58,277 nucleotides of DNA from a virus (taxonomy: Duplodnaviria; Caudoviricetes). The position numbers and the translations under genes are program-made. The DNA is taken from IMG/VR virus record IMGVR_UViG_3300028829_004880, positions 1 to 58,277 of that record, one strand, 5' to 3'. Of the stretch, positions 1-58,277 are shown piece by piece; position 1 is the stretch's first letter; each line of letters opens with the position of its first letter. The notes below the pieces were generated by a model. It ran no database searches. It was not told where the DNA came from and worked only from the letters and a program-made list of their open reading frames with translations.

Positions 1-1516
1 ATACTCAGTATCCCATGTACATTCTTCTAACATTACACCATCTTCTTCGTATACTCTTCTTGATGTTGGTGGTCCCATTTCTTCTTCTTCTGGGGAAATC
101 TCACCAGCGGCACCAGTCTCGTTGAGTCTCTCAACAAACTTAAGCATCTTTTTCATACCCTCAGTTAGTTCTGGAATACCCTTATCATCATCACCCTTAC
201 CTCTAAAGAACTCATTGTATAGTTCGTCAAATTCATTCATAATTACTTTCTTTTTAATATAACCTTTATTTTACTAAATATCTTAGTCAAAAACAATACC
301 TTTCTACCAGATGGTGTCAAATTGGCAGTAACCAAAAGATTTGTACCATTCACTATGTCATAACGCTTTTGCTTTAACTTAGTTATTAATTCGTAGTGTT
401 GTTCAATTAAGAATGTGTCAATCCAAGTATCAATAAGGATTAATTGATTTCCAATCGTAGCATCAGTTCGGTCAACCTCATGGTCAAACCATAACAAGAG
501 TGCTTTTAATTTTTTATCAATTAAATCATCCTTGTGAAACCTACAGTTTTTGTATTTATCAATATCGAAATCCATCCTTATTCTTTTATTATAAATACTA
601 TGAAGTGCAAGGATAATACCGTTTATTTCCTCTTCTTTATCCCAATCTTTATAGTAATCGTGGATAATAGGTCTCTAAGGAAACTTTTTGGCTTAACTCC
701 CGACAAATAAAAATATAGTCCAAAGAAGAATGCTGATAATAGGTAGAAAAATAAGGTGGTAGCTACATAGGAATCCATTACCCTTTGGAGCATGTAAAAG
801 GCTACATCGTACCCTAGAGGGAGGAAGAACATCGCCATCATTAGCGACACTACTGCTAGTCTTTTTCTGTTTACTCCCTTCATCGCTATCCATGTTATTA
901 TCTGTTGTCATTTCTTATAAATACTTTCTGAATTCAAATATACACATAAAGTCTGAAAAAATCAAGCTTTTGTTTTATAATAAGAATTGTTTCCACCAAT
1001 ATACTTGGTATGCCAATGCTAACCAATGGGTAAGTATCCAAATAAACATAACAAAATTATTACCAGTTACGTTTAAAAATGTAGTTCTAAAAAGATATGT
1101 GTTACTTAATAATTGGATTGTTCCAAACATAAATGTAACTATAAATAATATTTCTTGCATCATTTTGTTAATTTTAAATGTATTTGTCTATTTGGTCTCT
1201 TATTGTTAGACCCGTTCCTCTAATCTCCATAGCTTTTTTACCTAATTCCTGTAGTATTGATTTAAGTTCTGGATATTCTTTTGCATCAGTAATATCTAAT
1301 CTATCTCTACCCATTGAAAATGAGAAGTAACTCATTTCTGGATTTCGCCAAGTAACATATATAGAACCTAATTTGAAAGATATATAACCACCCTCAGCAT
1401 TTCCACTATGTTCTAAATCTGTAATCTTAGATTTGTTATCTGTTATCTTTTCAATTATAGCCTCAATCTCAACTTTGTTAGCTACTCTTACACTCATTTG
1501 CATACCTACTTCTTTT

Positions 1517-2347
1517 TTATGAATTCATCATTTCTCGTGTGATATCAGCAACTAAATCAATATGACGTTGACCATAAGGTGTCCATGCCATTCCCATTTC
1601 CTTAAGGTCGAAATGCTTAACGATAGTGGCGTATTCACGACTATCATCTGGATAACCAACAACATAAATGCTATCAGCCAATTCAACTGCAAGTCTTAAC
1701 TCGTGAGTAGAATATATAATAGTATTTAACTCATGGTCATTCTTAATTAATTCAAATGAACGCTTAACATCTTCAATGTTACCAACGTCAAGACCAGAGA
1801 ATGGTTCATCTAAAACCATGAAATGTCCAGATGAAAGTATTTGTTCAATGATGGCTGTACGTTGTCTCTGACCACCAGATAATTCGCAAGGGTATTGACC
1901 CTTTTGTTTTACAAGACCCCATTCAATTAAATACTTATTGATTATTTGCACCTTTTCCTCTTTAGACTTACCAGACTTTCTAAGTGCATACTTGAATGTT
2001 TCCTCAACTGTCTTGTGTCTGAAAAGTGTGTACTTTTGGTCTACAAAACCAACATCACCCTCAGCTACCTTCTTAGCATCACTACTGTCTTCCGTATCTA
2101 ACTCAGTGATAAGTACATCACCAACCTTTGGTTTAACAAGACCTGTAAGTGCTTTAAATAGTGTTGACTTACCTCGCCCAGAACGACCTACAATTGCTAT
2201 TACTTGTCCAGTAACATGTCCTTCTCTAACTACATCCTTTTCTATAAGGTTGACATTCTTTAGAACTGTTTTGTAGTCAGCACCTTCACCATAACCCAAC
2301 TCAACGTTGTCTAGGTAAAGTATTGTATCTTTTAATTCGTAACTCAT
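1517..2347 (-). CDS. ABC transporter ATPase (nitrate/sulfonate/taurine type)
   Basis: Walker A GRSGRGKS, LSGGQRQR signature, Walker B VLDEPF, H-loop. Confidence 0.9.
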   Translation of the reverse strand: MSYELKDTILYLDNVELGYGEGADYKTVLKNVNLIEKDVVREGHVTGQVIAIVGRSGRGKSTLFKALTGLVKPKVGDVLITELDTEDSSDAKKVAEGDVGFVDQKYTLFRHKTVEETFKYALRKSGKSKEEKVQIINKYLIEWGLVKQKGQYPCELSGGQRQRTAIIEQILSSGHFMVLDEPFSGLDVGNIEDVKRSFELIKNDHELNTIIYSTHELRLAVELADSIYVVGYPDDSREYATIVKHFDLKEMGMAWTPYGQRHIDLVADITREMMNS

Positions 2348-2351
2348 AATT

Positions 2352-2564
2352 TTATCTTAAAATTAATAATAATCTTCTATTTTTGTTTTCGATTGGTTTG
2401 TCTTGATGGACATACGTAGCCGCCTCACCAATAGTCAATCTATTACCATAAGGGTCAATGAAGTATAGTGGTATTTCACCACATGGATTACGATTATCCT
2501 TTAATATTTTCCGAATCCTCTCGTAATCAGCGTGTTTGTCGTAATGACTGTCTTTTTCCCACAT
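2352..2564 (-). CDS. small hypothetical protein ending RRLLLILR
   Basis: ORF packed in the operon. Confidence 0.55.
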   Translation of the reverse strand: MWEKDSHYDKHADYERIRKILKDNRNPCGEIPLYFIDPYGNRLTIGEAATYVHQDKPIENKNRRLLLILR

Positions 2565-2568
2565 AATC

Positions 2569-2778
2569 TTATCTATTGATTAATAATAATCTTCTTTTAC
2601 CAACTTGGTTAATCTTATCTAGATTCATAAAACCATCTGTAATGTCATGCAATTGCTCATTAGTATACTTAGTATGATTCTTCTCAAGTACACCATTACG
2701 ACCAACTATTACATGTGTCGCATACATTTCGTTTGTATTAAATGGACCAGTAGCACCATCTACGATTTTATATTTCAT
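2569..2778 (-). CDS. small hypothetical protein ending RRLLLINR
   Basis: ORF packed in the operon; C-terminus similar to neighbour. Confidence 0.55.
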   Translation of the reverse strand: MKYKIVDGATGPFNTNEMYATHVIVGRNGVLEKNHTKYTNEQLHDITDGFMNLDKINQVGKRRLLLINR

Positions 2779-2781
2779 ATC

Positions 2782-3555
2782 TTAATACTTTGAATATCTG
2801 AATAAGAACTTTCTAAGTCTCTTAAGACCAAAGTCTAATCCAAGTCCAATGAAAAGGATAACTAATTGAAGTGCAACGATTCTACCATGATTCATGAACT
2901 TATCTGAATTCTTAATAAGAAATCCAAGTCCACCCGCTGATACCATAATCGATTCAACCGTTACAAGCATCATCCACACTATAGCTAGATTCTGTCTTAC
3001 AGTTTCAATTACATAGTCTAAACGACCCTTGATAACTACTTCCCATAGAATCTCCCATCGGTTACATCCAAGGGCTCTAGCGTGATGGAATTCCTCTTCT
3101 GGTATATCTTTAAGCATTGATAGTAAAGATGTTGTTAGGAACGTTCCCATGAAGATTACGAGTACCCATACTTGAATACTTCGACCATCACTAACCATCA
3201 TTGTAATATAGAATGCAATACCTGTAAGTGGTAGATACCTAAACTTAGATATCATGTAGGATATTGGTTTTATGACTGGCATTGGTGAGAGGTAAACAAA
3301 TATCAATGATACAAATACCCCTAAAAATACTGCTTTACCACACAGTGCAAGAGAACTCATAATATGAACCATAAGTCCTTCTTGATATAAACCAGTGAAC
3401 CCCTTCCATACTTGTGATGGTGTTGGGAACATGTGAGTTTCACCACGAGAACCATAGATTCCCCATATAAGACAGATTAGGACGAACCAAGCAGACCCGA
3501 TTATTAGTCGTTGCTTCTTGGTTGTCTCTTCGAATTGTTTGAAGAATTTTAACAT
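2782..3555 (-). CDS. ABC transporter permease
   Basis: several TM helices, FPTPSQV and EAA-like motif HARALGCNRWEILWEV. Confidence 0.85.
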   Translation of the reverse strand: MLKFFKQFEETTKKQRLIIGSAWFVLICLIWGIYGSRGETHMFPTPSQVWKGFTGLYQEGLMVHIMSSLALCGKAVFLGVFVSLIFVYLSPMPVIKPISYMISKFRYLPLTGIAFYITMMVSDGRSIQVWVLVIFMGTFLTTSLLSMLKDIPEEEFHHARALGCNRWEILWEVVIKGRLDYVIETVRQNLAIVWMMLVTVESIMVSAGGLGFLIKNSDKFMNHGRIVALQLVILFIGLGLDFGLKRLRKFLFRYSKY

Positions 3556-3564
3556 AGTTTATTT

Positions 3565-4047
3565 TTAAAATGAATAAGAAAAACCTGGCGTAACATACCA
3601 TGTTCCATCCCAACTAGAAGCTTGAGCAAACATTCCAAAGTTACCAAATTCCTTTGATGCACCTACACCATATTCTATAAACATTCCGTAGTCTCTATCA
3701 ATATATGCACCTACACCTAAAAGACCATAAATTGAAACAAAATCAAGTGAATGTGAAAATGCTGTCTTAACTTCCCACCAGTAATTTTCAATTACTTCTG
3801 GTGAAGTACTAACAAGGTTATTTCTACCTAATACACCACCAATTGACCAATTTTCAATCATAATACCAACTTCAAGTGAAGGGTATGATGTTGTTTGGAA
3901 ATCATTTCCATTGGACATTGATAATCCAGCTGCAATATAAGGTGTGATTGGTGACTCAAGTCCTTCAACGAATCCACCATCTTGTGTGCTCTGTGCAAAT
4001 GTAAGTGTCGAAACCAACAATATTGCGAATAATAATACTTTTTTCAT
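3565..4047 (-). CDS. putative small outer-membrane beta-barrel protein
   Basis: signal peptide, alternating hydrophobic strands, C-terminal YSF. Confidence 0.65.
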   Translation of the reverse strand: MKKVLLFAILLVSTLTFAQSTQDGGFVEGLESPITPYIAAGLSMSNGNDFQTTSYPSLEVGIMIENWSIGGVLGRNNLVSTSPEVIENYWWEVKTAFSHSLDFVSIYGLLGVGAYIDRDYGMFIEYGVGASKEFGNFGMFAQASSWDGTWYVTPGFSYSF

Positions 4048-4115
4048 AATAATTTTATTTTTAAGTTTAAAAAAAGGGGTAGTATAATTACCACCCCTCT
4101 TTATATTTTTATTGA

Positions 4116-5930
4116 TTATCGTAAAAGAGTGATTTGAACTCTACGATTAGTTGCTCGACCAGTTGACGTGTTGTTGGTTGCTATTGGTGTTGAATCACCA
4201 GCACCACTAACCTCTTGGATTCTATCTCTAGAAATTCCTCGACTAATTAAGTATTCAGCTACCGCATTTGCTCTATCTCTAGATAACGGTTGGTTGATTG
4301 AATTAGAACCAGTATTATCAGTATGTCCAATTAAGATTACTTTAGTTTGTTCTGCTTGAATTAACAAGTTATAGATTGTACTTAAGTCTCGATTAGATGT
4401 TGCTTGAATATTATCACTTCCAGTTGCGAAATTGATATGCCATTCACCACTTGCCATTACCTCAGTCTTAGTTGCTGTGTAATCTATAGCTTCTGTTTCA
4501 CCAGCTGTCATATTATCGATATCTTGACCAGCATTAAGTAGATATGTTAAATTAACACCTTCATTGTAAGGAATTACTCTATCAACCGATTCATTAAATC
4601 CGAATGGGTTAAGTTCTACTAAGTAGTTAGATACTTGATTGTATACTGACTTGTAACGATTGTTACCATCAGTGATTCCGTAATATTGAATTGCATCTGC
4701 ATATGATAATACTCGTGTACCACCCATGTTGTAAGACAATCCATTCTTAGTTCCTTTTTGTCCTTGGAACATTCCGTACCAATACTCTGGAGTTTCAAGA
4801 TTAAATGTAGTTTGAATCGCCTCAGACGCTCTTACTCTCCACTTGTCATACAACTTCATTTGATTAGTAGCTGTAAGTGTTGACTTAAGTATATTTGTTA
4901 CGATGTCTGGATGAGTTGCTGCCCATTCTTTAACAACTACAAGTGTTGTTGCCATTTGATTAGGGAAATCAGCTGTTGATGCGATATCTGTGAAACCTGT
5001 AAGGGCATCGAATACCATCTTATCACCTGGAGTCCAAGTAGCACACCCATCAACTTTTTTATCAATTGTCTTACCAGTAAGTTTACCATCAACTACCTCT
5101 TTAAGAGATACTGTGAATCCTTTCTTTTGAGATGCAATTAATTCTTTTGCAGAATTGATATAGTCATCATCAGCAGATGGAAATACATTAACCGCATTAG
5201 GGTCGTAAGTTGTAAAATCTGGATTAACCTTAAGGTTGTTAACTCCACAGAAGTTAAGTAACACTACCCAGTCACCATCACCTGGCACACACGATACTAA
5301 TGACCCTAACATACTATTTGGGTTTGATTTCCATTCAGATGGTCCGATTAATTTATCTTCACCATTAGACATTCCAAATGCACCTACAGCTTCTACATGG
5401 TATTTATCACCAAACTTATCATTAAGTGCTGATTGCATTGTTGATAGGTAATAAGGTACACCATCACCCATAATCATAATTCCCATTGCAGATTTATCTG
5501 ATGATGGATATTCTTGACCCGCATCATACTCTTCGATAAATTTCATCTGCATAGCTTTCAATTCAGAAAGCCAATCTTGACGAATTAATTCAAGATTTAC
5601 ACCATTCGCTTCCATTAACGAACCCGATGTTGTGAATGGACCACCATTTGCTACGGCAATACCTTGTTCACCATTCCAAGCATAACCAGCGACTCTAACA
5701 CGTGGATTTACTAAAATTTTAGTACTTGGTGTAGTACTTGGCAATGGAATAAATGCCGCTTGTGTAACGTTGTCGATAACGTCACCATTTTCATCTAAGG
5801 CAATGACATCAACTGAGCCATCTACTCTAAGACCTGGGGCAAATATATACAACCCACCACCTACGATTGCAAGTGCAATCACTAATAAAAAGATTTTGAA
5901 TCCTTTGTTAAATTTACTGAACATTTTCAT
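4116..5930 (-). CDS. substrate-binding-like protein fused to C-terminal OmpA peptidoglycan-binding domain
   Basis: N-terminal TM; C-terminal GHTDNTGS..N..LSRDRA and NRRVQI motifs. Confidence 0.8.
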   Translation of the reverse strand: MKMFSKFNKGFKIFLLVIALAIVGGGLYIFAPGLRVDGSVDVIALDENGDVIDNVTQAAFIPLPSTTPSTKILVNPRVRVAGYAWNGEQGIAVANGGPFTTSGSLMEANGVNLELIRQDWLSELKAMQMKFIEEYDAGQEYPSSDKSAMGIMIMGDGVPYYLSTMQSALNDKFGDKYHVEAVGAFGMSNGEDKLIGPSEWKSNPNSMLGSLVSCVPGDGDWVVLLNFCGVNNLKVNPDFTTYDPNAVNVFPSADDDYINSAKELIASQKKGFTVSLKEVVDGKLTGKTIDKKVDGCATWTPGDKMVFDALTGFTDIASTADFPNQMATTLVVVKEWAATHPDIVTNILKSTLTATNQMKLYDKWRVRASEAIQTTFNLETPEYWYGMFQGQKGTKNGLSYNMGGTRVLSYADAIQYYGITDGNNRYKSVYNQVSNYLVELNPFGFNESVDRVIPYNEGVNLTYLLNAGQDIDNMTAGETEAIDYTATKTEVMASGEWHINFATGSDNIQATSNRDLSTIYNLLIQAEQTKVILIGHTDNTGSNSINQPLSRDRANAVAEYLISRGISRDRIQEVSGAGDSTPIATNNTSTGRATNRRVQITLLR

Positions 5931-6042
5931 AATTTACTTTTTGTTTTTTAATTATTAAATTAATTTGTCGATACAAATATAGGTAAATTAATTTAATCTA
6001 CCAAATATTTGCTCGATTATTTTTATTTTTTTTTATTATTTA

Positions 6043-7143
6043 TTAAAATACCTCACCAAAACCACCAGACTGCATCTTGTCTTCGTGTGTTAATTGGTAC
6101 TCTGGATTACTATAAGACTTAGCTGATGCAACTGGGTCTTTCCCTGTATTAATATCATCAGCCAATGAATTCAAGTTTGCATATAATTCATCAGAGTCCA
6201 TTGCGTAGTTACTCGTAATACTATCAATATCTTTCAAATTACCAGCAGTAATTGCGATATCTTGTGCTATTGTTGTAGTTACAACATCCATTGCATATTC
6301 TAATTCCCATGGTGTCGTGAAAAGCATTGCATCCTTAGCAGTCTGAGTTGCTTCCTTAGACTTCTGTGCGAATGCATAATCCTTTTTAAGAATTTTAATT
6401 GTTGCATCGAAATCAAGAATCTTGATATCCATTGATGTTTCAACCATGAGTAATTTTTGGCTGAATTTCTTCATAATTGCCGCACGAGAACCATACTTTT
6501 TAACAAAGTTTTTCTCTTGTTCTAATTCATGACCCTTTCTTTGAGCGTCAGCAATTACCTTAAGGAAATCAGAATTAGCATTTACATACTTATCTTCACC
6601 CTTAGCTGAGACACCCATGGTGTTAACCATAGTATCCATAACTCCTTTGTATTTGTCAGCCTTCGCTTTAAGACTTGAAATTTTAGTCTCTAAGTTCTTT
6701 GCAGTCTTTTCTGATTTATCAGCCGAGATTTCCATATCTGTTTTAAGTTGAGATATGCTACCCTTAGACTTCTGGAAGTTCTTCTTATTCGTTTCCATTT
6801 TAGCACGTTGGTCCTCCAACTCAGCAAATGGTGCATGTTTGATTATTAGTTTATGCATAAAACGTGTGAAACGTTTAAGTCCCTTAAGAATTACTGGCAT
6901 TGCAATAACTGCTAATACAATTAAAATAAGTGTACTTGCAATCGCTAAGAATTGTCCAATTGCTTGGAAAACTGGTGGGAGTACATAAATCCATGAGAAA
7001 TATAATACTGCACCTAGTACAGCTAATTTAACGAAGAAGAACATTCCTTTCTCTCCTTTTCTAAAGGCATCTACCGACTTCCCGATATCACTAGACTCAA
7101 AGTGTCTAAGTATTGGAAGATTTTGCATTGATGAATTATCCAT
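6043..7143 (-). CDS. membrane-anchored coiled-coil protein (PspA-like, tentative)
   Basis: two N-terminal TM segments then long heptad-rich helix. Confidence 0.5.
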   Translation of the reverse strand: MDNSSMQNLPILRHFESSDIGKSVDAFRKGEKGMFFFVKLAVLGAVLYFSWIYVLPPVFQAIGQFLAIASTLILIVLAVIAMPVILKGLKRFTRFMHKLIIKHAPFAELEDQRAKMETNKKNFQKSKGSISQLKTDMEISADKSEKTAKNLETKISSLKAKADKYKGVMDTMVNTMGVSAKGEDKYVNANSDFLKVIADAQRKGHELEQEKNFVKKYGSRAAIMKKFSQKLLMVETSMDIKILDFDATIKILKKDYAFAQKSKEATQTAKDAMLFTTPWELEYAMDVVTTTIAQDIAITAGNLKDIDSITSNYAMDSDELYANLNSLADDINTGKDPVASAKSYSNPEYQLTHEDKMQSGGFGEVF

Positions 7144-7178
7144 AATTGTTTTTTTTTATTTAAGTTATTTTTATTTTG

Positions 7179-7886
7179 TTATTTGATATTAGTTTTGATA
7201 CCATTTACCACAGTTGTAATTGTAGAAACGATTTTATCTTTAGCTATATTATTAGCCATGATTTTACACTCAATATCAGTAAGTGTAGGTGTATACTTAG
7301 AATCTATTAAACTTAATTGACTCTCTTTTTTTGATTTCTCCAAATTTAGTCTTACAATCTCATTGTTAATTCCATTCAACTCGTTGGTTAACATTGACTC
7401 TTCTTGACCCTTAGCTTGTAAAGCCTCTTCCCTCTTAGTATTACCATTCTCACTATAAGTAGTGTGAACCTTATTGATTTCACTGATGTAATAGTCTGAT
7501 TGTGAGATTAACGACTCTTTCGTAGCGTTAGCTGTCTTAGCCATTGTAAATGCCATATTATAAGTGGCTGGGTTAGTTGCACCCGCTTCTACTACCATCT
7601 TGAAGAATTCGTAGAAATCATACCCTTCCATGTCAAGACCATCAAAGCCTTTTTCATACATAGCCATGATTTTATCCAAGTGTGGACCACACGCTGGATT
7701 GTCTGGTGTTATCGGAGCCATTGTTGTTGGTGCCGATGTGGGTACTGTTGGTTCATGAAGAGGGGCTGATGCCGCACTCGACGGGAACTTGTTTGTGAAA
7801 CTTTGTTGTGAAGTGTTCGTCTCCTTTTTTTTGTTACCATCATCTCCTTCTTCATTGACGAAGATTAGGTCTTTTAAAAATCCCAT
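7179..7886 (-). CDS. hypothetical coiled-coil protein, first gene of ABC/OmpA operon
   Basis: long ORF downstream of TAnnTTTG promoter at 7927-7934. Confidence 0.6.
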   Translation of the reverse strand: MGFLKDLIFVNEEGDDGNKKKETNTSQQSFTNKFPSSAASAPLHEPTVPTSAPTTMAPITPDNPACGPHLDKIMAMYEKGFDGLDMEGYDFYEFFKMVVEAGATNPATYNMAFTMAKTANATKESLISQSDYYISEINKVHTTYSENGNTKREEALQAKGQEESMLTNELNGINNEIVRLNLEKSKKESQLSLIDSKYTPTLTDIECKIMANNIAKDKIVSTITTVVNGIKTNIK

Positions 7887-7993
7887 TAATTTAGGTTTTA
7901 GTTAATACTATATTTATTAATTGATACAAAGATACGAAATCTTTTTCAATAAAACAAATATTTAATGAAAAAAATTAATATTTCTTTCATTTG

Positions 7994-8119
7994 TGGGCGG
8001 AGTAGTGTTCGAACCTACATCTTCCGTTATGGATTTACGCTACCATAACACGGGGTTACCATGCTGGACTGAATCCAGACAACCTTCGCACGGACGCTCT
8101 ACCATTAAGCTATCCACCC
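7994..8119 (-). ncRNA. tRNA-like RNA with ~54-nt structured insert replacing the anticodon loop
   Basis: acceptor GGGTGGA/TCCGCCC, D arm GCTT..GAGC, stem TCCGT/ACGGA, TTCGAAC T loop. Confidence 0.65.
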
Positions 8120-8606
8120 ATTTATTGGCTTACTAAAACAGTAGCTTGCACGGGGTCAAAACATTGGGCTCTTCGCTTACGTATTCCTCACATCATTTCT
8201 GACGGGTCTCCGCTCCGTGCCTTTTCCCAACTTAGGACCTTTTTACGCTTGCCTTTTCGTCCAACACGTCAATTTATTTTTTTTCGGGTCCATACAGCGT
8301 CATAACGGTGATGCATTCACCTAACTGCTTCCCCTAGTCTTAAATTAACAAATTAGACTACGGTTCTTTAATGTCAATTACTGTTTTCTAAGGGGTGGTA
8401 CTAATAGATTTTTGTTTTGTACACTCTAGGGATATACACCCTAGTTCTCACCCGAAGAATAGACTTAACACGTTCTTAGAATTGTGTTAGTGAATTAGTG
8501 CTACTTGGGGTTGACTCACCTAATGTAGATTTATTTAACGCTCTATCTCGTCTACAACCAGCTTTAGAGTACACTTTCACTTTGTCCATCTTCAACAGTA
8601 ATTTAG

Positions 8607-8697
8607 TGGTGATGGTTGGATTTGCACCAACTTCTGCTCACCGCCCGTATATGGTTAGTATCTTAATCGTAGCCCGCCATATAGGGTTAACATCACC
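8607..8697 (-). ncRNA. tRNA-like RNA (acceptor + T arm, no D or anticodon arm)
   Basis: GGTGATG/CATCACC-A; GTTGG-TGCAAAT-CCAAC; internal TATATGG/CCATATA helix. Confidence 0.5.
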
Positions 8698-8783
8698 ATT
8701 TGGTAGAATTAACCTCTTCTACCATGAGCTTACCTCGCACCCCGAAGGGTGACTCTAAAACAAGTGACCATACTCGCTCTATG

Positions 8784-8854
8784 TGTTATCGACGGGATTC
8801 GAACCCGCATCTCTGCCAGTAATGGAGCGACTTAACCAGTTTGCCCACAATAAC
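8784..8854 (-). ncRNA. pseudo-tRNA with shortened anticodon arm
   Basis: normal acceptor, D and T arms; anticodon region 2-3 nt short (CCA-TTAC-TGG). Confidence 0.55.
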
Positions 8855-9073
8855 TAGGATGTCGTCAGACCACCTAGTTAGTTGTATTGTCCAGCTGGGG
8901 CTCATTGCCCTCCACTCGACTGCTTCGGGACGAACCAAAGCGTTTATACTACCTTTCGGTCAATCTCATCCCTACGTATCTACAATGTATCCATCGTACC
9001 AACTCGTCAATTTGCTTAGGATTAAATAGTACCAGAGACTACCCTAAGACTCGCCATTTCTGGTATAATTGTG

Positions 9074-9146
9074 TTGAGAGGGCTAGACTTGAACTAGCGA
9101 CACGTGACTTTTCAAGCCAATGCTCTACCAACTGAGCTACCTCTCA
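9074..9146 (-). tRNA. tRNA-Phe(GAA)
   Basis: cloverleaf, loop TTGAAAA. Confidence 0.85.
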
Positions 9147-9150
9147 ATTT

Positions 9151-9512
9151 AAACGCAATTAGGTTGCTGTTTAACATTCATCATCACAACACGGCTAGAA
9201 TATTAAAAACCTAAAATTACACCATATCCCGAACCCGTAAATGACTGTTCTATGTATTGATTTTGCGGTTAGTGCGGCACTTGTACGGAAGAACTTAATC
9301 TCACCACCAGTGGGCGGTCTTAACAACACTACTCCGAATGCACAGGTGTTTTCATCCTGTTACAAACTAATACATGAATGACTCAGTCAACAACCAACCG
9401 TACTTCCCCCACGGGGTTACCTAGCATTGGTCCTTGGACGTTCTCACCCTCGGTAATATATCACATCGAACTATAATCCTCTCCCAGCTAAGAGAGGTAG
9501 TTACTTGCGTTT
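9151..9512 (-). ncRNA. candidate ~360-nt structured RNA
   Basis: ORF-free, GC-richer, ends pair (AAACGCAA/TTGCGTTT), internal hairpins; strand inferred from context. Confidence 0.35.
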
Positions 9513-9543
9513 ATTTCTGTTACATTTGAGTAACATAACATAG

Positions 9544-9609
9544 TGGGGCAAAGAGGAATCAAACCTCAACTTTAAAGACCTAAATCTTTAAAGGTAAACA
9601 TACTGCCCC
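9544..9609 (-). ncRNA. D-armless tRNA-like RNA
   Basis: GGGGCAG/TTGCCCC-A, 9-bp hairpin, GAGG-TTTGATT-CCTC. Confidence 0.5.
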
Positions 9610-9779
9610 ATGTGTGTTATTTGGGAGTGGGCACCCAAAATAATAACTCATTCACTGATACTTCTCAGCCCTAAGATAGCCCTTGTCGATTTCTCAACAT
9701 TTTTAGCACTACATTTTGACCGTCAACTATAACGGGTGAATCGATATCACGCCAGTCCATCGACTAACACATATTATCC

Positions 9780-10295
9780 TTACTTGCTCGATGTTATGAG
9801 CAATCTATATCTACTTCGTTTAGTAGAACCTTTAGTTGAATTACTTTCGGATGCGAAGCCTAGTCTATTCTCTAGAACTTGAGCTAATGTTCCTACTTCA
9901 CCCTCATACTTAAAACAAAGGGTTGCGTAATTAACGTAGTCATCTTCACCAGCCACATCAAACTCATCAAATATTCCGAGTCCAAGTTGTTGAGTCCCTT
10001 CGTGATAATAATTTACTATCAATAGGTCACAATCGTTAAGTTTATTACTTTGGAATGCCTCAATTTGTTCAAATAACCCTTTCCCAACATCAAGATATTC
10101 ATCGTCATCATTATCTAAGTCATCACTTAACTCTGGGACAACGATTAACATTTCACACCCTAAGAGGGGTTTATGTGAGTAACCACCACCTTTGTATTCA
10201 ACTATATCAACATCAAATCCTTTTAGTAAGGTTCGAACCGCAGACACAACGTCTGGGTTCGCCCTATTAGATTTGGCTAAATAAATTGAAGTCAT
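9780..10295 (-). CDS. hypothetical protein
   Basis: ORF track; coupled to 10297-10629. Confidence 0.6.
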   Translation of the reverse strand: MTSIYLAKSNRANPDVVSAVRTLLKGFDVDIVEYKGGGYSHKPLLGCEMLIVVPELSDDLDNDDDEYLDVGKGLFEQIEAFQSNKLNDCDLLIVNYYHEGTQQLGLGIFDEFDVAGEDDYVNYATLCFKYEGEVGTLAQVLENRLGFASESNSTKGSTKRSRYRLLITSSK

Positions 10296-10296
10296 A

Positions 10297-10629
10297 TTAG
10301 AACCACTCTTTCAAGATGTCTTGAGCTACTTTCAACTCAATTTTCTTAAGCTCTAATTCAAGTGTAGCTTCATGCATATCATTAACCCAACCTTTGGCGT
10401 TAAAGTCTCCACCACCTGGACGAAGGCTATAAGATGTATCTGGTGCAAGGTCAGATAAATCTAGAATCTTAGATTCCAACTCATCAACTTCACCATCTAA
10501 CTTACGCTCAAGGTCCTCAGCCGCACGTTTAACAGACTTAGCTAGTTTCTCTGCTCTAGCTCCTTTGATTTCTTCGGTAGATGCTGCGATTTGCGCTGCA
10601 AATTTACCTTTGCTTTCTTTTGTACTCAT
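10297..10629 (-). CDS. hypothetical coiled-coil protein
   Basis: ORF after promoter motif at 10675-10682. Confidence 0.6.
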   Translation of the reverse strand: MSTKESKGKFAAQIAASTEEIKGARAEKLAKSVKRAAEDLERKLDGEVDELESKILDLSDLAPDTSYSLRPGGGDFNAKGWVNDMHEATLELELKKIELKVAQDILKEWF

Positions 10630-11158
10630 AACTTTAATTTAGTTAAATTTAATTATTACTAATTGTTTCGACTACAAAGATACGTAACTTATTCCAACCC
10701 CACAAGTTTTTTTGTAAATATTTTCAAATTATTTTTAATAAAACTTATAATTGATTATAAATCAAGACTTTAGAAATAATAAATATTAATCAAGATTAAC
10801 GATTATCCTATCTATTGTATTAATTGTTCTATCTAGAGATAGAACTATTTGGTTTTGATTTTTGATAACTCCCACAATACCTTCATTTAGTTTATCTAAT
10901 CTACCACCAACACAATCAACCTTATTAATAATAGCGTTATATAATTCTTCGTTAGTCATCTATTTAATTATCCAAATTTTTTAATTCTACTCTCAACTCT
11001 TGTATCTTACGTTGGTGAGATGGTACGTTTATCTCAGCTGTTGCTGATGACTTCTTTGTAAGTGACATTCTTAATTCATCTTGAAGATAGTCGATTCTTT
11101 CTTGTAACTTCTTCTTTTTCTTTTCTACTTTTCCCATTGTTTCTATGTTTTAGTATTG

Positions 11159-11232
11159 TGGAGGTGACGGGACTCAAACCCGTGGTCTCTTGAGTGCAAG
11201 TCAAGTGCTTTAGTCATCTAAGCTACACCCCC
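11159..11232 (-). tRNA. tRNA-Ala(TGC)
   Basis: cloverleaf, G3:U70, loop CTTGCAC. Confidence 0.9.
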
Positions 11233-11414
11233 ATTATTTATTACCGTTAGTTACCAGAGGATTACATACTGAAATGTTAATTCATTGATAATTAATGATT
11301 TATGTTTTTGGTAACTTACCAGAGGTTACCGTTGGATAATATATTGTCTGTTTGCTATCATAGTAGCACTTTTAGCTAATATATTATCTGTTTTGCTACT
11401 AGAGTAACGTTTTG

Positions 11415-11490
11415 TGGAGACAATGGGAATTGAACCCATCACATAGACATTGCAAATGTCCATCGCCAAAGCCTTGGAACATGTGCCCCC
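11415..11490 (-). tRNA. tRNA-Ala(TGC), atypical D arm
   Basis: G3:U70, loop TTTGCAA. Confidence 0.75.
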
Positions 11491-11568
11491 GAACGCAAGT
11501 GTTTTCTTATCCCATTAAACTAACCGCCCCAGAAGGGACAGTACGGGGCTCGAACCCGTATCTCTTAC
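11491..11568 (-). ncRNA. circularly permuted tRNA-like RNA
   Basis: order: 3' anticodon strand, T arm, acceptor stem closed by TTCT loop, D arm, 5' anticodon strand. Confidence 0.75.
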
Positions 11569-11646
11569 TGGCGGTCTAGGAGGGAGTCAAACCCTCGTTT
11601 TTGAGCAGAGACAGTGCAAATCCACCTTCAAGGGGCTCACTAGACC
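11569..11646 (-). tRNA. tRNA-Asp(GTC), degenerate D and anticodon stems, encoded CCA
   Basis: GGTCTAG/CTAGACC-G-CCA, loop CTGTCTC. Confidence 0.6.
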
Positions 11647-11763
11647 AATTTTGTTAGATTTCGTATCGTTATCACACTTCAATACAAGTCACTTTCAATT
11701 TATCTAACTTACTTCCTATGCTGCCTCTCTGGGCTACTCCCAGCGGCTTTGTGCAACACCGAG

Positions 11764-11835
11764 CGGACGGTGGGGGACTCGAACCCCGACCTCTTGCGTG
11801 ACAGGCAAGTATGCAGCCATTACACCACACCGTCC
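11764..11835 (-). tRNA. tRNA-Asp(GTC), 8/4 fold
   Basis: 8-bp acceptor GGACGGTG/CACCGTCC, 4-bp T stem, loop CTGTCAC. Confidence 0.85.
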
Positions 11836-11881
11836 ATTTAGCAGTATTTTATTTCGTTCAGAACCGCTAGAAACTGACCCT

Positions 11882-11966
11882 TGGTACTGCGTGTGGGAAT
11901 CGAACCCACTCTCCTATAATTGGCTGGGGTGAAAGCCCAGTCGCTCACCCAATTGCATTACGCAGC
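11882..11966 (-). tRNA. tRNA-Glu(TTC) with long variable region
   Basis: CTGGG-CTTTCAC-CCCAG, 14-nt variable region, encoded CCA. Confidence 0.75.
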
Positions 11967-11972
11967 ATTTTG

Positions 11973-12045
11973 TGGTACTAGAGGGACTTGAACCCCCGAC
12001 ACGTGGATTTTCAGTCCACTGCTCTACCAACTGAGCTATAGTACC
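11973..12045 (-). tRNA. tRNA-Phe(GAA)
   Basis: canonical cloverleaf. Confidence 0.92.
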
Positions 12046-12051
12046 ATTTCG

Positions 12052-12124
12052 TCACCCGTAGGGGAGTCGAACCCCTCACTCTGCCGTGAAAGGGCAGCGT
12101 CTTAAACCGATTGACCAACGGGCG
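12052..12124 (-). tRNA. tRNA-Glu(TTC)
   Basis: canonical cloverleaf. Confidence 0.9.
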
Positions 12125-12132
12125 AAATGAAT

Positions 12133-12148
12133 CAAGATGTCAAAGAAC
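12133..12148 (-). promoter_or_regulatory. boxA-like antitermination element GTTCTTTGACATCTTG
   Basis: identical 16-mer at 45121-45136; resembles rrn boxA. Confidence 0.6.
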
Positions 12149-12159
12149 ATGTGTTCTTG

Positions 12160-12232
12160 TGAGGGCAAACGGTATCGAACCGATATCTCTGGGGTTTCAA
12201 TCCAGCGCATAGCCCATCTTTGCTATACCCCC
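12160..12232 (-). tRNA. tRNA-Phe(GAA), divergent
   Basis: cloverleaf with mismatches, loop TTGAAAC. Confidence 0.75.
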
Positions 12233-12246
12233 AAATTAACGAGCAT

Positions 12247-12276
12247 AAAAAAAGCCCGACCTTTATGGTCGAGCTT
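12247..12276 (-). terminator. attenuator terminator of tRNA array 1
   Basis: GCTCGACC-ATAAA-GGTCGGGC + T7. Confidence 0.85.
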
Positions 12277-12301
12277 ATCAATTTTCGTTATATATTTTAC
12301 A

Positions 12302-12391
12302 TTAACTTTTTGACAATATTCGACCACCCTTGGAACAATCTTCCTCGGCTGCAAAAAATGCAAAATCAAATATGTTAGTTACTGTTATCAT
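12302..12391 (-). CDS. leader peptide MITVTNIFDFAFFAAEEDCSKGGRILSKS
   Basis: hand-translated 29-aa ORF between promoter and terminator; run of F/D/A/E codons. Confidence 0.8.
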   Translation of the reverse strand: MITVTNIFDFAFFAAEEDCSKGGRILSKS

Positions 12392-12442
12392 TATTTCTAT
12401 TTTTTTGTGGAACTTCGTGTTCCTTGTTTATTAAATACAATG

Positions 12443-12450
12443 CAAATATA
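12443..12450 (-). promoter_or_regulatory. Bacteroidota-type -7 promoter element TATATTTG (array 1)
   Basis: TAnnTTTG consensus; same motif recurs at e.g. 5974, 7927, 10675, 19419, 45641, 50488, 52448, 53773. Confidence 0.75.
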
Positions 12451-12545
12451 CGAAAGTTATTTGAATTGACAAGTATTTTTTGTAATTATTTTTAAGTTAT
12501 TTTTACTTTCCCAGTGTTTACTGGGGTTTCAGAGCTAAAATATTT

Positions 12546-13196
12546 TTATCTTTTTACTGCCCCTAAGAACTCTCTAGTCTTTTTAAGACCAATAATTTGA
12601 ATTATCTTTCTTAAGAAACTCATCTTATCACCCAATTCACTTTTAGCATAATAGTTGATTAATTCAACCACTTCCTTTTCTTTATCTCTACTAAGTGATG
12701 TCTTGTAATCCATAACATCTCTAAGACTCATAAAGTAATACCCGTTGATAAATGTAGCCGCACCCATTACCTCTTGTGTTGACCTTACTTTGACATCAGC
12801 ATATGCACCACCAGCTTTAGATGGGTCCCAAACGTCAAATGCTTCAATTGAACCGTCTTGTGTTGGTCTGTAGATACCACCTTGATTATATTCGTTTTCT
12901 AATCCAGCGTTAACCCAAAGTTGTTTGTCTGGAATAACAATATCTAAGTCACCAATACTACCAGTAAGGTTAAATGCTTCTCTAAGGGGTGGGTGAAGAT
13001 ATAGTCTAGCTGAACCAGCTATGAAATAAACTCTATCCTTTGGGTCTATATTAAATTTCTTGAAGATTAACTCATTAGATTTACCAATCAAGTCAGTTAG
13101 ACCACTATCACCTTCATTGATTTCTAAGTCTTCTTCTAAGGTTGACCAAAACTCAGTCAACATAATTTCTTTAATATATATCTCAGATAATCGCAT
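12546..13196 (-). CDS. nucleotidyltransferase-fold protein
   Basis: IAGSARL...GDLDIVI motif. Confidence 0.55.
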   Translation of the reverse strand: MRLSEIYIKEIMLTEFWSTLEEDLEINEGDSGLTDLIGKSNELIFKKFNIDPKDRVYFIAGSARLYLHPPLREAFNLTGSIGDLDIVIPDKQLWVNAGLENEYNQGGIYRPTQDGSIEAFDVWDPSKAGGAYADVKVRSTQEVMGAATFINGYYFMSLRDVMDYKTSLSRDKEKEVVELINYYAKSELGDKMSFLRKIIQIIGLKKTREFLGAVKR

Positions 13197-14671
13197 ATTT
13201 TTTAATTCTTTCTATCACAGTCTTATCATACTGCTTCTCTATTGTCATCTTCTTAATCGAGAAAAACATTCTCAATGGACTAGGTCCCTTTAAATAAAAG
13301 AAATGATAAGCTGACCAAAAATTTCTTTTATGATAATCATCCTTTATAATCTCTGTAAGGTGACTCACGTTGGCATCAACAAAGTTCCAATCATATTCAT
13401 GACATAACTTACTAACCTTTTTAATAAATAGATAGCATTCCACTATTCTAGTTACAATCAACGCAATAATTAAAGTCAAAACTATCATAATCTTTCTTAT
13501 TTAATGTTTATATAGTATAAATATACAAAAAAGAAATCAATTAACCTAATTTTTTCTTAAATATTTATATCCTAGGGTAAATATTATACCATATAATACT
13601 CTAGCACCTAAGACACCCCAAAGTCCAACTGAATATACAGATAAACCAATACCACTGAATATACACGCTGTGCTAATCATCTTAAATAGGTGCCAAGCCT
13701 CAGTTACACCAACAAGAAGTGTTGATGATAGGAAGAATTTCTCCCCATTATCTCTGTTACCACCCTTCCACTTATTCGCACCAGATAGGAATGGATTCCA
13801 GAACTGTGGGTTTAACTTGCTGAATACACTATCCTCAAAGTGATGTGCAAGTGTATCCTTACCAGATTCAGCTAATCCAGCAATGATTATTAATAGTATA
13901 CCAATCGTTAATATCATTTATTTCTCTTGAATATATTACGAAATGACTTGTCAGTAGCTTTCATGTATTCATAAAAGATAATAGCTATAAGCGCACCATG
14001 TGATGCCACTAGGTGTCCAACCAATGGATACCAATTATCATAAACATCACCTCTACCAATGAATACCCAAAATACAATTGAAGTTACAAGCCCAAATATT
14101 AATACATATATTGATGATGCATTATCAAATAATTTTCTCCCTTTGTTTTCAAATCTTTCCATTTTTTTCTTTTTTTAACTTGTTTTTTTTATTGTAGTTA
14201 TTAAACCACTTCTCCATTGACTTACGCTTGCATTCGTTACAATGATAGTCAATTGGATAAGGTACCTTCTTTAAGCATATATTACATTCTTGTTCCATTC
14301 TTGTCCAGATTTATTGCCATAAGCATCACAATGTCTTTTTGTGGCGCAAGAGGCTAATAACGTTAGGGTAATCACAATAATTATTAATCTTTTCATATCT
14401 TAGTTCTTAGGGTGAAATTGTTTTGGTACAATTCCACCAACTTTTATTAGGTTTAATATTGTATGTTCTTTAGCTGAAAGTAATACCATATCATTAGATG
14501 GGTCTCTAGCTATCCAACCATTGATGAATTGTTTCGCAAGGTTATTATGAACATTTTTCAATAGACCTTTAAGGTATGCTTTCGCCACCGTTTGAGCGGA
14601 AGGTCCTAGACCTTCCCTAAGTTGTTGTCTAATGAATTGTTTCATACTAATAAATACTTGTTAGTCATAGG

Positions 14672-15514
14672 TTATTTATTTAAATAAGGTTCCATATAGT
14701 TAGGTAACCAACCAGATTTATCATATTGCCTTCTAACATAAACCCTTTTTTGTTCATCAGTTAAATCATCAAATGCCCATTCCCCCCAAACATACCCCTC
14801 TTCAAATTGAACTTGTAACCAAGCTTTTTTATTTGGACCTAAGTGTGGGTAATAGGTGTCTGGAAAATTAATGTATCTAAAACCACCCTCTATATTATAT
14901 TTTATTATATAGTCAAATATTTTATCAAGAGATTTAATTCTTAGGTCGGTAGGTAAGACTTCAAACCAACTAGGATATTCATCACGATTTTTACCATGTC
15001 CTTGTTGGAGTGATGCGGTTCCTATACTCCTTTTCATATGTCTTTTTACTTGTGAATCAAGATACATATCCTTAACCTTATCACCACCATATTGTAGGAT
15101 TTTATTAGATAATGGATTACCAGCCTCAAGTCTAGTTTTTATAAATCCCTTTTTAATTTCATCTGGTAGGATATCAAACATACTATCATTAATTTGGTTA
15201 CCCTTCTTTGCTCTTGTTGTAGCTAGTTTAATTCTTAATTCAGTATTTAACCTATTAAATTCATAGTCTTTAATGTGAAAACTACGCTCCATTCTATTGT
15301 TTAAATATATAGCTAAAGCATGCTCATCTAACATGGCTAATTCATAATCAACTAATTTATGTGGGCTGCCATCACTGATATTACCATTTTTACTAGCTAT
15401 TAACCTTTTTCTAAAGTATGTTTTCTTAGCCCAGTTTGGTAATTGGTTGTATTGGTATTCTGGAATTGTAAGTCCAGTATCTACGTATTGTGATATGAGG
15501 TCCTTATTGTTCAT
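14672..15514 (-). CDS. repeat-containing hypothetical protein, paralog of 15525-16190
   Basis: shared N-terminus MNNKDLIxQYVDTGLxIPEYQY. Confidence 0.65.
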   Translation of the reverse strand: MNNKDLISQYVDTGLTIPEYQYNQLPNWAKKTYFRKRLIASKNGNISDGSPHKLVDYELAMLDEHALAIYLNNRMERSFHIKDYEFNRLNTELRIKLATTRAKKGNQINDSMFDILPDEIKKGFIKTRLEAGNPLSNKILQYGGDKVKDMYLDSQVKRHMKRSIGTASLQQGHGKNRDEYPSWFEVLPTDLRIKSLDKIFDYIIKYNIEGGFRYINFPDTYYPHLGPNKKAWLQVQFEEGYVWGEWAFDDLTDEQKRVYVRRQYDKSGWLPNYMEPYLNK

Positions 15515-15524
15515 TTTACTAAGT

Positions 15525-16190
15525 TTATTTATTCACGTTTTTATGTTGTTTAACTATATCTAAGATATGTAATGCATCTTCACTATCAAGACCACCTAAA
15601 GAGTGGAGTAAATTGATTCCTTTACCTAATTTAGCAATTCGTTCAGCAATTTGGGATTTATTTATACCATAATAAATTAAACCCACAATATCATGTTTAT
15701 TTAATTTATCACCTTTAACATCAATAATCTTATTAGCCGTTTGGTCCTTATCTGATGAATATCTCATAATATCACTAAATATATTATTCCCATGTTCTTT
15801 AGTGCCCCTTATTTTAAGTATAAGTTCAATTATCTGTTCCGTATTTGAATAGGACTCTACCATCTTCCCTATACCATACTCACCTAAATTGTATATATAA
15901 TCATGTTTTAATTTATCACCAGTTAAAAGGTCAAACTCAAACGATTGAAGGTTAACCCCATAGTCAATTCTATTTTTTAGATATTTAGGTAAAACATCCT
16001 TATCTAATAACATTAATTCATACCTGTCAAGGTTACGTCCACTATCATCACTAATACTACCCATTTTAGTGGCAATAAGTCTCTTACGTATATAAGTCTT
16101 TTTACCCCAGTTAGGGAGTTTGGTGTATTGGTATTCTGGAATTCTAAGTCCAGTATCTACGTATTGCGCTATGAGGTCCTTATTGTTCAT
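15525..16190 (-). CDS. hypothetical protein, paralog of 14672-15514
   Basis: shared N-terminal ~55 aa. Confidence 0.65.
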   Translation of the reverse strand: MNNKDLIAQYVDTGLRIPEYQYTKLPNWGKKTYIRKRLIATKMGSISDDSGRNLDRYELMLLDKDVLPKYLKNRIDYGVNLQSFEFDLLTGDKLKHDYIYNLGEYGIGKMVESYSNTEQIIELILKIRGTKEHGNNIFSDIMRYSSDKDQTANKIIDVKGDKLNKHDIVGLIYYGINKSQIAERIAKLGKGINLLHSLGGLDSEDALHILDIVKQHKNVNK

Positions 16191-17164
16191 TAATTAGAAC
16201 CAATTAAATAATCAAATTGTTCATTACTTAATAGATGTCCTCTTCCAATATAAGCCGACTTATATTCAATTGGTAATTTCATAAACCAATCTAAATCAGT
16301 ATTAAGTGTACCTAACAAGTTATCTTCCTCTTCTTCTTGTGGTGTCTTTGGATTATTAACCATTTTCTCTACTGGTACACCCTTAGACTTCAAGTACTCA
16401 ACATAACTCTGAGTGTCACCACCAAATTTAGCAATAGTTCCAGTAGTGTTATTTGCATCAGTCAATTCAATACCATGTTTAGTATTGTCAAATACAACAA
16501 TGTGTAATGGGTCATCTAAATTAGCGGAACCATCTTCATTTGTTTTAAAGTGATTTTTATCTACAATGAAATAGAATGAAGAATCCTGTGAGTCACGATA
16601 AGATTTATACATAGTATTACCTGGTTGTCCGATACAAAAACCATAACCTTGACCAGTTAATCCACCTTGTGTATATGCAATACACTTACCAACCCCATTT
16701 CCATCATAAATATCGATTCCATTACCACTCCAAAGTGTTTTTTTGTCAGAATTGAAGTCAGCATCAACACTAGACCCACCCTTAGGTTTTTCAGTATATT
16801 TATTGGTTTCACCGTGAATATATTCACCAAACGCTATAAAGCTTGCTATTGGTTTATCACCCATGGTCATACCACCCTTTCTAGAATAGTTTAGTGGTTT
16901 AACTCTTTGTTTTTTAATTAACTCTTCATACTCATTAAAAACACTACTTAAATTATTTATATTTTTTTCACCACCAACATAGAATACAGCCATAAATGGT
17001 AGATTCTTTTGGTTCTTTGAATTATCGATTGATTTTAATTGGTTGAGTACTTCTTCCTTATTATCAAGTGCTTTTAATACCCCTAAACTTTGTTGCTCAC
17101 TAGCCTTTGATTCGCTTATGCGAATAAGATTTTCTCTAAGTAATGTTCTAATGAATGATTTCAT
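16190..17164 (-). CDS. hypothetical protein with MKxFIxxLLRE leader
   Basis: ORF; upstream TATTTAT motif. Confidence 0.65.
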   Translation of the reverse strand: MKSFIRTLLRENLIRISESKASEQQSLGVLKALDNKEEVLNQLKSIDNSKNQKNLPFMAVFYVGGEKNINNLSSVFNEYEELIKKQRVKPLNYSRKGGMTMGDKPIASFIAFGEYIHGETNKYTEKPKGGSSVDADFNSDKKTLWSGNGIDIYDGNGVGKCIAYTQGGLTGQGYGFCIGQPGNTMYKSYRDSQDSSFYFIVDKNHFKTNEDGSANLDDPLHIVVFDNTKHGIELTDANNTTGTIAKFGGDTQSYVEYLKSKGVPVEKMVNNPKTPQEEEEDNLLGTLNTDLDWFMKLPIEYKSAYIGRGHLLSNEQFDYLIGSN

Positions 17165-17194
17165 ACTAATAAATACTACTTAATATGATAAAAG

Positions 17195-17281
17195 TAGGGA
17201 TAATGGGAGTCGAACCCATACGCTAATATTTCAAGCAGTAGCGTTTGAAACTACCATGTCTACCAATTCCAACATACCCCC
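17195..17281 (-). tRNA. tRNA-Leu(CAA)
   Basis: class II cloverleaf, loop TTCAAAC. Confidence 0.85.
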
Positions 17282-17287
17282 ATGTTG

Positions 17288-17371
17288 TACCTAAGGTGGG
17301 ACTCGAACCCACACGCCCTTACGGGCACCAGCTTCTTAGGCTGGCGTGTCTACCAATTCCACCACTTAGGT
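17288..17371 (-). tRNA. tRNA-Leu(AAG)
   Basis: class II cloverleaf, CCAGC-CTAAGAA-GCTGG. Confidence 0.85.
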
Positions 17372-17380
17372 ATATTGTTG

Positions 17381-17469
17381 TACGGGTGGTGGGAATCGAA
17401 CCCACAGGTGTATCTTACGTGTGCCACGGGGTCTAAGCCCGCCAGCTTTACCAATTTGCTCACACCCGC
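17381..17469 (-). tRNA. tRNA-Leu(TAG), atypical variable region
   Basis: GCGGG-CTTAGAC-CCCGT. Confidence 0.8.
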
Positions 17470-17481
17470 ATGTGTGATTTG

Positions 17482-17569
17482 TAGGGATGATGGGAATCGA
17501 ACCCATAATGTCTCTTACGTGTGCCATAGGGTTTAAGCCTACCAACTTTACCAATTTGTTCACACCCCC
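17482..17569 (-). tRNA. tRNA-Leu(TAA), atypical variable region
   Basis: GTAGG-CTTAAAC-CCTAT. Confidence 0.8.
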
Positions 17570-17676
17570 AAGTAACGGTAGCTTATACTCTCAGTACATA
17601 GTGATAGACCACTATAACGTACTTACCCTTTAAGCATGAGCCAGTCTATTCCAACACCCGTTTAGTTGGTGGCTTG

Positions 17677-17756
17677 TAGCGGACCTAGGAGTCGAACCTA
17701 GTATCTCGTGGGTTATGAGCCCAGAATGATTTATATATCCGTTTCACTCGTCCGCA
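17677..17756 (-). tRNA. tRNA-Met(CAT), initiator-like
   Basis: T1:T72 mismatch, GGG/CCC in anticodon stem, enlarged D loop. Confidence 0.75.
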
Positions 17757-17758
17757 AG

Positions 17759-17829
17759 TACCCCCACGTGGAATCGAACCACGGCTTTCTCCATGTAAAA
17801 GAGATGTTCTCCCATTAAACTATGGGGGC
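17759..17829 (-). tRNA. tRNA-Val(TAC)
   Basis: cloverleaf, loop TTTACAT. Confidence 0.85.
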
Positions 17830-17932
17830 ATAAAACAAACATAATACCTCTTCGGTCACAAGTGTCCATTGGTCCAGATTCTTACTGGTGTCCTTGAATG
17901 ATGGGATTTAAACCCAACTTACATTTGTTTAG

Positions 17933-18003
17933 TAACCCTAGACGGATTCGAACCATCGCTTCTTGCATGTAACACAAGGGTGCTCCCGTTACACCATAGG
18001 GTT
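17933..18003 (-). tRNA. tRNA-Val(TAC)
   Basis: cloverleaf, loop GTTACAT; 5' end overlaps HNH stop codon. Confidence 0.8.
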
Positions 18004-18526
18004 ATTTAGAACTTTCAATTTTTGCGTGTCTTATTCTATGACAATTAGAACACAATAACACACATTTGTCTAGTTCATCTTTTATTTTACCCCACTTCTG
18101 GTATTGTATCTTATTCCAGTTTGGGTCCTTTTCATTTGGGTCTAAGTGATGAAAATCAAATACACATTGATAGGTGTTTTCAATATTCAAATCACAATCC
18201 AAACATTGGTCTCCCTTATAATGAACCATTTTAAGTTTAACCCTTTTTATTCTTTTCCCATGATACACATTACTACAGTTTTTACAATAACCACCGTAAC
18301 TATCTCTATTAGACCTTTTATAGAATTCATCTATTGGTTTAATAGTTTCACATCTAGGGCAGAACTTGTCATCACCATACTGTTTATTATGTTGGTTGTG
18401 CTTGGTTTTTAAACCAAACTTCTTTAACCAATACTTTATACTAGTCTGAGAACAATCAAGTTCTTCTGCAATCTGTCTTTGAGACATTCCTGTCTCAATT
18501 AGTGGTTCTAATATTTCTCTTTCCAT
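18002..18526 (-). CDS. HTH + zinc-finger HNH endonuclease
   Basis: N-terminal HTH, CxxC pairs, DFHHLDP...CVLLCSNCHRIRH. Confidence 0.85.
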   Translation of the reverse strand: MEREILEPLIETGMSQRQIAEELDCSQTSIKYWLKKFGLKTKHNQHNKQYGDDKFCPRCETIKPIDEFYKRSNRDSYGGYCKNCSNVYHGKRIKRVKLKMVHYKGDQCLDCDLNIENTYQCVFDFHHLDPNEKDPNWNKIQYQKWGKIKDELDKCVLLCSNCHRIRHAKIESSK

Positions 18527-18555
18527 AACAGTGTTTTATAATAAATATAACTCAC

Positions 18556-18594
18556 TTTCGAAAAAGACACTCTGAACCACTGAGTTACAGATGC
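18556..18594 (-). pseudogene. orphan tRNA 5' half
   Basis: GCATCTG-TA-ACTC-AGTGGTTCA-GAGT with no T arm or 3' acceptor strand; HNH gene follows. Confidence 0.6.
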
Positions 18595-18599
18595 ATTTG

Positions 18600-18687
18600 T
18601 TGCAGTAGTAGGATTCGAACCTACAGTGAGGTTTCAAACCTCGTCCCCCTCCACGGGGGATGTGTATGCCAATTCCACCATACTGCT
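18600..18687 (-). tRNA. Leu-type body with TGG at anticodon position (undetermined)
   Basis: Leu-like D arm, long variable arm, A73; loop CGTGGAG; A1:A72 mismatch. Confidence 0.55.
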
Positions 18688-18716
18688 AAGGTTCTTTGCG
18701 CTTTAGAACCCCTTTG

Positions 18717-18802
18717 TAGCCGAGGTGGGATTCGAACCCACACGGGCATTACTGCCCACTGGATTTTAAGTCCAGCGTGTCTACCAATTCCACCACTCAG
18801 CC
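18717..18802 (-). tRNA. tRNA-Leu(TAA)
   Basis: canonical class II cloverleaf. Confidence 0.92.
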
Positions 18803-18997
18803 ATTTAGGGTGTTTCAACCCTAAAACTTGGTAATTAATTTGTGTGGTGTTTTAACCACTTTTTCAAATTTTTAACTCTTCTTATTTTCTTTATACGAAA
18901 GGCTCTATTAACCTTTTCATGTATGTGTTCTATTTCCTTTTTGGTTAATAAATCACTTTCTTTAGTATCCATTTTCATTTTTAACTCTTATTAGTTG

Positions 18998-19072
18998 AGT
19001 CGGGAGAGGGAATCGAACCCCCATCTATCTGATTTTGCAGACCAGTGCCTAAAGCCATTCGACCATCCCGAC
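18998..19072 (-). tRNA. tRNA-Cys(GCA)
   Basis: loop CTGCAAA, U73. Confidence 0.9.
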
Positions 19073-19229
19073 ATATTTTAATGTTTCACTTCTATTCTCT
19101 TTCCACACTTGACACATTTCTTAATCTCTATATTCTTGGTCCAGAAAAAAACTGTTCTCTCGAATTTATGACTACAAATTGTCGTTCTTATTTTATCTTT
19201 TATTATTTTCATTTCTAATTATTGTGCAT

Positions 19230-19261
19230 AAAAAAATCCGATACTGAATTTCAATATCGGA
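19230..19261 (-). terminator. attenuator terminator of tRNA array 2
   Basis: TCCGATATTGA-AAT-TCAGTATCGGA + T7. Confidence 0.85.
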
Positions 19262-19288
19262 CCTTAACTTGTTGTTATATCTTCAAAT

Positions 19289-19366
19289 TTAACAACACAG
19301 TCCGACACTTACTACTAATAAGACTAGTAGTGAAGAAAGACATAATATGTTGTTAACTGTTTGCAC
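19289..19366 (-). CDS. leader peptide MQTVNNILCLSSLLVLLVVSVGLCC (GTG start)
   Basis: hand-translated 25-aa ORF between promoter (19419-19426) and terminator; L/V/C rich. Confidence 0.75.
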   Translation of the reverse strand: MQTVNNILCLSSLLVLLVVSVGLCC

Positions 19367-19472
19367 TTTTTAAGTTTTTAAGTCGGCACACGAGGCACCT
19401 TGTTTATTAAATACATTGCAAATATACGAAAAACTTTTTAATAAGCAAGTATTTTTTAAATTTATTTTTAAA

Positions 19473-19844
19473 TTATTTTATAATATCCCTAATTTGAAGA
19501 ACAGCTAGATACGCTTCATCCCTTTGTTTATAAAGCTTTATGAGATATTTATCAAACATTAATTTATCTTCAAAAACTTCATCAAATTTAGGTCTTAATT
19601 TCCTTAATTCTTCTGTTGAGTTGACAAGAATCTCTAAATGTTGCAATACCTTCTCAGTATTATACACCTTGTTATAGAAATCTACAACACCACTAACTTC
19701 ATCTAATTCATTTAATAGTTTTTTCTCTTCATCTCTCAACGCAGCAGCCTTTTCGTACTGTTGGTCCATGATGGTTTTGTTCTTTCTTTCTGGCATATCA
19801 TTGAGCTTGTCAATAAGTACCATAATCTCATTTTTTTTCTCCAT
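19473..19844 (-). CDS. UVR (UvrB/C) coiled-coil motif protein
   Basis: QQYEKAAALRDEEK, like the ClpC/McsA UVR motif. Confidence 0.65.
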   Translation of the reverse strand: MEKKNEIMVLIDKLNDMPERKNKTIMDQQYEKAAALRDEEKKLLNELDEVSGVVDFYNKVYNTEKVLQHLEILVNSTEELRKLRPKFDEVFEDKLMFDKYLIKLYKQRDEAYLAVLQIRDIIK

Positions 19845-19908
19845 TTCCTTATTTTTCTTATTTTTCTTAAGTATAACGATTTTAAGATATTAGTAAATAT
19901 TTATAGGT

Positions 19909-20691
19909 ATGAAGTTATTACGATTATATGAAAACATCATAAGGGAAGGTCAAGCTAAGAGTTGTGTTGCTAAATTCGGGGTAGAATTATTTGGTGACCA
20001 ATTAAATGGTAAAGAGGCTAACACTAGTACAGAAGAATTATACTTAAAGTATATTGAAAGATTCACTGAGGATAACTTCGGTGTTGGGCTTACTGCGAAT
20101 TTCGCTAAGTCAATTCAACACCTTAAATCTTGTATGTCATCATACCCAGAAGTATTAGTTCCTTCTAACACAACTGTTTACAGAGGTGAGGTAATACCTG
20201 TTTCGTGGTTTCTAAAGAATAAGGTTCAGTTCTCTAATACACCAGTTGGTTTTACATATGAAACACCAGCACCTATACAAAGTTGGACTGAGGACCGAAA
20301 AACAGCAGCTGGCTTTACCTTTGAAGCAACTGGTGATGGTTATTGGGAAGAAATGGGTAATGAATTTTTAGAATACATGGGTAGAGGTACTGATGGTGAG
20401 GATAAGTTTTTCACTGAGGTATTCTTAAAGAAATATTCAAATCTTAAGGTTCCAATTGTATTAGAACATTATGCAGATGAAAGTGAGTTTATATTCAAGG
20501 CTAAATACTTCGATGCATTGAGTAGCAACCCTGGTGAAATGGAGGTACTTAGATTAGGGAACGAACCATTATCCACAGACTTAACCGTATCATTTGATTC
20601 ATTGCCAAGATACGCTGGAAAAGCATTATTAATGATTAACCAAATAATTGAATTTGGTTTAGAAAGTGGAGAAGATTATGAGATTAGATAA
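19909..20691 (+). CDS. putative mono-ADP-ribosyltransferase (R-S-E type)
   Basis: VYRG, QSWT and EMEVL motifs in the expected order. Confidence 0.6.
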   Translation: MKLLRLYENIIREGQAKSCVAKFGVELFGDQLNGKEANTSTEELYLKYIERFTEDNFGVGLTANFAKSIQHLKSCMSSYPEVLVPSNTTVYRGEVIPVSWFLKNKVQFSNTPVGFTYETPAPIQSWTEDRKTAAGFTFEATGDGYWEEMGNEFLEYMGRGTDGEDKFFTEVFLKKYSNLKVPIVLEHYADESEFIFKAKYFDALSSNPGEMEVLRLGNEPLSTDLTVSFDSLPRYAGKALLMINQIIEFGLESGEDYEIR

Positions 20692-21322
20692 ATTATATGA
20701 AGGTGTTTTAAGTGAACAAGGTGCTGAGGCTTGCATAGCTAGATTTAGTGACCAATTACCAGATGATGCTAGTGGTGTCATTAGACCACAATTTATCAAG
20801 ATAATCAAGTCATTTAAGTCATGTATAGCTAACTATAGTGAGGTAATATATCCAGAAGCTAAAGCATATAGACCGCATCAAATGACGATGCAAGAATTGC
20901 TTAATCAATATGAAGATATTTCTGATGACCTTAAGGATGGTGGAGAATTTGACTTTACATTCAGAGTTTCATTTAAAATTCAAGGATGGTTTGCTGATAA
21001 GGGTACTGCTGAACACTTGGGAACAACATCACCATTTCTTATTTCAATAATCAACCAATATAATAATCTTAAAGAAGACCCTAGGGCACTTAGCTCTTTC
21101 ATACTTGATATTAGCTCACAATTAGGTGATGTTACAGTTCCAGTAACTGTCGAGTTGTTGACTAGTTCTGATGACTTCTTATTGAAGGGTGATATGCTCC
21201 CTAATCTAAAGCATAATGACCTTGTTAGAGTCAACAATCAACCAACTAGAGTAAAGGGATATATACTAGGGGATATATTTGAAGATATTTACGATATTCT
21301 AAGAGAACTTAAGAAAATATAG
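20678..21322 (+). CDS. degenerate paralog of upstream ART-like protein
   Basis: colinear similarity (A..C.A.F, KSC...Y.EV, YR, W, F..K) without the ExE motif; start moved to ATG 20678. Confidence 0.5.
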   Translation: MRLDKLYEGVLSEQGAEACIARFSDQLPDDASGVIRPQFIKIIKSFKSCIANYSEVIYPEAKAYRPHQMTMQELLNQYEDISDDLKDGGEFDFTFRVSFKIQGWFADKGTAEHLGTTSPFLISIINQYNNLKEDPRALSSFILDISSQLGDVTVPVTVELLTSSDDFLLKGDMLPNLKHNDLVRVNNQPTRVKGYILGDIFEDIYDILRELKKI

Positions 21323-21418
21323 TTTACTCTTTTTAAAAAAATCAGTATTCTTAAATCATGGGAAAAGTATACCTTGTAACTTTTTAAATTTCTATATATT
21401 TATAATAAAGAACATGTT

Positions 21419-21991
21419 ATGATTATATATAAAACAACAAATTTAATTAATAATAAATTTTATATCGGAAAAGATGCTAGAGATAATTCAAACTACTATG
21501 GTTCTGGTTTATTATTAAAAAGGTCCATTAAAAAGTATGGTAAGGAAAATTTCATAAAGGAAACACTTGAAGTTTGTTCAACCTATGATGAAATGGCTGA
21601 ACGTGAAATATATTGGATAAGAAAATTAGATGCAAGAAATCTAGATATTGGTTATAACTTAGCCGAGGGTGGTAAAGGTGGTTGTCTTGGTTGTAAATTT
21701 TCTGATGAACATAAAAGGAAAATAGGTGAGGCACTTAAAGGACATGTGGGGTCTAACCCTAGTCCAGAAGCTAGAAAAAAGATTAGTGAAGGTAATAAAG
21801 GTAAAATTGTTACTGAGGAACATAGAGATAAACTAAGAATCCCAATCAAACAATTAACCAAAGAAGGTGAATTGATAAAGATTTGGGGGAGTACAACAGA
21901 AATTTGGGAAGTTTACCCACATTGTAAAGTTTCTGAATGTGCAAGAGGAACTAGAAAAACCTCACATGGTTTTAAATGGGAATATGAATAA
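21419..21991 (+). CDS. GIY-YIG homing endonuclease with NUMOD3/NUMOD1 repeats
   Basis: IIYKTTNLINNKFYIGK, GYNL, KRKIGE..KG, GFKWEY. Confidence 0.88.
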   Translation: MIIYKTTNLINNKFYIGKDARDNSNYYGSGLLLKRSIKKYGKENFIKETLEVCSTYDEMAEREIYWIRKLDARNLDIGYNLAEGGKGGCLGCKFSDEHKRKIGEALKGHVGSNPSPEARKKISEGNKGKIVTEEHRDKLRIPIKQLTKEGELIKIWGSTTEIWEVYPHCKVSECARGTRKTSHGFKWEYE

Positions 21992-22301
21992 CGGTAAGGT
22001 ATATCTTGTAGGAAACTTGGATGAAAATCTATATAAGATTGGTTGGACTAGAGGCGACATTAATAATCGTGTCCTTCAACTCCAAACAGGAAATCCTAAG
22101 AAAATTGAAGCTGTTAATGAATTTGAATCCAAGCATTATGTTAAACTTGAAACATACATGCATAATAGACATGGTAGTAAAAGACAAGAAGGTGAATGGT
22201 TTGAATTAACACAAGAAGATGTCATGAACTTTACCAACGATTGTCAGAGAGGTCATGACACCATTCAAATGCTTGTAGAATCTGGAAATCCATTTATTTA
22301 G
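21984..22301 (+). CDS. GIY-YIG family protein (T5orf172/MUG113-like)
   Basis: VYLV..YKIGWT..R..LQTGNP..E..MH..GEWF. Confidence 0.8.
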   Translation: MNNGKVYLVGNLDENLYKIGWTRGDINNRVLQLQTGNPKKIEAVNEFESKHYVKLETYMHNRHGSKRQEGEWFELTQEDVMNFTNDCQRGHDTIQMLVESGNPFI

Positions 22302-23520
22302 AACCTTCCAACCAATCCAAAAATTTTGTCGCATAAAATCCTTTACGAATCTTAACCAATAACTCATTAACCAATTCTAGGTCAACCTTGTCTGGAAGAC
22401 TTGACTCATCAAAGATGGTATCCATCTTCTCAATTGACTCATCAGCCATTGTGATAAGTTGTTCTAGGTCAACTTCACCACGTCTAATCCCTAATAACTC
22501 CTTAGCATCTGGTCTACGTACAATAATACCCTTTCCAGACCCAATTTCTTGAGCCATTCTGATTAGCCTCATGCAGTGCATCATATTCTTACCATCAATT
22601 TGTTGACCATGAGTCTTCGTATCTACATACCTTTGAGTGTTTCGATTTTCTAACCACTCTTGGTATTCTTTATAGTCCTTACAATGTCTAGTATAACCAT
22701 CCTTATTGTAAGTGAAGATAGCAATTGGATTTAATGGATGACCTAATTGAGTTGTCTTAGGAACCGAAGAAAGTCTAAGTTGGTTTGATTCACCAGCATT
22801 ACTAGAACCACCAACCTTTGTAATACCCTTAAATCCGAATCCGAATGACCTACCCTTTTCTTTTAGATAAGCTTTTCTTTCATCCTTAGATTCTTTTGAT
22901 AGTTGAGGGTGGAAACATCTAGATGCTTCATCATCATAATACAGTGCATACATATCTCTAGCGTTAGGGATATTTACAACACCACAAAACTTTTGTCCAC
23001 GGTAGTCTAAAAATTCCTTCATAGGGATAGTCTTATGACCCTTGATAATATAACAGAAGTCAAGGATTTCTTTACGAGTAACCTTGTCCTTATCATTCTC
23101 CCAATTTTGTTTCTTATTAAGACCCTTCGCTTTCTTGATTTGCTGTCTAGCATATCCACCGAATGAGTTCTTACAACCCTTGGTGATAAATTCAGCCTTG
23201 TGTTCAAGGATGATATCAAATAATGGGTGCTTAGAGATAATACAGTCCTCTGGTGAGTTAAGTAACTCAAGAACCGTTGGATTGTCTGTTCCAAGTAGTT
23301 CAAGGAAACGTCTTATTTCCCATCCCGTATAATCAGCGTTCACATTAAGTTGTTCAATATAACCCGTACCAAGAATGTGTTCTTGTGGTAGGATAAATAC
23401 GAACTTCTTATCAATGTCTGACGTAGGTGTTTGCGTTCCATAGGCTTGTGAACCCACAACTGTTTCAAAGAGAATAAGTCCATTCTCCTTAAGATATTCA
23501 TATGTAATTCCTTTGTTCAT
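22294..23520 (-). CDS. RlaP/NrdC.11-like nucleotidyltransferase (Pol-beta superfamily)
   Basis: VGSQAYGTQTPTSDID, NPTVLELL, KNMMHCMRL motifs. Confidence 0.8.
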   Translation of the reverse strand: MNKGITYEYLKENGLILFETVVGSQAYGTQTPTSDIDKKFVFILPQEHILGTGYIEQLNVNADYTGWEIRRFLELLGTDNPTVLELLNSPEDCIISKHPLFDIILEHKAEFITKGCKNSFGGYARQQIKKAKGLNKKQNWENDKDKVTRKEILDFCYIIKGHKTIPMKEFLDYRGQKFCGVVNIPNARDMYALYYDDEASRCFHPQLSKESKDERKAYLKEKGRSFGFGFKGITKVGGSSNAGESNQLRLSSVPKTTQLGHPLNPIAIFTYNKDGYTRHCKDYKEYQEWLENRNTQRYVDTKTHGQQIDGKNMMHCMRLIRMAQEIGSGKGIIVRRPDAKELLGIRRGEVDLEQLITMADESIEKMDTIFDESSLPDKVDLELVNELLVKIRKGFYATKFLDWLEGSK

Positions 23521-23570
23521 AATCCTTATTTTTATAATTAATTATTCATAACAAATATACGAATAATATT

Positions 23571-24182
23571 TTACTTATACAAACCTTTCTTCAATAATTC
23601 GTGAACCATCTTAGATGTTGTCAAGTCCATTCTACCAGCCTTAGGTGCATGGTCCTCAATGTCTTCATTGGTTCTTCCATCAACAGCATAACCAATACTC
23701 ATATGAAGTCCATAGAACGGTCTTCCAAGACCTACCTCACTTCTTATCTTATGAAGCTCAGTTCTATCTTCCTCTGGCATTACAAGCCACCAATGGTTCC
23801 CATCACTTCTAACATCAGTTGATAGAGTTACTTGAATCTTAGTGTGGTGATACTTCTTCTTAAGTTGGTTCCACATGTGTTCTCTCTCTTCCCTAGTACC
23901 CTTACCACCATTCAAATCACCCTCTCTATCATTGATGAATGAGATGTGTGTTCCCCTAAGTGGTGGGTTAAGAATTATATTATATCTCTTCTTAAGAAAC
24001 CATGCATATAACCCCCAAGTATCTCCTTTGATTCTCTTATTAGGTGCTATCTCACCATCGATAACCACCATAGCAACTTTCTTCCAAGAACTTTGTTTCT
24101 TGTGCTTGGCTGTCCTATCTATTGGGTCAAAGACAAGTGTTCCCTCGAATGTTACTTCTTGTTTCATATCGTAAAGATACAA
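23571..24182 (-). CDS. 2H phosphoesterase family protein
   Basis: two HxS motifs (THISF, LHMSI). Confidence 0.6.
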   Translation of the reverse strand: MYLYDMKQEVTFEGTLVFDPIDRTAKHKKQSSWKKVAMVVIDGEIAPNKRIKGDTWGLYAWFLKKRYNIILNPPLRGTHISFINDREGDLNGGKGTREEREHMWNQLKKKYHHTKIQVTLSTDVRSDGNHWWLVMPEEDRTELHKIRSEVGLGRPFYGLHMSIGYAVDGRTNEDIEDHAPKAGRMDLTTSKMVHELLKKGLYK

Positions 24183-24199
24183 ATAATATTTTAATATTC

Positions 24200-24922
24200 C
24201 TAATTATTAGCTAATCTAAATGCTCGAAGGAATGTTCTAAGGAAGTCATTCTTCTCCCCACCAATCTTTTCAACCCACTTAGCTCTGTTCTTTATGTTTT
24301 CGACTTCCCACTTGTCCATTTCCTTATCGGATGGTTTATAACCTCTTCTATAGTCCTTCCATGGGTAAGGCATATCAACATAGTCTGGGTATAATTCTCT
24401 ATCAAATACTCTTTCATCCGCTAATAGGTTAACAGATGTCAATGCATTATTAAGGTCTGGCTCGTAGAACTCAGAAAATAGGATGTTATTCTCGATTAAT
24501 TGGTCTCTATACTTCTGCATAGAACCATACCACTTGCTAGTCTTATCATTGTTGGTTGTACCACCATTGTAAATGATGTATGTCTTGTACTCAGTAGCCC
24601 ATAGGTTGAAGATAGTTTCTGTTCTACCCATTCCTCTACAATTTTGTTGGTACTCATCCTTTCCGTGACCGAATTGGATACCAGCTTGAATTGGTGAGAT
24701 ATTGTAAGGTACAAGACCGTACATTCTGTACTCTAAGTACATTTCAGTCTTTCTTGGTGTTGAGTTAGGTTTTACACTCTTAACTGTTAACCAATCAAGG
24801 AAGTGTTCCTTTGTTACTCGTGTTGTATAATACCATTCTTCCTCACTGTTGAATAAGTCAAGTATTCTCATATTTGCATCCAAACACCATTGGTATGGTG
24901 TGCATTTATCCATTTCCATCAT
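24200..24922 (-). CDS. phage Pth2-like peptidyl-tRNA hydrolase-fold protein
   Basis: ISPIQAGIQFGH and FYEPDLNNALTSV motifs. Confidence 0.55.
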   Translation of the reverse strand: MMEMDKCTPYQWCLDANMRILDLFNSEEEWYYTTRVTKEHFLDWLTVKSVKPNSTPRKTEMYLEYRMYGLVPYNISPIQAGIQFGHGKDEYQQNCRGMGRTETIFNLWATEYKTYIIYNGGTTNNDKTSKWYGSMQKYRDQLIENNILFSEFYEPDLNNALTSVNLLADERVFDRELYPDYVDMPYPWKDYRRGYKPSDKEMDKWEVENIKNRAKWVEKIGGEKNDFLRTFLRAFRLANN

Positions 24923-25425
24923 TTCTTCATATTTTAAAATTTTCTATATCTAATTCTTGTTCTCCCTTTGTGAAGACCTCATAATAATCAACAGGTTCAT
25001 ATATTACCTCATGACGACCCATAAAGTTCTTGCCAGTACTCTCAATTGTTGGTTCTATGAGTTTTCTATTAGGTATATGAATAGGTTCCCAACCTTGGTT
25101 TGTCATAAGAACATGCTTTTCTGGTGTATCACTGAATGGGTACCTTATAGCATAGTAATGTTGCCAATTACCGTCTCTTGTACATACTGAGTTTCCAACA
25201 CATACCACAATGGCTATCTTTTCTTTATCATCAGTCTTTAATTTATCCTTATGACCATCTTTATCACCCAATAAAAGAAATGCGACACTACCAATACTAA
25301 TTGGAACGATGACTTGATTTACCTTAGCCATACCTCTAAATGTCTCAGCATGTTCACGAGCCATTGAGCGATTAATCGCATTAACAGATGACCTGTGTGC
25401 TATTTCATTAAATAATGCATCCATA

Positions 25426-26742
25426 TTATCCCATTTCTATCATGTAAGCAATCGTACATTGATTTCCATCATATACAATGAACTCATTGTTTCTAAGGTC
25501 AGCACCACCTTGTGCGAATACTGAATCATAACCCTCTTTGTTCATAACAGACTTTGAAAGACTATAACATGAAGAGTTATGGTGAAGGATTTCCTTCTGC
25601 TTTCCTAAGTGTACATCAAACAACGCTAAATACCCCTTATTAGACCCACCATTGGTCCAATGCGAACCTCTTAACGAAGAATACCCTAAAGACTTTTGAG
25701 CCTTGTCAGCGAAGTATATACCATCACCGAACATTGAACCAGTATGTATAGCACCAGAAGGTCTAATCATAAGACCAGTTTGGATAATATTAAACCAATT
25801 CTCATTACGACTACCATGCCAGTAAAGTCTTCGTTTCTTAACCTTAGCTTTCTTAAGGTTTTTATCGAAGGCTACTTGAGTCTTGTTATTCTTAACCTTG
25901 ATAATCTTCTTAGCTTGGTGAGCATTCTTACCTAACAACTTCTTAACAAGTGCAATGGCATCTGCATCAGTTTCTTCCTCAGCACTAAGACCCATTTGTT
26001 CAAGGATTGTAATATCATCAGTATCGATTGCATCATCAGCATCTGTTGTTGCTGTTGTATCCTTTTGTTGTTTAAGTAATTTTACTTGACCAGCCATCGT
26101 ATCAAGAGTATCTTGTTCACCAATTAACAATTCTTTGGCAATATCCAAATCACTCTTAGTTGCAGTTGCTGTAATAAGGTAATCACGAACATCCTTCATA
26201 TTTCTAGGGATGATTGTATATAACTCAATAAGTAAATTATTCACTAATTTGATATCAACACCCTTCTTAAGAACACCTAAAGCATTCGTAATAACTTCTT
26301 GGGCAGCATCAATTTGTGCCTCAGTTACAGCATCTTGACTTACCTTATAGTTTTTCTGAATCGACTTATTGGCGAATGCCATAAGGTCATCAAATAAATT
26401 TCTTGTTTTAGTACACTTGATGTCAGAAACCTTTGATGTACTAGTAGTCTTACTTGTACCATCAGAAGTAGTTTCGGTAATCATCTTAGTTACATCCTTA
26501 TATCCCTTTCTAGGGTTGGTCTTGCTATCATGAACCTTATCCCATTCGTGTGACTCTTTATATGCTGTCTTAAGTTCGTCAAGTTCCTTACCAACTCTAC
26601 CGTATAAGCATTTGATTCTACCATCACTTTGCTCATCCATATAATAAACCTTATTACTGTTACCAGTCTTACCGTTATCCACTGAAACGTGGATTAACTT
26701 TGCATACTTTAATCCGTTCTCTCTAATAATACCTCTTTCCAT
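25426..26742 (-). CDS. PARP-like ADP-ribosyltransferase (WGR + regulatory helical + catalytic)
   Basis: YGRVG, LYTIIP, WHGS, GSMFGDGIYFA, NNEFIVY (H-Y-E triad). Confidence 0.88.
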   Translation of the reverse strand: MERGIIRENGLKYAKLIHVSVDNGKTGNSNKVYYMDEQSDGRIKCLYGRVGKELDELKTAYKESHEWDKVHDSKTNPRKGYKDVTKMITETTSDGTSKTTSTSKVSDIKCTKTRNLFDDLMAFANKSIQKNYKVSQDAVTEAQIDAAQEVITNALGVLKKGVDIKLVNNLLIELYTIIPRNMKDVRDYLITATATKSDLDIAKELLIGEQDTLDTMAGQVKLLKQQKDTTATTDADDAIDTDDITILEQMGLSAEEETDADAIALVKKLLGKNAHQAKKIIKVKNNKTQVAFDKNLKKAKVKKRRLYWHGSRNENWFNIIQTGLMIRPSGAIHTGSMFGDGIYFADKAQKSLGYSSLRGSHWTNGGSNKGYLALFDVHLGKQKEILHHNSSCYSLSKSVMNKEGYDSVFAQGGADLRNNEFIVYDGNQCTIAYMIEMG

Positions 26743-27393
26743 ATCGTGTTTTAATTACCGTGACACAAATATAACCATAAGAAACCAAACTACCAAATTT
26801 TTTGGTAACTTTTTAAAAATTAAATTCATCCTCATCGGACCCACCCTTTATCTTTTCTAGGTATGGTAGACAATACCATGCTGGTCCCTCATTGTCAAAG
26901 TTTGTGTTGAATTCCAATCTACCGAATGGCTTTGCTTCGTTCTTCACATCTATTCTCTTTGTAACCTTTTCCTTAAGCATATTGGGTTGGTTCTCTTTAA
27001 TCCAAGCAATATAGTTAGGATTATTTTTACGTACCCATTCATAGGTCATACCTTGGTATTTTCCACTGCGGAACTTAAAGTCTGGTTTTGGTTCTACCAT
27101 TATCTAACGTCCATCCTAAATAACTTAGGGTTTTTTGTTATCCAATTGTAGAAATAATCTTGCATGTCTGGTGGTAACATATGCCCTTGCATATATACAA
27201 CATCACTTACTATGTGAAATTCTTCACCACCATTGAATGATAAACCTTGGTCTAATTCAACTGCGTTTTTCAAGATGTAAATTTTACTCTGAATCATAAT
27301 TTTTTGTTCTTAATTAATTATATTTTTATCTATTTATTTATATCACAAATATACGAAAAACCCTTGAAAAATCAAGGGTTTTAAGGTATTATT

Positions 27394-28455
27394 TTATAGT
27401 CCTACGTCTTTCATTTCCATCTCAAAGAACCACGTTCTAGCGACCTTTGAAATCTCTCCTTGAATTTCCTTAGGTTCGAATCCGTTACCCATAATGGTAT
27501 CCAATTCTTCCTTTACGATATCACCGACAATCCACTTAAGGAATGGTCCAAGGTTCTTTCTAGTCAAGTCAAGATTCTCCATTCTAAGTTGCTCAAGACC
27601 TTGCTCAAGTCTACCCTCAGTTACAAGGTTAGAAACCAACTCTTTCATGTTGTTGACTCTTTCGATATCAACTGGTGCAAGAGTCTTAGTTTTAGATGAC
27701 TGATGTTTCTCACCCTTCACCTTAAACCAATATCTAGATTTGTTCCACCCTTCGGTGATACATCTCCATACAATACCTTCCCCAACCCCAGAGTTACCAA
27801 ATGATTTACCAACTGGACATTCAGCTTCAATTACATTGGTTAATTCAACCAATTCATTTTGTGATTGTTCTGGATTGTTAAAGTCAATCTTAATCGTATG
27901 TGTTGGGTAATCTAAGATGTTGTAGATTTTATCCTCTGGAAGTTTGATTCTAGATAACTTATCATCATCCAACCATAGGTTATCAATCTTTATTGCAAAG
28001 ATAACAAACATCTTGTCAAGACCATTGAGTGCAACACCCTTTTGGATGTTACCACCACACCATTCACCATAAACTCTGATAACCTCTGGTGTATATCCCA
28101 TATCGTTACCCATTTCCTTTTCAATCTTATTAAGGATTGCTTCGGTGTTGCTAGTATGTGCAAATGCGGCAAATCCAGCATTATCCTTTGTTGGAGTGAT
28201 AATGTTCTTTCTAGATTGTGCATGCATATTATAATCATGCTTAAGCATATCCCATGTATATACAATAGCCGCATTGGTCCCATGTAACTTAACTGTACCC
28301 CTAAACTCAAGTGTTGGAACCTTCTTCGTTAAATCAAATGTTGGTTCACCATTTTCATCTTCACCAGTATAAGTGGCACGATGCTTTACTTGATGAATTA
28401 CCGTTCTAAATTGTTCAATACTAGGAAATTTGTACATTGTTTGTTCCATAATCAA
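27394..28455 (-). CDS. RNA ligase, Rnl2-like
   Basis: KLHGTN motif I, YGEWCG, GEGIVW, FKVKGEKH. Confidence 0.8.
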   Translation of the reverse strand: MIMEQTMYKFPSIEQFRTVIHQVKHRATYTGEDENGEPTFDLTKKVPTLEFRGTVKLHGTNAAIVYTWDMLKHDYNMHAQSRKNIITPTKDNAGFAAFAHTSNTEAILNKIEKEMGNDMGYTPEVIRVYGEWCGGNIQKGVALNGLDKMFVIFAIKIDNLWLDDDKLSRIKLPEDKIYNILDYPTHTIKIDFNNPEQSQNELVELTNVIEAECPVGKSFGNSGVGEGIVWRCITEGWNKSRYWFKVKGEKHQSSKTKTLAPVDIERVNNMKELVSNLVTEGRLEQGLEQLRMENLDLTRKNLGPFLKWIVGDIVKEELDTIMGNGFEPKEIQGEISKVARTWFFEMEMKDVGL

Positions 28456-28899
28456 TAATTTGTTTGCATTTCGTAAATAATTAATTTCGCTTCTTTATCA
28501 CCAACTCTATCCATTTTTAAAAATGGTCTATCAAATTGAAGGTCATGGTCATATTCATCTATGACATTAACATAAAAATCATTTTGACCCATGAGTATCG
28601 GTCTTCTTCGATTCTTAGCTAAGACACCCTTCTTTGTTAGAAATAGATTTTTACCTATTAATTTAGGTAATTTATCTTCAATGTTACTTATTTCCTCACT
28701 AAATTGAGTTCTTAATGCAATAAATAATTCTTCTGTTGGTGCGCCCTCGTGTGGGGTTATACCATCACCATCCGTTCTGTGGTTATTTATATAACGTTCC
28801 TCATTATAGGGGATATTATTAACCTCATTAACTAAAGCATCAATATCATAGGTGACTTCAACACCTTCTACTGTTATTGTCTTTTCCATTCTTTACGAA

Positions 28900-29265
28900 T
28901 TAAAATGGTAAATCATCATCAGTGTCCTCATTAGGAATATCCGTATTGGCTACCTTAGCCTTCGTTTTAACGTCTTTTGTGGCTACTTTACCATCTTTAC
29001 CCATAACACCAATTTTAATACCGTTAAGGTTCGTGTAATACTTACCGTTATACTCGTTTCCTCTAAGTGCGAATGCTACTGTTGCAACATCACCAACTTT
29101 GAATACATCAAGTAATTCAGAACTCTCTTTCAAGAATTCAAACTTAATGTCTTGTGGGTATTTATCATCGTTTGATGTTAATACAATTTCTCTTTTCTTA
29201 AACCCACTATCGTAAGTGATAGTGTCAAAAATCTCTTTGATTGTTCCTTCAAATGTGTAAATCAT
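28900..29265 (-). CDS. DUF3127 OB-fold ssDNA-binding-like protein
   Basis: KYPQ.I.FEF, LRG.EYNGKYY, acidic DDLPF tail. Confidence 0.75.
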   Translation of the reverse strand: MIYTFEGTIKEIFDTITYDSGFKKREIVLTSNDDKYPQDIKFEFLKESSELLDVFKVGDVATVAFALRGNEYNGKYYTNLNGIKIGVMGKDGKVATKDVKTKAKVANTDIPNEDTDDDLPF

Positions 29266-30583
29266 AATTTGTTTTATTTACTTCTTGTTATTTTGGATTA
29301 ATACACTAATTCTGGTATTAATTCCTTAGTTGTGTCATCATCGAATAACACTCGATATTTGACATAATAATTATATTGACCACCACCAATTAGAACATCA
29401 GATATAATCACTCTAGAAGAGTCACTCTTCAAGTAAACTATATCACCAACACCATAAGTAATGTCACTTTTAGCTTCATCTCTATGAACCATAGCTAATG
29501 TTAGGGTTTCATATGCAGATAATCTCTTATTTGCAATAGACAATGAATCTACCTTGTATTCGCAAGTTGTACTCAACTCTAACTCAGAGGTTAACTTATC
29601 TTGAAGTTCCACACGCTCTTTGTTAGCTCTAGTGTCAGATTGATACCTTAGGTACCCATCAGTACCAACCAATGTTAAAATAAGAATGATACCAACCAAA
29701 TTTATTATATTCTGTTTCATATTAACTAATAATTAAAATTAATAAACTAATTATTGATGAGAATAACAATGAAATAATCATATTCATAACTAATAATATT
29801 GTTACCCAAAGCCATGTAGTTTCAATGTAATTACTCATAAAGATTGCAACTCTAGTTATAACCCTTTTATTGTTGATTGCTGGGTGATTTGACATACCCA
29901 TAACTTTAGTAATATCCACCATCTGATTAAGTGTCTTTATTGCACTAATCAATGATTTAATCTTATCCCACTTTAACCAAAGATAAATTGCTTCAACTGC
30001 TGAGATTACTAAGAATGTTATTAAAAATATATATCCCATAATTATTTATTGTCTAATTTTATGTCTTTGATTACAGAACCCTTAGGTAAGTAAATATCAT
30101 ACTTCTGATTACCACGATTTCCATTAAGTGGAAACCAAAAACCATCATTATGATATGGTACCATATGTATCACAATCTTAGGTGTAGTAAGTGTATCTGT
30201 CTCATATATAGTAGCTATATCAGCACTAATTGAACGTCTAACAATACCACCATTATCAGTCTTTCGGTAATAGTTATAAACCATATTCTCTTCAATGTAT
30301 CCACAACCTAAAAAGAATGAAGCGTCAGTATCTGTACCATCACCCATTGAGACAATTTCATGGGTCACTGTTTCACTATACTCTGCTATTTGAAATGCAC
30401 TCCCAAATAGAAGTAACAGACCACTAAATATAAAACCGACTACAAACCCACAGAATAATCCACCAACTCGTCTACCTATTTTTAATAATAATGAATCATA
30501 GTAATCTTCATATTCACTAATAAACCCGAAGATAAAAATAAGTGAAAATAGTATAGAAAAAATAATAATAAATACTAACATAA

Positions 30584-31978
30584 TTATACGTTTTTAAGTT
30601 GTTTTGCCATTTCTTCAATCTCAATACAAGACTCAAGTGAATCACATGTATCCTTGTCTTCTCTCAATTCCACAACCGATGGATGTGCTGTTGACCAATT
30701 ACCCTTATGGTCTTGAGACAACCCACAACATCTAATTTCAACTATACTCCCCATTAATTCATCTTGTCTTTCGGTGATGTCAGCCATCATAGCTTCTTTC
30801 ATTCCAGAAGGGTTTGTTCTAAGTTGTCCACATGAAGTCTCACAATTGATAGTTGAAATTACATTCTCATTCTTAGTGCCCTTTGTACCGTATTCGAATC
30901 CAATGATTCTAAGGTCCATAGACATCTCCAATTTCATCTTGATTTGGTATGTTGGTTTACCATCTTTCCAACCAGCAGTTGAAGACTTGATAATGGTTCC
31001 TTCAAGACCTCTTTCTTGAGTATCTAAGAAGTGTTCCATTGCTTCCTCAAACGTAGTGATATATTTGGTTTCAACTAATGATACCATTGTTGGTTTCAAT
31101 GACCATAATAAGTCTTCTAGACCACCTAAACGGTCTCCGTATTCCGTATCACTTTTCGCCTCACTATACTCATCTAATGTGATTATATCCCAAACAGTAA
31201 AACGCATCTTTTCAAGTGCTTCATCAAAACTACCATGCTTTGCTTCGAATGCTTCTTTTTTCTTAGCAGTTTTCTTTTCACCTCTTTCCTCAGCCTTCTC
31301 GATAATGTCCATCATTGATGCAACCATACCATTAGCCTCAGTTCTCTTGAACCCATCAATGGTTAACTCACCATTTAATACACAATCTGGAAAAGGAGTT
31401 AATTCGTCTAAGAACTTAGTACCCTTAAGGTATGAGACCTCACCTTGTCTTGACTCCATTTCAACAATACCATCGGTGATTATTGCATTTCTGTAAGTAC
31501 CATCAGCCTTAACTTGTGAAATAACCACCTCACCCTTAGCAAATAATTTCTTTGCACCCTTTTCAGAGAATGACTTCGCACCTTGGTATGGTGTTTCCTC
31601 AATCAACTTAGGGATTACCTTGTTGATACCCGTTGACATTCCAATCTTAAGGTTCTTATCAATGATTCGCTCAACAACATATGCATCATCAGTTGATACG
31701 GATGAAAGGATATGCTTTAAGTGTTCAGTAGCTTGTCCACCTCTAAGTGCACCACTTGAAATAGTATCAAGATTTTCTAAAGCCCAATCCATTGATTCAT
31801 TTCTACCATTTGCTTCATATGCTGGAATTTGCTTGATATAGAAATTCACTCTAGGTGAATGTGCAAGATAAATAACATCTCTAAGTACTCGATTGTCCTT
31901 ATACTTAGTAAGGGTATCTCTCTTGTAAATCTTACCACCATCGGCAGATATTTCGTTTAAAATTGATTTTATTGTCAT
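30584..31978 (-). CDS. ATP-dependent DNA ligase
   Basis: KADG motif I, LNGEL, EGTIIK, C-terminal OB domain HPS...REDK. Confidence 0.88.
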   Translation of the reverse strand: MTIKSILNEISADGGKIYKRDTLTKYKDNRVLRDVIYLAHSPRVNFYIKQIPAYEANGRNESMDWALENLDTISSGALRGGQATEHLKHILSSVSTDDAYVVERIIDKNLKIGMSTGINKVIPKLIEETPYQGAKSFSEKGAKKLFAKGEVVISQVKADGTYRNAIITDGIVEMESRQGEVSYLKGTKFLDELTPFPDCVLNGELTIDGFKRTEANGMVASMMDIIEKAEERGEKKTAKKKEAFEAKHGSFDEALEKMRFTVWDIITLDEYSEAKSDTEYGDRLGGLEDLLWSLKPTMVSLVETKYITTFEEAMEHFLDTQERGLEGTIIKSSTAGWKDGKPTYQIKMKLEMSMDLRIIGFEYGTKGTKNENVISTINCETSCGQLRTNPSGMKEAMMADITERQDELMGSIVEIRCCGLSQDHKGNWSTAHPSVVELREDKDTCDSLESCIEIEEMAKQLKNV

Positions 31979-32013
31979 ACTTTTAATTAATTAGTTAATA
32001 CAAATATACGAAA

Positions 32014-32637
32014 TTATTTTGACAATTCCAAAGTTTCTTTCAATAAAGCTTTATAAAGTCTTAATTGATTTGTCATAACAAACTTAATATTTTCAAATAT
32101 AAGTTCTTCCGATGGAAAATCACGTCTTGCAATCTTAAGCATTGGAACCACATATTCCTCAGTTTCTAGTATATATCTCTCTTGCTTTGCTGGCTTGAAC
32201 CCATGAAGCATTGTCATAAGATTATGTGCTCTATCAAACCCCTTTGCAAGTGCTGTAAGAACATCTTTCTTAAGTATACCATAGTAAACATCGTTAGGTA
32301 GTGTTTTATCACCATCTACCTTAGACATATTCATTGCACCTTGTGCTACTCTTCTACCAAACTTAGCTCTCATTTCGTCATATGATAAGTTATAGTCCTC
32401 TGGTGTATCATGTAAAAATAAGATACAAATAAGGTCTTCCTCATAAGATAAAACATGTGTAAGTGTCATAGCATATGAAACAATGCTAACTTGATGAGAG
32501 AACTCAGCAGAACCATCTTTCCTAGTACCACTATGATACTTCTCAGCCAAAGCCATTGCTTCTAATGCTTTAGTGTACCCTTTACCTTGTAATCGGTAAC
32601 GTAAAGCCATTTTCATTTTTTGATAATTCTGTTCCAT
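32014..32637 (-). CDS. SpoT/Mesh1-like HD hydrolase (small alarmone hydrolase-like)
   Basis: H.G.RKDG...H, LHDTPED, K..DR.HN motifs. Confidence 0.75.
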   Translation of the reverse strand: MEQNYQKMKMALRYRLQGKGYTKALEAMALAEKYHSGTRKDGSAEFSHQVSIVSYAMTLTHVLSYEEDLICILFLHDTPEDYNLSYDEMRAKFGRRVAQGAMNMSKVDGDKTLPNDVYYGILKKDVLTALAKGFDRAHNLMTMLHGFKPAKQERYILETEEYVVPMLKIARRDFPSEELIFENIKFVMTNQLRLYKALLKETLELSK

Positions 32638-32683
32638 AATAATTGTTTTTACAAATATACTAATAATATTTTAAACTACCAAA

Positions 32684-33901
32684 TTAAAATGGTAAATCTT
32701 CATCAGCATTGACACATAAGTCATCTATGTTGATGCTAATATCATCCGTAACTACATTACTTGTGGTACTTGAGGTTAATGGTGGATTGATTTTACGGAA
32801 CTCTTCGATAGTATATTTAACAGCTTCAATTAACTCTGTTGGTGGTTCTTCGTTTCCTATACCTTTGAATTGTAACATATCGTAGTGTTTACCAAACTCT
32901 TTATTGTGTAACCTACCGAACTCTAAGGTATAACCCTTAACATGGTAAATTCCACAATTACCCCTATCAACCTTATTGATGTAAGACGCAACACAGTGAG
33001 ATTGTCTTTTACCCTCAATAGCCATATCTTTCGTTGTTTTTAATAATTTGAATCCAGAGAACTCTTCGAATTTATTGTAAACATCATCAATTTTTAATGG
33101 TCTATCACCATCGATATATATAACGTCAGTAATTATCTCAGCCCACTTACCATGCTCTAACTTAAGACGCTTGTTTGACCAAGAACAATTGATTTTATTG
33201 CCAGTTGTTTTAGCCATTCTTAGTGAATCATAAAATATTTGGAATAAACCACCAGTAACCCACTCAGCCCTTAACGCTTCAACATTATCTAAATACTCTA
33301 GATAGTGGACGACACTTTTCATTATCTTATTATAACGAGTACCATCATCAGCCTCATGAATTAACTTAGCTTGTGGTGCTGGAATTTTATATATGTGTCT
33401 AAGAGCTTTCTTGTATGAATATACCTTATGTTCAATTATACTGTTGAATGCTGTTCGATGCATGATACTCTTTTCTTGCATGAATTTAATCCAAGAAAAA
33501 CCATTATTAATCAAGTAGTCAACTATAACCGTAAAGTTTGAATTATGGTCTAAATATTGACCTAGACTAGATAGAGTAAGTGTTAATATTCGACTTCCCT
33601 TACTATTACTAATCAACCAGAATTTACCATCCTTATACTTAACACTTAACAACCGTTTTTCAGAATTATAAATTCTATTGGTCTTACTTATACCAAATTT
33701 CTTAGAAAAATAAACAATATCAAAATCACCATTCTCCCCTTTGAATAGAACAATTCTATTTCTATGATACCCCTCGGTGTCATTCATATAAAGAACCCTA
33801 GCCTTATAAGGGTCTTTCTTGTAAAGAGAAAATAATACATCTATTTTTTCCTCGTTACTCATCGTGTTCAACACTTCATACTCTACCTTATCCTCCTTCA
33901 T
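32684..33901 (-). CDS. PcfJ-domain protein
   Basis: EGKRQSHCVASY..., QFKGIGN. Confidence 0.65.
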   Translation of the reverse strand: MKEDKVEYEVLNTMSNEEKIDVLFSLYKKDPYKARVLYMNDTEGYHRNRIVLFKGENGDFDIVYFSKKFGISKTNRIYNSEKRLLSVKYKDGKFWLISNSKGSRILTLTLSSLGQYLDHNSNFTVIVDYLINNGFSWIKFMQEKSIMHRTAFNSIIEHKVYSYKKALRHIYKIPAPQAKLIHEADDGTRYNKIMKSVVHYLEYLDNVEALRAEWVTGGLFQIFYDSLRMAKTTGNKINCSWSNKRLKLEHGKWAEIITDVIYIDGDRPLKIDDVYNKFEEFSGFKLLKTTKDMAIEGKRQSHCVASYINKVDRGNCGIYHVKGYTLEFGRLHNKEFGKHYDMLQFKGIGNEEPPTELIEAVKYTIEEFRKINPPLTSSTTSNVVTDDISINIDDLCVNADEDLPF

Positions 33902-34618
33902 AGTTACTTAGTTTTTAATTTATTTCCAGCTAATTTTCATAGTATCACCATTATCCATTTGACCACCATATTTACAGTCAACCTTGAATCCTCTATTTTC
34001 AGTTAATACGTAAACTGTTAAATCTTGAGGATAAAAGTATAATGTGGTTTCAAACTTATTTTCCCTAACCGCAATTTTTATTGCGGTTTCACACTTTTCT
34101 ATTTCCTTCTTAACCTTTTCACCTAGAACCTTCTCAGATTCTGCCTTAGCCCACTTTGCTGTTATACATTTATCCATATCTTCTTTTTTATTACAATTTA
34201 AACCAAAGTATTCATTGGCTGTCTTACTAGTCCGAATATATTCTCCACCACCATCAATTAACATAATTCCTTACCTTTTAAATGCCAATAATCAATTGCT
34301 GGTCTATTCGGACCATCATCTTCACCTTCTTGGTAATCCCATTCCCATCCAGCGTCTTCAAACCTTCTCATTAGTTCCTTCTTCATCAACGCCTTTCTAG
34401 TCATCTTAAATACACCATAGGCATTCCATTCTGATGGTCTGTCTGGGTTCCATTTAAGGTCAACTACTTCGGTTGTAAAGGAAATGTACCCACCATCAAA
34501 GCTAGATACAATTTTCTCATCAATCCATTTCTCAATGTGAGAAATGACCGCTAATTCTTTGTCATTAAGAGGTGCCGTTTCCAACACCTCTTTGACTCTT
34601 TTATATTCTACTGCCATA

Positions 34619-35737
34619 TTATAATACTTTATATAACTTTTTGTTATCGTACTTTCTAAGGTACTCCTTTACTGACTCTACCTTACCATCTTTCATTCCG
34701 AAGAATAATCCACTGTAAGCCTTAAGGTCATCCTTGCCAATCAATTCAAATACCGCCATGGCGAATTTCTTTTGTTCTTTTGGTGTGATGTTCTTTGGTT
34801 TCTTGTCTTGCAACTTATCCCAAGCATCCTCAAGTGTATCAATTAATTTATTGTAACCTTCATAAAGCTTGAATATCTCTTCCTTTCTTTCTGGGAAAGT
34901 AGCGGAGAATTCCTCAATTTCATTAGATTTAACAACGTCCATTATAGCATGTTCTGATGTCTTAGACTTCAAGTGGTGAACCGCAACATATGCTGGGTTC
35001 TTTATCTTCACTCTATTGAAGTCACCATCAACAACAACGTAACCTTCTTCATGAAATGGCATTCCGTCGAAAGTCTTTTCAATATGACCTACGTTGGTTG
35101 CGTTAAGGTCAAATGACTTAACAAGTGGAATTCCAATTGACTCAGAAACCATCTTCATATCCTCGTAAGTTACCTCTTTAAGTGTCTTTCTATTTCTCAT
35201 TGCTAAGAACGTAGCAGAAGACTCCCCATGTGGCTTCACAACGATATTGTATGGAGTAGTTAACTCGAATACGTAAATGTGGTCCTTATCTAATAAACAG
35301 TCATTGAATCCGTACTTTTCAGCAACAGTATTCCAAAACAAATCATTAAATGTTGTACCATACTTGTTATTCACTTCCCCTTCACCTTCGGCTGTACCAG
35401 TAGTAGCAGCGAACCACTTCTCCTTGTTCCAATCGAAATATACTTGTATCATTGTACCATCACACTTTTCAAGTATACGTGCTGTGTTCCAATCTATCTT
35501 TGCAGCATGACCCTCAGCTGAGTTGAAGAACTTTCTAAATGAAAGACATAATATATTCCATGTATCCTTTTCAAGTATAAGTCCTCTACAATCTTGTACC
35601 TCAGAAAACCCCATAGACGATGCTATTTGGTCATACTTGATAAGAACCTTCTTATCGTAGTCCCTAGTCTTCAACTTAAACTCAGCTACTGCCTTATCAA
35701 GTCCATTTTCTTTTATGTATTTGATTATACTTAACAT
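34619..35737 (-). CDS. RNA ligase, T4 Rnl1-like
   Basis: CRGLIL, KFFN, EKCDGT, FELT, EGYVV, RVKIK. Confidence 0.85.
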   Translation of the reverse strand: MLSIIKYIKENGLDKAVAEFKLKTRDYDKKVLIKYDQIASSMGFSEVQDCRGLILEKDTWNILCLSFRKFFNSAEGHAAKIDWNTARILEKCDGTMIQVYFDWNKEKWFAATTGTAEGEGEVNNKYGTTFNDLFWNTVAEKYGFNDCLLDKDHIYVFELTTPYNIVVKPHGESSATFLAMRNRKTLKEVTYEDMKMVSESIGIPLVKSFDLNATNVGHIEKTFDGMPFHEEGYVVVDGDFNRVKIKNPAYVAVHHLKSKTSEHAIMDVVKSNEIEEFSATFPERKEEIFKLYEGYNKLIDTLEDAWDKLQDKKPKNITPKEQKKFAMAVFELIGKDDLKAYSGLFFGMKDGKVESVKEYLRKYDNKKLYKVL

Positions 35738-37040
35738 CTTTTAAAATAATTGTGCAAGTCCATATCCGACTGCAATTAATACTATAACAACAACAATAAT
35801 TGATGTTATCACTTGTTTCTTTTTTGGAAACTTCAAACTATCCATAATTAACTAATTTCTACAAATATAGACAAAAAAAAGGGAACTACCAAATAATTCC
35901 CCATTTATTTTTAAAATATTTTATTTTAGTAATAACTTATCAGTCTGGTGGGGTATCTTCTGGTGAATTATCATCCCCTACTTCTGAGTCATCTTCATCA
36001 TTACCTTCGAAGAAATCATTGTGCATTCGTTTAACCATATCTGGTATGGTTTCACTAGGACCTTCTGGGTTATCCCTTAATTGGGACATCTCATCTTCTG
36101 TTAACTCTCCATTTGAAATACGCTCTATTAAGTTTCTACTACTTATCATAGTACTTAGTTGATTGAATAATTGTAGGTCACGGTGACTATATACAATAGT
36201 ACTTATAAATGTTAAATAATTCCCAAGACTAGCGATTACAAAGTCCTTTTCTACTAAACCCTCTTGAGTCAAGGCTCGACCCATTTTTAAAAACTTAAGG
36301 CTTAAGTCTTTTTGTCTTTCTGTAATTTCACTCATATGCAAATATACTACAATTTGTTGAATAAATCAATCCTTAGTTAAATTTATATTGGTGCATATTC
36401 ACCATTACAAGTTTTCCATTCTTCTTTAGATATTGGGATTAGTTCACTACCATTTAAATGGTCCATATTCGAAGTACAATATAATTTACCGTTTTCAATT
36501 CTAAAACCACAACCCCAAGCACCACCATCTCTCCAATACCCAGCACGACCTTCACTTTCTGTAAGTCTAAGGCAAGAATTCCGCAATCTTACATATTTTG
36601 GTAGGTTATCTAAACTAATTGTTTGGTTTCTCCTTCTTAGTAATATACTCATATAACTATTTTTGTACTCCTACTTGATAGGAATCTTTGTAATTCTTCT
36701 ATTGTGAAGTCCTCATGATATGTCTTTAAGATACTCAATTTCTCTTGTTCTATGTATGTTTCTGGGTTGTATGACTTACCTTCCATTTCCTCGAACTCAC
36801 CCAACAACTCTTCATACTCACTATCCTTCTCTTTACAGTCATCACAACCATCATTGCAAGTGTCACATTCAGTTTCCTTACATTCATGTCCTATTACACT
36901 AGCGATATCATCACTGTGGTCTCGAATTGCATCACCTAAGTCACTGTAGTCCTTAGCGTCTTCTATATCACCCTTAAGACCATCACATAACTTAAATTCC
37001 AATTCAAGGAATAAAATAAGTCGTTTTTTAAATTCTTCCA

Positions 37041-37865
37041 TTATACTATTACTTTAGATTCAACCCATTGGGTTAATGATTTAACATACTTCTCAATATC
37101 TGCATGATAGAAACCAACAGAGTTCATACACCCACACTCAATGATATAGTATCTCATATCACCATCGTCGTGTCTTGTTTCCGCTATATCCATAGCAAAT
37201 ACCTCATGTGGTTGGTATTCCTTGCATCTGTCCTCTACGAACTTAATCATATCTTCTGGGATATCATCACCAGACTTAGAAAGTCTAAAATTATTTCTAT
37301 ATCTTGAAGATGTGATAACCTTCCCATCCACAACATAGTTTCTCCACTCACGTTGTAGGTTATAGGCTGGTCCTAAGACTAATTTAGATTCCATGGTCAT
37401 TGGTGACTCATAATCCATCATTCTCTTAACCATGGACTTTAATTCCTCAACCTCACCAACTTGACCATCGAATTCTTTACCATCACCATCTGGGCGAAGG
37501 AACATATTCAATTGATGACCAAAATCCTCCAACTCAATGAAGTCTTTAACTGTTATAATCTCAGCATCAGAACTCAACATATGTTCACCCCACTTTTCGA
37601 AGTAATTCTCCATTGAAAATGTTTCATGATTATAGAATAACCCAATTGGTTTTAACTTATTATAAAGATTATTCATGAATGTAGTGGAACCGTAATATAT
37701 GTTCTCATACTCATCATCTAATGGGAAATCTGGTAACTCATCTGAAAATGGTACCACAATCACCTCATGATGTGCAATATTAAGTTTATCACAAGCCTCT
37801 TGAAATTGATTTCTATCATTTTCCGCTATTAGATTATTTTGAATAATCCATCGTACTTTCTTCAT
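37041..37865 (-). CDS. ATP-grasp protein (R2K/DUF4343-like)
   Basis: FLRP..DGKEFDG, EWRNYVVDG, MDIA, IIECGCMNSVGFY. Confidence 0.75.
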   Translation of the reverse strand: MKKVRWIIQNNLIAENDRNQFQEACDKLNIAHHEVIVVPFSDELPDFPLDDEYENIYYGSTTFMNNLYNKLKPIGLFYNHETFSMENYFEKWGEHMLSSDAEIITVKDFIELEDFGHQLNMFLRPDGDGKEFDGQVGEVEELKSMVKRMMDYESPMTMESKLVLGPAYNLQREWRNYVVDGKVITSSRYRNNFRLSKSGDDIPEDMIKFVEDRCKEYQPHEVFAMDIAETRHDDGDMRYYIIECGCMNSVGFYHADIEKYVKSLTQWVESKVIV

Positions 37866-38812
37866 TATAATTTGTTTTCAGTAACAACCCCACTAAGGTT
37901 AATATATGAATCCAATTTTTCCCAATTAGTGATTTGGTTAGACATAACTGGCTTCCCACCAGCGTTGACGTTTACCGCTACTGTTACGTGTGGTAAATCG
38001 TTATCTGAATGATATCCTTCTACCTTTACAGCAATAGCCATATCAGATATACCTATCTCAGTAGCTCTAATAGAAACACTATTACCTAAATCACCCTTCA
38101 AATTCTCTGGTAATCCCTTACCATAATTAACTGTCATGTGATGTGCGTAAATCTTCCACCCTTCTGGAATTTGATGTCCTATAGCAGTAAGTAGTTTCTT
38201 CTTAGACGCATCATCTAATACTACCATAGCAATCTTACGTTGCTTATTCTTATACATTGGCTTCGCACCTACAACCTTTTCAACTGTAAGTGGACCTACA
38301 CTCTTATAAGACTGAATCATAGCCTCAATCTTATCCAATGGTACACCATGAGTATTTCTCTCAGCCAATTCCTCAGCTGACACACCACCAGTACCAACTT
38401 CAACGAATTTAATATTCTCGTTAGTATAACCTAATCTTAATGCCGCTTCAACATAATTTTTTGGTTCGTTAGCTTTGATATTGGTATTATCTATAATAAC
38501 TGGTGAGATACCCATAGACATAGACTTCTTAGCCCTATTAAAATTCTCAGAATGTACTTGGGATAATGGTGAGAAATCTTTATTCTCTATCATATCACTA
38601 AAAAACTGACGATAATCAAATTTAGATTCAATAATATCATCTGTTGAATGAATTACTCCAGAACCAACTAATTGTTTGGCTTTGGTAGATTTACCAGAAC
38701 CAGGAATTCCACGCATAATAATCAATACTTGATTTGGTCTCGTCATTGCGAAACCCATTGCATTTACTTCTTTACCTTCTCTAAGGATTTTCTTTATAGA
38801 CTCTTTACTCAT
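37865..38812 (-). CDS. polynucleotide kinase (AAA_33) fused to 2H cyclic phosphodiesterase
   Basis: MRGIPGSGKST, IIDNTN, RNTHGVP; HHMT and PHVT motifs. Confidence 0.8.
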   Translation of the reverse strand: MSKESIKKILREGKEVNAMGFAMTRPNQVLIIMRGIPGSGKSTKAKQLVGSGVIHSTDDIIESKFDYRQFFSDMIENKDFSPLSQVHSENFNRAKKSMSMGISPVIIDNTNIKANEPKNYVEAALRLGYTNENIKFVEVGTGGVSAEELAERNTHGVPLDKIEAMIQSYKSVGPLTVEKVVGAKPMYKNKQRKIAMVVLDDASKKKLLTAIGHQIPEGWKIYAHHMTVNYGKGLPENLKGDLGNSVSIRATEIGISDMAIAVKVEGYHSDNDLPHVTVAVNVNAGGKPVMSNQITNWEKLDSYINLSGVVTENKL

Positions 38813-38936
38813 AACTAAAATATATCTTTTAATTCATCTGGACAATCATCAACAATGTGTCTTTTCCACCATCCTTTAATCCATTTTATAATTTTCATAA
38901 AGCAAATATACGAATAATTTATTGGATAAACAAATT

Positions 38937-39542
38937 TTAACCCATCTTTGTTAATACAGCGTCTTGAATTTCTGATGGAAGTGCATCGAAGATAGTATCT
39001 ATCTCTATTGGAGAACCGTCAAGTGTTTCGAATCTATTAGATTGTTCGTAATACCTAATCACAGTACCATTAGATAATTTCAATTTCTTAAATTTATCCT
39101 TAGGTGCGTTGGGTGTTGGTTTATTCTTGGACCCAACTGGTAATATTGGTGTGGTTGATTTGAAACCCTTCTTTCTCATTATTGTCTTGGTGACAAGGTC
39201 CAATTCTTGATTATTACTATCCCAATTTAATATAAATGGTATATTTATGTCTGTTGGTGGGTTCTTGAATACACCCTCAAAACCAGTTCCGTATTTCTTA
39301 AGTTTGTTTTTGTATTCACCATAAACATCCTTGAATATCATTCTAAGTTCCTCGATAGTAATATCTCGTTTGTTTCTCTCATGATTAACACGCTCCATAA
39401 AGTGTTTTGTGAATTCAATGTCAACCCCAATAGATTGGAATAGGTTATCTAATTCCCCCTCAAGACTCTTTAATTGAGATGGGGTTATATAATCCTCTTT
39501 GATAAGACCTTCTCTAAGTAATTTTTTGATAAATGACTTCAT
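38937..39542 (-). CDS. hypothetical protein with MKSFIKKLLRE leader
   Basis: C-terminal domain shared with 39837-40478. Confidence 0.6.
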   Translation of the reverse strand: MKSFIKKLLREGLIKEDYITPSQLKSLEGELDNLFQSIGVDIEFTKHFMERVNHERNKRDITIEELRMIFKDVYGEYKNKLKKYGTGFEGVFKNPPTDINIPFILNWDSNNQELDLVTKTIMRKKGFKSTTPILPVGSKNKPTPNAPKDKFKKLKLSNGTVIRYYEQSNRFETLDGSPIEIDTIFDALPSEIQDAVLTKMG

Positions 39543-39836
39543 AATTATCTATATTCAATATTTAATGGGTAGCCTCTCTTTACCATATATCTAAGTTTAG
39601 GTTTTAAGAATCTTATTGCTAATTTGATATCATCAAATGAATCTCCCTTATAGTGATATGTGTGCTGGATATCCACTCTATTACCATTTCTCGTTACTAT
39701 CCATTCACTATCAACGATGAAATCTACCTTATCATTATTTATTAAGACACTAATAACATCATCAATGGTGTTTTGTTTAACATCACCTTCATTTAAAAGA
39801 CCCTCTCTAAGTAATTTTTTGATAAAATTTTTCATC

Positions 39837-40478
39837 TTACCCCATCTGGTTTAAAACAATATTTTGAACGTCTTCTGGTAGTTCATCAAATATATCATCT
39901 ATCTCTATGGTATTACCATCCATAGTTTCAAACTTATTTAGTACATTAAAGTATTTAACCTTAACACCATTTTTAAGTGTTAATTTCTTGAATTTATTCT
40001 GATTTGGTTGTTGCTGTTTTGTTTTACTCTCAATAAACTTATTAATATCTTTTATAACAACATCAACTCTTAATTTCTCTTTGTTGTGTTCAACATCAGC
40101 TGTTTGAATTGCCTTTCTAAGCATTACTGTTGTTGCGTTGTTTGCTCTAACAACAACCCAAATTTGGTCACCAGTAGAGTCATGAATCACCCCATCATCA
40201 ATAATTGAATAATAACCTCTACCATCCTTAGTCTCAACGTAGTATTCTGAATTCTTATTTGGGTGGAAGCTACCTATCATAACCCCATATGATTTATTAG
40301 TGCTTAAATCGTGTGAATCTAATATATCTAGATTTCTATTTACAGCATCTTTAATATGCTTAGGCATATCCTCATCAGAAAAAACCTTAAACCTTTCTTT
40401 GATTCTATCATTAGAATGTCCCATGAAATAAATTTCATCAAGAGATTCTCTAAGTAATTTTCTTATAAAGGTCTTCAT
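39837..40478 (-). CDS. hypothetical protein with MKTFIRKLLRE leader
   Basis: start moved to ATG 40478, after TATTTAT motif. Confidence 0.6.
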   Translation of the reverse strand: MKTFIRKLLRESLDEIYFMGHSNDRIKERFKVFSDEDMPKHIKDAVNRNLDILDSHDLSTNKSYGVMIGSFHPNKNSEYYVETKDGRGYYSIIDDGVIHDSTGDQIWVVVRANNATTVMLRKAIQTADVEHNKEKLRVDVVIKDINKFIESKTKQQQPNQNKFKKLTLKNGVKVKYFNVLNKFETMDGNTIEIDDIFDELPEDVQNIVLNQMG

Positions 40479-40491
40479 ACTAATAAATATC

Positions 40492-41262
40492 TCATTTTTC
40501 AGCTTTCTTCTTCTTACGTTTAGCATATATCCAATAAAATAATGGTAAAAGTAGTGTACTGAATAACCATTGCCAGTAATCACCTATGAAGTGTGGTACT
40601 GATTTAGTAACATCGGCTTTGACTCTAACCTCATCAATGTAAACAGTTTCTTTTGTTGACCCACCTCTGATTATAGAAATAACAATCTTTAATTTAGTTT
40701 TACCAGACCTAAGAGGTGTGATATTCCAACTCCACTGAGTTATCTCTTCATTATCCTCAACCATTTGAACAGCTGAGTTATCAGCAATTATATCAAACAT
40801 CTTCCTATCAGATGGACTTACATCAATAAGCTTGACTTCCATTGTCTCTGTGATTGGAATGGATGTTGTTTTAACCTCACCATTAAGGTTCTCGAAAATA
40901 TTTAGTGTTGACTTGGAAATTCTAACGATTACTTGATATGTAGTCCTAACCGTCATATCTTTAGGTATCTTATAAGCCACGTGACCTTGAGTAGTAGAAT
41001 TAGTGGTGATAGTGGTGTTTGGTACCTCTACGATAACCAACTCACTTGATTCATCCACAAACATAATCGGTTCAAATTGCATTTCATCTGGTGGTGGTGA
41101 CATAGCCACTTCCTCTAATTCAAATGATTCCTCAATAAATACAGGTTCAACATCAACTATATCTGGAACACCATCAGCGTCAAAGTCAGTTGTGTCTTTG
41201 AATAGACTACAAGAGTAAAGTATTGCAGCAAAAATAATTATAAGTATGGTTATTAGTTTCAT
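40492..41262 (-). CDS. putative lipoprotein / membrane protein
   Basis: lipobox-like LYSC, C-terminal TM. Confidence 0.5.
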   Translation of the reverse strand: MKLITILIIIFAAILYSCSLFKDTTDFDADGVPDIVDVEPVFIEESFELEEVAMSPPPDEMQFEPIMFVDESSELVIVEVPNTTITTNSTTQGHVAYKIPKDMTVRTTYQVIVRISKSTLNIFENLNGEVKTTSIPITETMEVKLIDVSPSDRKMFDIIADNSAVQMVEDNEEITQWSWNITPLRSGKTKLKIVISIIRGGSTKETVYIDEVRVKADVTKSVPHFIGDYWQWLFSTLLLPLFYWIYAKRKKKKAEK

Positions 41263-41799
41263 ACTAATAAATACACCTCACTCCAAGGAAATCAAGCTAT
41301 TCTTTCAACTTCAACCTCAACGTCTTCAAGTTTGTTTCTATTATCTACCAATAAACCTTCTAAAGCCTTCTCTATAGTTTTTTGAATAGTTTCTTCGTCG
41401 AAGCTACACCAAGGTGATACAACCTTCACAGTTGCTTTATATACTGTTGCCATAATATTAAGGTTTAATTTTTTACGATGAGGATAAGTAGTATTATTAT
41501 TACTAATAAGCAAGAGTAAATCCCCGTTAACCATCCTCTTATTGATTTAAACTGTTTTTCTGTCATAAACTAAGATTTAATTTCTATTAACTCTTTAATT
41601 GGTTGTTGTGTGAACCATCTTTTGTAAAATGGTAAGTTATACCATTCTAATATTTCTATGTAGTTGGTTAATGCAAATTTTCGCTCGTCTGATACTAATG
41701 TAAATGTCTTAATCATAATTAAGGTTATTTTACAAAGATACGAAATTAAAATTAATAAAACAATTTATTTGGATATAAATGACATCTTGGTCCTTGAAG

Positions 41800-41884
41800 C
41801 GGAGAGAACAGGAATCGAACCTAATACCCTTTCGGGTACCCTTTCTTTAGCAAAGAAGGACGGTCCCAGACCGCATTACTCTCC
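41800..41884 (-). tRNA. tRNA-Ser(GCT), long D stem
   Basis: loop TTGCTAA, long variable arm, G73. Confidence 0.8.
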
Positions 41885-42059
41885 ATTTGAAGTAGTAACT
41901 GGTTTTTCACCAGTATCAGTACTCTAGGGCTTATTTACCGTATCCCATCTCAATTAGGTGTAGGGCTACGGCTACTGATTCATCCCCTCGATAATGGCTG
42001 TTCCTACCAAAACCTTAACGACTTAACTCGTTAGTGATTAATTCACGATACTACTTTTG

Positions 42060-42131
42060 TACCCCCACCTAGACTCGAACTAGGATTATCGGTTTAGAAA
42101 ACCGAGGTTCTATCCCTTGAACTATGGGGGC
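42060..42131 (-). tRNA. tRNA-Arg(TCT)
   Basis: canonical cloverleaf. Confidence 0.88.
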
Positions 42132-42136
42132 ATCAT

Positions 42137-42577
42137 TTATTTATAAAGATATGACCTATAAATCTGTTCACTTACAATACACACCGCCTCAGCAGCATAG
42201 TCAACATTTTTATTGTCACCATAAATGGAAATCATTACATTGTATAAGTTATCATATGTTATCATCAGTGTTCGTACGATATTTCTAACATCTAACTCAT
42301 CTAATATTTCTAACCTTTCCTCTTTAATTGCTTGACCATATATTCTTCTAATAACTGGGAAAGATATAGTATCTAAATCTTCATGTAAATCAGTTGGTAG
42401 TGAAATATTCAACTCTATCAAATATAAAGCAACTTCATCTAAATGTTTAGAGATACTTAAATGAAATTGGCTTGGTAATTGTTCTAATAGACCACTCATT
42501 TCCCAAAACTTTATCATTTCTTCATCATTTTCATGATTCCCAAATTTATCTCTTCCGTATTCTACTAATTCACTCAT
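42137..42577 (-). CDS. protein resembling the N-terminal part of a T4-like major capsid protein
   Basis: KFWEMSGLLEQL and FPVIRRI motifs (recognised by eye). Confidence 0.4.
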   Translation of the reverse strand: MSELVEYGRDKFGNHENDEEMIKFWEMSGLLEQLPSQFHLSISKHLDEVALYLIELNISLPTDLHEDLDTISFPVIRRIYGQAIKEERLEILDELDVRNIVRTLMITYDNLYNVMISIYGDNKNVDYAAEAVCIVSEQIYRSYLYK

Positions 42578-42625
42578 ATCTTTTTCTTTTAATGATACGA
42601 ATTAACAATCGATTTGTAAATAGTT

Positions 42626-42706
42626 GAGACGGTGGAGGGAATCGAACCCACATTTTCAGCTCCTTTTACGGATGACAATTTAGAAAAATGCCTCGGCTAC
42701 ACCGCC
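42626..42706 (-). tRNA. D-armless tRNA-Arg(TCT)-like
   Basis: GGCGGTG/CACCGTC, TAGCCGAG linker, loop TTTCTAA, 23-nt variable region. Confidence 0.6.
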
Positions 42707-42714
42707 ATGTGTTG

Positions 42715-42788
42715 TACACTTACAGGGACTCGAACCCCGAATCTCTCGGTTCGTAGCCGAGTGCTTTATCCAATTAAGCGATAAGTGC
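42715..42788 (-). tRNA. tRNA-Arg(ACG)
   Basis: canonical cloverleaf. Confidence 0.9.
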
Positions 42789-42793
42789 ATTTG

Positions 42794-42866
42794 TGGACCC
42801 ACCCAGAATCAAACTGGGACCCGAAGTTTAGGAAACTTCAATTCTATTCAGTTAAACTATGGTTCC
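42794..42866 (-). tRNA. tRNA-Arg(CCT)
   Basis: GAAGT-TTCCTAA-ACTTC. Confidence 0.8.
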
Positions 42867-42978
42867 ATATACCTAAGATAAAAAGCAGTGTCTAGTTTCA
42901 TACGGTAACTTACTCCTAACTTACTTCCGTGCTGACATACAATAAGGGTTACCACCACGAGTATGCTTCTAGGTATTG

Positions 42979-43048
42979 TACCGAGTACGAGGTTCGAACT
43001 CGCTTAACCATCCATATGAAGGACGGTCCTTTTCCACTAAGCCTCGGC
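42979..43048 (-). tRNA. tRNA-Met(CAT), weak D arm
   Basis: CGTCC-TTCATAT-GGATG. Confidence 0.65.
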
Positions 43049-43060
43049 ATGTGTATATTG

Positions 43061-43132
43061 CTCTAGTGGAGAATTTCGAAATCTCGACCTATCCGTTAAC
43101 AGCGGATTGCTCTGCCTCTGAGCTACACTAGA
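43061..43132 (-). tRNA. tRNA-Asn(GTT)
   Basis: cloverleaf, G73. Confidence 0.88.
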
Positions 43133-43184
43133 ATATTAAAGTGCCAAATTGTTATTTTAATTGGTGATTTGGCACACCAATAAG

Positions 43185-43258
43185 TGGTCCCAGCTGGGCT
43201 CGAACCAGCGACCCTCGCATTATGAGTGCGATACTCTAACCAACTGAGCTATAGGACC
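43185..43258 (-). tRNA. tRNA-CAT (Met or lysidine-type Ile2)
   Basis: canonical cloverleaf, loop CTCATAA. Confidence 0.85.
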
Positions 43259-43278
43259 TGTAAAACATTTCTCTTTTT

Positions 43279-43596
43279 TTAATTTATCATTTCTAACGTA
43301 ATTGCCATCAAAAATGAACCAAGACCAGTACCAAAGAATGTTGCCCATGCATCAACAAGGTCAAATTGACCCTTCTTTAGTAATAAGTCCCAAATAACTT
43401 CCTTAGCTATACCAGCGGCTACACCAGCACCCACACCGACTAACACACCTCTTTCAATGTTATTGAAGGCTGTTCCATCATAAGCGAAGATAAGTCCTAC
43501 TATTACTGAGATACCAAATCCAGCATAGAAATGTAATTTTTTGTCTTTTGGTATTGAACCAATAAAATCTTTAATTTTTTTCATAATTTTTTTCAT
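43279..43596 (-). CDS. small membrane protein
   Basis: DKKLHF..G and KE..WD motifs, TM helices; start moved to 43596 to avoid tRNA overlap. Confidence 0.55.
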   Translation of the reverse strand: MKKIMKKIKDFIGSIPKDKKLHFYAGFGISVIVGLIFAYDGTAFNNIERGVLVGVGAGVAAGIAKEVIWDLLLKKGQFDLVDAWATFFGTGLGSFLMAITLEMIN

Positions 43597-43619
43597 AATA
43601 ATTGTTTTATTATAAATAG

Positions 43620-43699
43620 TCGGGAAAGTGGGATTCGAACCCACGTTTTCAAGTACCGCTACGAATATACATGATATAAGCATGCCTCGCTATATCCCG
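43620..43699 (-). tRNA. D-armless tRNA-Ile(TAT)-like
   Basis: TAGCGAG linker, GCATG-CTTATAT-CATGT, long variable region, canonical T arm. Confidence 0.6.
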
Positions 43700-43790
43700 A
43701 TTGGTGTGCTCATCCTAATGCCTCACATCCCCGAAGGTATGGTTTGCATAACAGGGCTATAGTTCCTGTTCTAAGCGTGGGTAGAACGTG

Positions 43791-43869
43791 TTGCGCTGGT
43801 GGATTCTGAGACCACATTTCCAACACCTTTACGAATATCCAAGTTATCAGCTTGGCTCGGTACAGCGCA
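43791..43869 (-). tRNA. D-armless tRNA-Ile(GAT)-like
   Basis: TACCGAG linker, CCAAG-CTGATAA-CTTGG, long variable region, odd T loop. Confidence 0.55.
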
Positions 43870-43875
43870 ATTTAG

Positions 43876-43958
43876 TTGTGTCGGTGGGAATCGAACCCAC
43901 TTTGTACTTTCGTACCCACGTTATCAGCGTGGTGCCTAAACCATCCAACCCCGACACA
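43876..43958 (-). tRNA. tRNA-Ile(GAT) with variable-arm hairpin
   Basis: CCACG-CTGATAA-CGTGG, GTAC-GAAA-GTAC. Confidence 0.75.
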
Positions 43959-44239
43959 ATGTGGGTGGAAGCCCCATTACTTCCACCTTGTTTTTCTGTT
44001 GTGTTTCCACGTTTTATACATTCTCATTTGGAAACCCATTAACCCAGTACCATGAAACGATACACATTCATCCCAATAAATAGGGTAGTTAATGCTGTAT
44101 TGAATAGCTAAGTATTCTTTACTTGTTTTTGCTTTGTTCAGTTTTGCTCTGTTTCTGTTAATACTCATAAGCTTATAAGTCTGTTGTTTAGCAGACCTTA
44201 AAGCATGTCGAATTCTTTCTTCATAATTTTAAATTTTAG

Positions 44240-44313
44240 CGGACTGACTTGGATTCGAACCAAGACCTTTTCGATTAACAGTCGAAAGCATTTGACCATT
44301 GTGCTACCAGTCC
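44240..44313 (-). tRNA. tRNA-Asn(GTT)
   Basis: cloverleaf, G73. Confidence 0.85.
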
Positions 44314-44370
44314 ATGAAAGAGCTTTGCACTCTATTTGGGGGTCTGGCTTTACCCCTAAGGTTATATGTG

Positions 44371-44444
44371 GGTGACCGACGAGAATCGAACTCGCATTAA
44401 CTGCACCACAAGCAGTCGTGTTAAGCCATTACACTACGGTCACC
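44371..44444 (-). tRNA. tRNA-His(GTG)
   Basis: G-1:C73, loop TTGTGGT. Confidence 0.88.
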
Positions 44445-44658
44445 ATGTCAGTAAACCTGTTTTTGTACAATAAACAAGGTACGTTTATTATTCCAATTTT
44501 GCGTTTACTATCCTGTTTACCAATTCTTTACTTCTCTTAAGTTTATCCTTGATACGTTTGATTTCTTCTTCTGTTGGATTATCGTTTAAGGTATATTCAA
44601 TACCATGTCTCTTACAATAATCAATTACTTCTTTTATATACATAATCTTAATTTTTAG

Positions 44659-44744
44659 CGGAGAGAACTGGACTCGAACCAGCACTACGAATGAACGTAG
44701 AACAACTTTCCAAGCTGCGGCAGTACCATTATGCTTACCTCTCC
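44659..44744 (-). tRNA. tRNA-Ser(GGA)
   Basis: class II, G73. Confidence 0.85.
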
Positions 44745-44803
44745 ATGGGTCCCGTTATAATTTTTACATCTCATCACATCACGGGACCACGGGGATGAGT
44801 TTG

Positions 44804-44898
44804 CGGAGAGAGAGGGATTCGAACCCTCACGCCACCCAGAGGACGAGACGGTTTTCAAAACCGCTACCGTTACCCAGAATCTATCGGTTAACCTCTCC
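44804..44898 (-). tRNA. tRNA-Ser(TGA), enlarged D loop
   Basis: class II, loop TTTGAAA, G73. Confidence 0.8.
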
Positions 44899-44961
44899 GT
44901 TTTGTAGCATTCTAACCTATAAGTTAGACAAGACACCGCTGAGTGCTACACCCAGTCCTCG

Positions 44962-45034
44962 CACAGACGGTAGAAATCGAATCCACCCAGTCGGATTTGG
45001 AATCCAACTCGCCAGCCTTGGGACATTCGCCTGT
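44962..45034 (-). tRNA. tRNA-Trp(CCA), divergent
   Basis: TTGGA-TTCCAAA-TCCGA, G73. Confidence 0.7.
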
Positions 45035-45039
45035 ATTTG

Positions 45040-45112
45040 CACGGGTGGTAGGACTCGAACCTACAGCCAACGGTTTTGGAGACCGCTACTCTACCAATTG
45101 AGCTACACCCGT
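45040..45112 (-). tRNA. tRNA-Trp(CCA)
   Basis: canonical cloverleaf. Confidence 0.9.
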
Positions 45113-45166
45113 GTTTGGACCAAGATGTCAAAGAACTTATTAAAACCTACCGTTGTAGGTTCTGTG

Positions 45167-45238
45167 GGTGTAAGGACGGTATCGAGCCGTCTTCTCTAGA
45201 TTCACAGTCTAACGCTTCACCTTAAAGCTTCAAACACC
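45167..45238 (-). tRNA. tRNA-His(GTG), divergent
   Basis: G-1:C73, loop CTGTGAA, acceptor mismatches. Confidence 0.7.
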
Positions 45239-45438
45239 ATATATTTTAGAGTTTTACAAAAACGACCATCTTTCCATGTTCCTTCTTGAAGGTTAACTCC
45301 CCCTTGTATCCAGACGCATCTGCTATCTTTCTATACTTGTCTACTATCAAATCAAAATTTTCTTTAAAATCTATCATCTTTTCAACTCCTAACTTTCTTC
45401 CTAAATCTCCCTCACTCATATTTCAAATTTTTAAGCAC

Positions 45439-45468
45439 AAAAAAAGCCTTGATATTATATCAAGGCTT
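45439..45468 (-). terminator. attenuator terminator of tRNA array 3
   Basis: GCCTTGATA-TAA-TATCAAGGC + T7. Confidence 0.85.
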
Positions 45469-45492
45469 CGTTAATTTTATATTATTGAATTC

Positions 45493-45591
45493 TTAGAACT
45501 CAATGATGTCATTAAACATACCTTGACCGTTATGGATGCTATTGCGTCTCCAATTACTAATCGAAATCATATGTATGTTTATTGTTCTCAT
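45493..45591 (-). CDS. leader peptide MRTINIHMISISNWRRNSIHNGQGMFNDIIEF
   Basis: hand-translated 32-aa ORF between promoter (45641-45648) and terminator. Confidence 0.8.
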   Translation of the reverse strand: MRTINIHMISISNWRRNSIHNGQGMFNDIIEF

Positions 45592-46421
45592 TTTTCTTTT
45601 TTGTTGTGGGACTATTTGTCCCTTTTAATTAAATACTCTGCAAATATACAAAAGTTATTTCGATTTGTCAAGTATTTTGCAATTTATTTTCAATTTATTT
45701 TAAAAATCGTTGTTTTTAGTGGCTGGTTTCGTGAATACCACTGAAATTACTTGTGGGTCTAAATGTATATTAAAGTATGGAATATCACGATACTTTGCTT
45801 CTAATGTTTTTTTAGCAGCGAATATACTAGGATAATCATTTGGTGATGATACACCAAACTTAACCTTTACTGGAGTTCTCTCATTTGATGGAGAATCAAC
45901 CAAGTGAGTTACATATTTCATTAACTCATCACCATTACCCACCGTGTTATCAGAAGTTATATATGGAGTACCCTCTTTGATATCAGTTTCAGTAGCCATG
46001 GTTGGTAATGATTCTATTGTATTTAAATACCATTCTTGTACTTCATCTGTCATTCTATCATAGTAAACATTAATACTCCATTGCTCACCATTTTGGTCAG
46101 TACCTACGAATGTATCCTCACCAGTCACATCTTCCTTATCTTCGAATGTAACAACACGCTCAGTACCATCTTGGTTACTAATAAACCTTACAGTTGGTGA
46201 TTGATTGTGCCAGCCAACTATCTTAGCTGATGATGCATCATTTGAAGCTAGGCTACTTACACCATCCTCATTGATTCTCTTAATCTTATTGAACGTGTTT
46301 GTGAAGCTTTCAAATATTGCTTTATGTGTATTAGCTCTTAATTTAGCTCTATCTGCGTTGTTATAAAATTTCTTACTTCTCATGATTAAACTCTTTTATT
46401 ATAAATATTGCATTTCTCTTA

Positions 46422-46859
46422 TTAAATTGATTTTTTCAAGATATTCATAACAGATTTCTTGAATTTATCATTTTCTTCTGGTGTAACTCTTAGTTCACCA
46501 CCAAAAGCTCTAGAAAAAACCCTCTCTTTAGATGGATAATCTCCGTCTTCTCGGATATTAATCATGGTTATAGTTCGAGTTAAAAAATTTATAAGATACT
46601 TTACACCTATAGCTTTACTATATTTAACGGGTGGTGGGTTTGTAAAAATATACATTATTTTTTCATCACCAAATAAATCAAACTCTCCAGCTTCACATTT
46701 ATTAAGAGCATCCATTATACTACTTACATCAGTTTTATTTTCATTAGACTCATAAACCACTTCAACGTCTTCCGATACAATACCCTTAGATTCTAAATGT
46801 CTTGATTCAGCTAAAAGGTTAGCCTTCTTAATATGTTTGTCTTTATCGAATCGTCTCAT
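46422..46859 (-). CDS. hypothetical protein with duplicated N-terminal leader
   Basis: first 26 aa identical to 46864-47436. Confidence 0.65.
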   Translation of the reverse strand: MRRFDKDKHIKKANLLAESRHLESKGIVSEDVEVVYESNENKTDVSSIMDALNKCEAGEFDLFGDEKIMYIFTNPPPVKYSKAIGVKYLINFLTRTITMINIREDGDYPSKERVFSRAFGGELRVTPEENDKFKKSVMNILKKSI

Positions 46860-47436
46860 AGTATTAAGCTAATATATCCCCAAAGTCAAAACTAACAGCC
46901 CAACCTCTTAAATTGCAATATTCTTTCCACAATTCACCATTTTTATTTTCATCATATCCAACATAACGTGGATTTCCAACAAAATTCATTGGTTCATGAA
47001 TTTTATCACCAAATTTTCTGTAAAGTGTTTGAGTACTAACACCTCTATATTTAGCGGCACTGGCAGATGAGATAACTTTCTCTATAAACATAATGGCATT
47101 TTTCCATTCAATGGGTGCGTCCATTTGTGCAAGTGCCACATCTACTTTTGGTTTATCAATTGAAAGCCACGTACTTGTTTTTTTAAGTTGGTTAGGTTTT
47201 ACCCCAAGATGATTAAAAAAGCCTTTGTAGGCGATTTTCTGCTCCTTAGACATATTACCATATTTATAATTATGAATCCAAATATCAACCTCATCACTTG
47301 AATATGTTTTCCCACTTCGTTCATCAGTATAGACCTTTCCTTCATCTTCCGTTATAACACCCTTAGATTCTAAATGTCTTGATTCAGCTAAAAGGTTAGC
47401 CTTCTTAATATGTTTGTCTTTATCGAATCGTCTCAT
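46782..47436. repeat. exact 78-bp direct repeat (46782-46859 and 47359-47436)
   Basis: base-by-base comparison. Confidence 0.9.
46864..47436 (-). CDS. hypothetical protein with duplicated N-terminal leader
   Basis: first 26 aa identical to 46422-46859. Confidence 0.65.
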   Translation of the reverse strand: MRRFDKDKHIKKANLLAESRHLESKGVITEDEGKVYTDERSGKTYSSDEVDIWIHNYKYGNMSKEQKIAYKGFFNHLGVKPNQLKKTSTWLSIDKPKVDVALAQMDAPIEWKNAIMFIEKVISSASAAKYRGVSTQTLYRKFGDKIHEPMNFVGNPRYVGYDENKNGELWKEYCNLRGWAVSFDFGDILA

Positions 47437-47447
47437 GTTTATAAATA

Positions 47448-48608
47448 CTATAACATTACCTTAAACTTCTCCGTTTCAAGTTGTTTTATTGCTTTACCCA
47501 TTTCTGGTCCAGCTTCCACACCTAACTCTTTTTGAGCATCAGCACCAGTTACACTCAATCTAAAGTCTATAAATGCGTCAAGCATCTTAGAATCTAAGTT
47601 GATAAATCTACCGAACTTTCTTATTTGTTCATCTGATAACCCAGCGTTAACTTGTTGCTTCTTGAATACAAATACATCCTCTGGGTTATTGAATTGTTGT
47701 AATGCAACCAAGAATGTGATAGCCTTAACCTCAGTACTTGAGTAAGTCAACTTATTAAGTACCTTACCTAACTTATGTGGGTCGTTATCCTTAAGTAACC
47801 AAGCAAGTAGCACAATTGGGTCTCTTTCTTCTAAGAAGTTCTTAGATACACTTAATCCCTTGAATACATCATTGAATAAGTTGTACTTATCTAATAACCC
47901 TAAGAATTGGTTGATTGTCTTTGTTGTCTTAACACCCTTTAAGAATTCATCTCTGATTCTCTCTGGACTAATACCATCAAGACTAGCATCCTTCTTAAGT
48001 GCCGCATCAACGTTTGGTTCCAATTCACTACCAAATCTACCAGCAAATCTAATTGCTCTAAGGATTCTAAGTCTATCTTCTTCAAATCTTTCCTCTGGTG
48101 CGCCAACAGTTCTCACAATACCTTTCTTAAGGTCTGAGATACCACCTACAAGGTCAACTATCTCATTTGTATTTATATCAAAGAAAAGTGCATTGATTGT
48201 AAGGTCACGTCTCTTAACATCTTGGTCAATAGTCGTAAACTCAACTGCATCTGGTCTTCTACCAGAACCTATATCTTTTCTGAATGTTGCGATTTCATAT
48301 TCATCAGTATCACTGAATACATTGATTACTCCGAATGCCTTACCAGTTGGGATAGTCTTGAAACCACCCTTCGCCATTATAGCTTCCACTTGGTCTGGGT
48401 TAGCATCAGTTGCGAGGTCCCAATCCTTAGGTGTTTTACCTAAAAGGGCATCTCTTACAGCACCACCAACAACATACAATTTAAAACCGTTTTTAACAAA
48501 CACGTCTTTAATCTCAAGTATATCACTTGGTATTGTAAGGTTAAACTTAACTCGGTTCTCCGTGATAAGTCCTTCTCTAATTCTATTTCTAATAAATTCT
48601 TTCATCAT
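47448..48608 (-). CDS. cca: CCA-adding enzyme (class II tRNA nucleotidyltransferase)
   Basis: VGGAVRD..G..PKDWD, EIATFR, RRDLTINA, EDRLRILRAIRF, ERIRDE. Confidence 0.9.
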   Translation of the reverse strand: MMKEFIRNRIREGLITENRVKFNLTIPSDILEIKDVFVKNGFKLYVVGGAVRDALLGKTPKDWDLATDANPDQVEAIMAKGGFKTIPTGKAFGVINVFSDTDEYEIATFRKDIGSGRRPDAVEFTTIDQDVKRRDLTINALFFDINTNEIVDLVGGISDLKKGIVRTVGAPEERFEEDRLRILRAIRFAGRFGSELEPNVDAALKKDASLDGISPERIRDEFLKGVKTTKTINQFLGLLDKYNLFNDVFKGLSVSKNFLEERDPIVLLAWLLKDNDPHKLGKVLNKLTYSSTEVKAITFLVALQQFNNPEDVFVFKKQQVNAGLSDEQIRKFGRFINLDSKMLDAFIDFRLSVTGADAQKELGVEAGPEMGKAIKQLETEKFKVML

Positions 48609-48642
48609 AACAAATATAGTCATTTAAATCTTAGTATCCAAA

Positions 48643-49401
48643 TTAATTCCTCATATTTTTACCCAACAACCCTTCACGATACATTCTTGTCTTAATATCC
48701 CTAACCCATCGATTCTTAACCTCAACACTGAAAGTACTAGTCATTGTGTTTAGTGCTGGTGAGTATTTTATCATGTCCTCAAATGTTAATGAATCCCAAA
48801 TCTCACCATACTTACGTTTTAATTGTACTATATTGTGAATTTGTGATTGGATTTCCATTTTATCCGCATTTATTGGTATGCCTTTTTTGGTTATACCTCT
48901 TTCACTAGCCCTTTCTATTCGTTTATTAATATGTTTATTATGTAACGTGTCATCAATCCAATGTACCAATTCATGGTGGATACTACCTTTTATTGATGAT
49001 GAGCTAAACTCATTCATAAAATTACTAAGTTGATTATCTGGTAAATAACTAGCGGCAGATTTTATTGACCCACCATTATCCTTTATAAAACTTATAGCAC
49101 TTGTGTTTGGACCAATAGATATTACATGTTCTGTTGGGGCATAGAAATTACCTCCACCCTCATTAATAAGTATAATACAAAGATTAAGTTTGTCTGCTTT
49201 TACTGCTAAGGGTGATTTTAATGTTGATGTATTAATCAGTGTTTTCTTAAACATATCATCCGTGATAATTCCAGTTTTATCAATTTCCTCATAATCCTTT
49301 TTAAAATAAGTATCATAAATGAAATCCACATCATCAGTAACATCCATAAGGCGTTCCTCAATTAATGATTCTCTAATTCTATTTCTAATAAATTCTTTCA
49401 T
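48643..49401 (-). CDS. HExxH zincin-like protein with MKEFIRNRIRE leader
   Basis: IHHELVHW motif. Confidence 0.5.
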   Translation of the reverse strand: MKEFIRNRIRESLIEERLMDVTDDVDFIYDTYFKKDYEEIDKTGIITDDMFKKTLINTSTLKSPLAVKADKLNLCIILINEGGGNFYAPTEHVISIGPNTSAISFIKDNGGSIKSAASYLPDNQLSNFMNEFSSSSIKGSIHHELVHWIDDTLHNKHINKRIERASERGITKKGIPINADKMEIQSQIHNIVQLKRKYGEIWDSLTFEDMIKYSPALNTMTSTFSVEVKNRWVRDIKTRMYREGLLGKNMRN

Positions 49402-49865
49402 ATGTTCATAAACATTTCAACATTGTGACCAGAGTCTATAAGTGTTTGGAAACCAAATGATTTATAGAAACCTACAAGGTCATTTATTCTAAGCCCTTTG
49501 AATCCCATTGGTGACGCATTCAAGTACATTATGTTATCACCCTCACTTCTAGCATATGCAATGCTTTTCTGCATAAGTGCCTTTCCAATTCCAGTACCCT
49601 TAGCTTTATCTTCAACATCTAAATGTTCTATCTTAGTAAATCTATCGTTGGGGAACAATTTATTGTAATCATTATCATCAAAATCTATGTCTGGGTCTTC
49701 TATAGCGTCCTCAAATTCTCTATAAGCATCGAATATCATTACTATAACTATCTTACCAAGTGTTTCTCTATTTTTGATAGCACTTATAGTTACCCCGTCT
49801 TCATCCTCATCATAATCAAAGATAAGTTCATTCATTGCATCCTCATATAAAGACATTAATTTCAT
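49398..49865 (-). CDS. GNAT acetyltransferase
   Basis: V...KGTGIGKALM and FYKSFGF motifs; start moved to 49865. Confidence 0.8.
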   Translation of the reverse strand: MKLMSLYEDAMNELIFDYDEDEDGVTISAIKNRETLGKIVIVMIFDAYREFEDAIEDPDIDFDDNDYNKLFPNDRFTKIEHLDVEDKAKGTGIGKALMQKSIAYARSEGDNIMYLNASPMGFKGLRINDLVGFYKSFGFQTLIDSGHNVEMFMNI

Positions 49866-49888
49866 ACTAATAAATACTTCATATAAAT

Positions 49889-49919
49889 AAAAAAAGCCCC
49901 ACCAGTAAAGGTAGGGCTT
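49889..49919 (-). terminator. intrinsic terminator after large ncRNA candidate
   Basis: GCCCTACC..GGTGGGGC + T run. Confidence 0.6.
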
Positions 49920-49967
49920 CTTAAAAAAAACAACTTTAATACAGTTCACAGTAATACGTGAACATAG

Positions 49968-50443
49968 TGGGGGAAATTAAAAGGAATCTTCTTAACACCT
50001 CTAGCATTTGGATTAATTCGGATTCGAACCGTTTTCTACCTCATTACACACATATCTAAGCGGTAGCCTAGATTCTTCTCCGTCATTAGACTCTCGAAGC
50101 GGTATTCCTACCTTATGCATTGCCTTAACCCACTAATCAAAGGTTATTAGGCTACAAGACTGGATTTATGTATTTACCAGTAAATGAGGCTACAAGTAGA
50201 TAATTACATCTAGCTTTGCCTTTCAAATGTACTAACGTTGGACCGACTGTTAGGAATATTTGCTTGACTCAACTACTAACTCCCAAAGGAAGCTTCGCCT
50301 GTATCATCTAACATCTACCCTGTCCATTCTTAAGCAGTTTGCCATCAGAATCCCACCATAGGAACGTCATCTCTTATCACCCCTGTAGGTAGTGATTATT
50401 CGAGCATAATTGTCATGTTCATGTGCCCATAAACATGCCCCCA
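49968..50443 (-). ncRNA. candidate ~475-nt structured ncRNA
   Basis: ORF-free, own promoter and terminator, ends TGGGGG/CCCCCA, internal GGTTCGAATCC. Confidence 0.55.
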
Positions 50444-50807
50444 TAAAATTAAAGAACTTGTTTTAATGATTCCGAAGAATCGTTGCACAAATATACTACA
50501 TTTATTTCCTCGTGTCAAGTATATTTATGTTTTTTTTTATTTTTTTTTTAATAATGAGCTTATCCTCGATTACGATGCATCTTTCTACACATCTTATTTC
50601 TTTTCTTATTTGCTCGTTTACCTTTTCGACCCTTCTTTTTATTTTTCTTACCGCCTGGGTAACCAGGTCCATAAGAAGCTTCAATACTATAACTTGTCTT
50701 CTCAGCAACAATACCATCATTGGCAAGGCTTGAAAAAGACATTAGTAGAAATAATGTAATAATGATTTTCATAACAATTTGTTTATTTATATATACATAC
50801 AAATATA

Positions 50808-51446
50808 CTACTTTTTTTCTAAACTTGCAATAATTTCTTTATTACACCCAATACAGATTATAAACTTCTCATTATCCAATACCATTACATTGGGCTTAGG
50901 GTATTCACAATTACAAAAATCAGTCTCATTAATGGTTGTTGGTTCGTGATTCATTAGAATACTTCCAATCCTTTTAACCTTACCCTTAAACTCATCTAGA
51001 GTTCCATTGTTCTCAATAATTATATCAGCACAACTCATATCAATGTTGAAGGAGGTGGATGGTTCGAGTGGAAGTCTTCCAGATGCGTCAACCCAAATAA
51101 TTAGGTCGAATAGTCCTTGATTCATACATTCAGTAATCTCCCCATGGTCTCTCATACCAACATAACAATCCGCACGTTCAAGAATCCCCTTAGCTAGTCT
51201 TGCTCGGTCATCCTTGTTATAATCAAGGATTAACTCATACCATTCTTGCCTATGACCCTCTCGGTCTTCGAAACACTCTGCTGGTGTTGAATAGTTGTAC
51301 TTGTCTTTAAGTGTATCGTAAATGAATATGTCAGCAGCTGCTTGTGATGATGATTGGAATTTAAGCCCGTAATATTCACCCATCAATTCTGCGAACGTAT
51401 CCTTACCATGTCGCATATTCCCTAGTATCAAAAATTTTCTATTCAT
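50808..51446 (-). CDS. deoxynucleotide monophosphate kinase-like protein
   Basis: GNMRHGKDT P-loop, DIIIENNGT. Confidence 0.65.
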   Translation of the reverse strand: MNRKFLILGNMRHGKDTFAELMGEYYGLKFQSSSQAAADIFIYDTLKDKYNYSTPAECFEDREGHRQEWYELILDYNKDDRARLAKGILERADCYVGMRDHGEITECMNQGLFDLIIWVDASGRLPLEPSTSFNIDMSCADIIIENNGTLDEFKGKVKRIGSILMNHEPTTINETDFCNCEYPKPNVMVLDNEKFIICIGCNKEIIASLEKK

Positions 51447-51690
51447 GATGCAAATATACTAAAAAATATAATACGGTGCAAAACTAAGAACGCCAACCGT
51501 CAAGGGTTAGCGTTTAAGTATCTCTATCACCCTAATCGGGCAACGAGTGTGTCCTATTTTTATACAAAAAATGGTAAAAAATTGTTGGGTTATGATATCG
51601 TGGACTATCGTTTCAACCACATCTGTCATTTTGATTCATAACCCAGTACCAAAAAAATCTAAGGGGAAGCTTTCGCTTCCCCTCGTTTAG

Positions 51691-51739
51691 TGGAGATGTA
51701 AGATATTGCTCCTTAATCATGCCTAATGCATGCATCTCC
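51691..51739 (-). ncRNA. 49-nt mini-tRNA-like RNA
   Basis: 7-bp acceptor, 5-bp hairpin, T-like arm with AGCAATA loop. Confidence 0.6.
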
Positions 51740-51744
51740 ATTTG

Positions 51745-51817
51745 TAGCGGGAGCCCGACTCGAACGGACGACCTCAAGGTTATGAGCCTTGCGAGCTACC
51801 AACTGCTCCACCCCGCA
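51745..51817 (-). tRNA. tRNA-fMet(CAT)
   Basis: T1:T72 mismatch, GAGC/GCTC D stem, loop CTCATAA. Confidence 0.85.
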
Positions 51818-51822
51818 ATATG

Positions 51823-51872
51823 TGGGAGTAGATAGTATCGCTCTACCAATAAGACTTACATCTTATACTCCC
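51823..51872 (-). ncRNA. 50-nt mini-tRNA-like RNA
   Basis: same fold as 51691-51739, AGCGATA loop. Confidence 0.6.
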
Positions 51873-52074
51873 ATTTGCACTTCCTATCCCTCGGTATCGT
51901 ATAGTGCTAACCGCTAAAGTACCCCACAATAGACTTACACTATTAGCTATCGTTACCATGACGATAGGTGGAGTATGATTCGCTGAAATCATTTAAATAC
52001 TTCAACGTAATGTTGTCAGAAAGGGACTGTTTTTTTTTTTTGAAAAAAGTTAATTGCTGAATCCTTTCTTTTAG

Positions 52075-52179
52075 TGGGGAGACTAGGACTTGAACCTAGA
52101 CTTACCGAAGTCGTACTCGAATATTTCATAAAGAAGGAGGTTCTCTATGAAATAGTATTCTCTCTTATACTATCTCCCC
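52075..52179 (-). ncRNA. tRNA-like RNA with 13-bp anticodon stem and CCTCC loop
   Basis: GGGGAGA/TCTCCCC-A, GTAT/ATAC D stem, CTAGG-TTCAAGT-CCTAG. Confidence 0.7.
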
Positions 52180-52849
52180 AGTTGTTGATTAAGGTCAGAG
52201 GTCACCATTCTAGATGGAGTTCGAACATTGCTGTTACACACTTAGGACCCTTAGACCTTAATCAATTTTTTTAAGTCACAGAATAATGGTTTAGTGTTTT
52301 TTTTACATGGGTCTAGACACCATGGCGGTTTATTTTATGTGGAACCTATACTTAACCACTTCCTTTAGATTTTGTTTTACGGTTTGCCGTAATTATCCTT
52401 TTTGACTATATCTTAATTTTCAATGAACTATTTCGCTTAATAGAATACAAATATACTACATATATACTCACTTGTCAAGTAAAATTTCATTTTTCTTTGA
52501 AATTAATTTACTTTTCCTTGATTTTCAATGATTTATTATCCATTTCACCAACAATAATAAATATACCTTGTTTCTTATTTAGATAATAAACTACATTTAA
52601 TACCTTATAATATTGGTGGGTTTCTTCAATCCAGACAATTTCATCATATCTAGGTATGTGTTTTAATTTTACACCTTGTTTAATTGGTTTCCAATCTTTA
52701 TCAAGAATTGAAATACTCGTACGTTTAAATAAGTTTATCATACCTTAAATATAACATTTTTAATAAATTTGTCAACAATTAGACTTTATTTTCAATTAAA
52801 ATGATATTTATTAGTATAAGATAATAAGTTTAACTAAAAAATATAAATT

Positions 52850-52924
52850 ATGGGATGTGGATGCAAAAAGAAAAATAAGCCGAAGCCGAAACCAGCGGCA
52901 AATACTACTAATACTAGTAAATAA
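52850..52924 (+). CDS. tiny basic peptide MGCGCKKKNKPKPKPAANTTNTSK
   Basis: hand-translated; TATTTAT motif upstream and hairpin terminator downstream. Confidence 0.5.
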   Translation: MGCGCKKKNKPKPKPAANTTNTSK

Positions 52925-52954
52925 CTTTAAAGGGTCTTAATTGACCCTTTTATT

Positions 52955-53248
52955 TTACCCCTCATTTTCTGATTCAGATTTATTTCCTCGAACTACTTTC
53001 ACTACTTCTAAGAACTTACCACCAAATACATAACCACCGAATAATGTCATTGCATATTCTAATGCATCAACAATCATCTTAAAGTTTTCCATTTCTATTT
53101 CATCCTTTCTAATACCAGAGAAAGTAAGTATACCTAATGTAATATAATATGCTACCACAGACCAAAGAAGATAAACTCTACCTTGAGAATACTTTCCATT
53201 TTGTTTTAGAATATCTGTGAATAATTTAAATCTTTTTTTCTTTGACAT
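52955..53248 (-). CDS. small two-TM membrane protein (holin-like)
   Basis: GKYSQGR then two TM helices. Confidence 0.4.
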   Translation of the reverse strand: MSKKKRFKLFTDILKQNGKYSQGRVYLLWSVVAYYITLGILTFSGIRKDEIEMENFKMIVDALEYAMTLFGGYVFGGKFLEVVKVVRGNKSESENEG

Positions 53249-53370
53249 AACGTTGTTTTTATGATAAATACCTTCGTAAACGTAAAAGTATAAAAACAAC
53301 GAAGCCCCGCATTCTTGTCAATACGAGGCTTAATATTTCACTCCCAACTTGTGGGTGTGGAGCGTTAGCG

Positions 53371-53739
53371 TGGAGTTGGAGAGATTCGAACTCTCGTCTT
53401 GCTTACACATAAAGTGTTTTCTACATGCTTATCTAGTTTCTAATTCTAGCAAAGTTTACTAGTTCCCGATTTTACAAGTCGGTGTTTCTAATAAAAGTTA
53501 TCTTGGATATATGTTTACTTCGTTTATCATTGAAGTTCGGTACGATACCAGTACCATGTGCTGTTTTAGGCTACAGCCATCTCTCCGTCAAGCACACCTA
53601 TCGATGCGTTGTCAAGGAAATTTTCGGATACAGTTAAGTTTCCAGTTAAATTTGTGTCTCAGTTTTAACAGCTTGTCCACTTCGCTGTGCATGCTTACAA
53701 ATCATGTTTTAATAAACAATCAAATGCCAGTCAACCCCA
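53371..53739 (-). ncRNA. ssrA: tmRNA; tag (A)GNLTVSENFLDNASIGVLDGEMAVA at 53566-53643
   Basis: GGGGTTG/CAACTCC-A with G3:U70, 5' GGCATTTGA, T arm GAGAG-TTCGAAT-CTCTC, resume context TTAACT-GGA. Confidence 0.9.
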
Positions 53740-54503
53740 TAAATTAAAGAACGTGTATCTTTTAAATATGTGCAAATATACTAAAAGTTTTATCTAATGT
53801 CAAGTTTTTTAATAAAAAAAGAGGAAAACTTTCGAATCCCTCTTTTATTGTGTTACTTCTTATTGTTATTTTTATTCTTATTTAATCGGTTAGTAATTGT
53901 TTACCACCCTTGATTATTGTTTTATTTAAGTTTTGTATTTTGGTGTCTAACTTATCACACCTAGAGTCTATGACCCTTCTTGTTTCTAAATCTGTATCAT
54001 TGGTTGTTCGATATAAGTCATCAAACCTCTGATTCATTTCATTTGTTAAGCTATCTAAATCTGTATAATCAACCTTATTCTTCAACTTAAAGAACGCAAC
54101 CACTATAGCCGTAACTATAGCAACAACACCCAATGTTGAAGCGACTGATATCAATATTAATATAATTGTTTCCATATATTTTTATTTTTTTTTATGGAAG
54201 TAACACAATTTTAATAATTATTCTATTCCCAAGTTACAGTTATCACCTCTTTACGAGTTACTTCGTTCCAATCTTCATCATAATGATAATTTTCACTACG
54301 TGTTAACATCCAAAAGAATAGGAAGTACTTCTTATCCGATTCTCTTTGTACAACAACATTATGACATTCCCCATCACAATCTCTACTTGGATAATCCTCA
54401 ACGAAATTATAAGTCTCACCATTTATTTCCCAACTATCTTCACTTGTGAAGTCATCAATTTCTTCTTCACTTACCGTGAATCTTTCTCTTTCTTTTACCA
54501 TAA

Positions 54504-54851
54504 CTAATAATATAATGTAAGTGTATCTTTCTTTTGTTGTTTTGCCAATGCTATTGAATTGTTGGTTCCTCGGCTTTCACCATTCCAACAAGCAACAACT
54601 ATATCAGCATCAGTTATTATTAATTCATTTCTAATGAAACCAGCAGCCTTTCCGTGTAGGTCCCAATCTGGAAGATGAATTATCTTTTTAAGACCTCTCT
54701 CGTCCGCATATCTAGCTCCAAGTGAATCAGCACCTATAGCACCACCACTTACGATGGTGTCAAATCCAGCACCAGCTAAAATTGAATCTAGGGTACGCTC
54801 AAGTCTCTTATAATCATCAAAGGTTCTACCCCCAACAACTGCGACCTTCAT
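54504..54851 (-). CDS. SLOG-family (YspA/DUF2493-like) protein
   Basis: VVGGRTF, VSGGAIGAD, AGFIRN, SRGT. Confidence 0.8.
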   Translation of the reverse strand: MKVAVVGGRTFDDYKRLERTLDSILAGAGFDTIVSGGAIGADSLGARYADERGLKKIIHLPDWDLHGKAAGFIRNELIITDADIVVACWNGESRGTNNSIALAKQQKKDTLTLYY

Positions 54852-55582
54852 TAGATATTCTTTTTAACCTTATTCTTGATAATACCATCGATAATACCAT
54901 ACTTGAGTGCTTCATCAGCATCCAACCAATTATCTCTGTTACAATCAGCAATTACTTTCTTTTTGGTCTTACCAGTATAATCACCAAGCATATCAAATAA
55001 CTTATCATTATACTTAACAGCTTGTTCAAGACTAATCTTCATATCTTCAACATGACCTCGTGCACCAGATGAAACTTGGTGAAGCATCACAACTGAATTT
55101 GGTAAAGAGAAACGTTTCCCCTTCTCACCATTACCTAATAGAATTGAACCCATTGATGCAGCCATACCAAAGTTAATTGTTGAGACATCGGAAGCAATAT
55201 AGTTCATGGTATCTACCATTGATAGTCCAGACTTGACCGACCCACCAGGTGAATCTACATGCATCTTAATATCAGTCTCATCAACATTATCTAAGAACAT
55301 AAGCTGTGCTGAAACAACATTACTCATTTGGTCATTAACTGGTCCAGCAACCCAAAGGATTCTATCCATCATCATTCGTGAAAAGATATCCATTTGAGTC
55401 ATATTCATTTGACGTTCCTCAATAATGTAAGGTGTCATATTTCCTTGAATACCATAATTAGCTTGTGTCATCACATTCGAGTATAACGTCTCTTGTACCT
55501 TCTCCCAATCATGGAATTGGAGACCGCTAATACCCATATGTTTTATTGCGTAGTCTTTAAATTCTGAATAAAAATCTATCAT
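54851..55582 (-). CDS. clpP: ATP-dependent Clp protease proteolytic subunit
   Basis: DIFSR..DRI, SPGGSV, AASMGS, MLHQ, RDNWL. Confidence 0.92.
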   Translation of the reverse strand: MIDFYSEFKDYAIKHMGISGLQFHDWEKVQETLYSNVMTQANYGIQGNMTPYIIEERQMNMTQMDIFSRMMMDRILWVAGPVNDQMSNVVSAQLMFLDNVDETDIKMHVDSPGGSVKSGLSMVDTMNYIASDVSTINFGMAASMGSILLGNGEKGKRFSLPNSVVMLHQVSSGARGHVEDMKISLEQAVKYNDKLFDMLGDYTGKTKKKVIADCNRDNWLDADEALKYGIIDGIIKNKVKKNI

Positions 55583-56078
55583 ATTTTTTTTTCTTTTTTA
55601 AGCCGTAGCTTCTTCCTCCTTAGCTTCTTTTAATGAATTGAAAGCAGCTTTGATTATTGTAAGTGTGTCAAGGTAAAGTTTGTCACCAAATTTACTAATA
55701 ACTCCAGAGTGACCCATAACATCTGGTTTGTTAATCTTAACCGTATCCTTTTCATAGTTGTATTCAACATATGCTAATGCTTCTTCCACAATTATCATTT
55801 GTTGAACCTCGTCAAGCATTTCAAATACCTCTTCATTGATAAAGATTTTAATATCAACACCAGTTCTGTGTTTTTCGTAATCGTTGGTCTTCGCTACCTT
55901 GAAAATTTCCCTAAGTTTGTTGTTAGTGATGATATCAAAAGTTAATACTTTGTCTAACTCTGTAAAATCAATAACTGTTTTGAATACTGATTTTGTACTG
56001 TCAAATGGTTCTTCGAATTTTGCCATAATTTTTCTTTTTTGTTTTAAATATTAGATTACAAATATACACCTAATATGC

Positions 56079-57107
56079 TTACTGTGCAACCTTATTTTGG
56101 ATATCCTGTAATTTTTCTAGCAATTCTTTTTCCTCATCACTCACTTCTGTTGGTACTGAGACACTTAGAATTATTATCATATCACCTCGCTGTCCATTTG
56201 AATGTAAAATATTCATTCCCTTGTTAGGAATTCTAAGATTATCATCAACATTGCTATATGGTGGAATAGTTGCTCGTATCTTACCACCCTCTATGGTTTC
56301 AATCTCAATCTTATCACCTAATACTAATTGTGTATAACTTAATTTTAAATTAACCTTCAAGTCATTACCACTTCTAATAAATGTGTTGTGAGATAATTGT
56401 GTTAATACAACCATTACATCACCATTGTGACCATTAGGTGTTTCATGACCACCACCTTCGGATATTATTTGCATTCCATCCATAACTCCAGATGGTATGT
56501 CAACTTCAAGTGTGTTTGTTTTACTAATCGTTTTAGCACCCTTACAGTTCTTACATATATCTGATATCATCTCACCAGTACCTCTACAGCTTTGACATGT
56601 ACTTTGTTCTTGAAACATTTGGTTACCCATCCTTATGTTTCTAAACATCATTCCAGAACCCTTGCAGACACCACAACCTTTTACGTTATGACCACCCTTA
56701 CCATTACAAGGTTTACAAACAACTTGTTTAGCATACTTTAATGTTTTTTTAGCACCACTAAACATTTCTTCAAGTGACATCTTAAGATTCAATCTAAGAC
56801 TTTCACCCTTCCTAACTTGTTGTCGTTGGTTGCCGAACATCTCACGCATCATATCTTCCATGTCTTGCCTACCCTTAACTCTCTGAGCACCTTGGTGACC
56901 GAATCTATCATAGTTATTCTTCTTATCCTTATCACTTAAGGTTTCGTAGGCTTCTGCGGCTTCTCTGAATACTTCCTCAGCTGCTTTGTCGTCTGGTTTA
57001 ACGTCTGGATGATTCTCCTTAGCTATTGTTCTATAAGCTTTTTTAATTTCCTTTTCTGATGCAGTTTTACTTACACCTAATACTTCATAATAATCTCTTT
57101 TCGCCAT
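56079..57107 (-). CDS. dnaJ: chaperone DnaJ
   Basis: J domain HPD, four CxxCxGxG-type repeats, C-terminal domains. Confidence 0.92.
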   Translation of the reverse strand: MAKRDYYEVLGVSKTASEKEIKKAYRTIAKENHPDVKPDDKAAEEVFREAAEAYETLSDKDKKNNYDRFGHQGAQRVKGRQDMEDMMREMFGNQRQQVRKGESLRLNLKMSLEEMFSGAKKTLKYAKQVVCKPCNGKGGHNVKGCGVCKGSGMMFRNIRMGNQMFQEQSTCQSCRGTGEMISDICKNCKGAKTISKTNTLEVDIPSGVMDGMQIISEGGGHETPNGHNGDVMVVLTQLSHNTFIRSGNDLKVNLKLSYTQLVLGDKIEIETIEGGKIRATIPPYSNVDDNLRIPNKGMNILHSNGQRGDMIIILSVSVPTEVSDEEKELLEKLQDIQNKVAQ

Positions 57108-57161
57108 GCAGTTTATCTTTTTTTTAATTTACGTATATTTAAGGAATAAATAAAGACTAAC

Positions 57162-57824
57162 ATGGTATATAGAGTCATTTTATTGAGAAATGGAGAGTAT
57201 AAGAAGACAATTCATCGTTGTAAGACGAAAGATACCTCTTTTATTAACTATCAATCCATTAAACTGGAGAATGAAAGTGTTATCTTCCCTAGGAAGTATA
57301 TCAATAGCAACGGAATTCGCCCCGTAACGTACAAAATATGCGTTGTAAAGGACTTTGAGGAAGAAGACAAGGAAAGAACACTCCGAGATGATTACGGGCG
57401 TGTATACAAAGAAAAAACCCTATTCGGGATATGGACAGTATTAGCTTCATGTGAATACAACTACGAAGAAACATTCTGGTTGTATGGTCACAACCCAATA
57501 CACGATAGAAAAACCATAGCAGATATAATGAGACCACTAATGAAGGGTGCTCATAGAGCTAAGTATGCAAAGCAAATTATTGTTGTACACAATAAGTTAT
57601 TGATTCACAGTGAGGAAGAGTTTAATATGGTTGTTTGTAAGAATAAGCGTGATGCTCAAAGACTTCACCATGCATTGCATGATGCCGCAAAGAAGAATAG
57701 TGTCAAGAGTCTTATCTTTATGGGTACTGCTAGTCCAGCTACCGTATCAAGGATGTATGATGTAATTCTAGAAAATACGGATTGGTCAATAGAAAAGATT
57801 CGTAGAACTTCTACAAAACCCTAA
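57162..57824 (+). CDS. hypothetical phage protein
   Basis: ORF track. Confidence 0.6.
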   Translation: MVYRVILLRNGEYKKTIHRCKTKDTSFINYQSIKLENESVIFPRKYINSNGIRPVTYKICVVKDFEEEDKERTLRDDYGRVYKEKTLFGIWTVLASCEYNYEETFWLYGHNPIHDRKTIADIMRPLMKGAHRAKYAKQIIVVHNKLLIHSEEEFNMVVCKNKRDAQRLHHALHDAAKKNSVKSLIFMGTASPATVSRMYDVILENTDWSIEKIRRTSTKP

Positions 57825-58277
57825 CTTAAGTCTTGTTCATCTTGAAGATAATTCTCCAAGTTCTTTATAATAATACCAAGTCGCTTGTAATCTTCACTAT
57901 CTTTACCACCAGCACGTAGCTCAAGTAGTAATTCGTCAACTCTATAGAGTAGAGCCAGTAATTGATGTTCCTTCTGATTCTTATCACTCATAATTATCTA
58001 CTATTATACAACCAATTAATTTAGAGTTGAATTCTGTGTTCTCATCGATAGTAAAATCACTTGTAGGTATGAATGTTACGGTAGCCATCTCACCATCAGC
58101 AATACCTACAGTTGTCTTAGGAATCGATTTAACCTTATTCCATGTTGATTGATAGATAAATACTTCATTTAAGTATAGATTTTCATCATACTCAACCATG
58201 TATCGACCAAGTATATCACCATCCTTATAATACTCTAAAGTCTCAAATAACTTTTTTAAGTGTGGGTGTGTTTTTAT

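What the first reader, a model, noticed from the sequence alone, without database searches (positions are those of the whole stretch)
45439..45648. Attenuator 3: seven-amino-acid sensor INIHMISISNWRRNSIHN before the His/Trp/Ser/Asn/Ile/Met/Arg array
Eighteen consecutive codons come only from I, N, H, M, S, W and R, which is exactly the set of tRNAs at 41800-45238; several isoacceptor boxes are sampled (ATA/ATT/ATC, AGA/CGC, TCG/AGT/AGC). TCAAGGT..GTTTAAT can pair with ATTAAC..GCCTTGA (terminator 5' arm). A leader integrating seven amino acids is broader than the textbook multivalent attenuators.
Basis: seen in the sequence. Interest (0 to 1): 0.9.

Follow-up and report, generated by a model that had tools for sequence, protein, structure and literature searches.

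The report
Codon-matched attenuator gating phage tRNA genes
A marine phage puts a tiny test gene, written only in the amino acids whose tRNAs lie downstream, plus a switchable transcription stop in front of a block of 16 tRNA genes, so it probably makes those tRNAs only when ribosomes read these codons slowly.

Summary
The feature lies on the minus strand. A flavobacterial-type promoter, a 32-codon ORF (45591..45493) and an intrinsic terminator (45469..45443 plus U-run) precede a 16-gene tRNA array. Codons 4-21 use only Ile, Asn, His, Met, Ser, Trp and Arg. That is exactly the array's amino-acid set, once one ARAGORN call is re-read by eye. It is the only run longer than 10 from this set in all six frames; 0.00024 runs of 18 or more are expected.

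Two paralogous units in the window, four in a 328-kb phage and 13 other viral loci share the design. Where an array encodes a tRNA, its amino acid is in the leader in 78 of 79 cases, against 125 of 241 otherwise.

In 16 of 20 units the 3' part of the ORF pairs with the terminator's 5' arm better than shuffles do. Modelled ribosomes stalled on the matched codons leave that pairing free.

Best reading: a ribosome-mediated attenuator that transcribes the array when those codons are decoded slowly. This rests on computation only. Seven literature searches found no account of it for tRNA genes. This scan has noted the same class before in other giant phages.

The parts
45639..45674 (-). Promoter of flavobacterial sigma-A type: a TTG-containing upstream element and a -7 box fitting TAnnTTTG at 45648..45641
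   Evidence: exact match to the pattern taken from it. There are 14 matches with up to 3 mismatches, all on the minus strand, against 0.40 expected; 11 of 12 on a sigma-70 scan. The consensus is named in PMC9723704 (passages read).
45608..45622 (-). Small 5' hairpin of the leader transcript (5 bp, loop 5)
   Evidence: Equivalent hairpins occur in the two paralogues. One compensatory pair change is seen against L091. Role unknown.
45493..45591 (-). Leader ORF, 32 codons plus stop, preceded by an A-rich stretch without a Shine-Dalgarno sequence
   Evidence: It is 100% identical to the relative L091 from the start codon to codon 27, while flanks and the next ORF diverge.
45529..45582 (-). Sensor codons 4-21, drawn only from Ile, Asn, His, Met, Ser, Trp and Arg
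   Evidence: Modelled ribosomes with the A site on codons 1-17 leave the antiterminator free; the step down falls at codons 18-21.
45573..45581 (-). Segment 1, which pairs with segment 2 in the full-length fold (9 bp)
45511..45527 (-). Segment 2 (codons 22-27). 45521..45513 pairs with segment 1. Alternatively 45527..45520 and 45515..45511 pair with segment 3.
   Evidence: The two pairings overlap, so they exclude each other.
45484..45504 (-). Hairpin with the stop codon in its loop
   Evidence: Role unknown.
45458..45475 (-). Segment 3: the terminator's 5' arm plus five bases upstream. It is the partner of segment 2 in the antiterminator.
   Evidence: The duplex of ORF against 5' arm is -11.4 kcal/mol; shuffles average -5.9, p = 0.006.
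45436..45469 (-). Intrinsic terminator: a 12-bp stem with a 3-base loop (45469..45443), then a run of seven U
   Evidence: The stem carries compensatory changes in L091.
45246..45419 (-). 57-codon ORF between the terminator and the first tRNA. No family found. Conserved in L091.
41799..45237 (-). The regulated block: 16 tRNA genes with small ORFs between them. By my reading they are His, Trp x2, Ser(UGA), Ser(GGA), His, Asn, Ile(GAU), Ile(UAU), Met, Asn, Arg(CCU), Arg(ACG), Arg(UCU) x2 and Ser(GCU).
   Evidence: Inside the block there is no other match to the promoter pattern. The only other minus-strand terminator-like site lies within a tRNA gene.
12247..12470 (-). Paralogous unit 1: promoter, leader ORF 12391..12302 and terminator 12274..12254, ahead of the Phe/Glu/Asp/Ala array
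   Evidence: It has a run of 11 codons from Phe, Asp, Ala and Glu; the next longest such run in the window is 6.
19230..19450 (-). Paralogous unit 2: promoter, GTG-start leader ORF 19366..19289 and terminator 19261..19237, ahead of the Cys/Leu/Pro/Val array
   Evidence: 15 of 24 codons are Leu, Val or Cys. There is no Pro codon. Three Ser codons and one Gly codon are unmatched.

Best explanation
This is a ribosome-mediated (leader-peptide) transcription attenuator that gates a phage operon of 16 tRNA genes.

Transcription starts at the flavobacterial-type promoter, and a ribosome loads on the 32-codon leader. If every codon in positions 4-21 is decoded quickly, the ribosome runs over segment 2 (codons 22-27) while the polymerase makes segment 3. 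The terminator's 5' arm then stays free, pairs with its 3' arm, and transcription stops at the U-run. After the ribosome has passed, segment 2 is held by segment 1.

If any of the seven aminoacyl-tRNA kinds is short, the ribosome stalls inside the sensor, upstream of segment 2. Segment 2 then pairs with segment 3 as it emerges. The terminator cannot form in time, and the polymerase reads into the 57-codon ORF and the tRNA genes.

The products are the very tRNAs being sensed, so the circuit would be a negative-feedback supply gauge, one per tRNA block.

Shown from sequence: the parts, their mutually exclusive pairings, the codon-to-tRNA match and its conservation. Inferred: translation of the ORF, coupling of ribosome and polymerase in the unknown host, kinetic trapping of the antiterminator, and the physiological trigger.
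For: 1. Chance is excluded. This is the only run longer than 10 from the array's seven-residue set in 116,550 six-frame codons; 0.00024 runs of 18 or more are expected.

2. Three paralogous units in the window share the promoter, 5' hairpin, N-terminal codons and terminator layout, yet carry different sensors matching their own arrays.

3. A 328-kb phage (G001) has 4 of 4 multi-tRNA arrays headed by the same design, with leaders matching each array. Over the 7 units the true leader-array assignment is the unique best of 5040 permutations.

4. A promoter-only pattern scan gave 114 viral loci, of which 21 have a same-strand tRNA within 1.5 kb. Three of the 21 are duplicates and three are single-tRNA cases without a leader. 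Of the other 15, 13 have an intact leader plus terminator and 2 are degenerate.

5. Over the 16 units that have at least 2.5 kb downstream:
- 0 of 200,000 permutations reach the observed match score.
- Where an array encodes a tRNA, its amino acid is in the leader in 78 of 79 cases, against 125 of 241 where it does not. Stratified by amino acid this gives chi-square 62.7, p = 2e-15.
- 96 of 104 anticodon species are probed by at least one leader codon, against a synonymous-resampling mean of 89.4; 42 of 5000 resamplings do as well.

6. The same amino acid sits in different blocks in different phages, and the leaders follow. His, Trp, Phe and Cys are examples.

7. A terminator was found in 20 of 20 units. 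The duplex between the ORF and the terminator's 5' arm beats 500 shuffles at p <= 0.05 in 16 of 20 (mean z -3.0). It always lies in the last third of the ORF, and the paired sequences differ between units.

8. In nascent-RNA models ending after the 5' arm, that arm is pre-paired upstream (P = 0.88 here) while the A site is on codons 1-17. The probability falls to 0.75, 0.41, 0.20 and 0.15 at codons 18-21. The same step appears at the end of the matched codons in all 20 units.

9. Against the relative L091, the leader is identical from the start codon to codon 27. Meanwhile the spacer, hairpin, terminator stem (with compensatory changes) and next ORF diverge.

10. Leader-peptide attenuation is reported for amino-acid operons of a flavobacterium, the likely host group (PMC9723704, passages).
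Against: - There is no experimental or usable expression evidence.
- Equilibrium folding of the full leader gives the terminator a probability of about 0.97 wherever the ribosome is placed. The switch works only if the antiterminator is kinetically trapped.
- In ribosome-free nascent RNA the 5' arm is already paired upstream with P = 0.60. The untranslated default may therefore be leaky rather than off.
- 4 of 20 units fail the antiterminator test: window unit 1 (p = 0.064), G001 unit E (0.14), L023 (0.84) and L062 (0.92).
- The relative L091 keeps the Trp codon, but I found no Trp tRNA in its array. A 229-codon ORF, HNH-like by its cysteine motifs in my reading (no family search was run on it), sits where the window has its Trp genes.
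- Window unit 2 has a Pro tRNA but no Pro codon. It also has Ser and Gly codons without matching tRNAs.
- Codons 4-6 belong to an N-terminal motif common to leaders of arrays without Ile or Asn tRNAs.
- Two of 15 related units have a degenerate leader: L037 lacks a canonical start and L109 has lost the sensor.
- Many units descend from common ancestors, so the p-values overstate independence.
- The exact-set claim depends on my by-eye re-reading of one ARAGORN call.
- The host, and its transcription-translation coupling, are unknown.
Confidence: 0.75

Rival explanations
1. This is the same attenuator hardware, but it responds to general translation failure or amino-acid starvation. It would then be a broad translational-stress switch rather than a gauge of these particular tRNAs.
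For: A stalled ribosome cannot tell a missing tRNA from an uncharged one. With seven or eight amino acids sampled, almost any starvation would trip it. Anabaena induces a silent tRNA array under translational stress (PMC8421152 passages; PMC10272220 abstract).
Against: A generic stress sensor would not need each leader to follow its own array. The match is 78 of 79 against 125 of 241, with tuning at anticodon level. Leaders within one genome are different.
Confidence: 0.12
2. The short ORF and hairpin act after transcription. They might set processing or stability of the precursor, or translation of the 57-codon ORF, and the hairpin would be a constitutive terminator or insulator of the upstream gene.
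For: Equilibrium folding always favours the terminator. A small ORF follows the terminator here and in unit 2.
Against: The promoter lies between the upstream gene and the leader. Unit 1 and most relatives have no ORF between terminator and tRNA. The complementarity between ORF and terminator arm, which differs in sequence from unit to unit, has no role in this reading.
Confidence: 0.06
3. The ORF encodes a small functional peptide, or is a chance ORF, and its composition is unrelated to the tRNAs.
For: Unit 2's product looks like a hydrophobic helix. Short ORFs are common in A+T-rich DNA.
Against: The expected number of such runs is 0.00024. Composition follows the arrays across 16 units. No family matches anything here.
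Confidence: 0.03
4. Direct RNA sensing of tRNA, as in a T-box, rather than sensing through a ribosome.
For: The regulated process concerns tRNA supply.
Against: No T-box or other riboswitch family matches at gathering score in the window, or at E <= 1 in 45400-45700. One leader would have to bind seven tRNA kinds. The signal is in reading-frame codons.
Confidence: 0.02

Closest known systems
Multivalent leader-peptide attenuators of enterobacterial amino-acid operons (ilvGMEDA leader with Ile/Leu/Val codons; thr leader with Thr/Ile codons; also trp, his, leu, pheA). Recalled from textbook knowledge, not from a call.
   Same: A short translated ORF carries regulatory codons. Terminator and antiterminator are mutually exclusive, there is a 1:2 helix, and the position of the ribosome decides the outcome.
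   Different: The regulated genes are tRNA genes of a phage, not biosynthetic enzymes. The sensor samples seven amino acids here (eight in a relative), mostly once to five times each, rather than runs of one to three kinds. The product feeds back on the sensor directly. The promoter and initiation signals are of flavobacterial type. No Rfam leader family matches.
Leader-peptide attenuation upstream of amino-acid biosynthesis operons in Flavobacterium psychrophilum (PMC9723704, passages read)
   Same: This is the likely host phylum, with the same TAnnTTTG promoter type and the same regulatory principle.
   Different: Those leaders regulate cellular amino-acid operons. Details are in supplements I could not open.
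pheST (pheM leader) attenuator of E. coli. Recalled, not from a call.
   Same: A leader-peptide attenuator controls a component of the translation apparatus according to the supply of the cognate aminoacyl-tRNA.
   Different: The target there is a synthetase and one amino acid is sensed. Here the targets are the tRNAs themselves and many amino acids are sensed.
Translational-stress-induced long tRNA array (trn operon) of Anabaena sp. PCC 7120 (PMC8421152 passages; PMC10272220 abstract)
   Same: An accessory tRNA array is kept low and switched on when translation falters.
   Different: Control there is by the repressor TrcR at direct repeats over the -10 box. 'Leader peptide' and 'attenuat' occur 0 times in PMC8421152. 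There is no codon-matched sensor.
T-box riboswitches. Recalled, not from a call.
   Same: Transcription antitermination responds to tRNA charging.
   Different: A T-box binds one uncharged tRNA directly and needs no ribosome. No T-box match was found here.

Membership tests
Ribosome-mediated (leader-peptide) transcription attenuator | A short ORF with a start codon in the 5' leader, downstream of a promoter and upstream of the regulated genes | tested here: met
   ORF 45591..45493 lies 48 nt downstream of the -7 box. The same rule finds one in 20 of 20 units.
Ribosome-mediated (leader-peptide) transcription attenuator | Regulatory codons enriched for the amino acids tied to the regulated genes | tested here: met
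   24 of 31 residues are in the set against 0.38 expected (p = 1e-5). Across units the match is 78 of 79 against 125 of 241.
Ribosome-mediated (leader-peptide) transcription attenuator | An intrinsic terminator between the ORF and the regulated genes | tested here: met
   12-bp stem plus seven U at 45469..45436.
Ribosome-mediated (leader-peptide) transcription attenuator | An antiterminator that excludes the terminator, with its upstream strand placed where a ribosome finishing the ORF would cover it | tested here: met
   for this unit. It is significant in 16 of 20 units.
Ribosome-mediated (leader-peptide) transcription attenuator | A 1:2 helix that holds segment 2 when the leader is not occupied in the sensor | tested here: met
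   9-bp helix 45581..45573 with 45521..45513. It is not general: ribosome-free nascent RNA of the 20 units gives P from 0.17 to 1.00 for the antiterminator.
Ribosome-mediated (leader-peptide) transcription attenuator | Read-through depends on translation of the leader and rises on shortage of the cognate aminoacyl-tRNA | not testable with these tools
   Only contigs of RNA libraries were available.
Classical amino-acid operon leaders (Rfam His, Thr, Leu, Trp, Phe leader families) | Match to a curated family model, and biosynthetic genes downstream | tested here: not met
   No leader family reaches gathering score or E <= 1. tRNA genes lie downstream.
T-box riboswitch | Specifier loop and T-box motif (Rfam model) | tested here: not met
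   no match.
TrcR-type repressor control of tRNA arrays (Anabaena) | [quoted passage not shown] | not tested
   The mechanism was read in PMC8421152. I did not search the window for such repeats.

The most novel reading that the evidence does not exclude
Giant phages of flavobacteria-like hosts run a modular tRNA homeostat. Each block of tRNA genes is gated by its own programmable codon roster that lists, at anticodon resolution, the tRNAs behind it. The phage would then top up exactly those tRNA species that the infected cell is losing, for example through host shut-off or anticodon-nuclease defence. The attenuators would serve as sensors in a counter-defence circuit. Leader and array would co-evolve as tRNA genes move between blocks.
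Probability: 0.3. Interest if true: 0.95.

Novelty: new variant of a known kind. Interest (0 to 1): 0.85.

Why it matters
Leader-peptide attenuation is a textbook mechanism known for amino-acid biosynthesis and a synthetase operon. Here it is turned on the tRNA genes themselves, in a virus, with the broadest sensors I know of (seven or eight amino acids, tuned to isoacceptors).

If it works as read, three things follow:
- It explains how large phages regulate their many tRNA genes.
- It gives a natural read-out of which tRNAs limit translation during infection.
- It links phage tRNA arrays to host tRNA depletion in a testable way.

The leaders are also a ready-made comparative data set. Each gain, loss or move of a tRNA gene is a natural experiment on sensor design.

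Seven full-text searches found no published account (and 56 for the nearest analogue). The class has been noted repeatedly by this scan on other DNA. This window is therefore a further, clean instance rather than the first sighting.

Tried and rejected
Close cultured relatives: a megablast of 41000-58277 against 50,697 phage records gave only two matches, of 79 and 54 bases. No annotated relative could be used.

Rfam: only tRNAs and a tmRNA reach gathering score in the window. At E <= 1 in 45400-45700 there are three sub-threshold sRNA matches (MicC, SpF39, PsrR1; 22-29 bits against thresholds of 42-90). I take these as chance matches to a terminator-bearing stretch.

Equilibrium folding with a ribosome barrier on the full leader was uninformative. 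The terminator wins everywhere for this unit. I replaced it with the nascent-transcript model.

Expression: one run search and one lay.
- All runs are stored as contigs.
- In two RNA libraries of one marine study, one contig spans 45351-45561, across the terminator, and one spans 45256-45448. Depths are 3.8 and 4.
- DNA runs of the same study hold the same stretch at similar depth, and DNA carry-over is not excluded.
- This shows neither transcription nor read-through. Stretches without cover say nothing.

The pattern search in G001 with two mismatches found one true unit and two likely chance sites. Locus L007 has no tRNA.

No leader was found upstream of the lone tRNA-Met at 51817; a structured non-coding stretch lies there. 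None was found after the promoter at 10708, where an ordinary protein gene follows.

Pfam and PHROGs gave nothing for the 57-codon ORF or for the neighbours at 45703-46383, 42140-42577 and 46867-47436.

Rows dropped before counts:
- Of the 21 promoter hits with a nearby tRNA, L079, L086 and L106 were dropped as duplicates of G001 unit E, L080 and L066.
- L034, L040 and L061 were dropped as single-tRNA cases without a leader.
- L037 and L109 were dropped as degenerate leaders.
- The 16-unit tests leave out L020, L070, L073 and L113, because less than 2.5 kb of downstream DNA is held for them.
- The other 93 of the 114 pattern loci had no same-strand tRNA within 1.5 kb and were not examined further.

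Arrays were delimited by a fixed rule: same-strand ARAGORN tRNAs with gaps of at most 1000 bases. For L091 this cuts the array after two genes.

Supplements of papers were not requested. Table S7 and Appendix D9 of PMC9723704 may list flavobacterial leader peptides that I did not see.
Full report
WHAT IS THERE

The window is a 58,277-base viral contig with 34.8% G+C. It is held as a whole record, and no further genome is available. Nearly all long ORFs, all 32 ARAGORN tRNAs and the tmRNA lie on the minus strand.

The finding's range is therefore read from 45648 down to 45439. In that order it holds:
- a promoter with a -7 box fitting TAnnTTTG (45674..45639)
- a small hairpin (45622..45608)
- an A-rich stretch
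- a 32-codon ORF (45591..45493)
- a hairpin with the stop codon in its loop
- an intrinsic terminator with a 12-bp stem and seven U (45469..45436)

A 57-codon ORF follows, and then tRNA genes down to 41799.

The promoter pattern taken from this site recurs 14 times in the window with up to three mismatches, always on the minus strand. Shuffles give 0.40. TAnnTTTG is the sigma-A -7 consensus of flavobacteria (PMC9723704, passages). Bacteroidetes mRNAs lack Shine-Dalgarno sequences (PMC6847099, start of abstract in the listing). The best-matching public runs are marine metagenomes. I infer a phage of a marine flavobacterium-like host; this is not shown.

THE OBSERVATION

Codons 4-21 use only Ile, Asn, Ser, His, Arg, Met and Trp. 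In 116,550 six-frame codons this is the only run longer than 10 from that set. The expected number of runs of 18 or more is 0.00024.

The array holds 13 ARAGORN tRNAs and three more that only Rfam detects. I read four anticodon loops by eye:
- 44898..44805 is Ser(UGA).
- 42706..42627 is Arg(UCU).
- 45237..45167 is His(GUG).

On that reading the array's amino acids are exactly the seven, and all 18 codons can be decoded by an array anticodon. If ARAGORN is right about Thr, the match simply extends to 21 codons from the start. The array's Ser(GGA) and Arg(CCU) are not probed.

IT IS ONE OF A FAMILY

The two other arrays of the window are headed by paralogous units. They share the promoter, 5' hairpin, first codons and terminator layout (alignment A1, 73% mean column identity).
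- Unit 1 has 11 consecutive codons of Phe, Asp, Ala and Glu before a Phe/Glu/Asp/Ala array. The next longest such run in the window is 6.
- Unit 2 has 15 of 24 codons of Leu, Val and Cys before a Cys/Leu/Pro/Val array.

A strict pattern from the shared 5' region hit one viral contig of 327,676 bases. In that phage, all four multi-tRNA arrays carry the same design, and each leader is written in its own array's amino acids: Pro/His/Gln, Asp/Glu/Val/Leu/Ala/Trp, Lys/Tyr, and an eight-amino-acid set. Over these seven units the true assignment of leaders to arrays is the unique best of 5040 permutations.

Of these, 21 have a same-strand tRNA within 1.5 kb:
- three are duplicates
- three are single-tRNA cases without a leader
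- two have degenerate leaders
- 13 have an intact leader and terminator

Twenty units were then extracted by one fixed rule: the first ATG or GTG ORF of 15-60 codons after the -7 box. The leader-array tests used the 16 of them that have at least 2.5 kb downstream.
- No permutation of 200,000 reaches the observed match score.
- An amino acid whose tRNA is in the array appears in the leader in 78 of 79 cases, against 125 of 241 where it is not. The one miss is Pro in window unit 2.
- Stratified by amino acid, chi-square is 62.7 and p = 2e-15.
- 96 of 104 anticodon species are probed, against 89.4 expected under synonymous resampling; 42 of 5000 resamplings do as well.

The same amino acid sits in different blocks in different phages, and the leaders follow. 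Many units are related by descent, so these p-values overstate independence.

THE SWITCH

45527..45520 pairs with 45466..45459, and 45515..45511 with 45475..45471. The energy is -18.5 kcal/mol, z -4.62, and 0 of 200 shuffles fold as well.

The full leader instead folds into the 5' hairpin, a 9-bp helix between 45581..45573 and 45521..45513, the stop-codon hairpin and the terminator (z -6.36). Segment 2 therefore has two exclusive partners, as in the trp model.

Across the 20 units a terminator is always found. The duplex between the ORF and the 5' arm beats shuffles in 16. It always lies in the last third of the ORF, and the paired sequences differ from unit to unit.

A simple model takes the RNA downstream of a ribosome and ends the transcript after the 5' arm.
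- For this unit the arm is pre-paired with P = 0.88 while the A site is on codons 1-17.
- The probability falls to 0.75, 0.41, 0.20 and 0.15 at codons 18-21, and stays near 0.2 to 0.46 afterwards.
- The same step occurs at the end of the matched codons in all 20 units.

So the sensor ends about where a stalled ribosome would begin to cover segment 2.

Two limits apply. At equilibrium the terminator wins wherever the ribosome sits, so kinetic trapping is required, as in classical attenuators. Ribosome-free nascent RNA gives P = 0.60, so the untranslated state may be leaky.

CONSERVATION

A related phage locus (L091, 77-93% identical over the blastn-aligned segments) has the same leader. It is identical from the start codon to codon 27. 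The promoter spacer, the 5' hairpin (one compensatory pair), the terminator stem (compensatory changes) and the 57-codon ORF all differ.

Its array lacks the two Trp genes. A 229-codon ORF, HNH-like by its cysteine motifs in my reading (no family search was run on it), sits there instead, while the leader still has its Trp codon. This is the clearest mismatch I found. It may be a recent change.

WHAT IT IS LIKE, AND WHETHER IT IS KNOWN

It meets every sequence-level criterion of a ribosome-mediated attenuator. It matches no Rfam leader, T-box or other cis-regulatory family. It differs from the classical cases in its target (tRNA genes), its owner (a virus), its breadth (seven amino acids here, eight in a relative) and its direct feedback.

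Flavobacteria are reported to use leader-peptide attenuation for amino-acid operons (PMC9723704, passage).

The nearest functional analogue in print that I could find is the Anabaena trn array. It is induced under translational stress but controlled by the repressor TrcR at promoter repeats, with no mention of a leader peptide or attenuation (PMC8421152 passages; PMC10272220 abstract).

Searches returned nothing on leader-peptide control of tRNA genes. I saw only listings and abstract starts of those results.

This scan's own notes show that the same class was reported and followed up on several other giant-phage windows. I did not check those records.

VERDICT

Function is untested. I rate it a new variant of a known kind, with high interest.

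Noticed in passing
window 43699..43620 and 42706..42627 (minus): Two tRNA-like genes lack a D arm and carry a long variable region. By eye their anticodon loops read Ile(UAU) and Arg(UCU). ARAGORN calls the first Thr(tgt) and misses the second (Rfam 33.1 and 28.8 bits).
   Followed up: partly
window 44898..44805 and 45237..45167 (minus): Two further tRNA genes are missed by ARAGORN. One is a Ser(UGA) that scores only with Rfam's Sec model (34.4 bits). The other is a His(GUG)-like gene with a weak acceptor stem (43.8 bits).
   Followed up: partly
window 45504..45484 (minus): A palindromic hairpin places the leader's stop codon in its loop. Its role in the switch is unknown.
   Followed up: no
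first seven codons of leaders in the window, G001 and other loci: Most leaders share an N-terminal pattern: Met, a basic or polar residue, then an Asn or Asp codon followed by an ATA Ile codon around positions 5-7. This holds whatever tRNAs the array has. In this unit it overlaps segment 1.
   Followed up: partly
L091 5619..6308 (minus): A 229-codon ORF with several Cys-x-x-Cys motifs, HNH-like by those motifs in my reading (no family search was run), occupies the place where the window has its two Trp tRNA genes. This may be a mobile endonuclease that displaced them.
   Followed up: no
L006 about 15160..14890 (minus), in G001: About 270 bases that appear structured by eye and are G+C-richer than their surroundings lie between the attenuator terminator and the first Pro tRNA gene. 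Identity unknown.
   Followed up: no
L005 4047..3976 and 7861..7790 (minus), in G001: The eight-amino-acid array ends with a tRNA bearing anticodon CUA (amber suppressor type; ARAGORN labels it Pyl). It also contains a tRNA with anticodon ACA.
   Followed up: no
window 19212..19081 (minus): A 44-codon ORF with two Cys pairs lies between attenuator 2 and tRNA-Cys. It matches YhfH-like weakly (21 bits, below the Pfam cut-off) and phrog_4188.
   Followed up: partly
window 52440..51818 (minus): A promoter of the same type is followed by about 600 bases without a leader ORF, ahead of the lone tRNA-Met. By eye the stretch appears to be structured non-coding RNA.
   Followed up: no
window 53806..53368 (minus) and 48623..47448 (minus): The phage encodes its own tmRNA behind a promoter of the same type. 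It also encodes a tRNA nucleotidyltransferase (PHROG 2244, E = 2.7e-59) 2 kb upstream of the attenuator.
   Followed up: partly
L037 and L109: Two relatives have decayed leaders. L037 keeps the frame, segment 2 and the terminator but has no ATG or GTG start. L109 has lost the sensor part relative to L062.
   Followed up: partly
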